DNA of 64,000 nucleotides, taken from Bugula neritina (lineage: Eukaryota; Animalia; Bryozoa). Positions 1-64,000 of the stretch are shown piece after piece. Within the stretch, counting starts at the first letter, position 1, and each line of letters starts with the position of its first letter. Location: assembly GCA_964035545.1 (NCBI GenBank), contig OZ037766.1, positions 32,540,773 through 32,604,772 of the forward strand, in the 5' to 3' direction. Both the position numbers and the translations under genes were made by a program. The notes below the pieces were generated by a model. It was not told the origin of the DNA. It saw nothing but the letters and a program-made list of their open reading frames with translations, and made no database searches.

Positions 1-1559
1 TAGGAAATTAGATGCGGAATATAGAGATAACGGTGGCCACGTTGGAGTCAGCTTTAGATGATAATGACTGCAAGTTCCAAATTTTTTGGAAAATAACCAG
101 GAAATATACCAAAATTCTGTCAAGAAAAAAGAGTTAGTTGGTGTACTTAAATCGTCGGGTCTAAGATTATAAACTATAAACAATGATGTGTTTGACAAGG
201 ACAAATTATTTTTAATTAGTTTACGTTGATGTCATGATATATTCTTAAAATTTAAAAAGCTGTTTTTTAACAAATTTTTCCCACTAAATCTGACACTGTT
301 ATGCATTGAAACTGTCACATTTTTTGTTTTAATAGACTGTAAAGCATTCTATAAATTATAATTTAGCTTATGTTTTTAAAAAATCATATTTTTTGTAGCT
401 CCATGAAACTTATTCTATTATATTGTATTACGTACACAAACATGAAGTGCTATCAATTATAATTATACATACAAACCTTAATTTACTAAAAGTAGATAAA
501 ATTCTTTCCTGCCACCATCTGTAAGTTAGTTAAACTCAAGCATGATTTCATTATATTAGCTGCATATTCTCAAATTCAATAAAATAAAAGTTCAATTTGC
601 AGTTTTACGTAGAAAAGCTTATACAGCAATAATTGGAATATTCAAATTCATTATCTCAACTATTTATAGATAGTGCGGATAAATTTATATCCAGTCAATT
701 ATAGTTTTTACATATATGGGCTCTACACAATTGTGACATTGATATGAACTTCAACCAAAATTTCCATTAAATGTATGCTGTTTTAAGTTTATTTTGTGGT
801 GCAACAATATGCGAAAAGAAGGAGGTTGATTTGCAGTGAACTGCATTGTATGTTTACTACTAACAGTTCATAGCAGATATAAAAGTATGTGTATAAATAT
901 AAAACTATAACACAAAAATAGTGATATTGATTATAGTAGGAGATGAGATCTATTAGTCATTGTATATAACGATGTTTCTAACTCAGTTGATCAGTGCATC
1001 TTTTAGCAATTATATAGCTAAAGTATTGTCCTGTTTGTTTGAGTTGGAGTTGCGTTCTACTGCTACATGGTTTCAGCTAATCCATCTATAGTGCTCGTTT
1101 TTTTCAGTCATTGTTTAAGCTATAAACTATACTAAGTAGTTATTTAAAGTAGTTATCTACATTGTAAGATAAGAGGCAGAAGTGCAGAAATTATAGAAAG
1201 AAATCTCTCCTCAAAGTTTTTTAGTGCATAATTCACCAGGGCTTCACAACATAGAATAGAAACAATAACCTACAGAGGTATAAAATATAATAAGAGGATG
1301 AAAACCTGTTTGATAACTGTTTGAAAATTTTTACTATTATCATAAGCTGTATAAAATGTATTATGTAACAATACGCTGACAAAAGTCAGCCAGTAGGTCA
1401 CACTTGTAAATAATCAACATTAGTTTTAAATAAAAGACTATGTGCTGATGAAAACAGACTATATTACTGAATAAATATAAAACTAGTCATGGTTTATCAT
1501 GTTATAAGAAAATCGAATTTTAGTTTAAAGTGTCACTCGCGAGACATATAGCAGTAGAC

Positions 1560-4500
1560 TTAGACTAGATCAGTGTCTAGCTTTCTTTGCACAGTTTTAA
1601 TTTGGTGCTCAGTTTCACAGATTATTGGATGATCTAATACTTCACATGCAAACACAAAACTTTCTTTTGCCTTTAGAAAGTGAATGAAAGCATTCTCATG
1701 CTGCTGAAGCGAGTCATACATGCTGCCCATAGATTGCAAAATTTCTCCTCTTTCTAGTGCTGCTGGTTTTGGTGAGATTCTGTCAACTCGAGCCAGCAGA
1801 GAGAGCGATTCACTATAGGCCTGTTCAGCAAGATTCACATTTCCTTGCTTCCAATGACTTAATGCTAGTTTGGCCAAAGCATTGGAAATATATCCATCTA
1901 TGTATTCTTTATTTTCTGATGCAGCAGTTTTAAACATCTCTATTGCTTTATTCAGGTAAAATTTTCCCAAATCATTCTTTCCAGTATGGACTAGATGCAA
2001 GCCATACTGCATAATCGCAGCTGCTGATTGTGCATGTGGAACTTTGTAGCGGGGTAGACTGAAGAACACTTTGACTAAGATTTTATGGAATGTTGGAGAG
2101 GTTCTTGTGGCAAAATAGTGTAGGACAGAAGCTTTGAACTTGCTTTTTTGTCCATACAACTGAATAGTCATAGTTAGGCATCGCTTTAAGTATTCCTCAG
2201 TATCTTCATGCCGTCCTAGCATTGTACATGCGCTGCCTAATGCAAACATTATGTGCGCAATGTCTCGGTGACACGCCTCACTTCCGTATTTCTCGTACAG
2301 CATCTCCTTACTTCTCTCAAAATACAAGAAAGCAAACTGATAGTACTTGGTGTAGATGTAGTTGAGTCCGATGGTCCACAAGACATGTGCAAGAATAATG
2401 GAAGGGTTGTTGAGATACTTGAGTCTGCCTTCTGGATTCTCTTTCAGAAGATCTACCAATGGTTCTACGTCTTCATCTGAGTATATTATTTCCCCATAAT
2501 AATTGTATTCAATCTCTCTCGATGCCAGAAGATGGCAAATTTCAAGGGCTTTAAAAAGATGATCCCGAGCTTCAACATACCTATACAACATGTTGTAAAC
2601 TCGTCCAATACAAAATTCTGTTTTTGCTAGCAACTCATGATTGCTTTTCAAATGCTCTTTACGAATTTTTAACGAAGATTTGTATTCCTCCACTGCTTTT
2701 GTGTAATTGATCAAACCATAATAACAATCTGCTGCTTCAGCCTTTGAATCACCCATAATGAGCTGTTGCTCCTGGAAATTTTCTGAGCCATGGCCATCCT
2801 CAATCATCCTTTGTATTGCAAGATGATATTCTAGAGCTTCTTTGTATTTCCTCTCTTCACACATAGAATAGGTTAGAGCTTTCACAGAGTTCCATACTTC
2901 TAAAAAGCCACCATGAACGATATTTTGAATATCGTGAATAACTTTTTCTGGATTAACTGTAAGCAAACTCTGACTCCCAATATGCTTTTCAAAATGGTCA
3001 GTGCCTTTAGACCAGCGATTGCAGCAGTGAAAAACTTGGAACTTTACCAACCAGTTCGGATTTTCAATTTCTCTTTTAATCATCTGCTCAATATCATCAA
3101 CTGTGCAGCTGCCAACATGCTTCTTTAATGGAACTGAATAGTCACAATGAAGGTTGAACAATGTCTGAGACAAAAACCATCTTTGCCCTGAACTCCCATC
3201 TCCTCTGATTGCTGGCTGAGTAATTTGAGAAGAGAAATAGTTTTTAGGTAAGACTGATAGCTTGTTTTCAGCCGAATCGTAGAAAAGGTATGTTGAAAGA
3301 CGCAAATAGCAAGCACATGAAAGTAGAAACTGAAGAGATTTGTGCACAGAGTTGGAAATGAGTTGCTGTTGAAAAAAAATATTCAATGTTGTCCACGAAT
3401 CCAAAGATGAGCGACTAAATATAATAGAGAGGTTGTACAGAAGAATGGAGGGGTATCGGTACAATTCTTTTTTGGTGTTGATAGAAAAGCCATTGTTTAT
3501 CAACTCCTCAGTAGGCTGGAAACCAAACTTTTTTGCATCAGAAATAAACATGTTTCTGTTGGCTCTATGCCTGTTGACATTTTTAGGTTGCAACTTATTC
3601 TTTCTTTCAACAAACTGTTTAAACAGCTCCTTGGAATTTTTTCCATGAATGTATACTAGTCTGGTATACTGCAGTTTTGCGGTGAGGTCTCCCTTAATTG
3701 AATCTTCATCTTTTGGATCATTCAAGACTTGTTCATAGCTTTCTAGAAGTTGTGAAGGAGTAGCGATAAAATGGTTTTTCTGCGCATCAGTACCATTTCC
3801 TGTGGGTATACTTCCAGCGTCTTTCTTCAATCCATCAATTTTAAAACCACTCATTTGGGCATCTTCAAACCATCTCTTTAACTCCAACACTGATAGATAC
3901 CCCAGTGGGGTTTCTGCCAGGTTGCCTATTATAAAATAGCTTGACAAAGCTAATCTTTCAAAGTAGTTGATGTTATTGGGTGTTGCTGCTTCAATTAGGA
4001 AAAGGTACTCGATATCTGAGTATGGAGTAGCTTCACCTTTAGCTAAGGAACCGAGTGCCACCACACAGAAACTACAGGGAGGCTGAGAGATCAGGCTAAT
4101 AACACTGTATTCAAAGATCATTTTTGCAAATTCAACCATTTGATTTGTGCATTCCAGTGATATCCTTTCAATTTCGGTGATAAATGTGTCAATGAACTCA
4201 AAGTTTGTTATTTTTTGTTTGTCAAGTTTGATTACAAGCTTGTCTACCTGATCAACTTGACTTCTTACCATCTCCCTAATGCATGAAAGAGTGTTTGCTA
4301 ACTTGCATGTCACGTCTTTTTGTACCTCATAGCTCCAGGCTCTATCCTCTTTCCAATACAAACTTTGAGCCTCGAAAGCCTGCTGTTTCCAGAACTCCGC
4401 ATTTTCATGACTTACTCTTACAGAAACGGAGTTATAAAGAGCATGTGCCTATAAAAGGTAAAACATACTCGATTTGGGTTATGCTGCAATATTTTATATG

Positions 4501-5905
4501 ATTAGTTGTACTTTATATACGGTAAAAGCTACAATAATTTGCTAAATTAAATTGTTAACTATCCCATCTAAAAAGCTTCATAATTAAAAAAACTCCATTT
4601 GCATAAAGCTCAATATAAAATGCAGCAATAACAAATGGGCTCTAAAGTTGCGTTTATACCTTCACAATTTTCGGTCAAAATTTCAATTTGGCCGGGTTGA
4701 AATTTCTCCGAGTTGCATTGCATTGTAAAAACCACCCGTTGAAATTTTTGTACTGTGATAACTTAATCGGCCAATTTTAGAATAGTGTTGTGAGTTTTAG
4801 CACAATTATCAAGTGTGGATTGCCTGCGTATTTAGTTTCAATTTAACTAGCAATTACTAACAGAGCTTGCGCACGATAACCTTTATTTAACTCGATAAAC
4901 ATAATTATAACATCACATCAAAATACCACAATACATCAATCAATTATAAACACATGTTACTACTACGAGCCCCTGCTCTCAACAACCCATGGTTTCTGCT
5001 AGCTAACCCGCGAACAGTCACTTGACCGGAACCTTGCCTTCCGGTCCCTCTGATTGGATAGTAAAACATAGTTATAAGTATTCCACGCAGGAGGGGACGA
5101 CCCCATTATTATGCTACGTAATCCCATTACAATAGGAGTAATTACTCGTTGTAAAAATTGTTATTTAGTTATTACTTTGGCGATTAGACAACGTACTTAT
5201 ACGGTTATAATTATATAGCCTACGCCTTCTCAATTATCGCTTTTATGCTTTCCGCTTCACGACGTTTACAAAGGGCATCAAATAGCTATTATGCGAGTCA
5301 AATTTCAATTTCAGAAAGTGAGCAACCGCATCAATATGATTTCAACGAGTTTCAGTTTGACTATAAAGAGGTACCCGGACAAGCATTATTAACTTAAACT
5401 CGGTACTTTTTTCAGCAGAGGTATAAACGCAACTTTAAAGAAATGAGAAGAGATGGTAATAGTTTAAGGTAACCCTAAACAAAGCTTCTACCTTGAGAAT
5501 ATCTGTCCAATCATCAGTTACTTTGTATTTCTCCATATACCCATTGGCTAACTTCTCCAGGTAAAGTTTAGACACCTCCAGGTTGTATTTCCCACCATGT
5601 GCACCACAATATACTTCTTTAAATGCTTTCAGCTCTTCTGGGAGCATCTACATACGTGTGTTGATAAGACGTACTATATGTTAGTATATTCCATGTTATA
5701 TCACTATTATTATATTATATTATATTATATTATATTTACTTCGCATATTGTTGCATACATATGCAATAATATTGCATGTATTGTATATATGTGGTAATAT
5801 ATAACACGCTATAATATATACTGTATATAGATAATATAATGTGATACTCTAATACATACGGCCTTTTACATTCATCAACTTACTCACCACAAACTCATCA
5901 TCCAT
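1560..5905 (-). CDS. Nucleotidyltransferase (Pol-beta fold, GlnD/DUF294-like) + TPR-repeat protein, copy A, intact, about 1020 aa, 3 coding exons
   Basis: Exons 5905-5888 (MDDEFV|gtgagt), 5647-5492 (tag|MLPEELK...DWTDILK|gtagaa) and 4448-1560 (tatag|AHALYNSV...DTDLV*) are all phase 0 and open. The 933-aa ORF call starts at an internal TTG. Motif VVALGSLAKGEATPYSDIEYLFL (about 4005-4052) fits hG[GS]x9-13Dh[DE]h. It is followed by GFKIDG, a helical INTKKELYRYP...ACYLRL segment, and TPR-like helical pairs (e.g. AVEEYKSSLKIRKEHLKSNHELLAKTEFCIGRVY). Confidence 0.85.
4646..5434. mobile_element. Non-autonomous DNA transposon (MITE), 789 bp, Kolobok-like, in intron 2 of copy A
   Basis: Perfect 16-bp TIR AGTTGCGTTTATACCT...AGGTATAAACGCAACT flanked by CTAA/TTAA. 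It is absent from the homologous intron of copy B (empty site near 14010). The superfamily is inferred only from the AG..CT termini and TTAA-like target. Confidence 0.85.
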
Positions 5906-8900
5906 TTTACTTCTGTTATTTCACAAGTTGTTAGATATAACTACTTCTGTATGGAGCTGGAGTTATCTCCCATAAGCTGCAAACATTAACAAGCTTTACT
6001 CTCCCTAGTATTTCAATTATAAAAACCTAACATGATGTATGAAATGCATGATTAGTTAGTAAATTTAGACAATAATTTAGCCTGTTACCAGCATTTACTG
6101 TTGTACATATTCACATTACCTGCGGATATAATCTAAGGCTATTAGCAATAAATAAAACTCCAGCAATATCATAACGTTTTTCACCTATAATTAACCAGTA
6201 GTCTGTCTATATGAAAGGTTTTATTAACAAACCTATCATATCTTAGAAACAGTTTAGCATCCAAAGTATAAATAGGCTCTCTATGTACAAGTTCCTAGTC
6301 TGAATTTACTCTGCTATACATCAACTTATGATCTCACCACTCCCTGACTCTTGTGTCCCCTGAGAAATAAAGCTAATATGCTGATACACAGTTGCTCATG
6401 ATTGTTGCTAGGAATTCTAATAAGAGTCATTTGTGCTTACATAGAATAAATGTTATGCACAGGATATACTTTACATGTATCTCTTATACATGATTGGAAA
6501 CAATAACATTGCTGTTCCCAGCCCCCTCCCCCAAATGTGAAATACTCTATCCTATGTTAATATTATAGTAATATTACCTTCAGAGAGATAACAGGGAAGT
6601 TAAAAACACTTGAGACGATATCCAAAATCTGATTTCATTGATGTATCCTCCACTTTGCTCTTTGAATAAGCAAGCTGATTGTCCGTTTTTACTATTCATA
6701 TTTACATACAATAACCCATAGCATATTACAATTACTGAGTGTTTTCATTTGCATCGTTTACTTTTATACCCTGTATTTTTACAAGCAGCCAGAATAACAA
6801 AGTTACTTAGTTACATAATCAAGTTTTTAATGAAGTGAATCTGTTAACACAACCACAATGGAGTTATGATTAGTGTATAGCTTATATAACAGTAGAGATT
6901 AGCAACCAAAGTGTAGCATAGGTTGTAGTCTCATTTTACCTAATAGCTTAGCTATTAGAGTGGTTAAGCTTTATCACTGAGCTGGTGTGAACATTGAACA
7001 AAGTTGTTAATTCACAGTCAGTTGAGAAGGTATTGATGCCAATTTTTACTATGTATTCTATTTTACACTTTTTAGAAACCTCTTCTAAGATGCACTTGAT
7101 AAATTTATCAGCTAATGTATTTTAGAAAGGTTTACTAATTTCTAATTTTATCGTTATATAGTGTCCAATGAATAATATTTTCAAAATATCAAATATTTAA
7201 ATTTACTCTTTTATTTAAAGTGCTAAATGCATGCACCTATACCCAACAGCTTTCACTCAGTGTATATTATAATTTATTTTAAATAAGCAACATATATAAA
7301 TAAACATTGACTTGATCATGTTCAATTCAATTTAGGTTATTGCATATACGGTGATTAGAAAAAAAGCCCATTTTTTGACAACAGTTTAATGCATAAAATT
7401 AACAGCAGCCGGTGCGTTTAGCTGAAACAGGTTGCATTTTCAGAACTAAAATACTTGCTGTGTGTATTTATTAGAAAATCGTATATTATTTGTAGAATCT
7501 TTAAACATTTGAATGGAAATAAACCTAAAAGAAACATTTAACGCTGCTTTGACTTGTGAGTGTACTACAAGATAATTTCTAAGCGTTTAAAAGCACTGGC
7601 TTTATAAACTATAGGAGATTATCTTTTCTTCATAAATCTTATTTTTAAATGCAGATCACTTGTTTCTAAAGCTCAATATTTCAATTAATAAACTTTAGCT
7701 AAAATTTTAAGGCCTTAGCACTATATCCAATCTTTTATATACACTGAAGAGACTCCGATAACAGAGCAAAATTGTATTTCTGAAAATTGAAATAACAGTT
7801 TCCAAATGAAAAGTTCAACAATGGGTCTTAATTAGAATTCTTAAAAAAAATGGAGAAAGTTGCCCTCTCAATTCTAAGTGATATGAAGAAGAGGGAATTG
7901 TTTACTCAATCTGAAATATGGCCAAGTTGTTTATGTTATATCCATTGAACTATAACCTATTATAGCTTCAGTTCAATGGTTATAGCGCGTGGAAGGGGAA
8001 ATGGAGTTATCTTCCATTGCCTTCAAGTATAATCGATTAGAAAGCATTTTATATTCTGTTAAACTCTGTTAATTTCTAAACCATGCAAAGCATTAGGCTT
8101 TCTTATTTTGGAGACCGCAAAGATCAGACTATTTTGCTATTTAAACTATCAGAGGTCATTGGGTAGGTCAAGATTATAATAAATTCGAGAAAAGCTTAAA
8201 ACCTTGTGTACAATACTTATAACTGAGTTTGCCGTTGTTTTAACTTAAAGCTGAATGTTAAGATCATTTAGCCACGACAAATGTATGGACATTATGTCAT
8301 AATATAATGCCCGATAATGTTTCTGAATACCCAGTAGATAAGAGTAATTTTTAGAAGAAGTGTATTCAACAACCCACAAACATGTTCAAATATAAATGAC
8401 CTAAAGCAAGTTGCAATGATACCAGCAAACTTTAGGATATCTAGGTGAAAGAAGCCACTTTTGTAAATCTCAAATCTTGCATACTCTAAGTAAAAATTGT
8501 GTTTTAAAAAAACTAGAATTTTAAACCCAGGAATACTGCAGTAATTAAGTTATATGAGGTTCATCAATCTACTATAGATTACTCTGCGCTTTGCGCCAAC
8601 TTAGGATGGCTTGGTTCTTCACAACTATACGTATATATAAAAGCAAAGTTGTAGTTTGACCAGAGATCAATTACAAAATAAATCAAAGCTTCATTAATTT
8701 GTTTTGGTGTAACTGTTTGTGATGGATGAATGTGATGAATATATACTATTCGCATTCCTCAGTTATAAGAAATTAATTAGCCAATATGAGAAAGCCAGAA
8801 GAAAGCCTGGTTCTATTTTATGTAATATCAACAGATGAGTTTAAGTTATGTAAAAATGTCAAAGTTCTGTGAAAATGTTTATAAAACAAAGGTAGAAGAC

Positions 8901-9304
8901 AAATTCCTGCTGCCATTAGGTTTTACAATACAATTAATATAGAGCTCAGAGGCCATTGTTCATTGGCTGATTGATTGAGAGAGCAAATATGATTGGTTAA
9001 GAGATTACAGGTGAGTATGTAGGTGACTATAGTGTGTCAAGTGCCTGGAATAGTATATCGCAACTGTCACAGATAGAGTGACACTTGCTGTCTTCAAAGT
9101 ATAGTCGATTGTGACCAGTTCCAAATATTTAATTAAAATATTATAATAATAATATATAGCAGACAGTGAGTCACCATTATACTAGAGTAGCTTGTCTTAC
9201 TGCAACACTTAGACAGCAGGAACCAGTGTTTATGTTATATAGTTTGTTGTCAAACAATGGATACAGCTGGTATATAATATGCTGAGGTTCTTCTGCTACC
9301 AGAC

Positions 9305-9396
9305 ACACTAAAGAGCTCAATGTTTACACACTATAGAGCTCAATGTTTACATGCTAAAGAGCTCAATGTTTACACACTAAAGAGCTCAATGTTTAC
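9305..9396. repeat. 23-bp minisatellite, about 4 copies (ACACTAAAGAGCTCAATGTTTAC)
   Basis: Direct tandem copies visible in sequence. Confidence 0.9.
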
Positions 9397-9685
9397 TGTA
9401 TCTGAGTAATTTTATAATGTCTGCGGAGATGCATTCTGTACAGAATGTTTTGTATATGATACGTACATTATATTATATATGAATGTACATTTCATATATG
9501 CGCAGAATATATTATACGTATATAGTATTCTGTACAGAATATTATGAATAGAACAATATTCTTTATAGAAAATTATTCTATATACATAATATTTTGTATT
9601 ATTGCTAGTATGACTGCGTGTATGTATATCATAGTTTTATTCATTCCTGTGTGCTCACCAATTTAATGCTTATGTAGAAAGGCTA

Positions 9686-9876
9686 ACACCATGGTCTAGG
9701 GGTTAAAGTGTTTGCCTATAGTCACCCAAATTCATGGGGTCAGACTAAGGCCATTGGTAAAATTAGGAAGAGCATTCAGTCATAATTGCCCCTGCGCCCC
9801 ATCTGAATACATCCTTAGCCCGATTTAACAAAAACCCTTTCCATCAGGGGTTCTCACAAGGATAGTGACTATAAAC
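9686..9876 (+). mobile_element. Possible degenerate tRNA-derived SINE
   Basis: Begins TGGTCTAGGGGTTAAAGTGTTTGCCT, resembling a Pol III A-box and tRNA D-arm; the B-box is not convincing and boundaries are approximate. Confidence 0.3.
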
Positions 9877-10923
9877 TTGCATTAGTTACGTTTAGAAAGG
9901 CTAACATCACAGAATTCAACATGTGAACGTAGCATGTAATATCTCAATACCATAAAAATTTCCGATCCTAGCTTGAACATGTTGCTGATGAACCTTGACT
10001 CAGGAATGTTTTTAATTAAACCTTGAAACTTTAAAGTGTCAAATTTTCAACCAGCTCAGCCTAAGTAATAATTATAGGCTGTGTGTTGCAGCAGCTAACA
10101 ATAACACGAAATAGAAATTAGCTTTAATCAGCATAAGTTTTATAGTTATAGCAGCTCAAAAACAAAGCCAACCAAATATGCCATCAGCAAGCAATCAGAA
10201 ATCCCAAATCAAGTCAGCACATGTGCACTCAAAATTATTTTTAATGTGAATTCGCTTAAGCGTACAACTTGAAAACAGTATGTAGATAAAATTTGATATA
10301 TAAGAATATTTTATTACTACATATAAGTGGAATGTGCCAGGAAATCTTTAATTACTATTTTAGACTCACATCTGCATTGTAAAATTGAATGTCTCAAGTT
10401 ATTTGTTAGTTATAGATGCTGATAATTTGAAGTTTTATTCCACTTATTATGATAAATGGCTGCATATGGTGTAACTCTTATTGCAAGATGAAATTTAAAA
10501 ATTATTACTGCATAGAATGGTAGCTTAACATTATCTGTATTGCTTTTCATTAACAAGTTTTTCTGAAAACATTCTATGAGCATGAAACTTAAGACAGCTA
10601 CAGCAAGGTATTAATGCATAGAGTAAAAAAAAATATATACATATAAACGGCAGCACCAGTTTGATTACTTTCATCACCATACTCTACATAGCATAAAACA
10701 TGTTTAGAGTGTGTAAAGCATCAGGCTGAGTGAAATCAGTCAGTATCATCATTCAGAGTACAATGTGCAAACATCTAACAAAGACAGCAATCTATATATT
10801 GGTAAAAATCGATACAGGTATAATTGTCAAAGTCAATCATGTAATAAAAACACTCAAATGACAGTGCTAGGTAATTCACAGGATAGTGTAAAGTAAAAGC
10901 CAGGTACAGCAGCAGTAAGTTTA

Positions 10924-13900
10924 CTAAACAATAGTATTGTCTATTTTGCTTAGAACAGATTGAATCTGAAGCTCAGATTCACAGATTTTTGGATGAGAAG
11001 AATCATCTGAAGCAAAAACAAATTTTTCTTTTGCTCTTTGAAAGTGTATCAAAGCTGTTTCATGTTGTCCAATTGAGTCGTACATGTCGCCCAAGCTCTG
11101 AAGTACTTCTCCTACTTCTAGAGCTGCTGCCTTTGGCAAGGTTTTTTCTAAGTTGATCAACAGAGACAGCGACTCATCATATGTCTTTTCAGCAAGACTC
11201 ACATTTCCTTGCTTCCAATAACTTAATGCTAGTTTGGCCAAAGCATTGGAAATATATCCATCTACGTATTCTTTGTCTTCTGCTGTTTTTGCTACGGCCT
11301 GAAGCATTTTTATTGCCTTACTAAGTGTAAAATTTGCCAAATAATTTTTTCCAGTATGGACTAGATGTAGGCCATATTGCACAATCACAACTGCCGATTT
11401 TGCATGTGAAACTTGATAGCGAGGTAGACTGAGGAACACCACGACTAAAATGTTATGGTATGTTGGAGAGTTTTTTGCGGCAAAGTGTAAAACAGCAGCT
11501 TTGAACTTACTCTTTTGTCCATACAACTGAGTGGTCATAGTTAGGCATCGATTGAAGTATTCCTGGGTATCTTCATGTCATCCTAGCATTGTACATGCGC
11601 TGCCTAATGCGTACATTATGTGAGCAATGTCCCGGTGACATGCCTCACTTCCATATTTCTCATAGAACATCTTTTTGCTTCTCTCAAAATACAAGAAAGC
11701 AAACTGATAGTACTTGGTGTAGAGGTAGTTGAGTCCGATGGTCCACAAGACATGTGCAAGAATAATGGAAGGGTTGTTGAGATACTTGAGTCTGCCTTCT
11801 GGATTCTCTTTCAGGAGATCTACCAATGGTTCAACATTTTCATCTGAGTATACTATCTCTCCGTAATAATTGTTTTCTATTTCCTTTGATGTCCGGATGT
11901 GGCAAATTTCTAGGGCTTTGAACAGATGACCCCGAGCTTCAACATACTGATACAACATGTTGTAAACTCGTCCAATACAAAATTCTGTTTTTGCTAGCAA
12001 CTCATGATTGCTTTTCAAATGCTTTTTACGAATTTCTAACGAAGATTTGTATTCCTCCACTGCTTTTGTGTAATTGATCAGACCATAATAACAATCTGCA
12101 GCTTCAGCCTTTGAATCAGCCATAATAAGCTGTTGCCCCCGGAAATTTTCTGAGCCATGGCCATCCTCAATCATCCTTTGTATTGCAAGATGATATTCCA
12201 GAGCTTCTTTGTACTTCCTTTCTTCACACATAGAATAGGTTAGTGCTTTAACAGAGTTCCATACTTCTGAAAAGCCACCGTGAACTACGCTTTGAATTTT
12301 CCAAATAACTTTTTCTGAATTTGTAAGCAGACTCTTACTCCCAATATGCTTTTCAAAATAATCATTGCCTTTAGACCAGCGATTGCAGCAATGAAAAACT
12401 TGGAACTTTACCAACCAGTTTGGATTTTCTATTTCTTTTTTAATCATCTGCTCGATATCATCAACTGTGCAGCTGCCAACATGCTTCTTTAATGGAATTG
12501 AATAGTCACAATGGAGGTGAAACAATGTCTGAGACAAAAACCATCTTTGCCCTGAACTCACTTCTCCTTTGATTGCTGGCTGAGTAATTTGAGAAGGGAA
12601 ATAGTTTTCAGGTAAGACTGATAACTTGTTGTCAGCTGAGTTGTAGAACAGGTAAGTTGAAAGACGCAAATAGCATGCACATGAAAGTAGGAACTGCAAA
12701 AATTTGTGCACAGAGCTGGAAATGAGTTGCTGTTGAAACAAAATATTCAATGTTGTCCACGAGTCCAAAGATGAAGAGCTAAATATAATAGAGAGGTTGT
12801 ACAGAAGAATGGAGGGGTATCGGTATAATTCTTTTTTGGTGTTGATAGAAAAGCCATTGTTTATCAACTCCTCAGTTGGAAACCAAACTTTTTTGCATCA
12901 GAAACGAACATTTTTTTATTGGCCCTATGCCTTTTGACATTTTTAGGCTGCAACATATTTTTTCTTTCAACAAACTCTTTAAGCAGCTTGTCTGCATCTT
13001 TTCCATGACTGTATATTAGCCTGGTATACTGCAGTTTTGCTGTGAGGTCTCCCCTAATGGAATCCTTCTTTTTTGGATTATTCAAGACTCGTTCATAGCT
13101 TTCTAAAAGCTGTGAAGGAGTAGCGATAAAATGGTTTTTCTGCACATCAGTACCATTTCCTGTGGGTATACTTCCAGCGTCTTTCTTCAATCCATCAATT
13201 TTAAAACCACTCATTTGGGCATCTTCAAACCATCTCTTTAGCTCCAACACTGATAAATACCCCAGTGGGGTTTCTGCCAGGTTGCCTATTATAAAATAGC
13301 TTGACAAAGCCAATCTCTCAAAGTAGGTGATGTTATCGGGTGTTGCTGTTTCGATTAAGAAAAGGTACTCAATATCTGAGTACGGAGTAGCTTCACCTTT
13401 AGCCAAAGAACCGAGCGCCACCACACAGAACCTACAGGGAGGCTGAGAGATCAGGCTAATAACACTGTATTCAAAGATCGTTTTTGCAAATTCAACCATT
13501 TGCTCTGTGCATTCCAGTGATATCCTTTCAATTTCGGTGATAAATGTGTCAGTGAACTCAAAGTTTGTTATCTTTTCTTTGTCAAGTTTGATTACAAGCT
13601 TGTCTACTTTATCAACTTGACATTTTACCTTCTCCCTAATTTGTGAAAGAGTGTTTGCTAACTTGCATGTTATGTCTTTTTGTACTTCATAGCTCCAGGC
13701 TCTATCCTCTTTCCAATATAAACTTTGAGCCTTGAAAGCTTTCTGTTTCCAGAACTCCGCGTTTTCTTGGTCTACTCTTACAGAAACTGAGTTATAAAGA
13801 GCATGTGCCTATAAAAGGTAACACGTATTTGATTTGCATTATGCTGCAATGTTTTATACGATGTAGTTGTACTTTATATACCATAAAAGCTACAATAATT

Positions 13901-14467
13901 TGCTAAATTAAATTGTAAACTATCCCATCTATGAAAAGCTTCATAATTAGAGAAATTTCATTTGCATAAAGCTCAATATAAAATGTATGCATGCAGCAGT
14001 AACAAATGAGCTCCAGAAGAAATGAGAAGACATGGTAATAGTTGAAGGTAACCCTAAACAAAGCTTCTATACCTTGAGTATATCTGTCCAATCATCAGTT
14101 ACTTTGTATTTCTCTAGATACCCATTGGCTAACTTCTCTAGGTAAGGTTTAGACACTTCCAGGTTGTATTTCCCACCATGTGCACCACAGTAAGCTTCTT
14201 TAAATGCTTTCAGCTCTTCTGGGAGCATCTACACACGTGGGTTAATAAGACATACTATATATTAGTTATATATTCCATGTTATATCACTGCTATATTATA
14301 CACGTACTATGTTATATTGTTACATGCATATGCGATAATATTGGATGTATTGTATGTGGTAATATATAACAGACTATATATACTGTATATAGATATTATA
14401 ATGTGATATTCTAATACATACGGCCTTTTAAATTCATCAACTTACTTACCACAAACTCATCATCCAT
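10924..14467 (-). pseudogene. NTase + TPR protein, copy B, disrupted (4-nt deletion frameshift and premature TGA)
   Basis: Same exon structure as copy A: 14467-14450, 14228-14073, 13808-10924. AGGC (copy A 3513-3516) is missing at 12876/12877, and copy A CGG(Arg) corresponds to TGA at 11580-11578. This explains the three ORF fragments 12864-13499, 11578-12867 and 10924-11538. Confidence 0.85.
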
Positions 14468-15238
14468 TTTCCTTTCTGTTATTTCACAAGTTGTTGTATA
14501 TAACTACTTCTGGAGTTGGAGTTATCTCCCATAAGCTGCAAACATTAAACTTTACTCTCTGTATTACTTCAATTATAAAAACCCAAGATGATGTACGAAA
14601 TGTATGATTAGTTAGTAAAGTTGTACAATTATATAGCCTGTCAACTTATGATCTCACCACTCACTGACTCTAGTGTCCCCTGAGAAATAAAGCTAATATG
14701 CTGATACACAGTTGCTCATGATTGTTGCTAGGCATTTTTTTGAGAGCAATTTGTGCTTACATATAATAAATGTTATGCACAGGATATAGTTTATCTCTAC
14801 TCCATTGGAAACAATAAAATTGTTGTTCCCAACCCCCTCCCTCAAGTATGAAATAATCTATCCTATGTTAATATAGTAATATTACCTTCAGAGAGATAAC
14901 AGGGAAGTTAAATGCACTTAAGTAGATATAATACACAATATGATTTCACTAAGTTTATTGATATACCCTCCACTTTTCTCTTTGAATAAGCAAGCTGATT
15001 GTTCGTTTGTTTACTATTCATATTTACATACAATAACCCATAGCATATGACATTCATTACCAAGTGTTTGCATTTGCATGGTTTACTTTTATACCCTGTA
15101 TTTTTACAGGCAGCCAGAATAACCAAGTTGCTCAGTTACATAATCAAGTTTTTAATGAAGTAAATCTGTTAACCCACCTACAATGAAGTTATGATTAGTG
15201 TTTAGCTTGTATAACAGTAGAGATTAGCAACCAAAGTG
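14468..15238. repeat. Duplicated upstream/5' flank of the NTase-TPR genes (paralogous to 5906-6913)
   Basis: Co-linear near-identical sequence ending at GATTAGCAACCAAAGTG in both copies; copy B lacks about 6085-6320. Confidence 0.9.
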
Positions 15239-15892
15239 CTAATAAATATACTATACCATACTAATATATACAAACATTTATAATAATAATTATTATTTTA
15301 TAAACTGCCAGGTAATAAAACTGCTTAATATGAAGCAAAAAGTATGGCTGCAAGTTACCAACAATGATATAGTCATTTGACAATTATATTACACCAATAT
15401 TTATGTTATAGTATGCCATTGAAAAGTATATATTGGTAAATTTGATATATTTATTTTTATTAGGTTAAGCCGTAAACACCATATGTGACATAACATGCAG
15501 ATGTTTATCTAAAAGTAATTATATGTAAAGTGTTGTAAAAGCAGACTAGCTGACAAAATGATGAGGCAGACTATGTCATTGCTTTATTAGGCATATGCAC
15601 ACCCTGAAACATCCTCATCTAAATCTATTTATTATAATGATTATGAAAGTGATTGTGTTTGTCCAGTTAGGTGTGTTCAACTTCTCTTTTACCTTTTTGA
15701 ATACATTGTAAGTATCACATATCATGAGCATAAGAGACAGTATCCTATTCTGAAAGAGGTTTTGATAAGGAGAGGAGCAGCTAGTCTAACTCTGAGTGGA
15801 GGAAAAGTAGAAAGCTATAGACAAATATTTCGTTTTTTCAAGCAGGTTCTTGTATATAATTATTATTTTTACTTGTATACAAAAATGCTTAA

Positions 15893-16050
15893 AAACAACC
15901 ATGAGTAACTGTGTATCAGCATATTAGCTTTATTTCTCAGAGGACACAAGAGTAAGTGAGCGGTGAGATCATAAGGTGATGTATCAGAATAAATTCAGAC
16001 AAGGAACTTGTACATAGAGAGCCTATTTAAACTTTGGATGCTAAACTGTT
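15893..16050 (+). repeat. Inverted copy of part of the NTase-TPR 5' flank
   Basis: Reverse complement of about 6248-6408 (e.g. GTGTATCAGCATATTAGCTTTATTTCTCAG; GGAACTTGTACATAGAGAGCCTATTT). Confidence 0.85.
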
Positions 16051-17317
16051 CAATCAGTCAACAGAATCTCTTATATAAATAAACTATCAGTTGAAATGTA
16101 TTATATTTTAGTTTCTGATGTTTTATCTTATGCCTGCAAGCAGAGAATGCATGGCGAATATGTATCAGTAAATGGAATGGCAGATTCTGTTGGAAGATTT
16201 ATTAGTATGGTATAGTTTCTGTATCTGTTTGGACTTATACTAATTATTATATTTATTAATTTCACGAGAATTCCTGTAGATTATATATAATTGAACATAC
16301 GTATACACGTGAATTATTCTTTCCATTTTACAGACACTGATAGCAACTCCCATATACAACAATATTCTGAAATACTGAAAGTGAAATGGATGCTAAAAAA
16401 GCCAAGGAATAGGAAACATGTATGAGCACAGGCACATGTACCTCAAGGCTTAGGAAGCGTACTCAAAAGCTAAAGAATACTATCAGACGGGATGTGATCA
16501 ACCGAACTATCCCAAGATTTTAGAAACTGAAAAACAAATCTGCGAAGTAAAGAAACTTACAAATCAGAATTAACTTTATTTATAACTAATAGTAGAATTG
16601 GTATCATCTTAGCATTTGTACGTATGCAATCTCCAATAATTTGAGCATCCACTATAAGCTTAATATTTATAGCTGACACTACACTACATACAGTCTGTAA
16701 AAACATTGCTGTTATTACTAATATTGTGCATTATGATGCTATGGGTTGTTGTTTGTTGGGCTCTTTTTGAATAAATATTGATAAATTACAAATATAATTT
16801 TGAGTTTTAACCTTACACCAGCCACAAATTATTTTTCAGTTGATTTAGACACTCTATGCCATTAAGGGGAGTGGTTTTGGAAATATGTCGAACAATATGA
16901 TAAATAAAACTTGCAGACCTAAAAACAGCATCTCTATTAATTAGTTTCATTGACTTCCTTGTATAGTGAGTGGTGGGAGCATAGTTAAGTATAGTAGTAG
17001 AAGCATAATTATGAGATGCATTGTTTTAGGATTTATCATATTTAACCTGTGCTCAACAGGCTTTATTCAGCTATCAAATGTTTATTGAATGTTTCACATA
17101 CAAGTCAGATGTTTCAAGTTACAAACAACTTTATTCTATTACTAGAAGTTGTCTCCACTGCCCAATGCAGATATTCCATACTAATAAGACATGTGAATGT
17201 TTTTTATCAAAACTATAAAACAGGCATGGATAATAAATCTATGTACATGAATGAGAAAAACTCAAAACTTTGCATGAATCAAGATGACTCAACTAAAATA
17301 CAAATTCAATATTTGTA

Positions 17318-17592
17318 TATATATAGACAAATAGTTGTATATATACACGTAATATATAGACAAATAGTTGTATATATACAGGTAATATATAGACAAATAG
17401 TTGTATATATACAGGTAATATATAGACAAATAGTTGTATATATACAGGTAATATATAGACAAATAGTTGTATATATACAGGTAATATATACACAAATAGT
17501 TGTATATATACAGGTAATATATACACAAATAGTTGTATATATACAGGTAATATATACACAAATAGTTGTATATATACAGGTAATATATACAG
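17318..17592. repeat. 33-bp minisatellite, about 8 copies, downstream of the CLNS1A stop
   Basis: Unit CAAATAGTTGTATATATACAGGTAATATATA(G/C)A; source of the spurious ORFs at 17049-17724. Confidence 0.95.
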
Positions 17593-17671
17593 GAGAAGGT
17601 GACTAGTGTTCAGATGTGTAACCAGAGTTGATTCACTAGAAGAGAGAATAGTTGAGATTCCACCAGATACA

Positions 17672-20600
17672 TCACGCATCATCATACTGCCCCTCATCCT
17701 CTTCCATTTCCTCCTCTGAAACACAGACTATATTCAATATCTTGCTAATATCAGTCTCAATTCACCAGGTGCATACATATCAATATATACATGTTCATGC
17801 TTCACACATCCACATACATATAAGTACGCGTGTCACACATCTATGTGTGTGTGCGTGTGCGTGTGTACGAATGCCTCACAAGAATCCCAGCTCAGACTCT
17901 GGATACAGAAGCAGTATAAGCTTTACCAACTTGAGTGTCAGCTAGTCTCTTTCAAAGATGGTGATTATGACTGTTTGGTTTATGATTCCACTGAATGTAT
18001 GAAGATATATGCGTGTAAGCTCACCATGGTGCCCGTTAGTAGTGCTCTCTCCTTGCCCTCCACTCGCCAACATCTGCTCCATTCTAGCCAGATTTCCTAG
18101 ACCCTGTGCAGACAATTGTGGGCCGTCTCCTTCGCCTATCAAACACTCTTCGCCATAGAAATCTGCAATTTATCAAACTTGCATTACAAGATTTGATGAG
18201 CAATCGAGCTGATGGTGATGGGACTATTCTAGTAGGTATTGCAGGTATACACACCAGGGTTGGGGTCAATTACATGTGAATGTAATTAATTACAATTACA
18301 TGATAATTTGTCAATTACAATTATAATTACAGTCAAATAGTAATGTAATTAATTACAATTACTTTTGTTCTCGCAAGAGATAAATAGAAGTTATGCAATT
18401 TCACTTCTAGGGTCCAACTAGCAGGGGCAATTTTGACAGTGCTGAACCTCCTTTGTACTCAACAGTGATACTATACCACATCGACAATTAATCTGAATTT
18501 GTTATGTAACAGTAGGCATGGTAGGAAAAGTATGAAACTTTTAGGATTTCAAAGTTTGAAGTAATTGACATGTAATTATAAAGTAATTGTAAAAATCAAT
18601 TACATTAGATATGTAATTAATTACAATTACATTTTTATACATCAATTACAAATTACATTCAATTACTTGAAAAAATGTAATTAATTACAACCAATTACAA
18701 TTACAAATTACAATTACCCCAACCCTGATACACACATCTGGCTGTGTAATGGGTAAATGCATTGTGGTGTCAGGGAGATCCGGATTACCAGGTTCTCAAG
18801 GATTGTGGCTGTAGACCAACTAAGTAATGATTCATTGTTAGCACGAGGTTCATCATTCCACTCACACTAGTGAAATCATCCTAATTATAATATTACTGTC
18901 TACGGCACTAACTAAGAGATTGCTACGGTACAACACCATAGCCTGTAGTTCAATATAACATTCTACTGAAAGCTACAGGTACCCACAGCATCGTACCATT
19001 ATCAGAGTCGTCCTGGTCAGGATCAGGGTGGAGCTCTTGGCAGGCACACATCGCCTGGTACATGGCGTCCACTGAAATGTACATGATATATAATACATGG
19101 AAGTAATAATATATCAAACTATAAATAAAATTATTACACAAATATTAACAACAATATAATAAGATATATAAGAAAAGCCTCACCAACACACTGCATTATA
19201 TTACCAAACTATTGGACATTTATCATTGTCGCCTCAATAAGCATTCATAAGACAGCAAAACATAAACAAGTATCTCAGGGTGTATAAAGTTCTGCCAGTA
19301 GTGTTGGTATTAAACAATGGTGAAACAACAGGGGAATATGTATTACTACTTACAGTTTTGCTTCTCTGCTGGGACAAATCTGACTTCAGTACCTTCCGAA
19401 TCAGAGTCACTCTCGTCACCCTCGTCAGCTGGGTCACCGTCAGCATCTGCAAGGGAACAAAGGCAGCATATTAGTGTGCAAACCAATCATAGCACTTCGT
19501 TCAATATGGAGGTGTTGAAAAGCCTCTCTGAACACAGTAAAACTGAGAACTGAGCTAATTTCAAAGTAAAAAGTTGAGTTAAACAACTTAAAAGAATACA
19601 GCAGAAATAGAAACTCATTTTATCTTATATAAATATTCCCTGGAGCACTGAGGGAGAAGAAAGAATATTTTGGTGACAAGAGAGAAACTGCTTAAAGGAA
19701 AGGAAGGATACCTAGCTTTACATCTAAGATCATGTAGAGACACTCGTGTGGAAACGTAGTTGTATCTCTTGAGATTGCGTGTATTGATATAGAGGGGTAG
19801 TCCAGCTTGAAGCCATTTTCTTCACTGTTGATCCAACGTACGTGACTAAAACAGAATAAAAGTTGACTATGTTACTACTGCTACTACTACTACTTACTAC
19901 TACTATGTTACCACACACTACCAACAAATATATGTTACTAAATGTATCCTAATTTCGATGCAAGCATGATGATGATTTGATATTCGAATTGATGAAAGAG
20001 AAATAGTGCCAATCTAAAATTGCTCTTTATTCTGTGAACATCAGCTCTTTCAAAAACAGTCTGAAAGTTAATGTATTCTGGTTTACAGAGAGCTGGACCA
20101 AAATATTGATAGCCTGTTGCCTAGAACAGTACTAGAAGCACAGCTAGACGCTAGGTGCCAATAGCCCGATAGGGAGTAATCCCTCAAGTGAAGCCTTGAT
20201 TTTCAGAACTGTGGGCTTTTTCTTGCAACATATTGATATTGATTTGTTAGTAACTGAGGTTTCAGAATACCAAATGAGTATCTGAGTTCAAAGTGAGGGA
20301 GGTTTTTTATTATGATTATATCGTTTACTTTTAGTTTTAGTTTTAAGCACTACTTATTCTAAAACTTAAAGTTAAAAGTTAATTGTGCACTTCGAAAACT
20401 GAAGTACTCCATTTTCTTTGGCTAATATCTTTTCAAGATAAAGTTTCTACAATCACCAAAAATGACATTGACATAATGATAAGTGATGACCCTAACTGGA
20501 TTAAGAAAAGGAGGAGACATAAGACTAACTCTTAAGACTTGGCATGATGATGAAGGCTAAAAGACTTAAAACTTAAAAGTAAAGCTGAATTTCAGGCTCA

Positions 20601-20720
20601 CCTTTCTGTGATATACAGTGTGCCAGAACCGCAGCTTCTTTCATTTGTGTAAGCTTCAGTATGACATTCGGTGTGAACAATTCCATCTTCTGGAACCGTG
20701 CATTGCAGCAAAGAGACCAT
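17672..20720 (-). CDS. CLNS1A: Methylosome subunit pICln (chloride nucleotide-sensitive channel 1A), about 200 aa, 6 exons
   Basis: Exons 20720-20602, 19845-19712, 19446-19354, 19071-18997, 18162-18025 and 17715-17672 splice in frame. Motifs GSGTLYITES, GFKLDYPSISIHAISRD, EVRFVP, MYQAMCACQELHPDP, LSAQGLGNLARMEQML and GQYDDA* match ICln. Confidence 0.95.
18255..18727. mobile_element. hAT-family MITE, 473 bp, in CLNS1A intron 4
   Basis: TIR CAGGGTTGGGGT...ACCCCAACCCTG, exact 8-bp TSD ATACACAC on both sides, and subterminal AATTAC/GTAATT repeats. Confidence 0.92.
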
Positions 20721-21090
20721 TTCGTGACAGGATTGACAGCCAAGTAAGAAAGTTTCAATTGAAAATTATATTTAAACGAAAATTCACGTTTAGAAGAGTA
20801 TCCAGTAGTGAGCATTTTCCTGTTGCGCAAACTAACAACTCGGGTTTAACAAAGTGCTATTTTAGCCGAATGTTAGTTTTGACGAGTAAATACTTTTTTC
20901 TTACAATTCCCTTGAAAATTATTTTGCGAGATGAAAGTAATTCTCTAAAAACATTTTTAATTAGAATTTAGCCGTGCAAACATAGTGCTATTTGTAGTTA
21001 TAAAAAGACATGGGAAATTTCATGGAAAGTTACTAAAATCTGTAAATTGTCTAACACCATCACCCTCTCAGGCTCAGTTCAAAGTAAGTA
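20721..21090. promoter_or_regulatory. Probable bidirectional promoter region CLNS1A/TMEM164
   Basis: CLNS1A ATG at 20720 (-); a plus-strand donor AAA|GTAAGT at about 21084 plausibly ends a non-coding first exon of TMEM164. Inferred from layout only. Confidence 0.45.
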
Positions 21091-24000
21091 ATTTTCGATA
21101 TTCGTAATCGTATTCTATTCAAATTCAATATTCATATTGAATAATTGATATTCATATTGATATTGTCATATTAAAATATATTAATATTGCATTAATATTG
21201 GTCTTGGGTGTAAATATTAATGTTATTATTTAATAAATAATAATAATGATAATGATAATGTAATCATACAGATTTAAAAATTAAAGTACGGTTACAGTTA
21301 CACTTAATTATTACTCTTAGTGTCTTACTCTTAGTATTACTATTAGAGTATTACTGTATTACTATTATTATTAAGCCTAGTATTAGTATTACTATTAGTA
21401 TTACTATTAGTATAATAATAATAATTAAATTAGTAACTGTAAGTGTAACGCCAACGGACTAATAGTAATAATATTACCGTATTAATTATGAACTATTAGT
21501 ATTGATATTGCCACCTCTATTGCCACTATCAGTATCACTATCACGATGAGTATGACTATAACTATGAGACATGAGTAATGCTTATGCTAATAGTCTCAGT
21601 ATGGCTATCAGTATCACTATCATTATCACTATGTCAATCATGTCAATGTCAAATTGTCAATGTGACTTGTGGAGATCACTCCAAAGTTCTATTAGTATTT
21701 GTTTCAAGATATCATTATCTTTATCGTATTGATCTTGAATAAGGAGTTTCAAATATTCACACTTGATTTTATCTTAAACAATTCATTTGATAAATTTTTC
21801 ATCTTCTATTATTATATTTTTACTTAGTGCTAGATCTGTGTCACTGGCTCATTATAAGTCACACTATTATGTTATGATAACATAATAATTATGAAGATGT
21901 TTATTACTTAAAAGCCATTGTATTTGTAGCAATGCAGCCATTTTTATTATAATTTTATTTTAATTGTAGTTTAGCTGTAAAGTAAGACTAAATAAATTAT
22001 CTAGCTCAACTGTCACCTTGATATGTGGGTGCAGTGGATGAAGCTAAAGGCGAACTTTGTATTTGTGCTGTGGTTAGATTGAAAAGTTACAAAATTGAAA
22101 GTTTTTCTCAACGTGCTTACTAGCTAGATATATAAAGCGTTTCTATATTTTTATTATAATAACATATTTACACGCTAATTTAATAAAAATATTTGATATT
22201 TAATTCAGCTTTATTACTACTATCAGGTTAACAAATCACATATTGTAAGCACAGCTAGATAGTAGAATAATGATCATATTTTAAATTAGCTTTTGTAATG
22301 ATTTTATGTAAGTTTTGATTTAGTTTGAAATTATTATGCAATCAATATATACATCAGTAGCAACAGATTATGATGTACAACTATACCGAGTTATCATGGT
22401 TGTTCATTACTATGCAGCATAGTTTAAAATGGTCATTTAGTACTTAGTTATAGCTTCTCTTGCAAAGCAATTTCTTTTAATTGGACTTTGATATTGAGGA
22501 AGATTTTTCAGGTCTCTTCTATCTTTGTGTTAAACAGAAGTTTATTTTAGTTCCAAGTATTTCATTTCCTTTTAAAACCTGAGGTTCATTCATAAAAATC
22601 TGGTAAAAATAATATTTTCCAAGTATTTTATTTTGTAAATTAGTATTTGCTATTTGGGTTTGTTCTCATTGGTGTTCCAATGTACTACATCAAATCAGTT
22701 AACATGAATTGTGTTACTTTTGGTTTTACAAAGAATTTTTTTTAAGTTAGTTGAATGTTTATATTCATAATCTGGCGTTAATCTAAGTTATGATTTGAAG
22801 TTTGTTCCAAGATGAATGCTTGAGATGCAGCGTGGACTAATATAGAAAGTGTTAACCCTGCTTTCTTGGCCTGTGCATTCAAAGTGTCAGGCAAAGCAAC
22901 TTCAGAAGCCTAAGGCTTAGTGTTCAACATTTGCATTTCAGTTTTTTTCTTAAGGAAACTGCATTGCAAGATAGCACCATTTTATTATTTTGCATTTCAA
23001 GTACCTATCTTTAACATATCTGTCAAAGTATCTCAACTACTGATAGTCAAACTAATGCACATGTTGTTACTAGTGGTCCTTTACTCATTGTACTAGTGCT
23101 GGCAGTTCAACTAACTTTTAACACCGTGTTGCTAACTGAAGTTTCACGAAGCCATATTAGGTATAAAATTGCTGCAATAGCTGTCAGCCAGGTCTAAATT
23201 TAAAGTGTGGAAGTTGAAGCATAAATTCTGTGTTAGACTATTTGCTATTTACTCAGCTGATAACTATTTTAATGGACTGTTTTCAATACTTTCAATTTAT
23301 AATTAATAGCCACTGTTTTCTTAGTTTTACTTAGTGCATTGTTTGAAGCAGATCTTAGATGTCCCACTTTTTTTCTCTGTATGCCCTCCTGATATTTTAT
23401 GAATTATTTTGATAATTTGAATAATTTGGTAGGTAATTGTCTATGGTGTGGTGAAAGACATGAACTTCTACAAATTATTATGAAAATATTGTTAATATGG
23501 AAGAGATTTAATGTGGAAGTCAGTTTAAAAGTTGACGTTATTCTCATTACTGTTCAAGAGATAATTATTTCTTTCGAATAATGATTTTATATAAATACTT
23601 ATTTCATATATGAATATATGATAGATTTTTGGAATTTTTTTTATTAAAATTAAATTATCTGAATATTTTGCATCATTTATTGTTATTCCTATTGGCTATT
23701 GATGCTGATTTAGTTTACATGAATAATTCACTCTCAGGTGACTCACAATTTGCTTCTATTTGAATTTCTGATATATAATATTATATTACTTATATATAAT
23801 ACTGTTAGGCTCCTCTATGCTATATAGCCATTGAATGTCGGGCTTTTACTAAAGCTTTATAGCATGTTTGCAGGTATCAAAACTTTCTTTCTGAAGCTGA
23901 AATTGATTTTGTCAAGCTAAGCTGCTGCAGAGTTTTATGATCTTGTAATACAGTAGACCGGTGAGAGGCAGGTAAATTCAGGTAATTGTTTGCGTACACT

Positions 24001-24099
24001 CACTCACTCAGTTCCATCTCTTATTACAGTATTCCCTGATGGCATAATTCTTGGCTAACCTTCAGTAAGGGGCGTGTTAAAAACTACCCCCTCTTCGCA

Positions 24100-27000
24100 A
24101 TGGGACTAGATACTATCACAGTACCAGTATCTCAAACCTTTTGGGACTCGTTTGTCGGTGTAAGTAGACCTTAGTAAGTGTAAGTACACCTACAAAGGTG
24201 TACTTACACCTTTGTAGGTGTAAGTACACCTTTGTAGGTCCAATGTTTGCATTGCAGTCAGTTTTTCTTTTCAGTGCAAGTTTGATGACAAATTAAACTG
24301 TGATTTTTTAGTAACTGCCTTTTTTATTCAAACAATGCTGCCACATCTTGGTTTCATATTTTCTTCAACTGAGTTATTACTGTTACCTTGCCAAGTTACT
24401 CAACTAGTACTCTGTATACTGACTATACTGTTAGTAGAGTTACTCAACTAGTACCCAGTATACTGACTATACTGTTGGTAGAGTTACTCAACTAGTACCC
24501 AGTATACTGACTATACTGTTAGTAGAGTTACTCAACTAGTACCCAGTATACTGACTATACTGTTAGTCAAGACTGAAAGTATTGACTTGTAGCTGAAGGA
24601 TTTCCCTAGCAGCTGCTGTAAACAAGAGTGTTTTATTGACACAGTAATTGTGATGACCCGACAGCTGCTGTTTGCTGTTGTTTGCTGTGTGGCATGTCAC
24701 AGAGGGTTATTATCACTGAGTCTATTGACTTTTGTACATTGGATTGACACCCTCACCCCAAGTCATCTCCAACAGCTGTCATCATAACACTACTTTCTCG
24801 TCTCACTTCCTGCAGACTAACAGCAGCTCCACTACCAGCTCTGCATGCACCTGAGGGCTTAGTACACCCGAGGGCTTAGTACACCTGAGGCTTAGTACAC
24901 CTGAGGCTTAGTACACCTGAGGGCTTAGTACACCTGAGGGCTTAGTACACCTGAGGGCTTAGTGATGACTGGTCACTTATGTAACACCAACATTATATTC
25001 ATCTGCTGCCTATATCTAATAACAAACTCAAGCCTCACAAAAGAAAACCTTGAAGGAAACCCAAAAGTTGTTTAATTTTGCACTTAATAGGTTTTTCCTG
25101 TAGAAGAAATGAAGTGCTGTAGTTGGAGTGGATTTTGTTTATGCTCCATCAATATCAGCTGATTCTAGTCACCTGCTGTCCCCAGTGCCAAATCCCCAGT
25201 GCAGCTGTGCTGTACATGTGTCAGCTACATGATCCTGGACAGCCTTTAAATGGCTGCAATTTGTCACTCAACTCTATTCTATTAGTATTAGTAGAGTTGT
25301 CAACACTGTATAACTTTTAGCTACATGTAGTCTGTGCATAGTTAACTAGCTGACAGTAGCAGACTGGCAATTCTTCTAAAAACTGGCATTTTTACTAACA
25401 ACTGGCAATTCTACTGACAACTGGCAATTCTACTGACAACTGGCAATTCTACTGACAAATGGCAATTCTAAAAGCTCTATCTCTACTGAACAGGGTGTCA
25501 ACTTCTCCATTGCTGGTACCGGAGGCCCTGAATGTGTAGCCTTCATTCCTTATTGGCAGAAGGTATGGGAGACGCTACTGGCTTTAGTCATCAGTTTCTC
25601 ATTCACTTATGGTGGTTGGAGCCAAATCAGCAAGGGGCCTGAGGCTAAGCTAATCGGTGGTTAGTTTGCTTAAACTACTAGAAAGTCAAGGTCACTTCTG
25701 CTTTGATCTTTTCTTTCGGGTAGTATTTTTATTTCAAGTGAAAATCAAACAAAACAAACTGTGTTTGGAATAGTCTAGTATTTTAACAAGTATTCTTATC
25801 TTTATTATTTCACTATATTAGTTGGGCTAATTTAGTTAAAAATGGTTTCAATCAACATTTTGAAGTTTGAGTTGCTAATTTAAAGTTTAAATTGATTCAA
25901 GTGTGTCATGGCTCCACAACAAATAGACAAGATTATTTTCAAGGAATATCACTGTGTTGTTGATAGTAAGGATTAGAAGAGTACAAACTTGAACTGATAT
26001 CTGCATACTTGAGTAATAACATGTATACGTAATAAGTTAGTTGCTACTAGCTTCTAGTGACAGCATATCCTGCTAGCTTTATTAAGGAAGTAAATGTGTT
26101 GTAAGTTTAAGTTAAGTGGTTTCCTCCCAATGCAAATCACAATACGTATTGAAGAGTAAGTGCTGACATTATACCCCTCTGCTGGATGCAGTACCCCACC
26201 AGTGTGTAGAATACTTTAAACTAGCTCTGTAATGTAGGTGTTATGTACTTATAGATGCTATATAGATGGGGCTGTGTGTGGTATACATTAGTTTAAAGCC
26301 TGCAGCTCTGTTAATTATTAGAATGTTATTCATTATTGCTTTGGCTGCTAGCTTTATGGAGAAAGTAAATTAACTTTTAATGCATCAACTGCATTCAACA
26401 ACAGGATATTTATTGTTTTCTCCACATAACACTTCAGTTGAGGGAAGGTTTACAGCTTCTAGTTCAACTTCTCTTTATGGCTGCTTTTAGACTATGCTGC
26501 AGTGTCCACAATAACTGTCAATTTCTCCCAACTACTTAAAACTTGAAAAAGTTTAATTTTAGTATTTTTCCTTTCCATTTGTGAAAGACATAACTTCTAT
26601 ACAATCACAACAGATTGCTCAGCGGTTTCTTTGGCATATAATCTATAAAACTGTCTACATAATCTATAAAACAAGCTACATAATCTATAAAACAAGGTCC
26701 TCTCTGCTTCTGATTGATAAATAAATGCTTGTGTCTCAAAGTCACTTATGAATAATTAATGATCTGTGTAAAGGTCAATAGCAAAACAATAGCAAATAGT
26801 TTGTCCATTCTGTTTACTTGTAGCTCAGTTTTGGAATCTTTTCAAATAGTAGAATTTTGCCAGCCATTTCACCATTATCATAAACTTACAAATGTCATAA
26901 AATTATCGTTGTGCTATGTTGTAGATTGTACTAATAAAAAGCTGTTCTGTGAGTTTCATTTACTACTACAATGAATCGGCCATATTTAGGCCTTCTTGCT

Positions 27001-29351
27001 AACAAACATTGCGGCAGTCTCAAATTTATTTAGTCAATCAGATTTTATATTTAGAAATTAGTTGATTTGTAATGCAATTGTTTTTATTGAAAGTTCAGTC
27101 AATTCCATGTGTCACATTGTCATGTTTTGTATCTATTGTCATGTTTTGTGTCTATTGGTTGGTTTTATAGAGGACAGAGGTGTGTCTGCGGGCAGGCAAC
27201 TCCTACTGGTTGTACTTTGCCTCACATTCGGTATAGAAGTTGGGTACAAGCTGTCGACTAGTACCGTCATATGGCTGTCTAACCCCTGCCACCTGCTAAC
27301 CATCTGTCAAGTGAGTCATATTATACTGAAGTTAGCAATCCCCTGTGGTGTAAAGGAGTTGTGTGCTCTTGTTTTTTCTGTATTGCATATTATATATTAC
27401 TGTAAACTCTAGAACTCAATGTGGTGTTGTAACTGTAGTTAGCAACAGATTAGGTTGGTTAGAGTTACCAAAGTAGTCAAGACCAAACAGAGAACAGCTA
27501 GGTTACTGTTTAGGACTTGCAAATAATTATGTCATAGTTTCAAGTCAAAATCTTATTATTGTAATATATTACATTAGCATAATCTCCTTAGTTATTGCTG
27601 ATGTTGAATTGGGGAAATGTTTAGTCTCTACTCTCTCGTTTATGTAACATTCTTCTCTTACCTTGGTGTTACCTGGATGTTACCTCAGCAGTGTGGAGTT
27701 GTCCACTAAACTACTAGACTAAGGGAATACTGCTAAGAGAGTATGAGTAATGTAAAAGTTCAACTTCTATTGGAGTTGTTTTCTTCTAATGTTTAACTGT
27801 AACCGTATCGCTACTGTTGGTTTGTGTTTTCAGAATAAGCTGCAGGTTACACTTTATCTCACTTTGTTTCAGATCATCCTTCTAGCTGCCCCGCCCAGGA
27901 AGTGGGTGACTGTGTTGTTCCGTATTGTGATGCATTCTTTACACGGCGCCATGGTGGCCCTTCTGCTTCCTGTTACTAACACTAGAATGGTACGTACACT
28001 AGTTAGCCCTAGTTCTATACACTAGAATGGTACGTGTGCTAGCTAGCCCTAGTTCTATGCACTAGAATGGTACGTATACTAGCTAGCCCTAGTTCTATGC
28101 ACTAGAATGGTACGTATACTAGCTAGCCCTAGTTCTATACACTAGAATGGTACGTACACTAGCTAGCCCTAGTTCTACACACTAGAATGGTACGTACACT
28201 AGCTAGCCCTAGTTCTACACACTAGAATGGTACGTACACTAGCTAGCCCTAGTTCTACACACTAGAATGGTACGTATGCTAGCAGACCCTCTTGTCTAAT
28301 GCTGATGCTGTTTGTGTTTCAGTTGTCATTCGAGATTGGCGTGTACTGGATTCAGCACATACTCATTATAGCTATTCCATTTTTCCTTCTCTACCAAGGA
28401 GGTGAGTGGCTTCCCTTCAGTGTTTTTATTGTATAGTCAGCATAAAGCTCTGTCAGCCTAAGTGCCTGCTTCTAGATGTGCCAGACCCGGTGATGGTGAT
28501 GGAATTGTTAAAGATCTCAAGCTAAAACTGAAGACATCATTTGCAATGATCTCTCTGCCCGCATGTTTGACCCTGTAGCATACTGTTGGAGTCGGTGTGA
28601 CATAATAGAATATGTGAAATGTATTTCAACATTGAGGTGTCTGGAATAAAACTGTTGGGTTTAGAGATTGTTATGATTCTAATTGGTAGTAAGTTGGGAA
28701 TTCTGCTGTCTTCACCTTTCACTGTGTTCACTCTGATAGAATGTGATCTAGCATTGTACTATATAAACTGTGTTTTATAGGGCCGTATGTGGCTGAGCCC
28801 CTCAAAGATATGATGTGGCCAGTTATGTCCCTTGGCATTCTCTACTTTATATACTGGATCCCTGTGCAGTTACTGTGTATTGTAAGTATTGTACAGTTAC
28901 TGTGTATTGTAAGTATTGTACAGTTACTGTGTATTGTAAGTATTGTGTACCTGTACAGTTACTGTGTATAGTAAGTACTGTACAGTTACTGTGTATTGTA
29001 AGTATTGTACAGTTCTGTGTATTGTAAGTATTATACAGTTCTGTGTATTGTAAGTATTGTACAGTTACTGTGTACTGTAAGTACTGAATATTTCCTTTCT
29101 ACTTACAGCTGACGGAAGTGAACCTGAATAACATGGTATGCCCAGCCATATCTGACCCTTTCTACGGCAGAGGTTATCGTCTCTGGGCAATGGGGCATTG
29201 TGGGATATGCATACTCGGCTTTGGCAAACTCTACACCTGCATTTCTCTGCAGGTCATTCAGAGGTTGAAGCGTGGGGGAGCTTCAAGTATGGGAAATGGT
29301 GTCAGTCACGGAGGCTCCTTGCAGAATGGAGTCGATCAAAAATCTCAATAG
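24100..29351 (+). CDS. TMEM164: Transmembrane protein 164, about 301 aa, 7 coding exons
   Basis: Exons 24100-24159, 25494-25659, 27171-27310, 27873-27989, 28323-28401, 28781-28881 and 29109-29351 splice in frame. Motifs [43 protein letters not shown] and [19 protein letters not shown] match TMEM164. Confidence 0.95.
24393..24567. repeat. 44-bp minisatellite, 4 copies
   Basis: Unit AGAGTTACTCAACTAGTACCCAGTATACTGACTATACTGTTAGT. Confidence 0.9.
24848..24963. repeat. 16-17-bp minisatellite, about 7 copies
   Basis: Unit CACCTGAG(G)GCTTAGTA. Confidence 0.9.
27981..28282. repeat. 40-bp minisatellite, about 7.5 copies, containing the TMEM164 exon-4 donor
   Basis: Units start at 27981, 28021 ... 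28261: ACTAGAATG|GTACGTACACTAGCTAGCCCTAGTTCTACAC. Confidence 0.95.
28867..29086. repeat. About 27-bp minisatellite, about 8 copies, containing the TMEM164 exon-6 donor
   Basis: Unit CAGTTACTGTGTATT|GTAAGTATTGTA. Confidence 0.95.
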
Positions 29352-30366
29352 AGTGTTTAATTACTAAGTCATAACATCTAGGTCATTGTAACTAGGTTAT
29401 TGTAACTAGGTCATAACATCTAGGTCAGTACATCTAGGTCATTGTAACTAGGTCATAACATCTAGGTCATTGTAACTAGGTCACAACATCTAAGTCTGTC
29501 GAAACTCTACAATCGGATGCAACTTCAACGAAAATTGTAATACGATATTTAATGCAACCACTTCTAGAGAATACTTTTCACTTTTGTAGTTTTGTTTCAT
29601 CATCATTGTGCAATATAATTTTATTTATTTAATCTATCCAAGGGAACTAAATGCAACTTTCCTCTGGCACAATTTATAAATCCTACTGAGTTAATTTATT
29701 GTCTTATTTTTGCTTCGAGACTCATGTGCACTTCTCCAAAGGAGTTATCTCCCCTCCACTAATCTCTACCAGTTCTGCATTCTGTAGGCCGGAAATTATA
29801 TAATTGTAAATTGTCTGTTTATTTATCCTGTAGAATCACTAATATTATGTTTTGGTGCTCACTTTGCTATTTGCAGAACAAATCTGCTTTCTCATTTTAG
29901 TTGCTTACTTACTTGTTTGAAAGCAAGAGAGGATGTATTATTTGGTATATAATTTATCTATGGACAAGCTGTTGCTGGTCCTATTGACTATGTTGGCCAT
30001 AAGTCTATTATTCAGTATTATTTATACAACTTTTGAAAAAAATGCAAAATAATTTAAGAGTTGATGCGCAATATTTTAAATAGTTGAATGTTATTGGCTG
30101 TTTGTCCAACGTGTAAGTTGACCATCCCATTATAGAAATATTATTATTTTTAGATAAATGTTTCCTATTTGTTCCGTCTCATTATTTGCAAAGAAGCAGA
30201 AAATTATTATTTATTAGTCTTAAAGTATATTTTGTTGTTTGACTAATATTTATTTTTCTACTGTACTATTGATTGTAATAGAAAAACATCAGATGTTTGT
30301 TGCAATATTTCTGAGAATAAATTTCATTTTTGCCAAAGTAAGCACGGCTCATGTGAGACTTGTTAA

Positions 30367-33300
30367 CTAGATGAGTATTATCACTATAACCGCTGTCCCT
30401 AGGAAATGGTAGAAGGTGGTGGTAACGCCGACAGCACCGTTATTGCTGCCTTCTTCCTCTTCAAGTATCCCTGTTGTGTTGGCTTCTTTTGTCTGTAACC
30501 AATCCACAAGGGTGTGAACACAATAGATTACACAATGAAACAGAAAGTAGTATATGAAGAAGAGTGGGTAACTCCTACACATTGCATATAGTTCTTAAAT
30601 CCTATCGAAAGACGGTATTAGGAGAAAATATTTGCAAGAAAATGTTGCATATTATACAGGTGTTGACCTTGAACAGTTGACATAACATTAACATCCTCGT
30701 ATTGTGCACTAAATCTGCTGCAGAGTCACTGCCAGGAGAGAGCTTAACTGTATAGTTAGGGAGGGGAACAACCCCCTCCTCTGAACAATATTATAACACA
30801 TCCCCCAGGCTAAGTGTATTTAAAGAAGTTACATCACATTGGCAATAAACTGATATACTATATTAAAGCAATAACTACATGTAATAACTCTATGCACCAT
30901 GCACTCCCTTTACTCCTGTTGCACCCACTTCATAATTACTCACCGTTGTAGTAGAGGTCTGTGTTGTAGAGGTCTGTGTAGTAGAGGTCTGAGAATATGT
31001 GAGACGCGACGTTACTCCATCAGTAATTTGGAGAGTTGTGTTCCCCTCACCTGTATCTGTATGAGTAAATATAATGCTCTTTAGAAATACTAGATTTCAA
31101 TAGCTAAAGGAGAACTGTATACATATGGAACACATGCAAACTAGCTGTGTAACCTGGGTGGTGAGTATTTAGCAATATTGTAGTGTTGGTTGGACTTACT
31201 AGTGACTAGGGCATAAGTAGAATATAAGACTATCTCACTGAAAGCTTAAAAAAGCTTAAACTCTTTTTCTCATTGGTATTTATATACATTTAAAAGGGCA
31301 CCTGAGACACATGTCAACATGCCATCAGCACATGAAAGCAATTTTAATTGCTTCGATCTTTGTCAGTTTTACATTTTACCATTTCAGTAAATTCAGCATA
31401 CTAACTTTCAGTGTTGCATTAAACTATTCTTTCAGCTATACTTGTGTACAACTAGAGTAAAGGTGTGGTAAACATACATTGGTTATATCAAGATTGTTAC
31501 ATAAATCCATATGCACATGGCTTTTATATAAATATCTATTCAGCTACATGTATAACTTGATTGCTATAATATACAGTATTTTGTATTAGATGCATGGTAA
31601 AAATATTCCACTTTTATGCAAAAAAGTTCCTACAAATCTGAACTTTTCTCACCTGGCTGGATATTTACACGAGACTTAGTTTGACGGGATATGCTGAAAT
31701 AGCCACAGTTTACGGACAACTTTAGCATAACAGTTCTAAAGACGTCCAAGAACTCGGATTGGCAGGAGAGATTACTTGATTTAGAGTTCAAGCATTGCTA
31801 AAAGTTTAAAGTAAAGCAACGAGTTTAACGGAGTCAAATTAGATATTGTAGACTAGACTGGAGGCATTAAACCAGGCTCTTAATTGTTGTGAGGTTATGT
31901 TGGAGAATGGTTTTAACTTAAGTAACAACAGAGAAGTATGTTATTTAAACAAACACAAAGGAAACACCGAATAAGTGCACGTTTTCATCAACATGAATTC
32001 AAATTGTATAAGGACAAGAAAAAAAATTATAATATCAAAAATTATTATAAATATGAAAAAAAAATAAAAAATTCAACAACAGGCTTACAAAGGTCAAAGT
32101 GAGATTGTTGCACAGAGAAGCAGTTTTATCAGGTAGGAGGTGCAGGTAGGGCCCTCCTCTACTTAGCCTATCTAAACCTGTATCTCCTAAGGCTAACATG
32201 ACATTGTAGAAATACTCCATACACTCATCAACTAACTGTTCCATTCTAGTCTGAAAAGAGAACCTGCAGACATGTACTAAACAGAGTTTATATGAAATGG
32301 CAACCTGCAAGCATGTGCTGACCCAATATAATATAATTATAATATAATATAATATGCAGTCCTGTATTACACAGATTAATTGATCAACTTTAAATAAAAA
32401 TATAAAAAATAATTCGGCAAAATACTTTTTGTAAACCAGTTCACAGGAAATATTGCTCAGCACTTACAATTTGCGAACTCAAACTACACGAATCCCTCAT
32501 TTTTCTGCACAAGTTGGAAAGTCCAGAGACACTCCCAACGTGGTGCTGGATTGATGTTCGCATCTTATCAGCAAAAGCTGCAAACGCTTCTCTCCGTTTG
32601 GTTACACAGTCACGTGTCTTTCTCTTTATGCAGGTTCTAAGCTGTGGAGGAAAATGAAAAATATGTCTATACTCTTTAATACATTCCATATGCTTTATAT
32701 TCTACTATTATGTTTTTGTAATTTTAAATGCAAGTACTGTTACTGTAGTATACATAAATGTTCAATTAACATTTGAATGTTCAACATTTAAATTGTTAAT
32801 TTACAAAAAATGCTATAGGTTAAACAGAGCATAATCATTAAATGATGGAAACTGTATAATATAGATATAATATATATAATATAAATATAATATATATAAT
32901 ATAGGGATAATATAATATAATATAAATATAATATATAATATAATATATAATATAGATATAATATATATAGTATATAATATAGATATAATATATATAATAT
33001 AGATATAATATATATAATATAGATATAATATATATAATATAGATATAATATATATAATATATAGAGATAATATATATAATATATAGAGATAATATATAAT
33101 ATAAATATAATATATATAATATAAATGTAATGCTGTATATGCATGCTTACAGCATCTATGTTGGCAATCAAGTTACAAACAGACTCTAGAGGGGAAACTG
33201 ACTGGGGTGATGTAACTCCTATTTCAGTGAGACATTCCTTCACTGGTTCTTTAGAGCAATGGAACACCTGCAAACAGTGAACTCAGTCTAATATATTGTA

Positions 33301-35917
33301 TAGCATTATAGTACACATGTTGTATTATATTACATATCTTATAAAATATATTTCAATATTGTAATGCACATTATATTACTTATTACACACTCAATATTGT
33401 AATTTTTAATACATGTTATAATGCATAGTATACTACCTATAAATACTTTATCCTATAGATTGTATTAAGCCAATATAATTATGTTAGAATGTAGGAAGTA
33501 TAATTATAGTTTATAACTAAAATAAAGTGAATAAAATTAGAATTATTATAGTGAATTAGTTAATAAACTAAGAGCAACATTACAAGAAAGTGTCAAGTAC
33601 AGTCTCAATATCTTGAATTAACTCAAACAAAACTTAAGGAAATGTTTCACGCTGTAACTTTTATACAATTTGTTTAAACAACTAATATGTACAAGCAGCT
33701 TGAGGTGTTGTGTTCATACAGATATCCTTTCTTGTCTTCACTTTATTTAAAATAAAAAGATATTTTTTAAGATTGAATTTATTAATTCTGCACATTATTC
33801 ACAGATGGCATAACTCCAATCAAGCAGTAGGTAGCTAATATGTCTAGTTAAGAAGATATGGCAACTAAAAATATGAAGAGCAGCAATGAGTGTAGCTTAT
33901 ATAATAATTGTAAAGAAACTATAATAGTCTAAAGCCTTAGATACAAAACACAGGGACTGTTACCTTGTATCCGAATTGATTGATTTCCTGTTATATTATA
34001 CCTTAATTTTACAATTGCAGGCTACAGATATTATAAATAAGTTAATTCTTTATGTACCTGTTGACAAAACTGTCCATACGTGTCCCATTCCACCTTTGAT
34101 GACATAAAACCGTCAACAATGTCGTCTAAGTTTTCTCGTTTGCATTCCATAGATGATTGATTCTAGAAAACACAACTCACAATAATCAGATGTTTTTAAA
34201 AAGTGTCTTCAAACAATTTCGCGACTGTTTTCCCAAATGAATAAATAGCTTGCGCAGTAAAACACTTGCTAATTTTATTTATGGAATGGCATTTGTTCTA
34301 CATATCAAAATAATTATAATATGTGAATTGATATAATATGTTAGATGTTTCATTATAATTTGTTTATACAATTACTGCTTATAATGTTAATTTTTGCTGC
34401 ATGCAGAGTAAGTTCATATCTGTCAATACTTTGCATTGCTTAATATTGCAGTTATATTGCATGTATTGTTATTATAATAAGAAATTGAAATGCTATTTTG
34501 CCACATGTCTAAAGATGTGCTAATGTATTTATAAATATGCTATCATAATGAGCTACTGACTGGTGTTATTAATAGCATCTCTCTGTGCAGACACTCTAGG
34601 ACAGGTGTCAGGTAAAGCCTGGTACCACAGAACACATAGTACATGTATTTTACAGCATCATCACCTCCTCGCAGCACTTCCTCAGCATAAGATATGTCTA
34701 CAGTGATATACTTAAGTAAATATAGCTACTACACTTTCCGATATACAAATTGATCATTTTTGATCATTGTATGTTTAAAAGTGATACTATAATACCATGC
34801 AGCTACAAAATAGATAAAACAGGTTTAACCTAACTAAAGCTTTCTACTTATAAAATAAATCATTTATATATACAATAATTTATTATTATTGATTATTAGG
34901 TTTATATATGAAGCTGAATTAAAATACTACTCAAGTTAAATACAATTTATAAACATAAACAACGAGATATATATATTAAAATTTGCTGTTCAAGGTTTAG
35001 TAAAATAATAGCAACTGTTGAGTGTCAACCAAACTTCTATATTATATATCTAAAAGGGCAGATTTTCAACTTGTGCTTATGCAGCATAAATTGTACATGT
35101 ACAAGTGTAAAAATATGATTTGCATGTATATCTGGGATCATTACAGATTTACAACTTTCAACACACCTGCTGCAGTTAGAGAATCTACATACTATATGAG
35201 AGTAAAACAGCAGGTAACAATGACACCCACAATCACTACAGTCTATAGCTACTCACTCGCGGCTCTATCTAGTATCTACTCACTCAGACTATATCAACTC
35301 ACTCAGACTATATCTACTCACTCAGACTATAACTACTCACTCAGACTATATCTACTCACTCAGACTATATCAACTCACTCAGACTATAACGCTCACTCCC
35401 TCCAACACTGCGGGTGACATAACGCTCTCTCTCCACGAGTCCCAAGTGTCTGGCATACTCTACTGGATCAAACAAAACATCTGGCCGCTTGTTTCTTTTA
35501 TCTAAAAACAGCATCTCGGCTAAGTTGTCTTCAAGTGAATACTTCTCGGGATAGAAACAGTCTCGCAGTGGAGTTGTTGCACCTTGTATGCTGGATATCA
35601 GCTCCTTCCAGCAACCTGCAGTAATACCTTTGTGATGAACATCAGCAGAAAACTCCCAGATAATATAAAATGATAATACCAATATAATACAACATAATGC
35701 TAATGATTATAACAATAAAATGGTATTATATTACATAATTATAACTAGCATTGCATTACATAATATAATATTATGATATTAACTAACCATGAGATAAGAA
35801 AGTGCTGTATCTAACATACTCCCAACTTGTTGCAGATGTTTCAGTGAAGAAGCAAGCAAATAAAAGTGCTGTATAAATCCATGTGAGAGGAAACAAGCTT
35901 TTAGTAGTATAATGCAT
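30367..35917 (-). CDS. Uncharacterised Cys-rich secreted protein with Ser/Thr stalk and predicted GPI-anchor signal, about 475 aa, 10 exons
   Basis: Exons 35917-35788, 35615-35397, 34697-34561, 34162-34058, 33267-33151, 32641-32468, 32250-32089, 31797-31653, 31056-30944 and 30492-30367 splice in frame (1428 nt). N-terminal signal-like LFPLTWIYTALLFACFFTETSA, spaced Cys, QTSTT x3, and C-terminal GSNNGA...FLGTAVIVIILI*. Confidence 0.75.
32855..33128. repeat. AT-rich about 20-bp degenerate tandem repeat
   Basis: ATAGATATAATATATATAAT units; accounts for the Y/I-rich tail of ORF 32788-33273. Confidence 0.9.
35265..35398. repeat. About 20-bp minisatellite starting at a minus-strand splice donor
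   Basis: Minus strand reads GA|GTGAGCGTTATAGTCTGAGTGAGTTGATATAGTCTGAGTGAGTAG... Confidence 0.85.
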
Positions 35918-36539
35918 TTTCAACTGACATTGAGTTCTTCAGCCTGCAGGAAATAAACAAACCAAATGTCTATATTTATTATTTAATTAGGTGTATAGTT
36001 TTAAGACATCATCTATTGGGTGTTTCAATATTCAATAGAACTTAAAAATTAATATCTTATTTTATTACTTTAATAATACTGTAAATAATAATAATGTTGA
36101 GAGCACAAGTTGAACTATCAACGATTAGCTGATTAAATGATAACTCATTTCCACAACCGAAAAAGTTATTTAGGTTCCACTAAGTATGCGCCAATAACTA
36201 CTGGCATTGAATTAATCGAGTGTTAATGAAATTAAAGTTGAGATATGTGTTTTGATACCATACCTTTTTTAAAAATACCAACCTGATATTGATACATATC
36301 ACTGCTTTATATTTCATATAACTTTTATTGTTTCCATATTTCTCACAAGCATTAAAAACACGTCAATAATTTGATTTAAAATAAACGGTTTTCACATACA
36401 ATTTCAAAGTATTTCAAACCATCAGAGAAATTATTGCTCATTGTTGGATTGTTGAAGTTGTTTCAACAATACAATTAATAGAATTTATCAGTCATGTTTG
36501 TGATTAACGCAAATTACATTATGGATGTTACTGTTCATA

Positions 36540-36816
36540 AATAGGCCTACTTTTGTAACGGGCCGCTTTCCCGCCTAAATCGTCACTCTTCCTCGTTATA
36601 TAGGCCTGATTTCTTCAAAAGCTACAACTAGGGTTAAAACCGCTACAGCCCGGCATTAGCACTTTTCCGTGTTGACAATCACGGTATTAGTATTACGATT
36701 AACGATTTCCGCCTTGGAAGTTGATGGTTGATAGAATTATCAATTAGATTTAATAGCCGTCGTTTGAAAATTATACTTATTGAAATTTCAAAAATTTGTG
36801 TTTGTTCAAGGTAAGT
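36540..36816. promoter_or_regulatory. Probable promoter and non-coding first exon of coronin-7, divergent from the GPI-protein gene
   Basis: Locally CpG-richer patch (GGGCCGCTTTCCCGCC) and a consensus donor AAG|GTAAGT at 36811; inference. Confidence 0.45.
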
Positions 36817-37542
36817 CACTGCACCTTCATTGAAATTTGCTTTTAGTACCTGTTACGCATTTTCAACAGTTTAATATCGGTATCTTTGTTAAAAAAGGAA
36901 AACTTGCTCTTACTGTTAACTTTGGTGTTACACTTACTGTTACTGTAACTGTTAGTGTTAGACGTTAGTGTTGGTGACTTACTCTTAGTCGTGACATAGT
37001 GATAGTCATAGTGGGGTAGTACTCATGTCTCATAGTCATACTCATATATTTAGTCACAAGTCATACTGTTGGTGTTACTGTGTACTTATAGTTATACTCA
37101 TAGTCATAGTGACAGTCATGCTGTTAGTAATACTAATACTAATAGTAATAGACATAGTTATAGTAATACTAATAGTTATACTTATACTTATAGTACTACC
37201 CCACTATCAGCAAGTATTACTAAAACTAAAAGTAAATGCAATGTATCACTGTGCCTGTATTACTATTAGTCAAGTATCACTGTATGATACTCACGCTGTT
37301 ACTCATACTGTGACTCAACTCTAGTGTAGGTGTAACTGTAAGACTAAGTATAAAACTAATAGTAATTGTATCAGTATGACTATCACTATGAGTATCAGTA
37401 TCACTATCACTCTATCAGTCTATGGGTATGACTTATAGTTATAGTTATATTGTAGATTTAACCTACTATAGTACTACAAGTGGTACTACTACTGGTCGTA
37501 ACTTAACTTTATGCATAAACTGTGTACTACTGTGACTGTCTA

Positions 37543-37571
37543 CTAGTAGTACTACTACTAGTAGTAGTAGC

Positions 37572-37635
<64 letters not shown>

Positions 37636-37640
37636 CAGTA
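37543..37640. repeat. (TAG)n microsatellite
   Basis: About 25 GTA/TAG triplets; gives the poly-Leu ORF 37466-37753. Confidence 0.95.
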
Positions 37641-38901
37641 ATCAGTGTGATGGTACAATGTAACCTAAGTTTCAAAAAAGAATTGAAAGCAAAAAGTTTC
37701 AGTTTGAAGATTAAAGTAGATTTACTAGAAATAGTAATTATAAAAACATACACATGTTAACATGTACGCTGGTTGACTTTTCATATTGAATTGCTATCAA
37801 CTTATCCCTTATATCAATATGATTAGGATTGTTCATCTGTAAGTGTATCAGTAACAATAATCATAACTTTCTTGTTTCTTAATACTTATATTCGCTGTGA
37901 TTTCAACTTCACACTTATGTTTATAGTCATTGTGAGTGTTGTTTAATAATAAATTTTTATTGTTCATTTTGTTAAATTGGGATTTGATTGTTGTACTGAT
38001 TAGGCAGCTTCTATTGTGAGTGTCATTCACTGATAGGATTAAGTTGTATGTTGTCTTTGTTCTTACAACTGTAATATTTTTACCAGTTGTTACAACTTTG
38101 AACAAAGCCATTCTCTTGTACTTTTCATTTTGGATTTTGTAGAGCATCTGCCCAAATTATTATGGCCATTATTGATTTTTTGCATCAATAGCTTAGCTCT
38201 AGTGTATCAATTGACTTGTACATCACAACGTAGTACTAATATCTCATAATTTGCACAGCTGCCATGCAGTTGTCACTTTTGCATTGACTATATACTCTCT
38301 CAGATAGTAAATGTATTTAGAGTTGGGTGGTCACTCAACTTTAGACAGTTCGAGTGCAAATGAGCTCTACTATAACTTGAGTTGTGTGTAGAAGTTTACG
38401 CACTCATCATGTTCAACTGTACTTTTGGTTAGTTATTACCAGTCGACCTGCATTCAGCTGCAGTTGTGTTCATTTTTTATTATTTCCTTTAGCGTTTTGA
38501 TCCTCAAACTAACTTCCAAGTGTTTTTGTACGTTATAATTATACTTATGCAAGCAATTTATAATTGTGGGTTTGGTTATTAAACATGGATGTATGAATGG
38601 GTTAGACCAAGCAAGTTTTTACTGGTCAATTGAAACAAAAAACAATGTGAGTTGGTAAGTAGTGAGCACACAGTTTCTTATTGATAATTTCGTAATGCAA
38701 ATCTTTTTAATGGCTGCTGCAAAAATTGAATTCCAAGTACTTATCAGTAATTTGTTGGCAAGCCTGATGCAAGTCTTATTAAGTGAAAAAAACAGTGTAC
38801 ATAATTTACTTCTGGAACTACATGATAGTTAGTGTAGCTCATCTTGACTAACTGTTAGTGTAACTCAGTGAGACTGATAATTTGAGAGCTGCTATTTGTA
38901 G

Positions 38902-41900
38902 ATGGCGGCATGGAGGCAAAAACAATGGAAATACAAAAACACGACCCCAAAGATACTAAAAAAGGAGGTTTGTCTTACAATTAACCAATTTTAGCCCTTC
39001 AAAAATCACTAAAATTTTCTGCACAAGTTGTATTCAGTGCTGCAATATGCAAACAGGAGTGACCATATCAGTGGTAAAACAGTACTCAATCAGTAATGAG
39101 TACATGAATCTGTTTAGGGATGATTTCTTTGTGTGGTCATTGTTACTATTATGCACTTGAAACCGTTGATTTTTCAATCAAGTTTTCTGTACTATATCAG
39201 ATATCTAGTAATGACACACCTACATCAGCTAATAAGTCACCACTTTGTTGCCCTATCTAAGGAAATGCTGTTTCCCTTTCCAACACAATGTCACATTTCC
39301 TGTTGAGATACTTCCTGAATTGTATATGAAATATCTGCTCCATCATTGCCCTACGACTGAGTGCGGAGATGTGACACGATGGGACATATTGTGACATGAT
39401 GTGACATGTGCTTGCAGGAGTGTATCACAGGCCTGTCAGCCAGTAGACTCATGCAGACAGCTGGTAACTACATCCGGGCTAGCTCCAAGTACATGGTTTT
39501 CAACATAGACGGACACGGTGAGCAGACTGTAGCCTAGTTTCTCTTCACATCCTGTCTTAGTAAACATATCTATGCAGTTGCTAGACTACAGGCCAACTAT
39601 TCAGCTGCTACAAAACTGGGAAGGGGAAGTTTATATAATATAGCAATGTAAGCTACAGAAATGGAATTGGTTTTGCAGTTGAATAAAAATGTTGGTGCAA
39701 CAATAAGCGGTGGTTTTGGTTTATTACTCCCTGACAATTATTAATAGTTTTCTGTGAAGTACTTACAGGAGCTTAAGTAGCTTTAGCAATCAACTTTTTA
39801 GATATCTTTTATCTGCCAAATTTCTATACTGTATGCAATAACTTGCTTCAGTTACTAGGCCTGTGTTTAAAAGCTGGACTTTGCCTGTTGGGAATTTGTA
39901 ACCTTCAACTGTACCATTCTTATCTTCCATATGAGGTAGTTAAACACCTCCCCCATCCCACAGTGAGATAAGGGGCCTCAGGCTGTTGACATCTCTACTA
40001 CTCATTCTACTAGTCAGTCTACTAGTCACTCTACTACTAACTGTACTAGTAAAGTTTCTAGTAGAGTGACAGTCACTGAACTTCTAATAGTCAATAATGT
40101 CCACCTGCTGTCTTCAACTCTGCCACTCTCTCTTTCAACCACCTCCCAATTGGTTGAAAGTTCATTTCTCTTCGACTAGCGGCTATTATTTTCAAGTACA
40201 GCTGCTGCTGCCGCTGTTGCTGCTGCTGTTGCTGCCGCTGCAGCTGTGACTTTCAGGAATAGAATAATATAGTAACACATAAGGAAATAGTATAATGCTG
40301 GCTGGTGTTGAAGATGGCCACTGACTCATAGCAATGGAAGGCTGGACAATTATATTCACACTTATACTGGTTGTGTACCTCCATGTTATTGTGTAGTTGG
40401 TCATACTAAAGTCTAAACCTATATGTTTGCTGTGGGGTAGCTTCACACTTTTATACTATTCACACTGGCATATATGATTATATTACCTGGTATATTACCT
40501 TGTATATTACCTGGTGTATTACCTGGTATATTACCTGTTGTATTACCTGGTATGTTACCTGGTGTATTACCTGGTGTATTACCTGGTGTATTACCTGGTA
40601 TATTACCTGGTGTATTACCTGGTACATCACCTGGTGTATTATGTGGTTGTTGTGTTTTGTAGGGGGTGGGTGTCTAGGAGTCCTTCCTCTCAGCACTACA
40701 GGACATATCAGCTCTAATCTGCCCCTCATCTATGCCCACGGCAGTAAGTTATACACATTCACTGAATCCTTCCAGAATCTTCCATACCAGCTCACTACTA
40801 GCGCTCCTCACCACTCCGCAATGTCTTGTAGATTTTGTGTCCGACTTTGGGTTCTCCCCCCACGACGATAGCCTTCTGGCCACCACCTCCTTTGACAATC
40901 ACATAAAGTTGTGGAGGCTGCCGGACGTGCCCGTCCTGACGGCCCCGAGTGCCCCTGAGTCTGAGTTCCCAGAGCTGCCCCGCAGAGGGGACGCCCTCAG
41001 CTGGAACCCCCTTGTTAGCAGTCTCATGTACGTCGTGGCCGGTAACCTGCTGAGGCTATACGATGTCAGAACCACGACTAAAATGTTCGGTAAGTGTAAC
41101 CTGTGTTCCCTCAGTGTGAGATTGCCTGAGTTCTAGAATATTGCTAGTGAGTAGGGGAGGGTGTACACCCTCTCTCATTACAACACTCTTGTACCCGCAG
41201 AGTTTGACGATCAGGAGGAGGTAATTCAGGGAGCCTGCTGGTCGCTAGATGGCTCTCACATAGTCACTTCCTCTAAGGATCTGCTGGTTAGACTGTTTGA
41301 CCCCCGGGCTAACTCTTCAGCTGCCTTGCAGGTAGGCTAAGTTCTCTTATATGTGCTGAGTTGTTGGGAGGGGGGGAGCTTTAAACCTTTACTTTCTACT
41401 ATTCAAATAGTTCTTCAAGCATGTTGACTATTTTTTGCAATTTTTTCTCTAAATTCATATAAACTTCGCAAAATAATATGAAAAGTTATCATATGAAATA
41501 TAATTGTATTTGAAAATTTATGTTTTGAATTTGTTCCTTTCAATTTTCTTTGACTAATTGATATGTAGCCATTCTTAGAGATACTACAGAGTTTAGTATA
41601 GAGATATACTACAGAGTTTAGGTTAGAGATACTACAGAGTATAGGTAAGAGATACTACAGAGTTTAGGTTAGATATACTATACAGTTTAGGTTAGAGATA
41701 CTACAGAGTTTAGGTTAGAGATACTACAGAGTATAGAGATACTACAGAGTATAGGTAAGAGATACTACAGAGTTTAGATTAGAGATACTACAGAGTTTAG
41801 GTTAGATATACTATACAGTTTAGGTTAGAGATACTACAGAGTTTAAAGATACTATGCAGTTTAGGTTATATGGTGATATTGTAGAGCTGTCCTGGTCATG

Positions 41901-44900
41901 AAGTTGTGAATGATTCCCGTATAATTTATGTGAATGATAATCGTATCATCACCACTGGATTCTGCTCGGTGAGTATTTCCTGTTTCGTGGAATGCGTTTT
42001 GTTTTTAATCTAATAAAATGAACTAACAATGAAATGAATTATATAATGCAGTGTGTTGTATTACATTATATTGTATTACATTATATTATATTGTATTACA
42101 TTATATTGTATTACATTATATTGTATTACATTATATTGTATTACATTATATTGTATTACATTATATTGTATTACATTATATTGTATTACAATCATACTTT
42201 AGGACTACATTACCAATAACCAGGGTCGTGTGGTATGTAACACATACCTATGGAGGTGTAGCACACTTTGGTATATTAGTCATAACTTTCACGTCACAAA
42301 ATTAATAATTCTGTGTCCTGTGTGTAATTACAGGATAGGAGTCGTCGGGCCCTGATATATGATACGAGGAACCTCTCTGGTGCTCTGGATAATGTAGATT
42401 TTGATAGTAGCCATGGGTACGTTTTTCTGTTATATATTCATTACACGTGTCCGCTGTTGTGATCAGACAATGCTTATGTTATCATATATATGCTATTATC
42501 ATATATATGCTATTATCATATCTATGCTATTATCATATATATGCTATTATCATGTCTATGTTATTACTATAGATATGCTATTATCATAATTATCTATGTT
42601 ATTATTACATCTATGCTGTTATCATATCTATGCTATTACTATAGATATGCTATTATCATATCTATGCTATTACTATAGATATGCTATTATCATATCTATG
42701 CTATTACTATAGATATGCTATTATCATATATATGCTATTATTATATCTATGCTATATCTATGATATACAGTGACATGTTTTATAATTACCAGAATTCTGG
42801 TCCCTCTGTTTGACCAAGACACGAATATGCTCTACGCGTATGGCAGGGGAGACAATAATGTGAGATTTCTGGAGTCGACAAGCAAAGCACCATATCTGGT
42901 TCAAGGTAGAGCTTCTTTAGTGTTACTAGTCATTGTGTACATTATAATACTGTGAGAGCTGTGATGGTTAACACATACAACTATTCTTACAGTGTCAAGT
43001 GTCTTAGAGTTGATATTGCGAGTTGTGTGAGTCTTAGCATGCTGGGGGGGGGGGGGTGTACAAGCGCTTTGTATGACATGAAGTTTGCCAAACCTCCTAA
43101 ATCTATTGCCTAACTTTTTAAAGTTGCAAGCTCAATAGCTCTCTGTCATGCAAACTTCTTTCGATAATACCTCAGTTTTGCTCTTTGTGAAACATGGCCG
43201 ATGTTTACAAGCTCTACTCCTGATTTCTTCATGCTTTATTCTGGTTTGAACATAATATTTAAGACTCCATTGCCAGGGTAGAAAGCTTATTAATTTTGTC
43301 CCTGTAGCCCCTCTCCGTCTCATGAATATAAATATTTAGTTTATTACAACGTTTGCTGTGTTTGCTAAACTCTATGTGGAAGCTGACACTTTTACTCTGA
43401 ATTTAATGTGAAGTTGTCTCCCCTATACTGTTGCTGTGAGGAGTTGTCTCTCCTATACTGTTACTGTGAGGAGTTGTCTCTCCTATACTGTTACTGTAAG
43501 AAGTTGTCTCCCTTATACTGTTACTGTGAGGAGTTGTCTCTTCTATACTGTTAATGTGAGGAGTTGTCTCTCCTATACTGTTACTGTGAGGAGTTGTCTC
43601 CCTTATACTGTTACTGTGAGGAGTTGTCTCTTCTATACTGTTAATGTGAGGAGTTATCTCCCCTATACCGTTATTGTAAGGAGTTGTCTCCCTTATACTT
43701 GTATACTGTTAATGTGAGGAGTTGTCTCCCCTATACTGTTACTGTGAGGAGTTGTCTCTCCTATACTGTTACTGTGAAGAGTTGTCTCTCCTATATTGTT
43801 ACTGGAAGGAGTTGTCTCTCCTATACTGTTACTGTGAGGAGTTGTCTCTCCTATATTGTTACTGGAAGAAGTTGTTTTCCTTTCAGCTGCCTGTGATCTG
43901 CTGAAGTCACAAGTGAAGGGGGCGTGTCTTGTACCGAAAACAGCGGTAGACGTGATGAAGGGAGAAGTGAACAGAATGTTGGTGCTGAGCAAAGATAGCG
44001 TTGTTCCTGTACCCTACATCATACCGCGACGGGTGAGTGTTTGGGTTGCCGGTGTTCACACATGAGTATATATTGCTAGGACCTGTTCACACATGAGTAT
44101 ATATTGCTAGGACGTGTTCACACATGAGTATATATTGCTAGGGCGTGTTCACACATGAGTATATATTGCTAGGGCGTGTTCACACATGAATATATATTGC
44201 TAGGACATGTTTACACATGAGTATATACATGCTCAAAGTCGTAGTTTAAGTATGGTTTACTTGAAGTTGATCACTTCTGTAATATATTATTATTTCATTA
44301 TCTCGTTTCAGTCGTATGCTGAGTTTCACTCCGATGTCTTCCCTGACACTTATTCTGGAGAGCCAGGATGTGATGTCGATGCCTGGTTGACTGGAGCTGC
44401 CCCACAGGTACGTCGCTGTTGCGGCTGCAGCCGCTGTATAACATGCATACTACTGTATAACCTGTATAATATGCATACTACTGTATAACCCCTATAATAT
44501 GCATACTACTTTAAAGCCGTATAATAATTTCCAGATCGTCAAAGTTAGTTTGGATCCTGCAAAGTCTGGTAAGAAATCGGATCCAGTGGAAGCTAAGGCT
44601 ATCAAAGTGGAGGCACAGCCTGTCGCACACAAAACTGCAGTAAGCACTTCCAACGGGACTTCTGGCGACGCCCCCACCCCAGCTAAACCCGTGGAGTTTA
44701 AACCTAAGGCTGTAGCAAAGGTTGCTAAACCAGTCGTAGCCACTAGCAATGTGAGTTGAATGATTTTAGCTCATTTCTGGCCTCTCTTTGGCGTTATCTG
44801 ACTCAAGGTGACTTACAAATGCCTCAAAATAAAGGATGTTGAATATAAGACTTCCTGTCACAGAACTTAATGCGGCTAACCTGTTCTTTCAACTCAACTT

Positions 44901-47900
44901 ATTCCTACTGAAGGGCTAAAATAGCAATGAATCTGTTTCGATATATCAATAAGTACCATAGCCTGTACATGTAGTGTAGACCGTAGGTGTGTTAGTTAAT
45001 AAACCTGTATACTGTCTGTATATACACAGGTATCGCCTGTCTCGCAGGTATCGCCTGTCTCGCAGGTAGAGAAAGAAGACCACTCTACTCAGACTACACC
45101 AGTAAGACATCGGGAGCCGAGCACACAGGACACGTCTGCACGACAATCTCAGCTGTTCAAATGTAAGTACTTGGTGATGAGCTAACAATGTATTGCTACT
45201 GGTGACTTCTCATCTACTCCTCTACGTTATACTATTCTGTCAAAGTTGTCCCCACATGTTGATAGAATGTATTGTACGTACGCTCTATTCTCTGTGAATC
45301 ACGCTGTCACAACTAGCTTCATGCACACTGGAGATGCACTCCGAGTGAAACGTTTAATCACTTTAGCTCTACACATCAAATTATTTGTAAAAAGTCGGAA
45401 GATAAACTCCTGAGGCAAATACATGATATATTAATGGACTGTAAAGTTAATATTGTTAGATGGTTTCACTCACTGGTCTTCTTTCATTGTGCTAGAAAGT
45501 TAACTTCCAGATCTTACACGCACTAAAACTGTGGCACTCTGTTGACACCTCCCTCTCTTTTGTGTAAATCACCTTCAAGTGTTGTGGTGACAAGTCTGTT
45601 CTTATTAAATGTACAAATACCATAAGACTAAAATTAGTATTTGCTGCCATTCAATGGCTGACTCTATCTTAAGGTCTCAGAATAACGTCTTGTCATATGG
45701 TGTTGGCAGCAAACAACTTGCTATACTTCTCAAAGCAGCGGTAAAATTTGCTTGTCTAAGCATGTTTTTTATGATTGTTTTATTAGAAGTGTTGATGAAG
45801 AGTTGCAAAGTTTAATCTTGTGTATATATTGCCTAGCAACTTGTGTACATATAACCTAGCAACTTGTTTACATGTAGCCAAGCAACTTGTTTACATGTAA
45901 CCTAGCAACTTGCGTACATATAACCTAGCAACTTGTTTACATGTTGCCTAGCAACTTGTATACATATAACCTAGCAACTTGTTTATATGTAGCCTAGCAA
46001 CTTCTGTACATGTCACTCATCAAGTTCTGTCTGTGCTTGATCAATAGCTGAAATACATATAGCCCAGTGACCTGTTATATAGTTTAACGGGGCGTGTACA
46101 GTTTTCTTCCTAAGTATATCTGAATACTAATGCTATAATATTTAGTTGGATCTGCTGTATGTAAAACAGAAAATTCATGTTGATATGTTAATTGTGTCAC
46201 TTAGCAACAGAAACACAAACAATAAAGCCATTAGTTTGGCCTCACTTATGCCGCAGGCATCCTGGTATGTTGAAATCTCTCACATAATGTTATTATAATA
46301 GTACTTTCAGCAAAACAAGAGTTGGTGAAGTTCGTTTTCATCAAACATTTGATTATGTAATATCCTGTCTTTTCGCACGTATACAAAGCATATAGCTTGT
46401 TGCTATTATAATAACATTTTGTATCAAATTTATTTTCTCTCAGATGATTGAATGGAGTTTAACTTTCTCTGAGACTATCTTAATGGTGAATCGGTCAACT
46501 ATAACATGACACTTTGTAAAACCAACTTCTGGGTTTTGTGTTTAAATACCGCTGTTATTACAGTGCGGATAAGTTGTGTATTTCTACGGGAAGTTACATG
46601 AAGCCGAAGCAATATGACGTAACGCCGTGTCATGTTATAGTTGGCCAATGGACCCTGCTTTCACCGTATCAGGCTCTGAATATCTCATACTTTGTCCGTC
46701 TCTCTACTAACTGCTCCCTGTAGTCTTACTCGCTCTTTCGTATCTTCAGCTACTGGTTAGTGGTAACATCTACGCTGGGGTCATAACCTCATATATGCTG
46801 GACATTAGAACAACTCTGCTGTAGATATTTTCTCTTTCGTTGGTATTCAGCTATACAAAACAAAATACAAAATAGATACGGTGTGAATTCATTTGAGTAT
46901 ATAATTGATATAAAGTAGTTTTTATTACACCTACACTCATTACACCTACACCCATTACACCTACACTCATTACACCTACACTCATTATACCTACACTCAT
47001 TACACCTACATTCATTATACCTACACTCATTACACCTACATTCATTACACCTCCACTCATTATACCTACACTCATTATACCTACACTCATTATACCTACA
47101 CTCATTATACCTACATTCATTACATTGTAGTTTTACGGCTAGTTCAATGCTAAGGTCCTTGATTCATGAAATCTCACCCCCTCATCCGCAGTGGGCACTT
47201 TCAGCTCCCCTATTCCGGGTGACTTGTTATCCACCTTTTATGAGATGAGCTACTGAGGAATCCCCTAGCCTTTGTGTGATGTCATGCTCAATATTTCATT
47301 CATATCTTGTGAACTGAGAAATGCATTCATATGGACTTGCAGCTAATTAATTGTGAAATTTCAGTTGAAGAGTTATCTGCTACTGTTCATTGTATAGATG
47401 TGTGTTAATCAATGTACATGGGTTTAGTAATCAATTTAATTCTGTAGCATTCAGTCAATAGACGGAACCGAAAGCACCCACTTCACTATATTCGCTAGCC
47501 ATTTGTGTGACATGTCCCTTTGATTCCCTTCTCTGTACATCTAACACACCATAAGCTATTTATACTGTCATTCCCATCTATTCGTGTGTCTGTCTGTGTG
47601 TCCCTTTGTTGGCAGCATGTCTCATGCTTTCTGTCATGTGACTACTTGCTCTCAGTCACATCACATGTCATGCAGTAGAAAACATTAAACTAGCATTCAA
47701 ATTCAGTCACATGCTCTCCCGTGTCACATGCTATCACATGTCACATGGTTAGTGTGTCACATGCTATCACATGTCACATGCTTAGTGTGTCACATGCTAT
47801 CACATGTCACATGCTATCACATGTCACATGCTTAGTGTGTCTCATGCTATCACATGTCACATGGTTAGTGTGTCACATGCTATCACATGTCACATGGTTA

Positions 47901-50900
47901 GTGTGTCACATGCTATCACATGTCGCATGATTAGCGTGTCACATGCTATCACATGTCACATGGTTAGTGTGTCACATGCTATCACATGTCGCATGGTGAG
48001 TCACATGGTTAGTCACATGGTAGCTCAGCGCCTATGCTGTGTATAGTTTATATAGGCATTGACAACAGATTAGGCAGTGTTGTTGAAAGAATTTATGCAT
48101 GCTTTTCAGTATACTGTATGTTCACATCTAACATGTCTATCAACAGTAGTTATTACAGTAGTTATAACGGCTAAAATCAAATTGCATGATTTTTGTTTTG
48201 CTTTGTTGTTAAAATATTTCCTTTTTTGCAGTAGTTGGTGCATTTTTATTGACTGCAAATGCAGGTCTATCTAATAATATATTGTTGTATAAGTCATATC
48301 TGAAGGGTGATAATGTTAAAGGATATTATCTTATGAATGTTTTACACTTTGTAACATAATATATTCTAAGTTGAAATCAAACTTGTATGCTACTACACAA
48401 CCTTTATTTTCAATTTTACAGCAAGTTCATTTCAAAAAGTAACTGTTTGAAGCCGTAGCTGTTACATTGCTGCATACTCTATAGTGTAGAGTTAATACTC
48501 TCCATGTGACCTTTACACATACTCTACACTCTACAGTGTATGCTCTCTACTCATTCACCGGCTTTCCATGTACCGATCTCAGATCGATCTCGCTGAGATC
48601 GATCCATGGAAAGACGCTAAAGATCGATCTCAGTCGTTCTGAGCTGGTCGGTCTGTAGAGCTCGAACTCAGATCGATCTCAAGGCAATAAGGTCATGGAA
48701 AGACGAAAGTTCGATCTGAGAAATAGAAAAAGACTGTTCGCTAAAATGTCGCCGCTAATAAAAATGATAATTTATTGGTAATTACTAAGCAAATTACTTA
48801 ATAATTACTATAGCCACATTTTCAGATGCCAAAACTTTGACTTTCAGTACTATGATTAAACAAACTCAATTATATAAAATTATAGACGGTAGAAGGTGGA
48901 AAAAGTAGGAGCATTTAAATTGAATTTAAATGGCTAGTAAAACTTACTTTCATTAGTTATTTGCTGCTTATTTTTAAGCCCAATAGTCCTGTAAGTTTAT
49001 GAATAATCTGCACAACAGCTATTAATTTTATATAAGCTGTCAAACTAAAATATTAAAATGAATTATCTTAAGTTGGCTAAATTGCTTCTTACTAAAAGCT
49101 TTACTGCGTAGAGTTTATAGCTGGCACTGAATTTTAGACTATGGAAATTTTGTTTTTTCAAAAGCATTAGCTTGAATCACCCAGGTGGGTTAAAAAATAT
49201 AATATTAAAGTACTCTTCACTTAAGAGGAGGCAACTCCGCTAGATCGATCTGACACTCTCATGGAAAAACGATCGATCTGATCAGCACATTTCTCAGATC
49301 GATCTCAGCGAGATCGATCTGAGATCGGTACATGGAAAGCCGGTGTATGTAACCTTTACACATACTCTACAGTGTAGAGTTCATACTCTCTATGTGACCT
49401 TTACAGTCTCTGTGAAGACATCAAAGTTCAGGCACCTCAAGGGCACACCCCTTCATAAGAGTCATCGCATTGAGAATATCAGAAACTTGAGTAACCGAGT
49501 GCCCAGCGAGTCAAATGGATTTGCCGCCAACCCTGAGAGGTGTGCCATCACGCTGAAAGGACCAGCTGGGCTTGTCTCGGTCCTTGAGGTAAACTCCTCG
49601 TTGTCATGGTTACGAGTAGCTCTAGTAGAAAACAAAGCTAATGATCAGTAATTATTTTAGTGAATTTATTGTCACCTTTCTACTGCTCAGTATATTATAA
49701 TCATAATTTATTTTCATAGTTTGTGGCACAAAAATTCTTCTTTTGAATATGATTACATGTATACCCTCTAGTCTTACATTCAGAAAGTCACAATTTAGTC
49801 ATCTTCTGTTTCATATTATAGTTTCATTTCGCTGAGAAAAATTAACTATTTGCACCCAGAGTTCGAAATGTTATCACTCCAGATTTCTGTAGACTGAAGG
49901 GGATATCTACAGCATGTTCTAACAGTCTGCTGTAACGTAATGTTGAGTTGTGTTTATTCTCTAGTTGGAGAATGTTGGGAAGTTAGAGGACACGCCCCTT
50001 CCTGCCTTGTCTCACGGTGTACCCGTGTGTGACTTCAAGTGGGATCCATTCAACAACAGTCGCCTAGCAACTGGTAAGTCACCATATTATTAGCTGTCTG
50101 TATCTACAAGCTGTGAAGTGAAACCAGTGAATATATGTCCATTTATGGTTAATAATTTATTGTTTTAAGGGGAAGACAAATTCTTGAATCCTGTTTTCAT
50201 CAATACTGAAAATAGAATTCCGAATCTTCTAATTATAAGCTGAAGAAATTAAACTCGTAATGAACTATGAGTTGTTCGGCTTCTATCAGAAGTTGATTCG
50301 AGTCCACAAAGCTGTCGAGTTGATCAGTCTGTTTGTTTCGTTCTCACAGGTACAGAATCCGGTGCAGTCTTTCTCTGGGAGATTCCGGAAGGCGGATTGG
50401 AAGGTGTTAAGGAGGAACCAGTGAAAAAGATTTTAGCTCATAATGACAAGATTTACTCCTTGGAGGTGTGACCTTTATATGACCTTCAACTATATCTTAC
50501 TCTCTATACTATTCTATACCATACAATACTATACTACACTACACTATACTATACAATGCTATACTGTACTATACTATACTATACTATACTATTCTATACT
50601 ATACTATACTATATATACTATACTATACTATATACTCTATATACCATACCTAACTCTCTACACTACACTATACTACACTATACTATACTACACTATACTA
50701 TACTATACTATACTACACTATACTACACTACACTACACTACACTACACTACACTACACTACACTACACTACACTACACTACACTACACTACACTACACTA
50801 CACTACACTACACTATACTACACTACACTATACTATACTATACTATATCTGATATATCTATGTCATATCTGCTGCAGTTCCATCCGCTAGCCAGCGATGT

Positions 50901-53141
50901 GCTTGCCTCTTCTGCTCAAGACTTTAAAGTCAAAATTTGGGACTTACAGTCGGAGACTAGTTTGACCTTGGAAGGTCATTCATCACCGGTGAGCTCAATG
51001 ATGTCTCTGCTCAATATTTCAGTTCCAACATTCAAAGGAAGTTCATTATTGAATAGGCAAGTTAGATAGACAAGCTATTGACTGTGACATTTGATTACAG
51101 ATATTAGCCATGGCGTGGAGCTCTAACGGAATATACCTTGCTACGTACAGCAAAGACTCTGTCATTAGGATCTATGAACCCCGAGCTTCTACCTCTCCTA
51201 TCAGAGAGGGCAAAGGCCCATCCGGCGGCAGGAGTGGTAGAATAGTCTGGGTCCTTAATGACTCATTTGTAGCTGTTTCGGGATTCGGCAGGTTTGTCTC
51301 CTCCCCAATTCGCTTTTATCTTTCCTGTCACTACTGTTTAGTCGCATATGTTTGGCACGTATTTTATCTAGTTAGTTCACTCGACTAGCTACTCAGTCTA
51401 CATGCACTGGACATGTATCTCTGAAGTTATCTTCTCATTGTGTATACTTATAGGGATTCCGACCGGTGTCTTCAGCTCTTTGACCCGGAAGATTTGTCGG
51501 TGGGCGTGGCCTCCGTTGGGCTAGACAACGCCCCCTCTCTTCTCATTCCTTACTACGATGCTGATAGTCACACTATATTCCTCACTGCCAAGGTCAGTTG
51601 GTACATCTTCCTGTCTAGCCGTGCCATCGTCTAGACAGTACGACCACTTTCTGTCTAGCCACCACATCGTCTAGACAGTACGACCACTTCCTGTCTAGCC
51701 ACCACATCGTCTAGACAGTACGACCACTTCCTGTCTAGCCGTGACATTGTCTAGACAGTACGGCCACTTCACTGTTCCTCCTCACGACACTGTATCATAG
51801 ATTCTCATCGTAACACTTCTTTCATATCCTGACCTGTTTGAGTATTTCCCTTTGTAGATTCAGATATGTGCTAAATATTATCTTATCTCATCTGCTTTGT
51901 TTAGACTAAGTCCTCTAGTTACTCAGAGATTAGACTAAGTCCTCTAGTTACTCAGACTGAGTTCCATGTACTCTACTTTGTTGTTGCAGGGGGATACTAT
52001 AGTACAAGCATACGAGGTGACTCCTGACGCCCCTTACTTCCAAGTTCTCTCAAGTTTCCACGTGTCCAGCCAGCACCAGGCTCTCGCGTTTCTGCCCAAG
52101 AAATGTTGTGATGTGGCAAACATCGAGTTCGCGAAAGCCTATAGGCTCACTCAGACCATGATTGAACCAATCAGCTTCACTGTACCAAGAGTCAGGGTAG
52201 GGGTACACTTTATACACTTATTTGTTGGTGAATGTGTAGAGTTTTTTCTTGCGTAGGTCAAGAAACTGACATTATTATCATGTTCATTCAGGAACTGAGC
52301 GTCTCAGGTGTTGACTGTAGAAGTTGAAGTATTTTAGTATGGAGTTGTGTCTAGCATAGAATGTATATCATGTATAGCTCTTCACATGTCTGATTATATT
52401 CAAGTGAAGTAGCCTTAGTCTTACTCAAGTCTTTGGACTTTCCTTGGATGATGTCGTTTGTGTTTCTAATTTAGTCCGAGTTCTTTCAAGATGATTTGTT
52501 TCCTGATACGTCCGTAACATGGGAGGCTAGCAGCACCTCTTCAGAGTGGTTCAGCGGTATAGATAGACAAGCTAAGGTGCTCAGTCTATTTCCAGAGGGA
52601 ATGACCAAATGTAAGAGAACTATATATCCAGGCTTACAAGTTCAGTTTACTCAGGCCACACCTCTATATACTGGATGTGGAATATTGTATATGTAAAGTA
52701 ATGAATATGTAGAAATACGTACGTGTATAGAATACTCTACGTGATGAACTCTGCACGTGTTGCAGTGTCTGAAGCTCCTCCTGAAAAGGTCAAGGAGAGA
52801 AAGTACGAGAAGTTTGACGCTGCCACTTATAAAACTGCTGCTCAAAAGAGAGATGAATTGGTGAGTTGACCTTGACATTAGTAAGTAAGTAGTCAGTGAG
52901 TAGTCAGTGAGTAGTATTAGTCAGTGATTAGTTAGTGAGTCATGTTAATCCGTGAGTAGTTAGTGAGTCATGTTAGTCAGGTAGTAGTCAGTGAGTAGTA
53001 TTAGTCAATGAATCATATGTCAGTAAGTTACTGATTCTCCAGGTGAATGCTGTCACTGCTAATCTGGACAAACACGAAGACCCGCTGCCCCAGGACCTGC
53101 AGGAGGGGGTCGACTCTGACGAGTGGAGTGATGAGGACTGA
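38902..53141 (+). CDS. CORO7: Coronin-7 / POD-1 (tandem double coronin WD40 propeller), about 963 aa, 22 exons
   Basis: Exons 38902-38967, 39418-39517, 40663-40743, 40832-41089, 41201-41331, 41885-41968, 42334-42416, 42793-42905, 43887-44032, 44312-44407, 44535-44750, 45030-45162, 49407-49588, 49965-50073, 50350-50465, 50878-50988, 51101-51291, 51454-51592, 51990-52196, 52475-52610, 52766-52860 and 53043-53141 splice in frame. Two coronin units (DFGFSPHDDSLLAT...EFHSDVFPDT; TSKFRHLKG...EFFQDDLFPDT) and an acidic C-terminus EGVDSDEW. Confidence 0.95.
40481..40642. repeat. 12-bp minisatellite (TATTACCTGGTG)
   Basis: About 13 tandem copies in a CORO7 intron. Confidence 0.95.
41576..41870. repeat. 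About 22-bp degenerate minisatellite (TAGAGATACTACAGAGTTTAGGT)
   Basis: Tandem copies running up to the acceptor at 41884. Confidence 0.9.
42056..42190. repeat. 15-bp minisatellite (TTGTATTACATTATA)
   Basis: About 9 tandem copies. Confidence 0.95.
42470..42762. repeat. Degenerate ATGCTATTATCATATCT-type tandem repeat
   Basis: Tandem copies in a CORO7 intron. Confidence 0.9.
43405..43880. repeat. 30-bp minisatellite, about 15 copies, merging into the CORO7 exon-9 acceptor
   Basis: Unit GTGAGGAGTTGTCTCTCCTATACTGTTACT; the last unit reads GGAAGAAGTTGTTTTCCTTTCAG|. Confidence 0.95.
44053..44227. repeat. 31-bp minisatellite, about 5.5 copies
   Basis: Unit TGTTCACACATGAGTATATATTGCTAGG(A/G)CG. 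Confidence 0.9.
45817..46012. repeat. About 22-bp minisatellite (CCTAGCAACTTGTTTACATGTA)
   Basis: About 8 copies in the long CORO7 intron 12. Confidence 0.9.
46923..47124. repeat. 15-bp minisatellite (ATTA(C/T)ACCTACACTC)
   Basis: About 13 copies; gives the MSVGI-repeat ORF. Confidence 0.95.
47706..48020. repeat. 33-bp TCACATG-based minisatellite
   Basis: Unit TGTCACATGCTATCACATGTCACATGGTTAGTG. Confidence 0.9.
48556..49345. mobile_element. Non-autonomous TIR DNA transposon, 790 bp, CAC termini (EnSpm/CACTA-like, tentative), in CORO7 intron 12
   Basis: About 49-bp perfect TIR CACCGGCTTTCCATGTACCGATCTCAGATCGATCTCGCTGAGATCGATC and its reverse complement ending at 49345, with subterminal AGATCGATCT repeats. 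It interrupts a short tandem repeat present on both sides. Confidence 0.9.
50495..50848. repeat. (ACTAC/ACTAT)n pentanucleotide microsatellite
   Basis: Fills most of CORO7 intron 15. Confidence 0.95.
51608..51770. repeat. 40-bp minisatellite, 4 copies
   Basis: Unit TTCCTGTCTAGCCACCACATCGTCTAGACAGTACGACCAC, with internal inverted TGTCTAG/CTAGACA. Confidence 0.9.
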
Positions 53142-55072
53142 GTGACTGTCCCGTAGCGGGTGTATTGTACCCTCGCAGTACCATATCTATGCTCCAGCGA
53201 CACTTATGATATTCCACTCTACAGGGGGCACATGCAGTCACCTGCCACAGATTCTACAGATATGTGCATCTCCTATTGTATTTCAACTGATATTAAAACT
53301 CTTACTCATCCGCTGCTGCCGCTGCCTTCTTAGTGACAATGGCAGCATTGCGATATGCAATTCATACTTCTGCATTTTGGTTTTAGGAAAAGTACTTTTT
53401 GTTCCATTTATAAACTAGATTAGCTGTTGAAGGATCTTTAGTAAATTTAACAGACAGGTTGTGATGCAATAATATTATATATGGATGATAAAATCACATC
53501 ATCTTTATTATTGGTTGGTTTCAGCTCTCCTTGCTGTGCTCTATGTGCTCATTCTCACCTTATTATTCAATTCCCTTACAGTAAAGATAATGATAGTATT
53601 TTCCTTCTTTCTACAGAAATGTCTACTAAATTTAAATAGGCAATGATACTTGTAACAGTACGATTGGGTTACCCTGTCTTTCCAAATTTTTAACCAACTG
53701 AAATTTTATCATTGAATCAAATAGTTTGTTTAGAATAACTGGTTGCTATTTTCTTATTGGCTGTATTATACTCTTTTTGTTATTAGTATTATTCAGAATA
53801 AAATTTTACAATTGTATAGCTATCGGTTTATATGTTATTGGTTAGTTTGTCATTTCTATTTATGTCACAGTTAAAACATCCGCTAATAGATCAGTATATT
53901 GTTTGTAGCAATTAGTTTACATTTGTAATGAGTGAGTTAGTGGAGAGGTCTTGTTAAATATTACGGCATGTATATGGGAGTCGTCTGCTACCCTTTGATC
54001 TCTACACGAATAACTAGTTACACTTTCAGCTTCTTACTTATAGAGGATATGAAATACAGCCACAAGATTTCTGCCAGTTGAAAGGGCAACCGTGATTAAC
54101 TACATTTCTTTTGGTCTACTCTATTTGTATAATGAAAGTTCTTCATGGTTACGGGAAACAGATTACTACACTTCAAGTAGTTTGAATATATAGAGCTTGT
54201 GTCTGGCATTAGCTGGTGGCAGCGTTATTCTGGCAGCACAAGTTTTGTTCTCTCATAATCATCACTTACATTCTCTTTACCCAAACTAAAACAAGGGTTG
54301 CTAGATGGAAAAGGAGGGATGTTATCACGCATTCACTACAGACTGTTTACTAGAGAGCCTTTGTGCTCTTGCAAAAGTACTGGTGAAGAACATGGCTTCC
54401 ATGGATCAAATGTCCATCGAACTTATGGTGGTTTTTTCAAAATGTATTTCATCAAGTTTCTATTCATCATTGAAATTCATTTGTAGTTGATTGCTTTGTT
54501 TGTTTTCTCCTTTTAAACTGTTACCTTCAAAACTGAGTGTAGCCACCAAAGGTACAAGTTGGTCAGCTTGACCTATTTACAGTTTCTTGTGCATTCTCTA
54601 CTGCCTTCTCAGGAATTGTCTGCTCTTCACAATGAGCTTCTGGGGGGGGGGGGGCTCAGACAGTGTTTAACTCAGCTAACCCTGGTCATTGTTTTTGGTA
54701 CCACTTATTGCTGTGTCCTGAAACCAAACTGATGTCTCAGTTTGAGTGATTTTCAGTTTTGTAAAATGTTTATATTTTAAAAACAAATCAACAAAAAATA
54801 GGCTGTAGTTAGATGTCTACCGTCATAGATGCAGGTGACTCATGTATAACATGGAGAATAAATTGGCATAAAATCCTTTATATAGAAGTTATAAAATACT
54901 GTGTATAGAAACTATAAAATACTGTGTATAGGAACTAAGAAACGTGATATATAGAAACTATAGAATACCGCATATATAAAATATAGAATACTGTATGCAT
55001 AAAATATAGAATACTACACCAACAAGCATCAGGTTTCTACATTGAGGTGTGCAGTAAGTTTAATGCTCAGTT

Positions 55073-58000
55073 TTATTCTTCTTCTGCTTCCATGAGATGT
55101 TTTTGAGAGTCTTGAATCTCTTCGTTAGAGTCTCTACGGCTTCTATATGAGCAAATAGTCATAGTTTCAGCTTCTGAGTCGTAGATTGGGTTAGACACTG
55201 GTACGAAGTTATGCTGCCTTTGCTTCCTATAACACAATATAAAATGCTGCCTTAGTATATGTTGATGAGAAAAAACCTAGTAGACTACTTGCTGGAGTAG
55301 AAAAACTAAACAACATGGGTATCTAAGATTTGATATATTCAAGTTATTAAACTACAACAGCCATAGGTAGCAAGCTCTGAAATGCTTCTAACTAGTGAAA
55401 TTCATTACTGTTTAATTATTAGTTATAGAACGTACCTCCTTTTTATCAGCATCCATATAATGATAGCAATGACAGCAACCACAAAGAAAGAGGGAATTAG
55501 AGAGCCAATTACAACAGATTTATCTTTCTTGCTAGAAAATTCCCTCTTTGCTGATGCAATTCTTTTAGCGTAATTACGCTGTGCTGGGCCCTCTGCTAAG
55601 CTGCTGTTCCTGCTCAATTCAACTGCTGCCTTAGATTTATTTCCAGTCAAGCTTTCTGGTGTAGATTGGTGAAATTGTTGTGTCGGTTTAGCTGTTACCT
55701 TCAACACAGAATATTTGTAACCAACATTTTTAGTTTCACTGACATTATTAAAAATCACTCTTCGACTACTCTGTGTTGTACTGCTGCTAGCGTAATCTGG
55801 ACTGATCAATGTCCATCTTTCTGAATTGGTTGGTTGTTTATAACGGGTATTGTCAGAATTATTAAAGATTGCATTTTCAGCTTGAAAAGGTGAAACAGTG
55901 CTGGAATTTATATCTTCTTTACTTTCTTTTGTCAGCTTCAGGTCCAAGTCTGTAATTTTCGATATTGACGAAGTGGTTTGCTGAGTTAAGACAGAAGTAT
56001 AATTTGTAGCAGAAACTGTGCTGGTTGATGTTAAAGTTTGTTTTGTTGTAAGATCAGATTTAGCAGATTGACTTAGGGTTGTGTTTGGTAGAGGAAAAGT
56101 GTTGGCTTCTTTGGGTTCCACTTCGGTCACACCCGGCTGTTCGGTTGTTGCAGCGAGTGTGTGCTTCTTGAGAAGAGTTTTTGTAGAAAGAGAAGCAGTG
56201 GTTGGACTTTGGGAAGTTCTATTACTTGTTTCTACTGTTGAGGTTGAAAGGACTTTCTTTTCTGTATACCGATTTAGAAAAGTTTCTGATGGCAGATAAT
56301 AAGTAGTGTAATTTTTCAGAGTTTCTGTGGTGCGTACAGTGGTGTCTGGGATCATTTCTGTGCTATGTACGGTAGTATCTGAGTTTGTTTCTGTGGTGCG
56401 TACAGTGGTGTCTGGAACTGCTTCTGCAATACTTACAGTAGTGCCTGGAACTGCTTCTGTAGTACTTACAGTAGTGTCTGGAACTGCTTCTGTAGTACTT
56501 ACAGTGGTGTCTGGGATTTTCTTTGCTGTTATAGACTTCTCATCATCCTCAGTGTACAGAAGCACTTCATTTGTTGCTGATTCGGTAGTAAACGCAGCTG
56601 TCAGCCTTTCTAAGCTAGTTTTAGCAGCTGTGGTCGTTTCTATTCCTACAAATAAAATTCATACATTTCTAAAAATAATTTCAATATTTTAGTTTACTAA
56701 ATTAATATAAATACACACCTGCAACAGCAAGTTTATGTTTATTTCTATATTATAATATTTAAAGCAAATTAAGTTGGGACTACCAATTTACATACATAAA
56801 AATTGCATCTATCAAAATCTGCAGAGATAGTTTATCTGCAAGTCAAATACACCTTCGTAGTTAAACGGCACCATGGTGAATTTTGTTCACATAGCATGAC
56901 TAACTAATTTATAAGCTTGGGTTATCTTAATGTGGCGCTGCTGTCTGGTAGAGATAATATTAAGCAAAGTCTAATCAATAGTAAGGCATGCCATACGCAA
57001 ACATAGCTTTGTTTCTTTGTCTTTTAATTTGGATTAACAGAACCATTTTTAATTCTATTAGATTTTAAGTTCTAGAAATAATGCTGTATTAAATAAATAG
57101 TATATATAGCCTTAATGGCTTTTCTTAGGCTTGCAACTATTATTATCATGTAACTTATCAATATTATACCTGCAGTTATTATATTATCATGTAATATATT
57201 ATACTTGTTGTCAAGTAAAGCTAATCATTCAAATAAAATTTGTTTCTTACAGCAAACAGCTTTTGGTCATAGCTCATCATATGATAGTGTTATACTGCAC
57301 AACATTAGCAAGTGAGATACAATCATTATTCAACTGAAAACATGCGTGCGTAAAGAATTTTTTGTAAAACAAAATTGCTTGCATTAGCAGCAGTACGTAT
57401 AGCTGATAACCATTGTATTTTCGGTTTTTTAATCTTCAAAAAGTCATGTTATAAAGGTCAGTGCTGCTCAAGTGTATTATGCAACAATTGATTTCAATCT
57501 ATATAAATGTTTCTGTTTCATTTGTACAAGTAACATGTTTTATGTATCATCACTTGGTCTGCAAAAATATTTGGAAAATAAATTAATTTAATGTACAGTT
57601 ATTTGCACTTTATTGTCAATTCATTTTAATATTTTGACACATTAAAGTATTTTATAGATTGAACAAACATGTATGCTTGTTTGATAGAGCCAGTTTGAAT
57701 TAATTTTAAATACCATATTATTGCAAAATATATTGAAGCCTTCTAAAGACATAAAATATTTCTAGGAAACTCCTGGTCATAAATAGCATTGAGTGACTGC
57801 ATGTAGCCTTGAGCTTAGCAAAAGACTTACCCCCTATTCACACTTACCGTATCGTACGCCGTAACAGCAAATTTTAGCGATTTTTGTTGACATCCGGGCT
57901 AAATCGCACTCCGGTATACGTTGCGGCGTTGATCAAGCAGTGCTTGATTCAGAAAATCACGGCGGGCTCCTATTGGGTAGAGTTGATCTGGTACTAAAAT

Positions 58001-61000
58001 TTAAAGAACATTTTCGCTAGTTTATTTTAATCGCTTATTTTTGATTCAATTTAACCAATTCAAAAGTTTTAAAAGATTAAAAAAATCTTTATCCGGCTTG
58101 TTTGAATTAAACTCAGCTTAAAAATCTAGCTTTCCCTAATTACAAAATCAAGCAAACCAAAAACTTAAAAATGATTTGGACGGCTTAAATATTCATTATT
58201 TAAATTAGTTTGCACAATTATTTTAAAAACGAATATATTTAAAAGAAAGATTCTTTTTATGTAATTGCTTTTATTTAGTAAATAGCATTTGTATAACATC
58301 TTTTGATAAAAATGTTGCGAATAATTTGTAAATAATATTCAACGGCGTTCAAATCACCGCAGACACGAGTTGGCTTTATTATGATTGGTCACAGCTCACC
58401 GTCATGCATGAACACCCGTTGACAAAATGCAACAGCGTCGCCATTTTATTTTTGCTGTTACGGCGTACGATACGGTAAGTGTGAATGAGGGGTTAACCGT
58501 TAGCATGCCTGCCGGTAAGCCAAGGGTCCCGGTAAGCCAAGGGTCCACGTAAGCCAAGGGTCCCGGTAAGCCAAGGGTCCCGGTAAGCCAAGGGTCCACG
58601 TAAGCCAAGGGTCCCGGTAAGCCAAGGGTCCCGGTAAGCCAAGGGTCCACGTAAGCCAAGGGTCCCGGTAAGCCAAGGGTCCCCGTAAGCCAAGGGTCCC
58701 GGTAAGCCAAGGGTCCCCGTAAGCCAAGGGTCCACGTAAGCCAAGGGTCCCGGTAAGCCAAGGGTCCCGGTAAGCCAAGGGTCCACGTAAGCCAAGGGTC
58801 CCAGTAAGCCAAGGGTCCACGTAAGCCAAGGGTCCACGTAAGCCAAGGGTCCCCGTAAGCCAAGGGTCCCGGTAAGCCAAGGGTCCACGTAAGCCAAGGG
58901 TCCCGGTAAGCCAAGGGTCCCCGTAAGCCAAGGGTCCCGGTAAGCCAAGGGTCCCCGTAAGCCAAGGGTCCCGGCTCGAATCCCAGTAGTGCAAAAGTTT
59001 TATGAAAACAAAATCCAACAACTAGTATATAAACCTCTCTTTACTCACCCTCGCATGTGGGTGGTGGACTCCAGTCCCCATCTACCATACAAGTGATAAA
59101 CTTCAGATCAGAAGTGGAGTAGCCAATCAGACACTTGTAGAACACAGTCTTGCCCACATAGAACCCAGTCAGAGACTTGATGTGAGCATTTTCAACTGGA
59201 GGGGGGATTCCACATCCTATAACTAATAGAGTATTGTTTCTTACCTTAAAGTAACTAAAGCTAGTTTGGTAGGTTAATTATTTACTGTATATAATAAGTC
59301 ATGGCTGAAATTTGCACTACAAGCTTAGACAGAACTTAAAGACTAAACTATATACACATAGACATTTTCAAATACATTTATATTATATAATAGCCATGAA
59401 ATCAAATTAAACACTATATCCATAGTTATATATAGTTGATTATACCATGGCACTCTGGTGGAATTGACCAATGACCATCTTTCTGACAGTATATAGTGCT
59501 GTTGCCAAATAGCTGGTAACCATGGAAACAGGTGTAAACAGTGATGTCATTATAATAGTGTCCACCCACTTCTCTTCTGCTATAACTCACAGCATATGGG
59601 TCCCCACACCTAGTTTCTATGTAAAACACGAGGCAGGTTAGATATATGTCTACGCTCATATACTATAGTTGTAAGGCTAATGCACCAAAGCTCTACAATA
59701 TTAATTGTATGCCATACACTATGTAGAATATTATACAGCTTGCTTTATTTCACACATCGTGAGGATTTTAAACTTCTGAGTATTAGTGTACTAAATTAAA
59801 AGCTGTTTAACAAATCTATAGGAGTTGTCATTGCTTTTACTTTCATGGTTTCTATAATTAAAATAAATTCAATTAGATTATATTATCAAGAAATAAAAAC
59901 TTCAGACTTTCTTTTAGGTAAATCGTTTGCTACTTTTGCTTTCAGTGAGTTGCTAGGCAAGCTGTTATTTTTTATGTTTCGGTGATAAATATTTGAATCA
60001 TATATTTTTGCCGTTATCAATCATTTATATTCTTTTCATTACTAAACATTTCTACAGCAGCTTTTGACGACTAGTCTTCGCCATATCTAATAATTTCAAT
60101 ATTTTCTCAATGTCTTTAAAGCAATTAAATGCAATTTTGTCATACCATGTTTTCTAACTGTGTTAACAAGATTACTCCAATGCTTATGATAGATTAGCTA
60201 GCTACGTACTTGTACAGTGGGGAGGTATAGACCACCCTAACGTGGGAAGGCATGTCACTTTTGGCTCACCAACTATCTGATACCCTGGTATACAAATATA
60301 CTTGACTATGCTGCCAACAACTGTCCCACTTGTTAGAGCTAGTTTTTCAGCATTTGCTATCTCAGGAGGGTCGGGGCAGCTTTTAGCTGTAACAAAAAAT
60401 AATGAATTTCTTATTGGAGAGCAAGCTAACATCTATATAGCGTTATAGCATCACACATAGTGCTCTTTGTACCTAAACACTCCGTATATACAGTATTATA
60501 ATAGAGAGAGATTTAGATGGTGTTATAATGACTATCATATAATGGAAAAGTTTAGTTTTATAAGTACTAACTTTGTATCTTGACTATAGACATATTAGGA
60601 GTAATGTAGGACACAAGTAATGTAGTACACAAGTAATGTAGGACAATTAGTTATAGCCCAATACTCATCAATATTTCTGTTGCTATGGTTACCTCTACAG
60701 ACTGGGGGGATTGACCAATGGCCATACACGAGACATTCTATTGTAGAGCTTCCTCTGATGTCATATCCTGCTTCACACTCGTATGTCACGTTGTCACCGT
60801 ATGAGTGCCCCGCAGTGAATGTCATGGCGTGAAGAACAGCTGGCGGTGGGCCACAAACTGTCTCTAAAAAATAATTGAACATAGTTAGTTTAGTAAATCT
60901 TGTGAGAAAATCATTTTTCAAATCACAGTTTTTGAGGCAGATGCTGCATTTAAAGAATTGATGAAAATTTTGATAAAATTATTTTAGTTGAAATAGTTCG

Positions 61001-62691
61001 ACATGCGATTGGAAGATTTTTCAAGCATCTAGATATAGAAGATTCACTCAGATATGAAAGACCCTATTTATAGAGCAGCTAAATACCACTATAGACCATC
61101 TATAGACCATTGTTAGATTAGTTTTAACATACTACTTATAGAACAGCTATAGATTGGTTATATAGAGCATAATATATGGATCACCTATAGATTGTCTATA
61201 ATATATTACTTGTAGAGAATTTATATACCACCTATAGAGCAGCAATAGATCACCTAGAACCTACATATAACCTATTTGTTAATCATTTATATAGACTATA
61301 AAGTGAGTGTTCAATAAGCTATATATAAACTACATCTAGTATATGGAGTAAGTGTTATATAATAAAAAGTGCTTATAACTTATTTCATAGTAAACCAAAA
61401 TTTATAGAATTAATTATAATTAACCTATGAAATTGTATTTGATATTTTAGAAACTTTTACTAATTCAGCCAAGCAATAGGTTTGCTAACAAACATAGTGT
61501 GCATGTATTTCAGCTAAAGTGGACTGAACTTGTAACTAGAAAAATTATAAAATATTCTAACTTAACAGCAATCAATTGAGACTGTTAAAATTATCATCGT
61601 CTAATCTAACGTCAAAATGGTGTCTAAATCTTTAACTGGACTTTTTTCATATCTCGAATTTTCTCACACATAACATTTCCAGACTTTGTGTTTTTAACTA
61701 ATAATAATATTTTTAGAAGAGGTTATGTAAAATGTGCTCACTAAAGCATAGCGGGGGTCTGGACCACGTCCCATCTTCTGTGCATCTAATAGCTGGTGAT
61801 CCCAACATGGTGTAACCAATGCTGTTACACTCGTAAGATATCTCTGAATCATAAGTTGTGTTGTATGTTTGCCTCAATAATCTTCCATGAGTCACAGTAG
61901 GGGGTAGGCCACAGTTTTTCTCTAAAAATAGCAAGAGTTTTAAATACACAGCAATGCAAACACTATACTACAGAAAGTTTTAGATGTTTTGACTTTATAA
62001 CATAGTACAGTCTTAAATAGTATATCGGAGTTGTTTTAAAATCTTATTCAAAGTTTCTGTTTATGTAATAAAAAGTTTCATGAATTGAATATTGATATTC
62101 AATTTAGCTTCATTAACATTGAACTACATCACACATGCATGTCAAAACTTCTTTAAGATTTCAACATATCAACACTTCTTTAACAATTCAACATATCAAC
62201 ACTTCAACACTTCCTCAACACTTCAACATATCAAAACTTCAACACTTAACAACATATCAGAACTTCTTTAACACTTCAAAAATTCAACACATCAATGCTT
62301 CAACACAACAACATTTAGCCACTTCCAATCATGTAAACCTAATTTAAACATTAAATAAATATTCTGCATTCAAATGGGAAAGGAACAACCAAAGTGTTCT
62401 CTTGCTTCAACAACATATTAATAATGTTCTACACACTAAATCAATACTCTATCATCAATGTAAACAATTGCGCTAGGTTGCTATGGGTAAAGTAACAGCA
62501 CAACTTACTGGAGCATGTTGGGGCTGTTGACCAATGACGGTTAGCTCGGCAGGTTATGATGGAAGACCCAGCAGTCACCTCATATCCTGGTAGACACGTG
62601 TATGACGTTGTGTCTTGGTAGTTAGTACCAGTGCTGCTTGTGGCAGCGCTGACGCTGTTGGCAACAGTTGGTGGATTACCGCAGCTAATCC
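55073..62691 (-). CDS. Sushi/CCP-domain type-I membrane protein with mucin-like stalk (5' part not identified or outside the window)
   Basis: Six phase-1 CCP exons 62691-62509, 61921-61742, 60863-60693, 60386-60210, 59616-59446 and 59222-59049 (C..PP...Y.C..GY...I.C...G.WS.PP.C). Exon 56645-55436 encodes a Thr/Ser stalk (PDTTVSTTEAV repeats) and a TM helix (VVIGSLIPSFFVVAVIAIIIWMLI-KRR). Exon 55226-55073 encodes a tail with SNPIYD. Confidence 0.88.
57830..58492. mobile_element. PIF/Harbinger-like MITE, 663 bp
   Basis: About 42-bp TIR CCCC(CT/TC)ATTCACACTTACCGTATCGTACGCCGTAACAGCAAA with a 3-bp TTA direct repeat on both sides. Confidence 0.85.
58515..58973. repeat. GC-rich 17-bp minisatellite, 27 copies (GTAAGCCAAGGGTCCNN)
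   Basis: Exactly 27 x 17 bp with variation only in the last two positions (CG, AC, CC, CA); source of three overlapping minus-strand ORFs. Confidence 0.97.
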
Positions 62692-64000
62692 CTACCAGGT
62701 GAAGCAAAGCTTGATTACACATATCATTGATTTACTAGAGAAAAGTGCGGCTGGCACTGTAACGCTAAATAACTAAAATATTTGCTACTCCCTGTGAAAG
62801 TTGGTCAGAATCGCTCTAACCTCTACTGAAAACGCAAATATTTAATCACATATTGGCTTGAAGTAATTTTTTGTGGTTTGCTTAAAATTGCAAAAAATTG
62901 AGGTTGTTAGCTTATTGAAAAAATGCTATAAGGATGTATCCTAAATAAGAAAAACATTTTGCAGATGAAGTTGAAAGGTTTTCAACTCTATGTTCAAATT
63001 GAAAATATAGATATGAAGAAATTAGCTTTATTTGGGTTTATTTACATTGGTATCAATTTCCAGCCATCAATGTTTTGCACAATAGAATTCTGTTTAAACT
63101 ATAGCTGTGTTAGCAAAAAAACACATCCGGCATCTATAATACTTTCAAAATATTATAATTTTTATTACCAATTATATATTTTAGATAAAGCACTGTTATA
63201 AGTATAAAATATGAAACTTGGAAAATATGATTTGCAGACATGAAAAAGCTGGCTAAATATCTGGAATATAAGACGGCTACTGCTAATGTCAAAACCATGT
63301 TTTCAACATGTGAAGGAATGGAATGGAATGGTATTTGCATTGAGTTTGCCATTTTGTTTAGTATGTTGACACCATGTTTGTTGAATTCTCATTATCAAAA
63401 GGGGTTTCCCTGAAGAAAAATTTTGCTGGTGGGAAAATCAGTTATATATACCACTGTTGAGTGAACACAGTGCTTCCGTTTATAAAATTCCACAAGCAGA
63501 TCATTCGAAGTTTAGTCCGACTGTTGCTCACATGGTGTTACTTAAGTGTTTATTCAATTACTCTGGTCCAGGGTTTATTTCTTGCAGAGAAGATATTGCA
63601 CACAAACCAGAAAGTTTGACAAGGATGACAAATTCTCTGGCAGCTTATTATTCATAGAAGTCACTAACATCTATCAGTGTTTCTCATGCTTCATCGCCCA
63701 GAGAACATTTTCACCAAGTACATTCACGTCAACATGCCAAGCTAGAGTACTACTGTTAACATTCTAATTAATTGCTCTATCACATGCTTGTACTGGCTCT
63801 TATCTCAGTATTTATTGATTGCAAATTAACCGAATTATTTAAATGCTTTAAGAAACCTTTAAACCTTTTAAAAAGCCTTTAAAAAGCAATATTATTATTT
63901 TTAAAAAATAACATTAAAACTACTATAAAACTGAATTGCCAAATCTCTGATAATGCTTTCAATATTGCAGATATAAATTGATAGTGTAGAAAAATTTGTT

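What the first reader, a model, noticed from the sequence alone, without database searches (positions are those of the whole stretch)
1560..5905. Animal GlnD/DUF294-like nucleotidyltransferase fused to a TPR array: candidate undescribed sensor-enzyme system
Seen: an intact gene of about 1020 aa with a complete Pol-beta NTase signature (GSLAKGEATPYSDIE, with a candidate third acid in GFKIDG), a helical segment (INTKKELYR...ACYLRL) placed like the substrate-binding domain of GlnD/GlnE/DUF294 enzymes, then about 400 aa of TPRs. Established: Pol-beta NTases include protein uridylyl/adenylyl-transferases (GlnD/GlnE) and second-messenger synthases (cGAS, OAS, CD-NTases), and TPR arrays act as ligand sensors in immune proteins. 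It does not read like cGAS/Mab21, OAS, PAP or TUTase. Inference: a TPR-gated protein NMPylase or nucleotide-signal synthase, possibly in innate immunity or host-symbiont conflict. Function cannot be shown from sequence.
Basis: partly seen in the sequence, partly recalled or inferred. Interest (0 to 1): 0.88.

Follow-up and report, generated by a model that had tools for sequence, protein, structure and literature searches.

The report
Bryozoan DrrA-like enzyme–TPR gene family
This is one intact member of a family of about 60 genes in a bryozoan-like marine animal, each joining an enzyme shaped like the Legionella protein-tagging effector DrrA to a protein-binding repeat array; if the enzyme is active it would be a kind of animal protein-tagging enzyme that has not been described, probably used in defence.

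Summary
Observation confirmed. A minus-strand gene with three coding exons (5905-5888, 5647-5492, 4448-1560; 6+52+962 = 1020 aa) encodes a Pol-beta nucleotidyltransferase (GS-x10-D-x-E plus an invariant third Asp), a HEPN-like helical domain lacking the RNase motif, and about 450 aa of TPRs. The enzyme module folds like the Legionella DrrA/SidM AMPylase (Z 24.4) and E. coli GlnE (Z 21-22), not like cGAS, OAS or TUTases. The genome holds about 64 loci on 9 contigs (53 with long open frames). They sit in tandem clusters under purifying selection, show recombination, and vary in TPR length. All 38 fetched copies with an enzyme domain keep the three acids. A broken copy lies at 10924-14468. Homologues with the same layout occur in other bryozoans, in amphioxus (some with CARD) and in intracellular bacteria (the published Neochlamydia NEX2 family). 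Best reading: a cytosolic protein NMPylase (probably AMPylase) aimed or gated by its TPRs, in host-microbe conflict. Activity, substrate, expression and origin are untested, and DrrA's fourth acid (D249) is Ser/Thr here. I found no paper on the animal family. The scan already noted it on other DNA of this genome (s1-456718, s1-456761).

The parts
5888..5905 (-). Coding exon 1 (ATG + 5 codons), followed by GT donor
   Evidence: same exon and donor in the second copy
5492..5647 (-). Coding exon 2 (52 aa N-terminal segment, no Pfam match)
   Evidence: conserved in 15 other paralog loci and in Watersipora XP_067950244.1 residues 17-63
1560..4448 (-). Coding exon 3 (962 aa + stop): enzyme module and TPR array
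3579..4337 (-). N-terminal helices and Pol-beta NTase core (exon-3 residues ~38-290), DUF294/SidM_N-like
   Evidence: Pfam DUF294; profile hit to DrrA 6yx5 E 3.5e-8; structure Z 24.4 to DrrA, 22.5/21.4 to GlnE domains
4008..4052 (-). Catalytic signature G133-S134-x10-D145-x-E147 (equivalent to DrrA G98-S99...D110-x-D112)
   Evidence: kept in 38 of 38 fetched own copies
3831..3848 (-). GFKIDG with D205, candidate third acid (probable equivalent of DrrA D150; equivalence inferred from spacing and conservation)
   Evidence: invariant in A1; Asp in 43/47 bryozoan-clade, 17/17 amphioxus, 27/27 bacterial domains
3099..3578 (-). Helical HEPN-like substrate-binding domain (residues ~291-450) with conserved K326, R331, R383, Y387; no conserved RNase Rx4-6H motif
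   Evidence: Z 12.7 to DrrA 212-339, Z 9-10 to HEPN proteins
1563..2918 (-). TPR array (residues ~511-961, about 9-10 helix pairs)
   Evidence: Pfam TPR_12/TPR_10; secondary structure; LGN/APPBP2/Rap-like superhelix
10924..14468 (-). Tandem paralog, 89% identical, same three exons, broken by a 4-bp deletion near 12876 and a premature stop at 11578-11580

Best explanation
The gene is one intact member of a bryozoan birth-and-death family of cytosolic DrrA/GlnE-type protein nucleotidyltransferases. The NTase core (three acids binding Mg-NTP) together with the HEPN-like helical domain most likely transfers NMP (most likely AMP) to a hydroxyl side chain of a target protein. The C-terminal TPR superhelix binds a protein or peptide and either presents it to the active site or switches the enzyme on. 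Different paralogs carry different, recombining TPR arrays on a conserved enzyme, as expected for recognition modules in host-microbe conflict. Shown: gene structure, fold, motif conservation, copy number, purifying selection, recombination, relatives. Inferred: catalysis, protein substrate, choice of ATP, TPR role, immune role.
For: Only protein NMPylases score high structurally: DrrA Z 24.4 (rmsd 3.9, 294 aligned), GlnE domains Z 22.5 and 21.4. Aminoglycoside NTases score Z <8. CD-NTase, OAS and TUT have Foldseek E >0.1. The profile's best PDB hit is DrrA (E 3.5e-8), with a second stretch in the helical domain; 47/78 members match Pfam SidM_N. The three acids are kept in 38/38 own copies and nearly all homologues; NTase dN/dS is 0.12-0.23. 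About 64 loci in tandem clusters with pseudogenes, open frames 861-2267 aa. Mosaic paralogs, PHI-like test p=0.0005 in two clusters. Amphioxus members fused to CARD. A bacterial relative has the NLR-like order NTase-NB-ARC-TPR. Named bacterial relatives are mostly host-associated or intracellular lineages. No transmembrane segment (max 19-residue hydropathy 1.5).
Against: No activity is known for any member of this clade, and I found no paper with DUF294 and AMPylase together. The position matching DrrA D249, a further metal ligand according to PMC8097203, is Ser/Thr in all bryozoan-clade and amphioxus sequences but mostly Asp in the bacterial relatives. The second acid is Glu rather than Asp. 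Identity to DrrA is only 15%. TPR dN/dS is 0.12-0.37 by region, so there is no region-wide positive selection. Expression was not checked.
Confidence: 0.55

Rival explanations
1. TPR-gated synthase of a diffusible nucleotide signal (cyclic or linear oligonucleotide), analogous to cGAS-like receptors or CD-NTases.
For: Pol-beta fold with intact acids; sensor-like repeats; NLR-like and CARD-fused relatives; bacterial DUF294 proteins, the nearest Atlas families, have no shown substrate.
Against: Fold far from CD-NTase, OAS and HalB (Foldseek E >0.1; Z about 6.5 for HalB) and close to protein NMPylases. No receptor gene was seen beside it in the window.
Confidence: 0.13
2. Protein NMPylase, but in a non-immune role (self/non-self colony recognition, control of a resident symbiont, or cell regulation).
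For: Same structural evidence as the best explanation; purifying selection on the TPRs; some paralogs have orthologue-like partners in Watersipora, so subfamilies are old.
Against: Tandem expansion, pseudogenes, recombination and variable repeat number are typical of conflict genes; CARD fusions in amphioxus.
Confidence: 0.15
3. Reverse or other chemistry: a de-AMPylase like the GlnE N-terminal domain, or a small-molecule or nucleic-acid nucleotidyltransferase (for example detoxifying microbial metabolites).
For: The GlnE adenylyl-removing domain 1v4a scores almost as well as DrrA (Z 22.5; Foldseek rank 1); the D249-equivalent is absent.
Against: Kanamycin-type enzymes score Z <8. A 450-1700 aa TPR array points to protein partners. 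The sequence profile favours DrrA.
Confidence: 0.1
4. Catalytically dead scaffold: a nucleotide-binding pseudo-enzyme plus TPR adaptor.
For: Ser/Thr at the D249-equivalent position.
Against: All three core acids and the GS motif are kept across 38 paralogs, amphioxus and bacteria under dN/dS of about 0.1-0.2.
Confidence: 0.07

Closest known systems
Legionella pneumophila DrrA/SidM N-terminal AMPylase domain (PDB 6yx5; Pfam SidM_N PF20879)
   Same: Whole NTase + HEPN-like module superposes (Z 24.4-25.0); GS-x10-D-x-D/E motif; a third acid at similar spacing; conserved K and R in the helical domain (PMC7815794).
   Different: 15% identity; Glu for D112; Ser/Thr at the D249-equivalent; TPR array instead of GEF and P4M domains; a spliced host gene in about 60 copies, not a secreted bacterial effector; no Rab1 link tested.
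E. coli GlnE (GS-ATase) domains and GlnD
   Same: Same two-domain module (1v4a Z 22.5, 3k7d Z 21.4); weak TIGR01693 GlnD hit (E 0.003).
   Different: Single module; no HD/ACT domains or second module; far below the equivalog cut-offs (16 vs 519 bits); TPR fusion.
Neochlamydia NEX2 family (F-box/OTU-DUF294-TPR; PMC4209131) and DUF294-TPR proteins of Rickettsiaceae, Holosporaceae, Amoebophilaceae
   Same: DUF294 followed by TPRs, lineage-specific expansion, shared TPYSD[LI]E / GET / GxxxD / P motifs. An F-box-DUF294-TPR homologue was recovered on a bacterial contig.
   Different: No F-box or OTU; animal, intron-containing; the bryozoan sequences form their own long-branched clade (SH-aLRT 100). 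NEX2 activity is itself untested. Named Neochlamydia NEX2 proteins were not compared directly.
Amphioxus 'Protein-PII uridylyltransferase N-terminal domain-containing' TPR proteins (automatic UniProt/RefSeq names)
   Same: Homologous domain with TPRs; large expansion (the best 120 of 865 hits are almost all Branchiostoma).
   Different: Separate clade; often TPRs on both sides, tandem enzyme modules, or CARD-FN3 or CUB/tectonin fusions. No functional paper found.

Membership tests
Pol-beta nucleotidyltransferase superfamily | GS-x10/11-[DE]-x-[DE] motif on the Pol-beta core fold | tested here: met
   G133-S134...D145-I-E147; fold matches
Pol-beta nucleotidyltransferase superfamily | Third acid co-located with the first two | tested here: inconclusive
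   D205 nearly invariant, spaced like DrrA D150; model coordinates not available for a distance check
DUF294 (PF03445) + DUF294_C (PF10335) | DUF294 domain at Pfam cut-off | tested here: met
   21.5 bits vs cut-off 21 on the domain alone; 72/78 members hit; 20 bits, just under, on the whole exon
DUF294 (PF03445) + DUF294_C (PF10335) | DUF294_C substrate-binding domain | tested here: inconclusive
   No Pfam hit in this protein; hits in 3/78 members and in amphioxus homologues; structural match to HEPN-like domains and TM 0.69-0.70 to DUF294/DUF294_C clusters
Canonical bacterial CBS-DUF294 proteins | cNMP-binding/CBS domains N-terminal to DUF294 | tested here: not met
   No such domains
DrrA/SidM | AMPylase module fold | tested here: met
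   Z 24.4; profile E 3.5e-8
DrrA/SidM | Acid ligands D110, D112, D150, D249 | tested here: inconclusive
   D/E/D present; the D249-equivalent (from a weak alignment stretch) is Ser/Thr
DrrA/SidM | GEF and P4M domains; SidM_N above cut-off | tested here: not met
   TPRs instead; SidM_N 13.5 bits vs cut-off 27
DrrA/SidM | AMP transfer to a Rab tyrosine | not testable with these tools
   needs assay
GlnD/GlnE equivalogs | Full-length match above NCBIfam cut-off, HD/ACT domains or doubled module | tested here: not met
   TIGR01693 16 bits vs 519
NEX2 (Neochlamydia) | DUF294 followed by C-terminal TPRs | tested here: met
NEX2 (Neochlamydia) | N-terminal F-box (+/- OTU), chlamydial host | tested here: not met
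   no F-box hit in exons 2-3; animal gene with introns
cGAS/Mab21, OAS, CD-NTase, TUTase/PAP | Family fold or Pfam match | tested here: not met
   no Pfam hit; Foldseek E >0.1
Active HEPN RNases | Conserved Rx4-6H motif | tested here: not met
   R383 conserved but His not (Y390 here; H in 11/47 bryozoan-clade rows)

The most novel reading that the evidence does not exclude
Bryozoans and amphioxus use a large, recombining family of TPR-gated, DrrA-type protein AMPylases, shared with or taken from intracellular bacteria, as intracellular immune receptors that tag a microbial or host protein after recognition. This would be a class of animal AMPylase beyond FICD and SelO, and a receptor-enzyme immune system parallel to NLRs.
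Probability: 0.3. Interest if true: 0.9.

Novelty: new variant of a known kind. Interest (0 to 1): 0.72.

Why it matters
A 2021 review states that only Fic enzymes and SelO are known metazoan AMPylases (PMC8097203). Here an animal genome keeps more than 50 apparently intact genes whose enzyme module is closest to DrrA and GlnE. One recombinant assay would test whether animals have a Pol-beta-type protein AMPylase. The family would also give a handle on intracellular immunity in bryozoans and amphioxus and on the unexplained DUF294-TPR effectors of Chlamydiae, Rickettsiales and Amoebophilaceae.

Tried and rejected
Contaminating symbiont DNA: rejected. The gene has canonical introns conserved in paralogs, lies on a contig of more than 32 Mb among coronin-7-like and sushi-domain genes, and has copies on 9 large contigs. 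Single-copy housekeeping orthology: rejected. cGAS/OAS/TUTase/CD-NTase: rejected by fold. Active HEPN RNase: motif not conserved. PADLOC: only marginal motif hits. Two independent transfers into bryozoans and amphioxus: suggested by the first quick tree but not supported, since a tree with all animals together was not rejected and scored higher (p-AU 0.85). The trees are quick and unrooted (the careful runs did not finish), so origin and direction remain open. Positive selection on TPRs: not seen at region level; no site model was run. Ten literature searches found no paper on the animal family. The exons were concatenated once in a local script to check the frame (with the exon 3 boundary one base off) and that string was sent to no tool.
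Full report
Observation. On the minus strand there are three coding exons: 5905-5888 (6 codons), 5647-5492 (52 codons) and 4448-1560 (962 codons plus stop). All have GT/AG boundaries and phase 0, giving 1020 aa. Exon 2 is conserved upstream of 15 other paralog loci. It also aligns to residues 17-63 of the RefSeq Watersipora subatra protein XP_067950244.1 (1030 aa), where it is followed directly by the equivalent of the exon 3 start. The quoted motifs are present (exon-3 numbering; add 58 for the full protein): G133-S134...D145-I-E147, D205 in GFKIDG, INTKKELYR and ACYLRL. Pfam gives DUF294 at the cut-off (21.5 vs 21 bits on the domain alone) and several TPR families. All searches were made exon by exon by reference; the joined model was not searched.

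Organism. The genome is 216 Mb in 321 contigs. The closest named homologues are from Watersipora subatra and Bugula neritina. Own paralogs are 87-94% identical to proteins from JGI metagenome contigs. One of those contigs carries the label AY690838, which I recall as the B. neritina mitochondrial accession (memory, not checked). A cheilostome bryozoan, probably Bugula, is therefore an inference.

Fold. AlphaFold models are confident (pLDDT 92 and 94). The enzyme module (residues 50-450) matches the AMPylase domain of Legionella DrrA/SidM (6yx5, Z 24.4, rmsd 3.9, 294 aligned) and both domains of E. coli GlnE (Z 22.5 and 21.4). The next unrelated entries are HEPN domains at Z about 10, which match only residues about 295-450. 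Foldseek agrees: only GlnE and DrrA pass E 0.001, and CD-NTase, OAS1, TUT7 and aminoglycoside NTases have E above 0.1. By sequence, the family profile's best PDB hit is DrrA (E 3.5e-8), and 47 of 78 members match Pfam SidM_N. DrrA uses G98-S99...D110-x-D112 and D150 (PMC7815794), and a review adds D249 as a metal ligand (PMC8097203). D145, E147 and D205 are kept in 38 of 38 fetched own copies with an enzyme domain and in nearly all of 100 domains from bryozoans, amphioxus and bacteria. E179, K326, R331, R383 and Y387 are likewise conserved. The position that a weak alignment stretch matches to D249 is Ser/Thr in all animal rows but mostly Asp in bacterial rows, which is the main caveat on activity. 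The helical domain lacks a conserved HEPN RNase motif, as reported for GlnD/GlnE/DUF294_C domains (PMC3710099). Residues about 511-961 form a TPR superhelix resembling peptide-binding TPR proteins such as LGN, APPBP2 and Rap. There is no transmembrane segment.

Family. The own genome gives 57 full-domain matches, 53 of them in stop-free frames of 861-2267 aa, and about 7 broken loci, on 9 contigs (lower bounds). This gene is one of six copies within about 80 kb. The next copy in the window (14468-10924) is 89% identical, has the same exons, and is broken by a 4-bp deletion near 12876 and a stop at 11578-11580. Length differences between subfamilies lie in the TPR part. Among close paralogs dN/dS is below 0.5 in every region (NTase 0.12-0.23; TPR 0.12-0.37; N-terminal helices 0.26-0.47), so the genes are under purifying selection and the TPRs show no region-wide positive selection. 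Paralogs are mosaics: nearest neighbours change along the gene and a PHI-like test gives p=0.0005 in two separate clusters.

Relatives. Amphioxus has a large parallel expansion, including CARD-FN3 and CUB/tectonin fusions and tandem enzyme modules. An Atlas cluster suggests ciliate members (lead only). In 185,579 prokaryote genomes a strict motif scan found 44 loci. Those with informative names are from Rickettsiaceae, Holosporaceae, Amoebophilaceae/Cytophagales and Chlamydiae; several are unnamed MAGs. The five tested carry TPRs after the enzyme, and one has the NLR-like order NTase-NB-ARC-TPR. An F-box-DUF294-TPR homologue lies on a bacterial contig. That is the layout of the NEX2 family of putative effectors in Neochlamydia (PMC4209131). 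In quick maximum-likelihood trees the bryozoan-type sequences and the amphioxus sequences each form a fully supported group. Animal monophyly is not rejected (p-AU 0.85). The patchy range is compatible with horizontal exchange with intracellular bacteria, but number and direction of transfers are not shown.

Mechanism. The most likely reading (0.55) is a cytosolic protein NMPylase, probably an AMPylase, whose TPR array binds a protein or peptide and aims or switches on the enzyme, in host-microbe conflict. The enzyme step rests on the fact that every close structural relative with a known reaction transfers or removes NMP on a protein, and on conservation of the acids. The immune step rests on birth-and-death evolution, recombination, CARD and NB-ARC fusions in relatives, and the effector role proposed for the bacterial relatives. 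Neither step is shown. Rivals are a non-immune NMPylase (0.15), a nucleotide-signal synthase (0.13), a reverse or small-molecule enzyme (0.10) and a pseudo-enzyme (0.07).

Known versus new. It works most like DrrA/GlnE but is not a member of either: it fails the domain-architecture tests and the score cut-offs. It is a borderline DUF294 member and shares the NEX2 layout without the F-box. Animal members have only automatic names such as 'Protein-PII uridylyltransferase N-terminal domain-containing protein' or 'TTC28-like'. Ten literature searches found no description of the animal family (the library is incomplete). A 2021 review lists only Fic enzymes and SelO as metazoan AMPylases. I class it as a new variant of a known kind, interest 0.72. 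The scan had already noted this family on two other pieces of the same genome. I reached the DrrA reading before that look-up. My tests agree with the copy number and fold in s1-456718, but do not support a 'fast-evolving' TPR groove at region level.

Not done.

Noticed in passing
window 10924-14468 (-): Broken tandem copy of the gene; its 3' TPR part is closest to paralog L003 while parts of its 5' end are closest to this gene, a sign of recombination.
   Followed up: yes
window ~4642-5438: About 800 bp in intron 2 that the second copy lacks; possibly an insertion.
   Followed up: no
window ~40700-51100 (+): Exons with WD40 and DUF1899 hits, consistent with a coronin-7-like gene.
   Followed up: partly
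window ~55400-61000 (-): Sushi-domain exon, and a Thr/Ser-rich mucin-like exon with a 33-bp repeat ending in a hydrophobic stretch: probably a single-pass surface protein.
   Followed up: partly
window ~27060-27410 (+): Exon that reads like TMEM164 from memory; no Pfam hit.
   Followed up: partly
window 17300-63900: Very many short intronic tandem repeats (93 TRF rows in the window), e.g. a 17-bp unit x27 at 58512-58974 that produces spurious ORFs.
   Followed up: no
window 6248-6406 and 15894-16050: 159-bp inverted copy (92%) of sequence upstream of the gene, upstream of the second copy.
   Followed up: no
L054 (Gammaproteobacteria MAG OZ257147.1), also L055, L056, L062, L070: Expanded ~1870-aa proteins; L054 has DUF294-NB-ARC-DUF7779-TPR, an NLR-like layout with this enzyme in the effector position.
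   Followed up: partly
P0330, P0345 (Branchiostoma): CARD-FN3 at the N-terminus of family members; P0239 has CUB, tectonin and LDLa domains.
   Followed up: partly
P0222-P0229 (ENA ERZ21736675 and others, L091): A distinct long-branched clade of DUF294-TPR proteins on gene-sparse megabase contigs, possibly another eukaryote lineage; organism not identified.
   Followed up: partly
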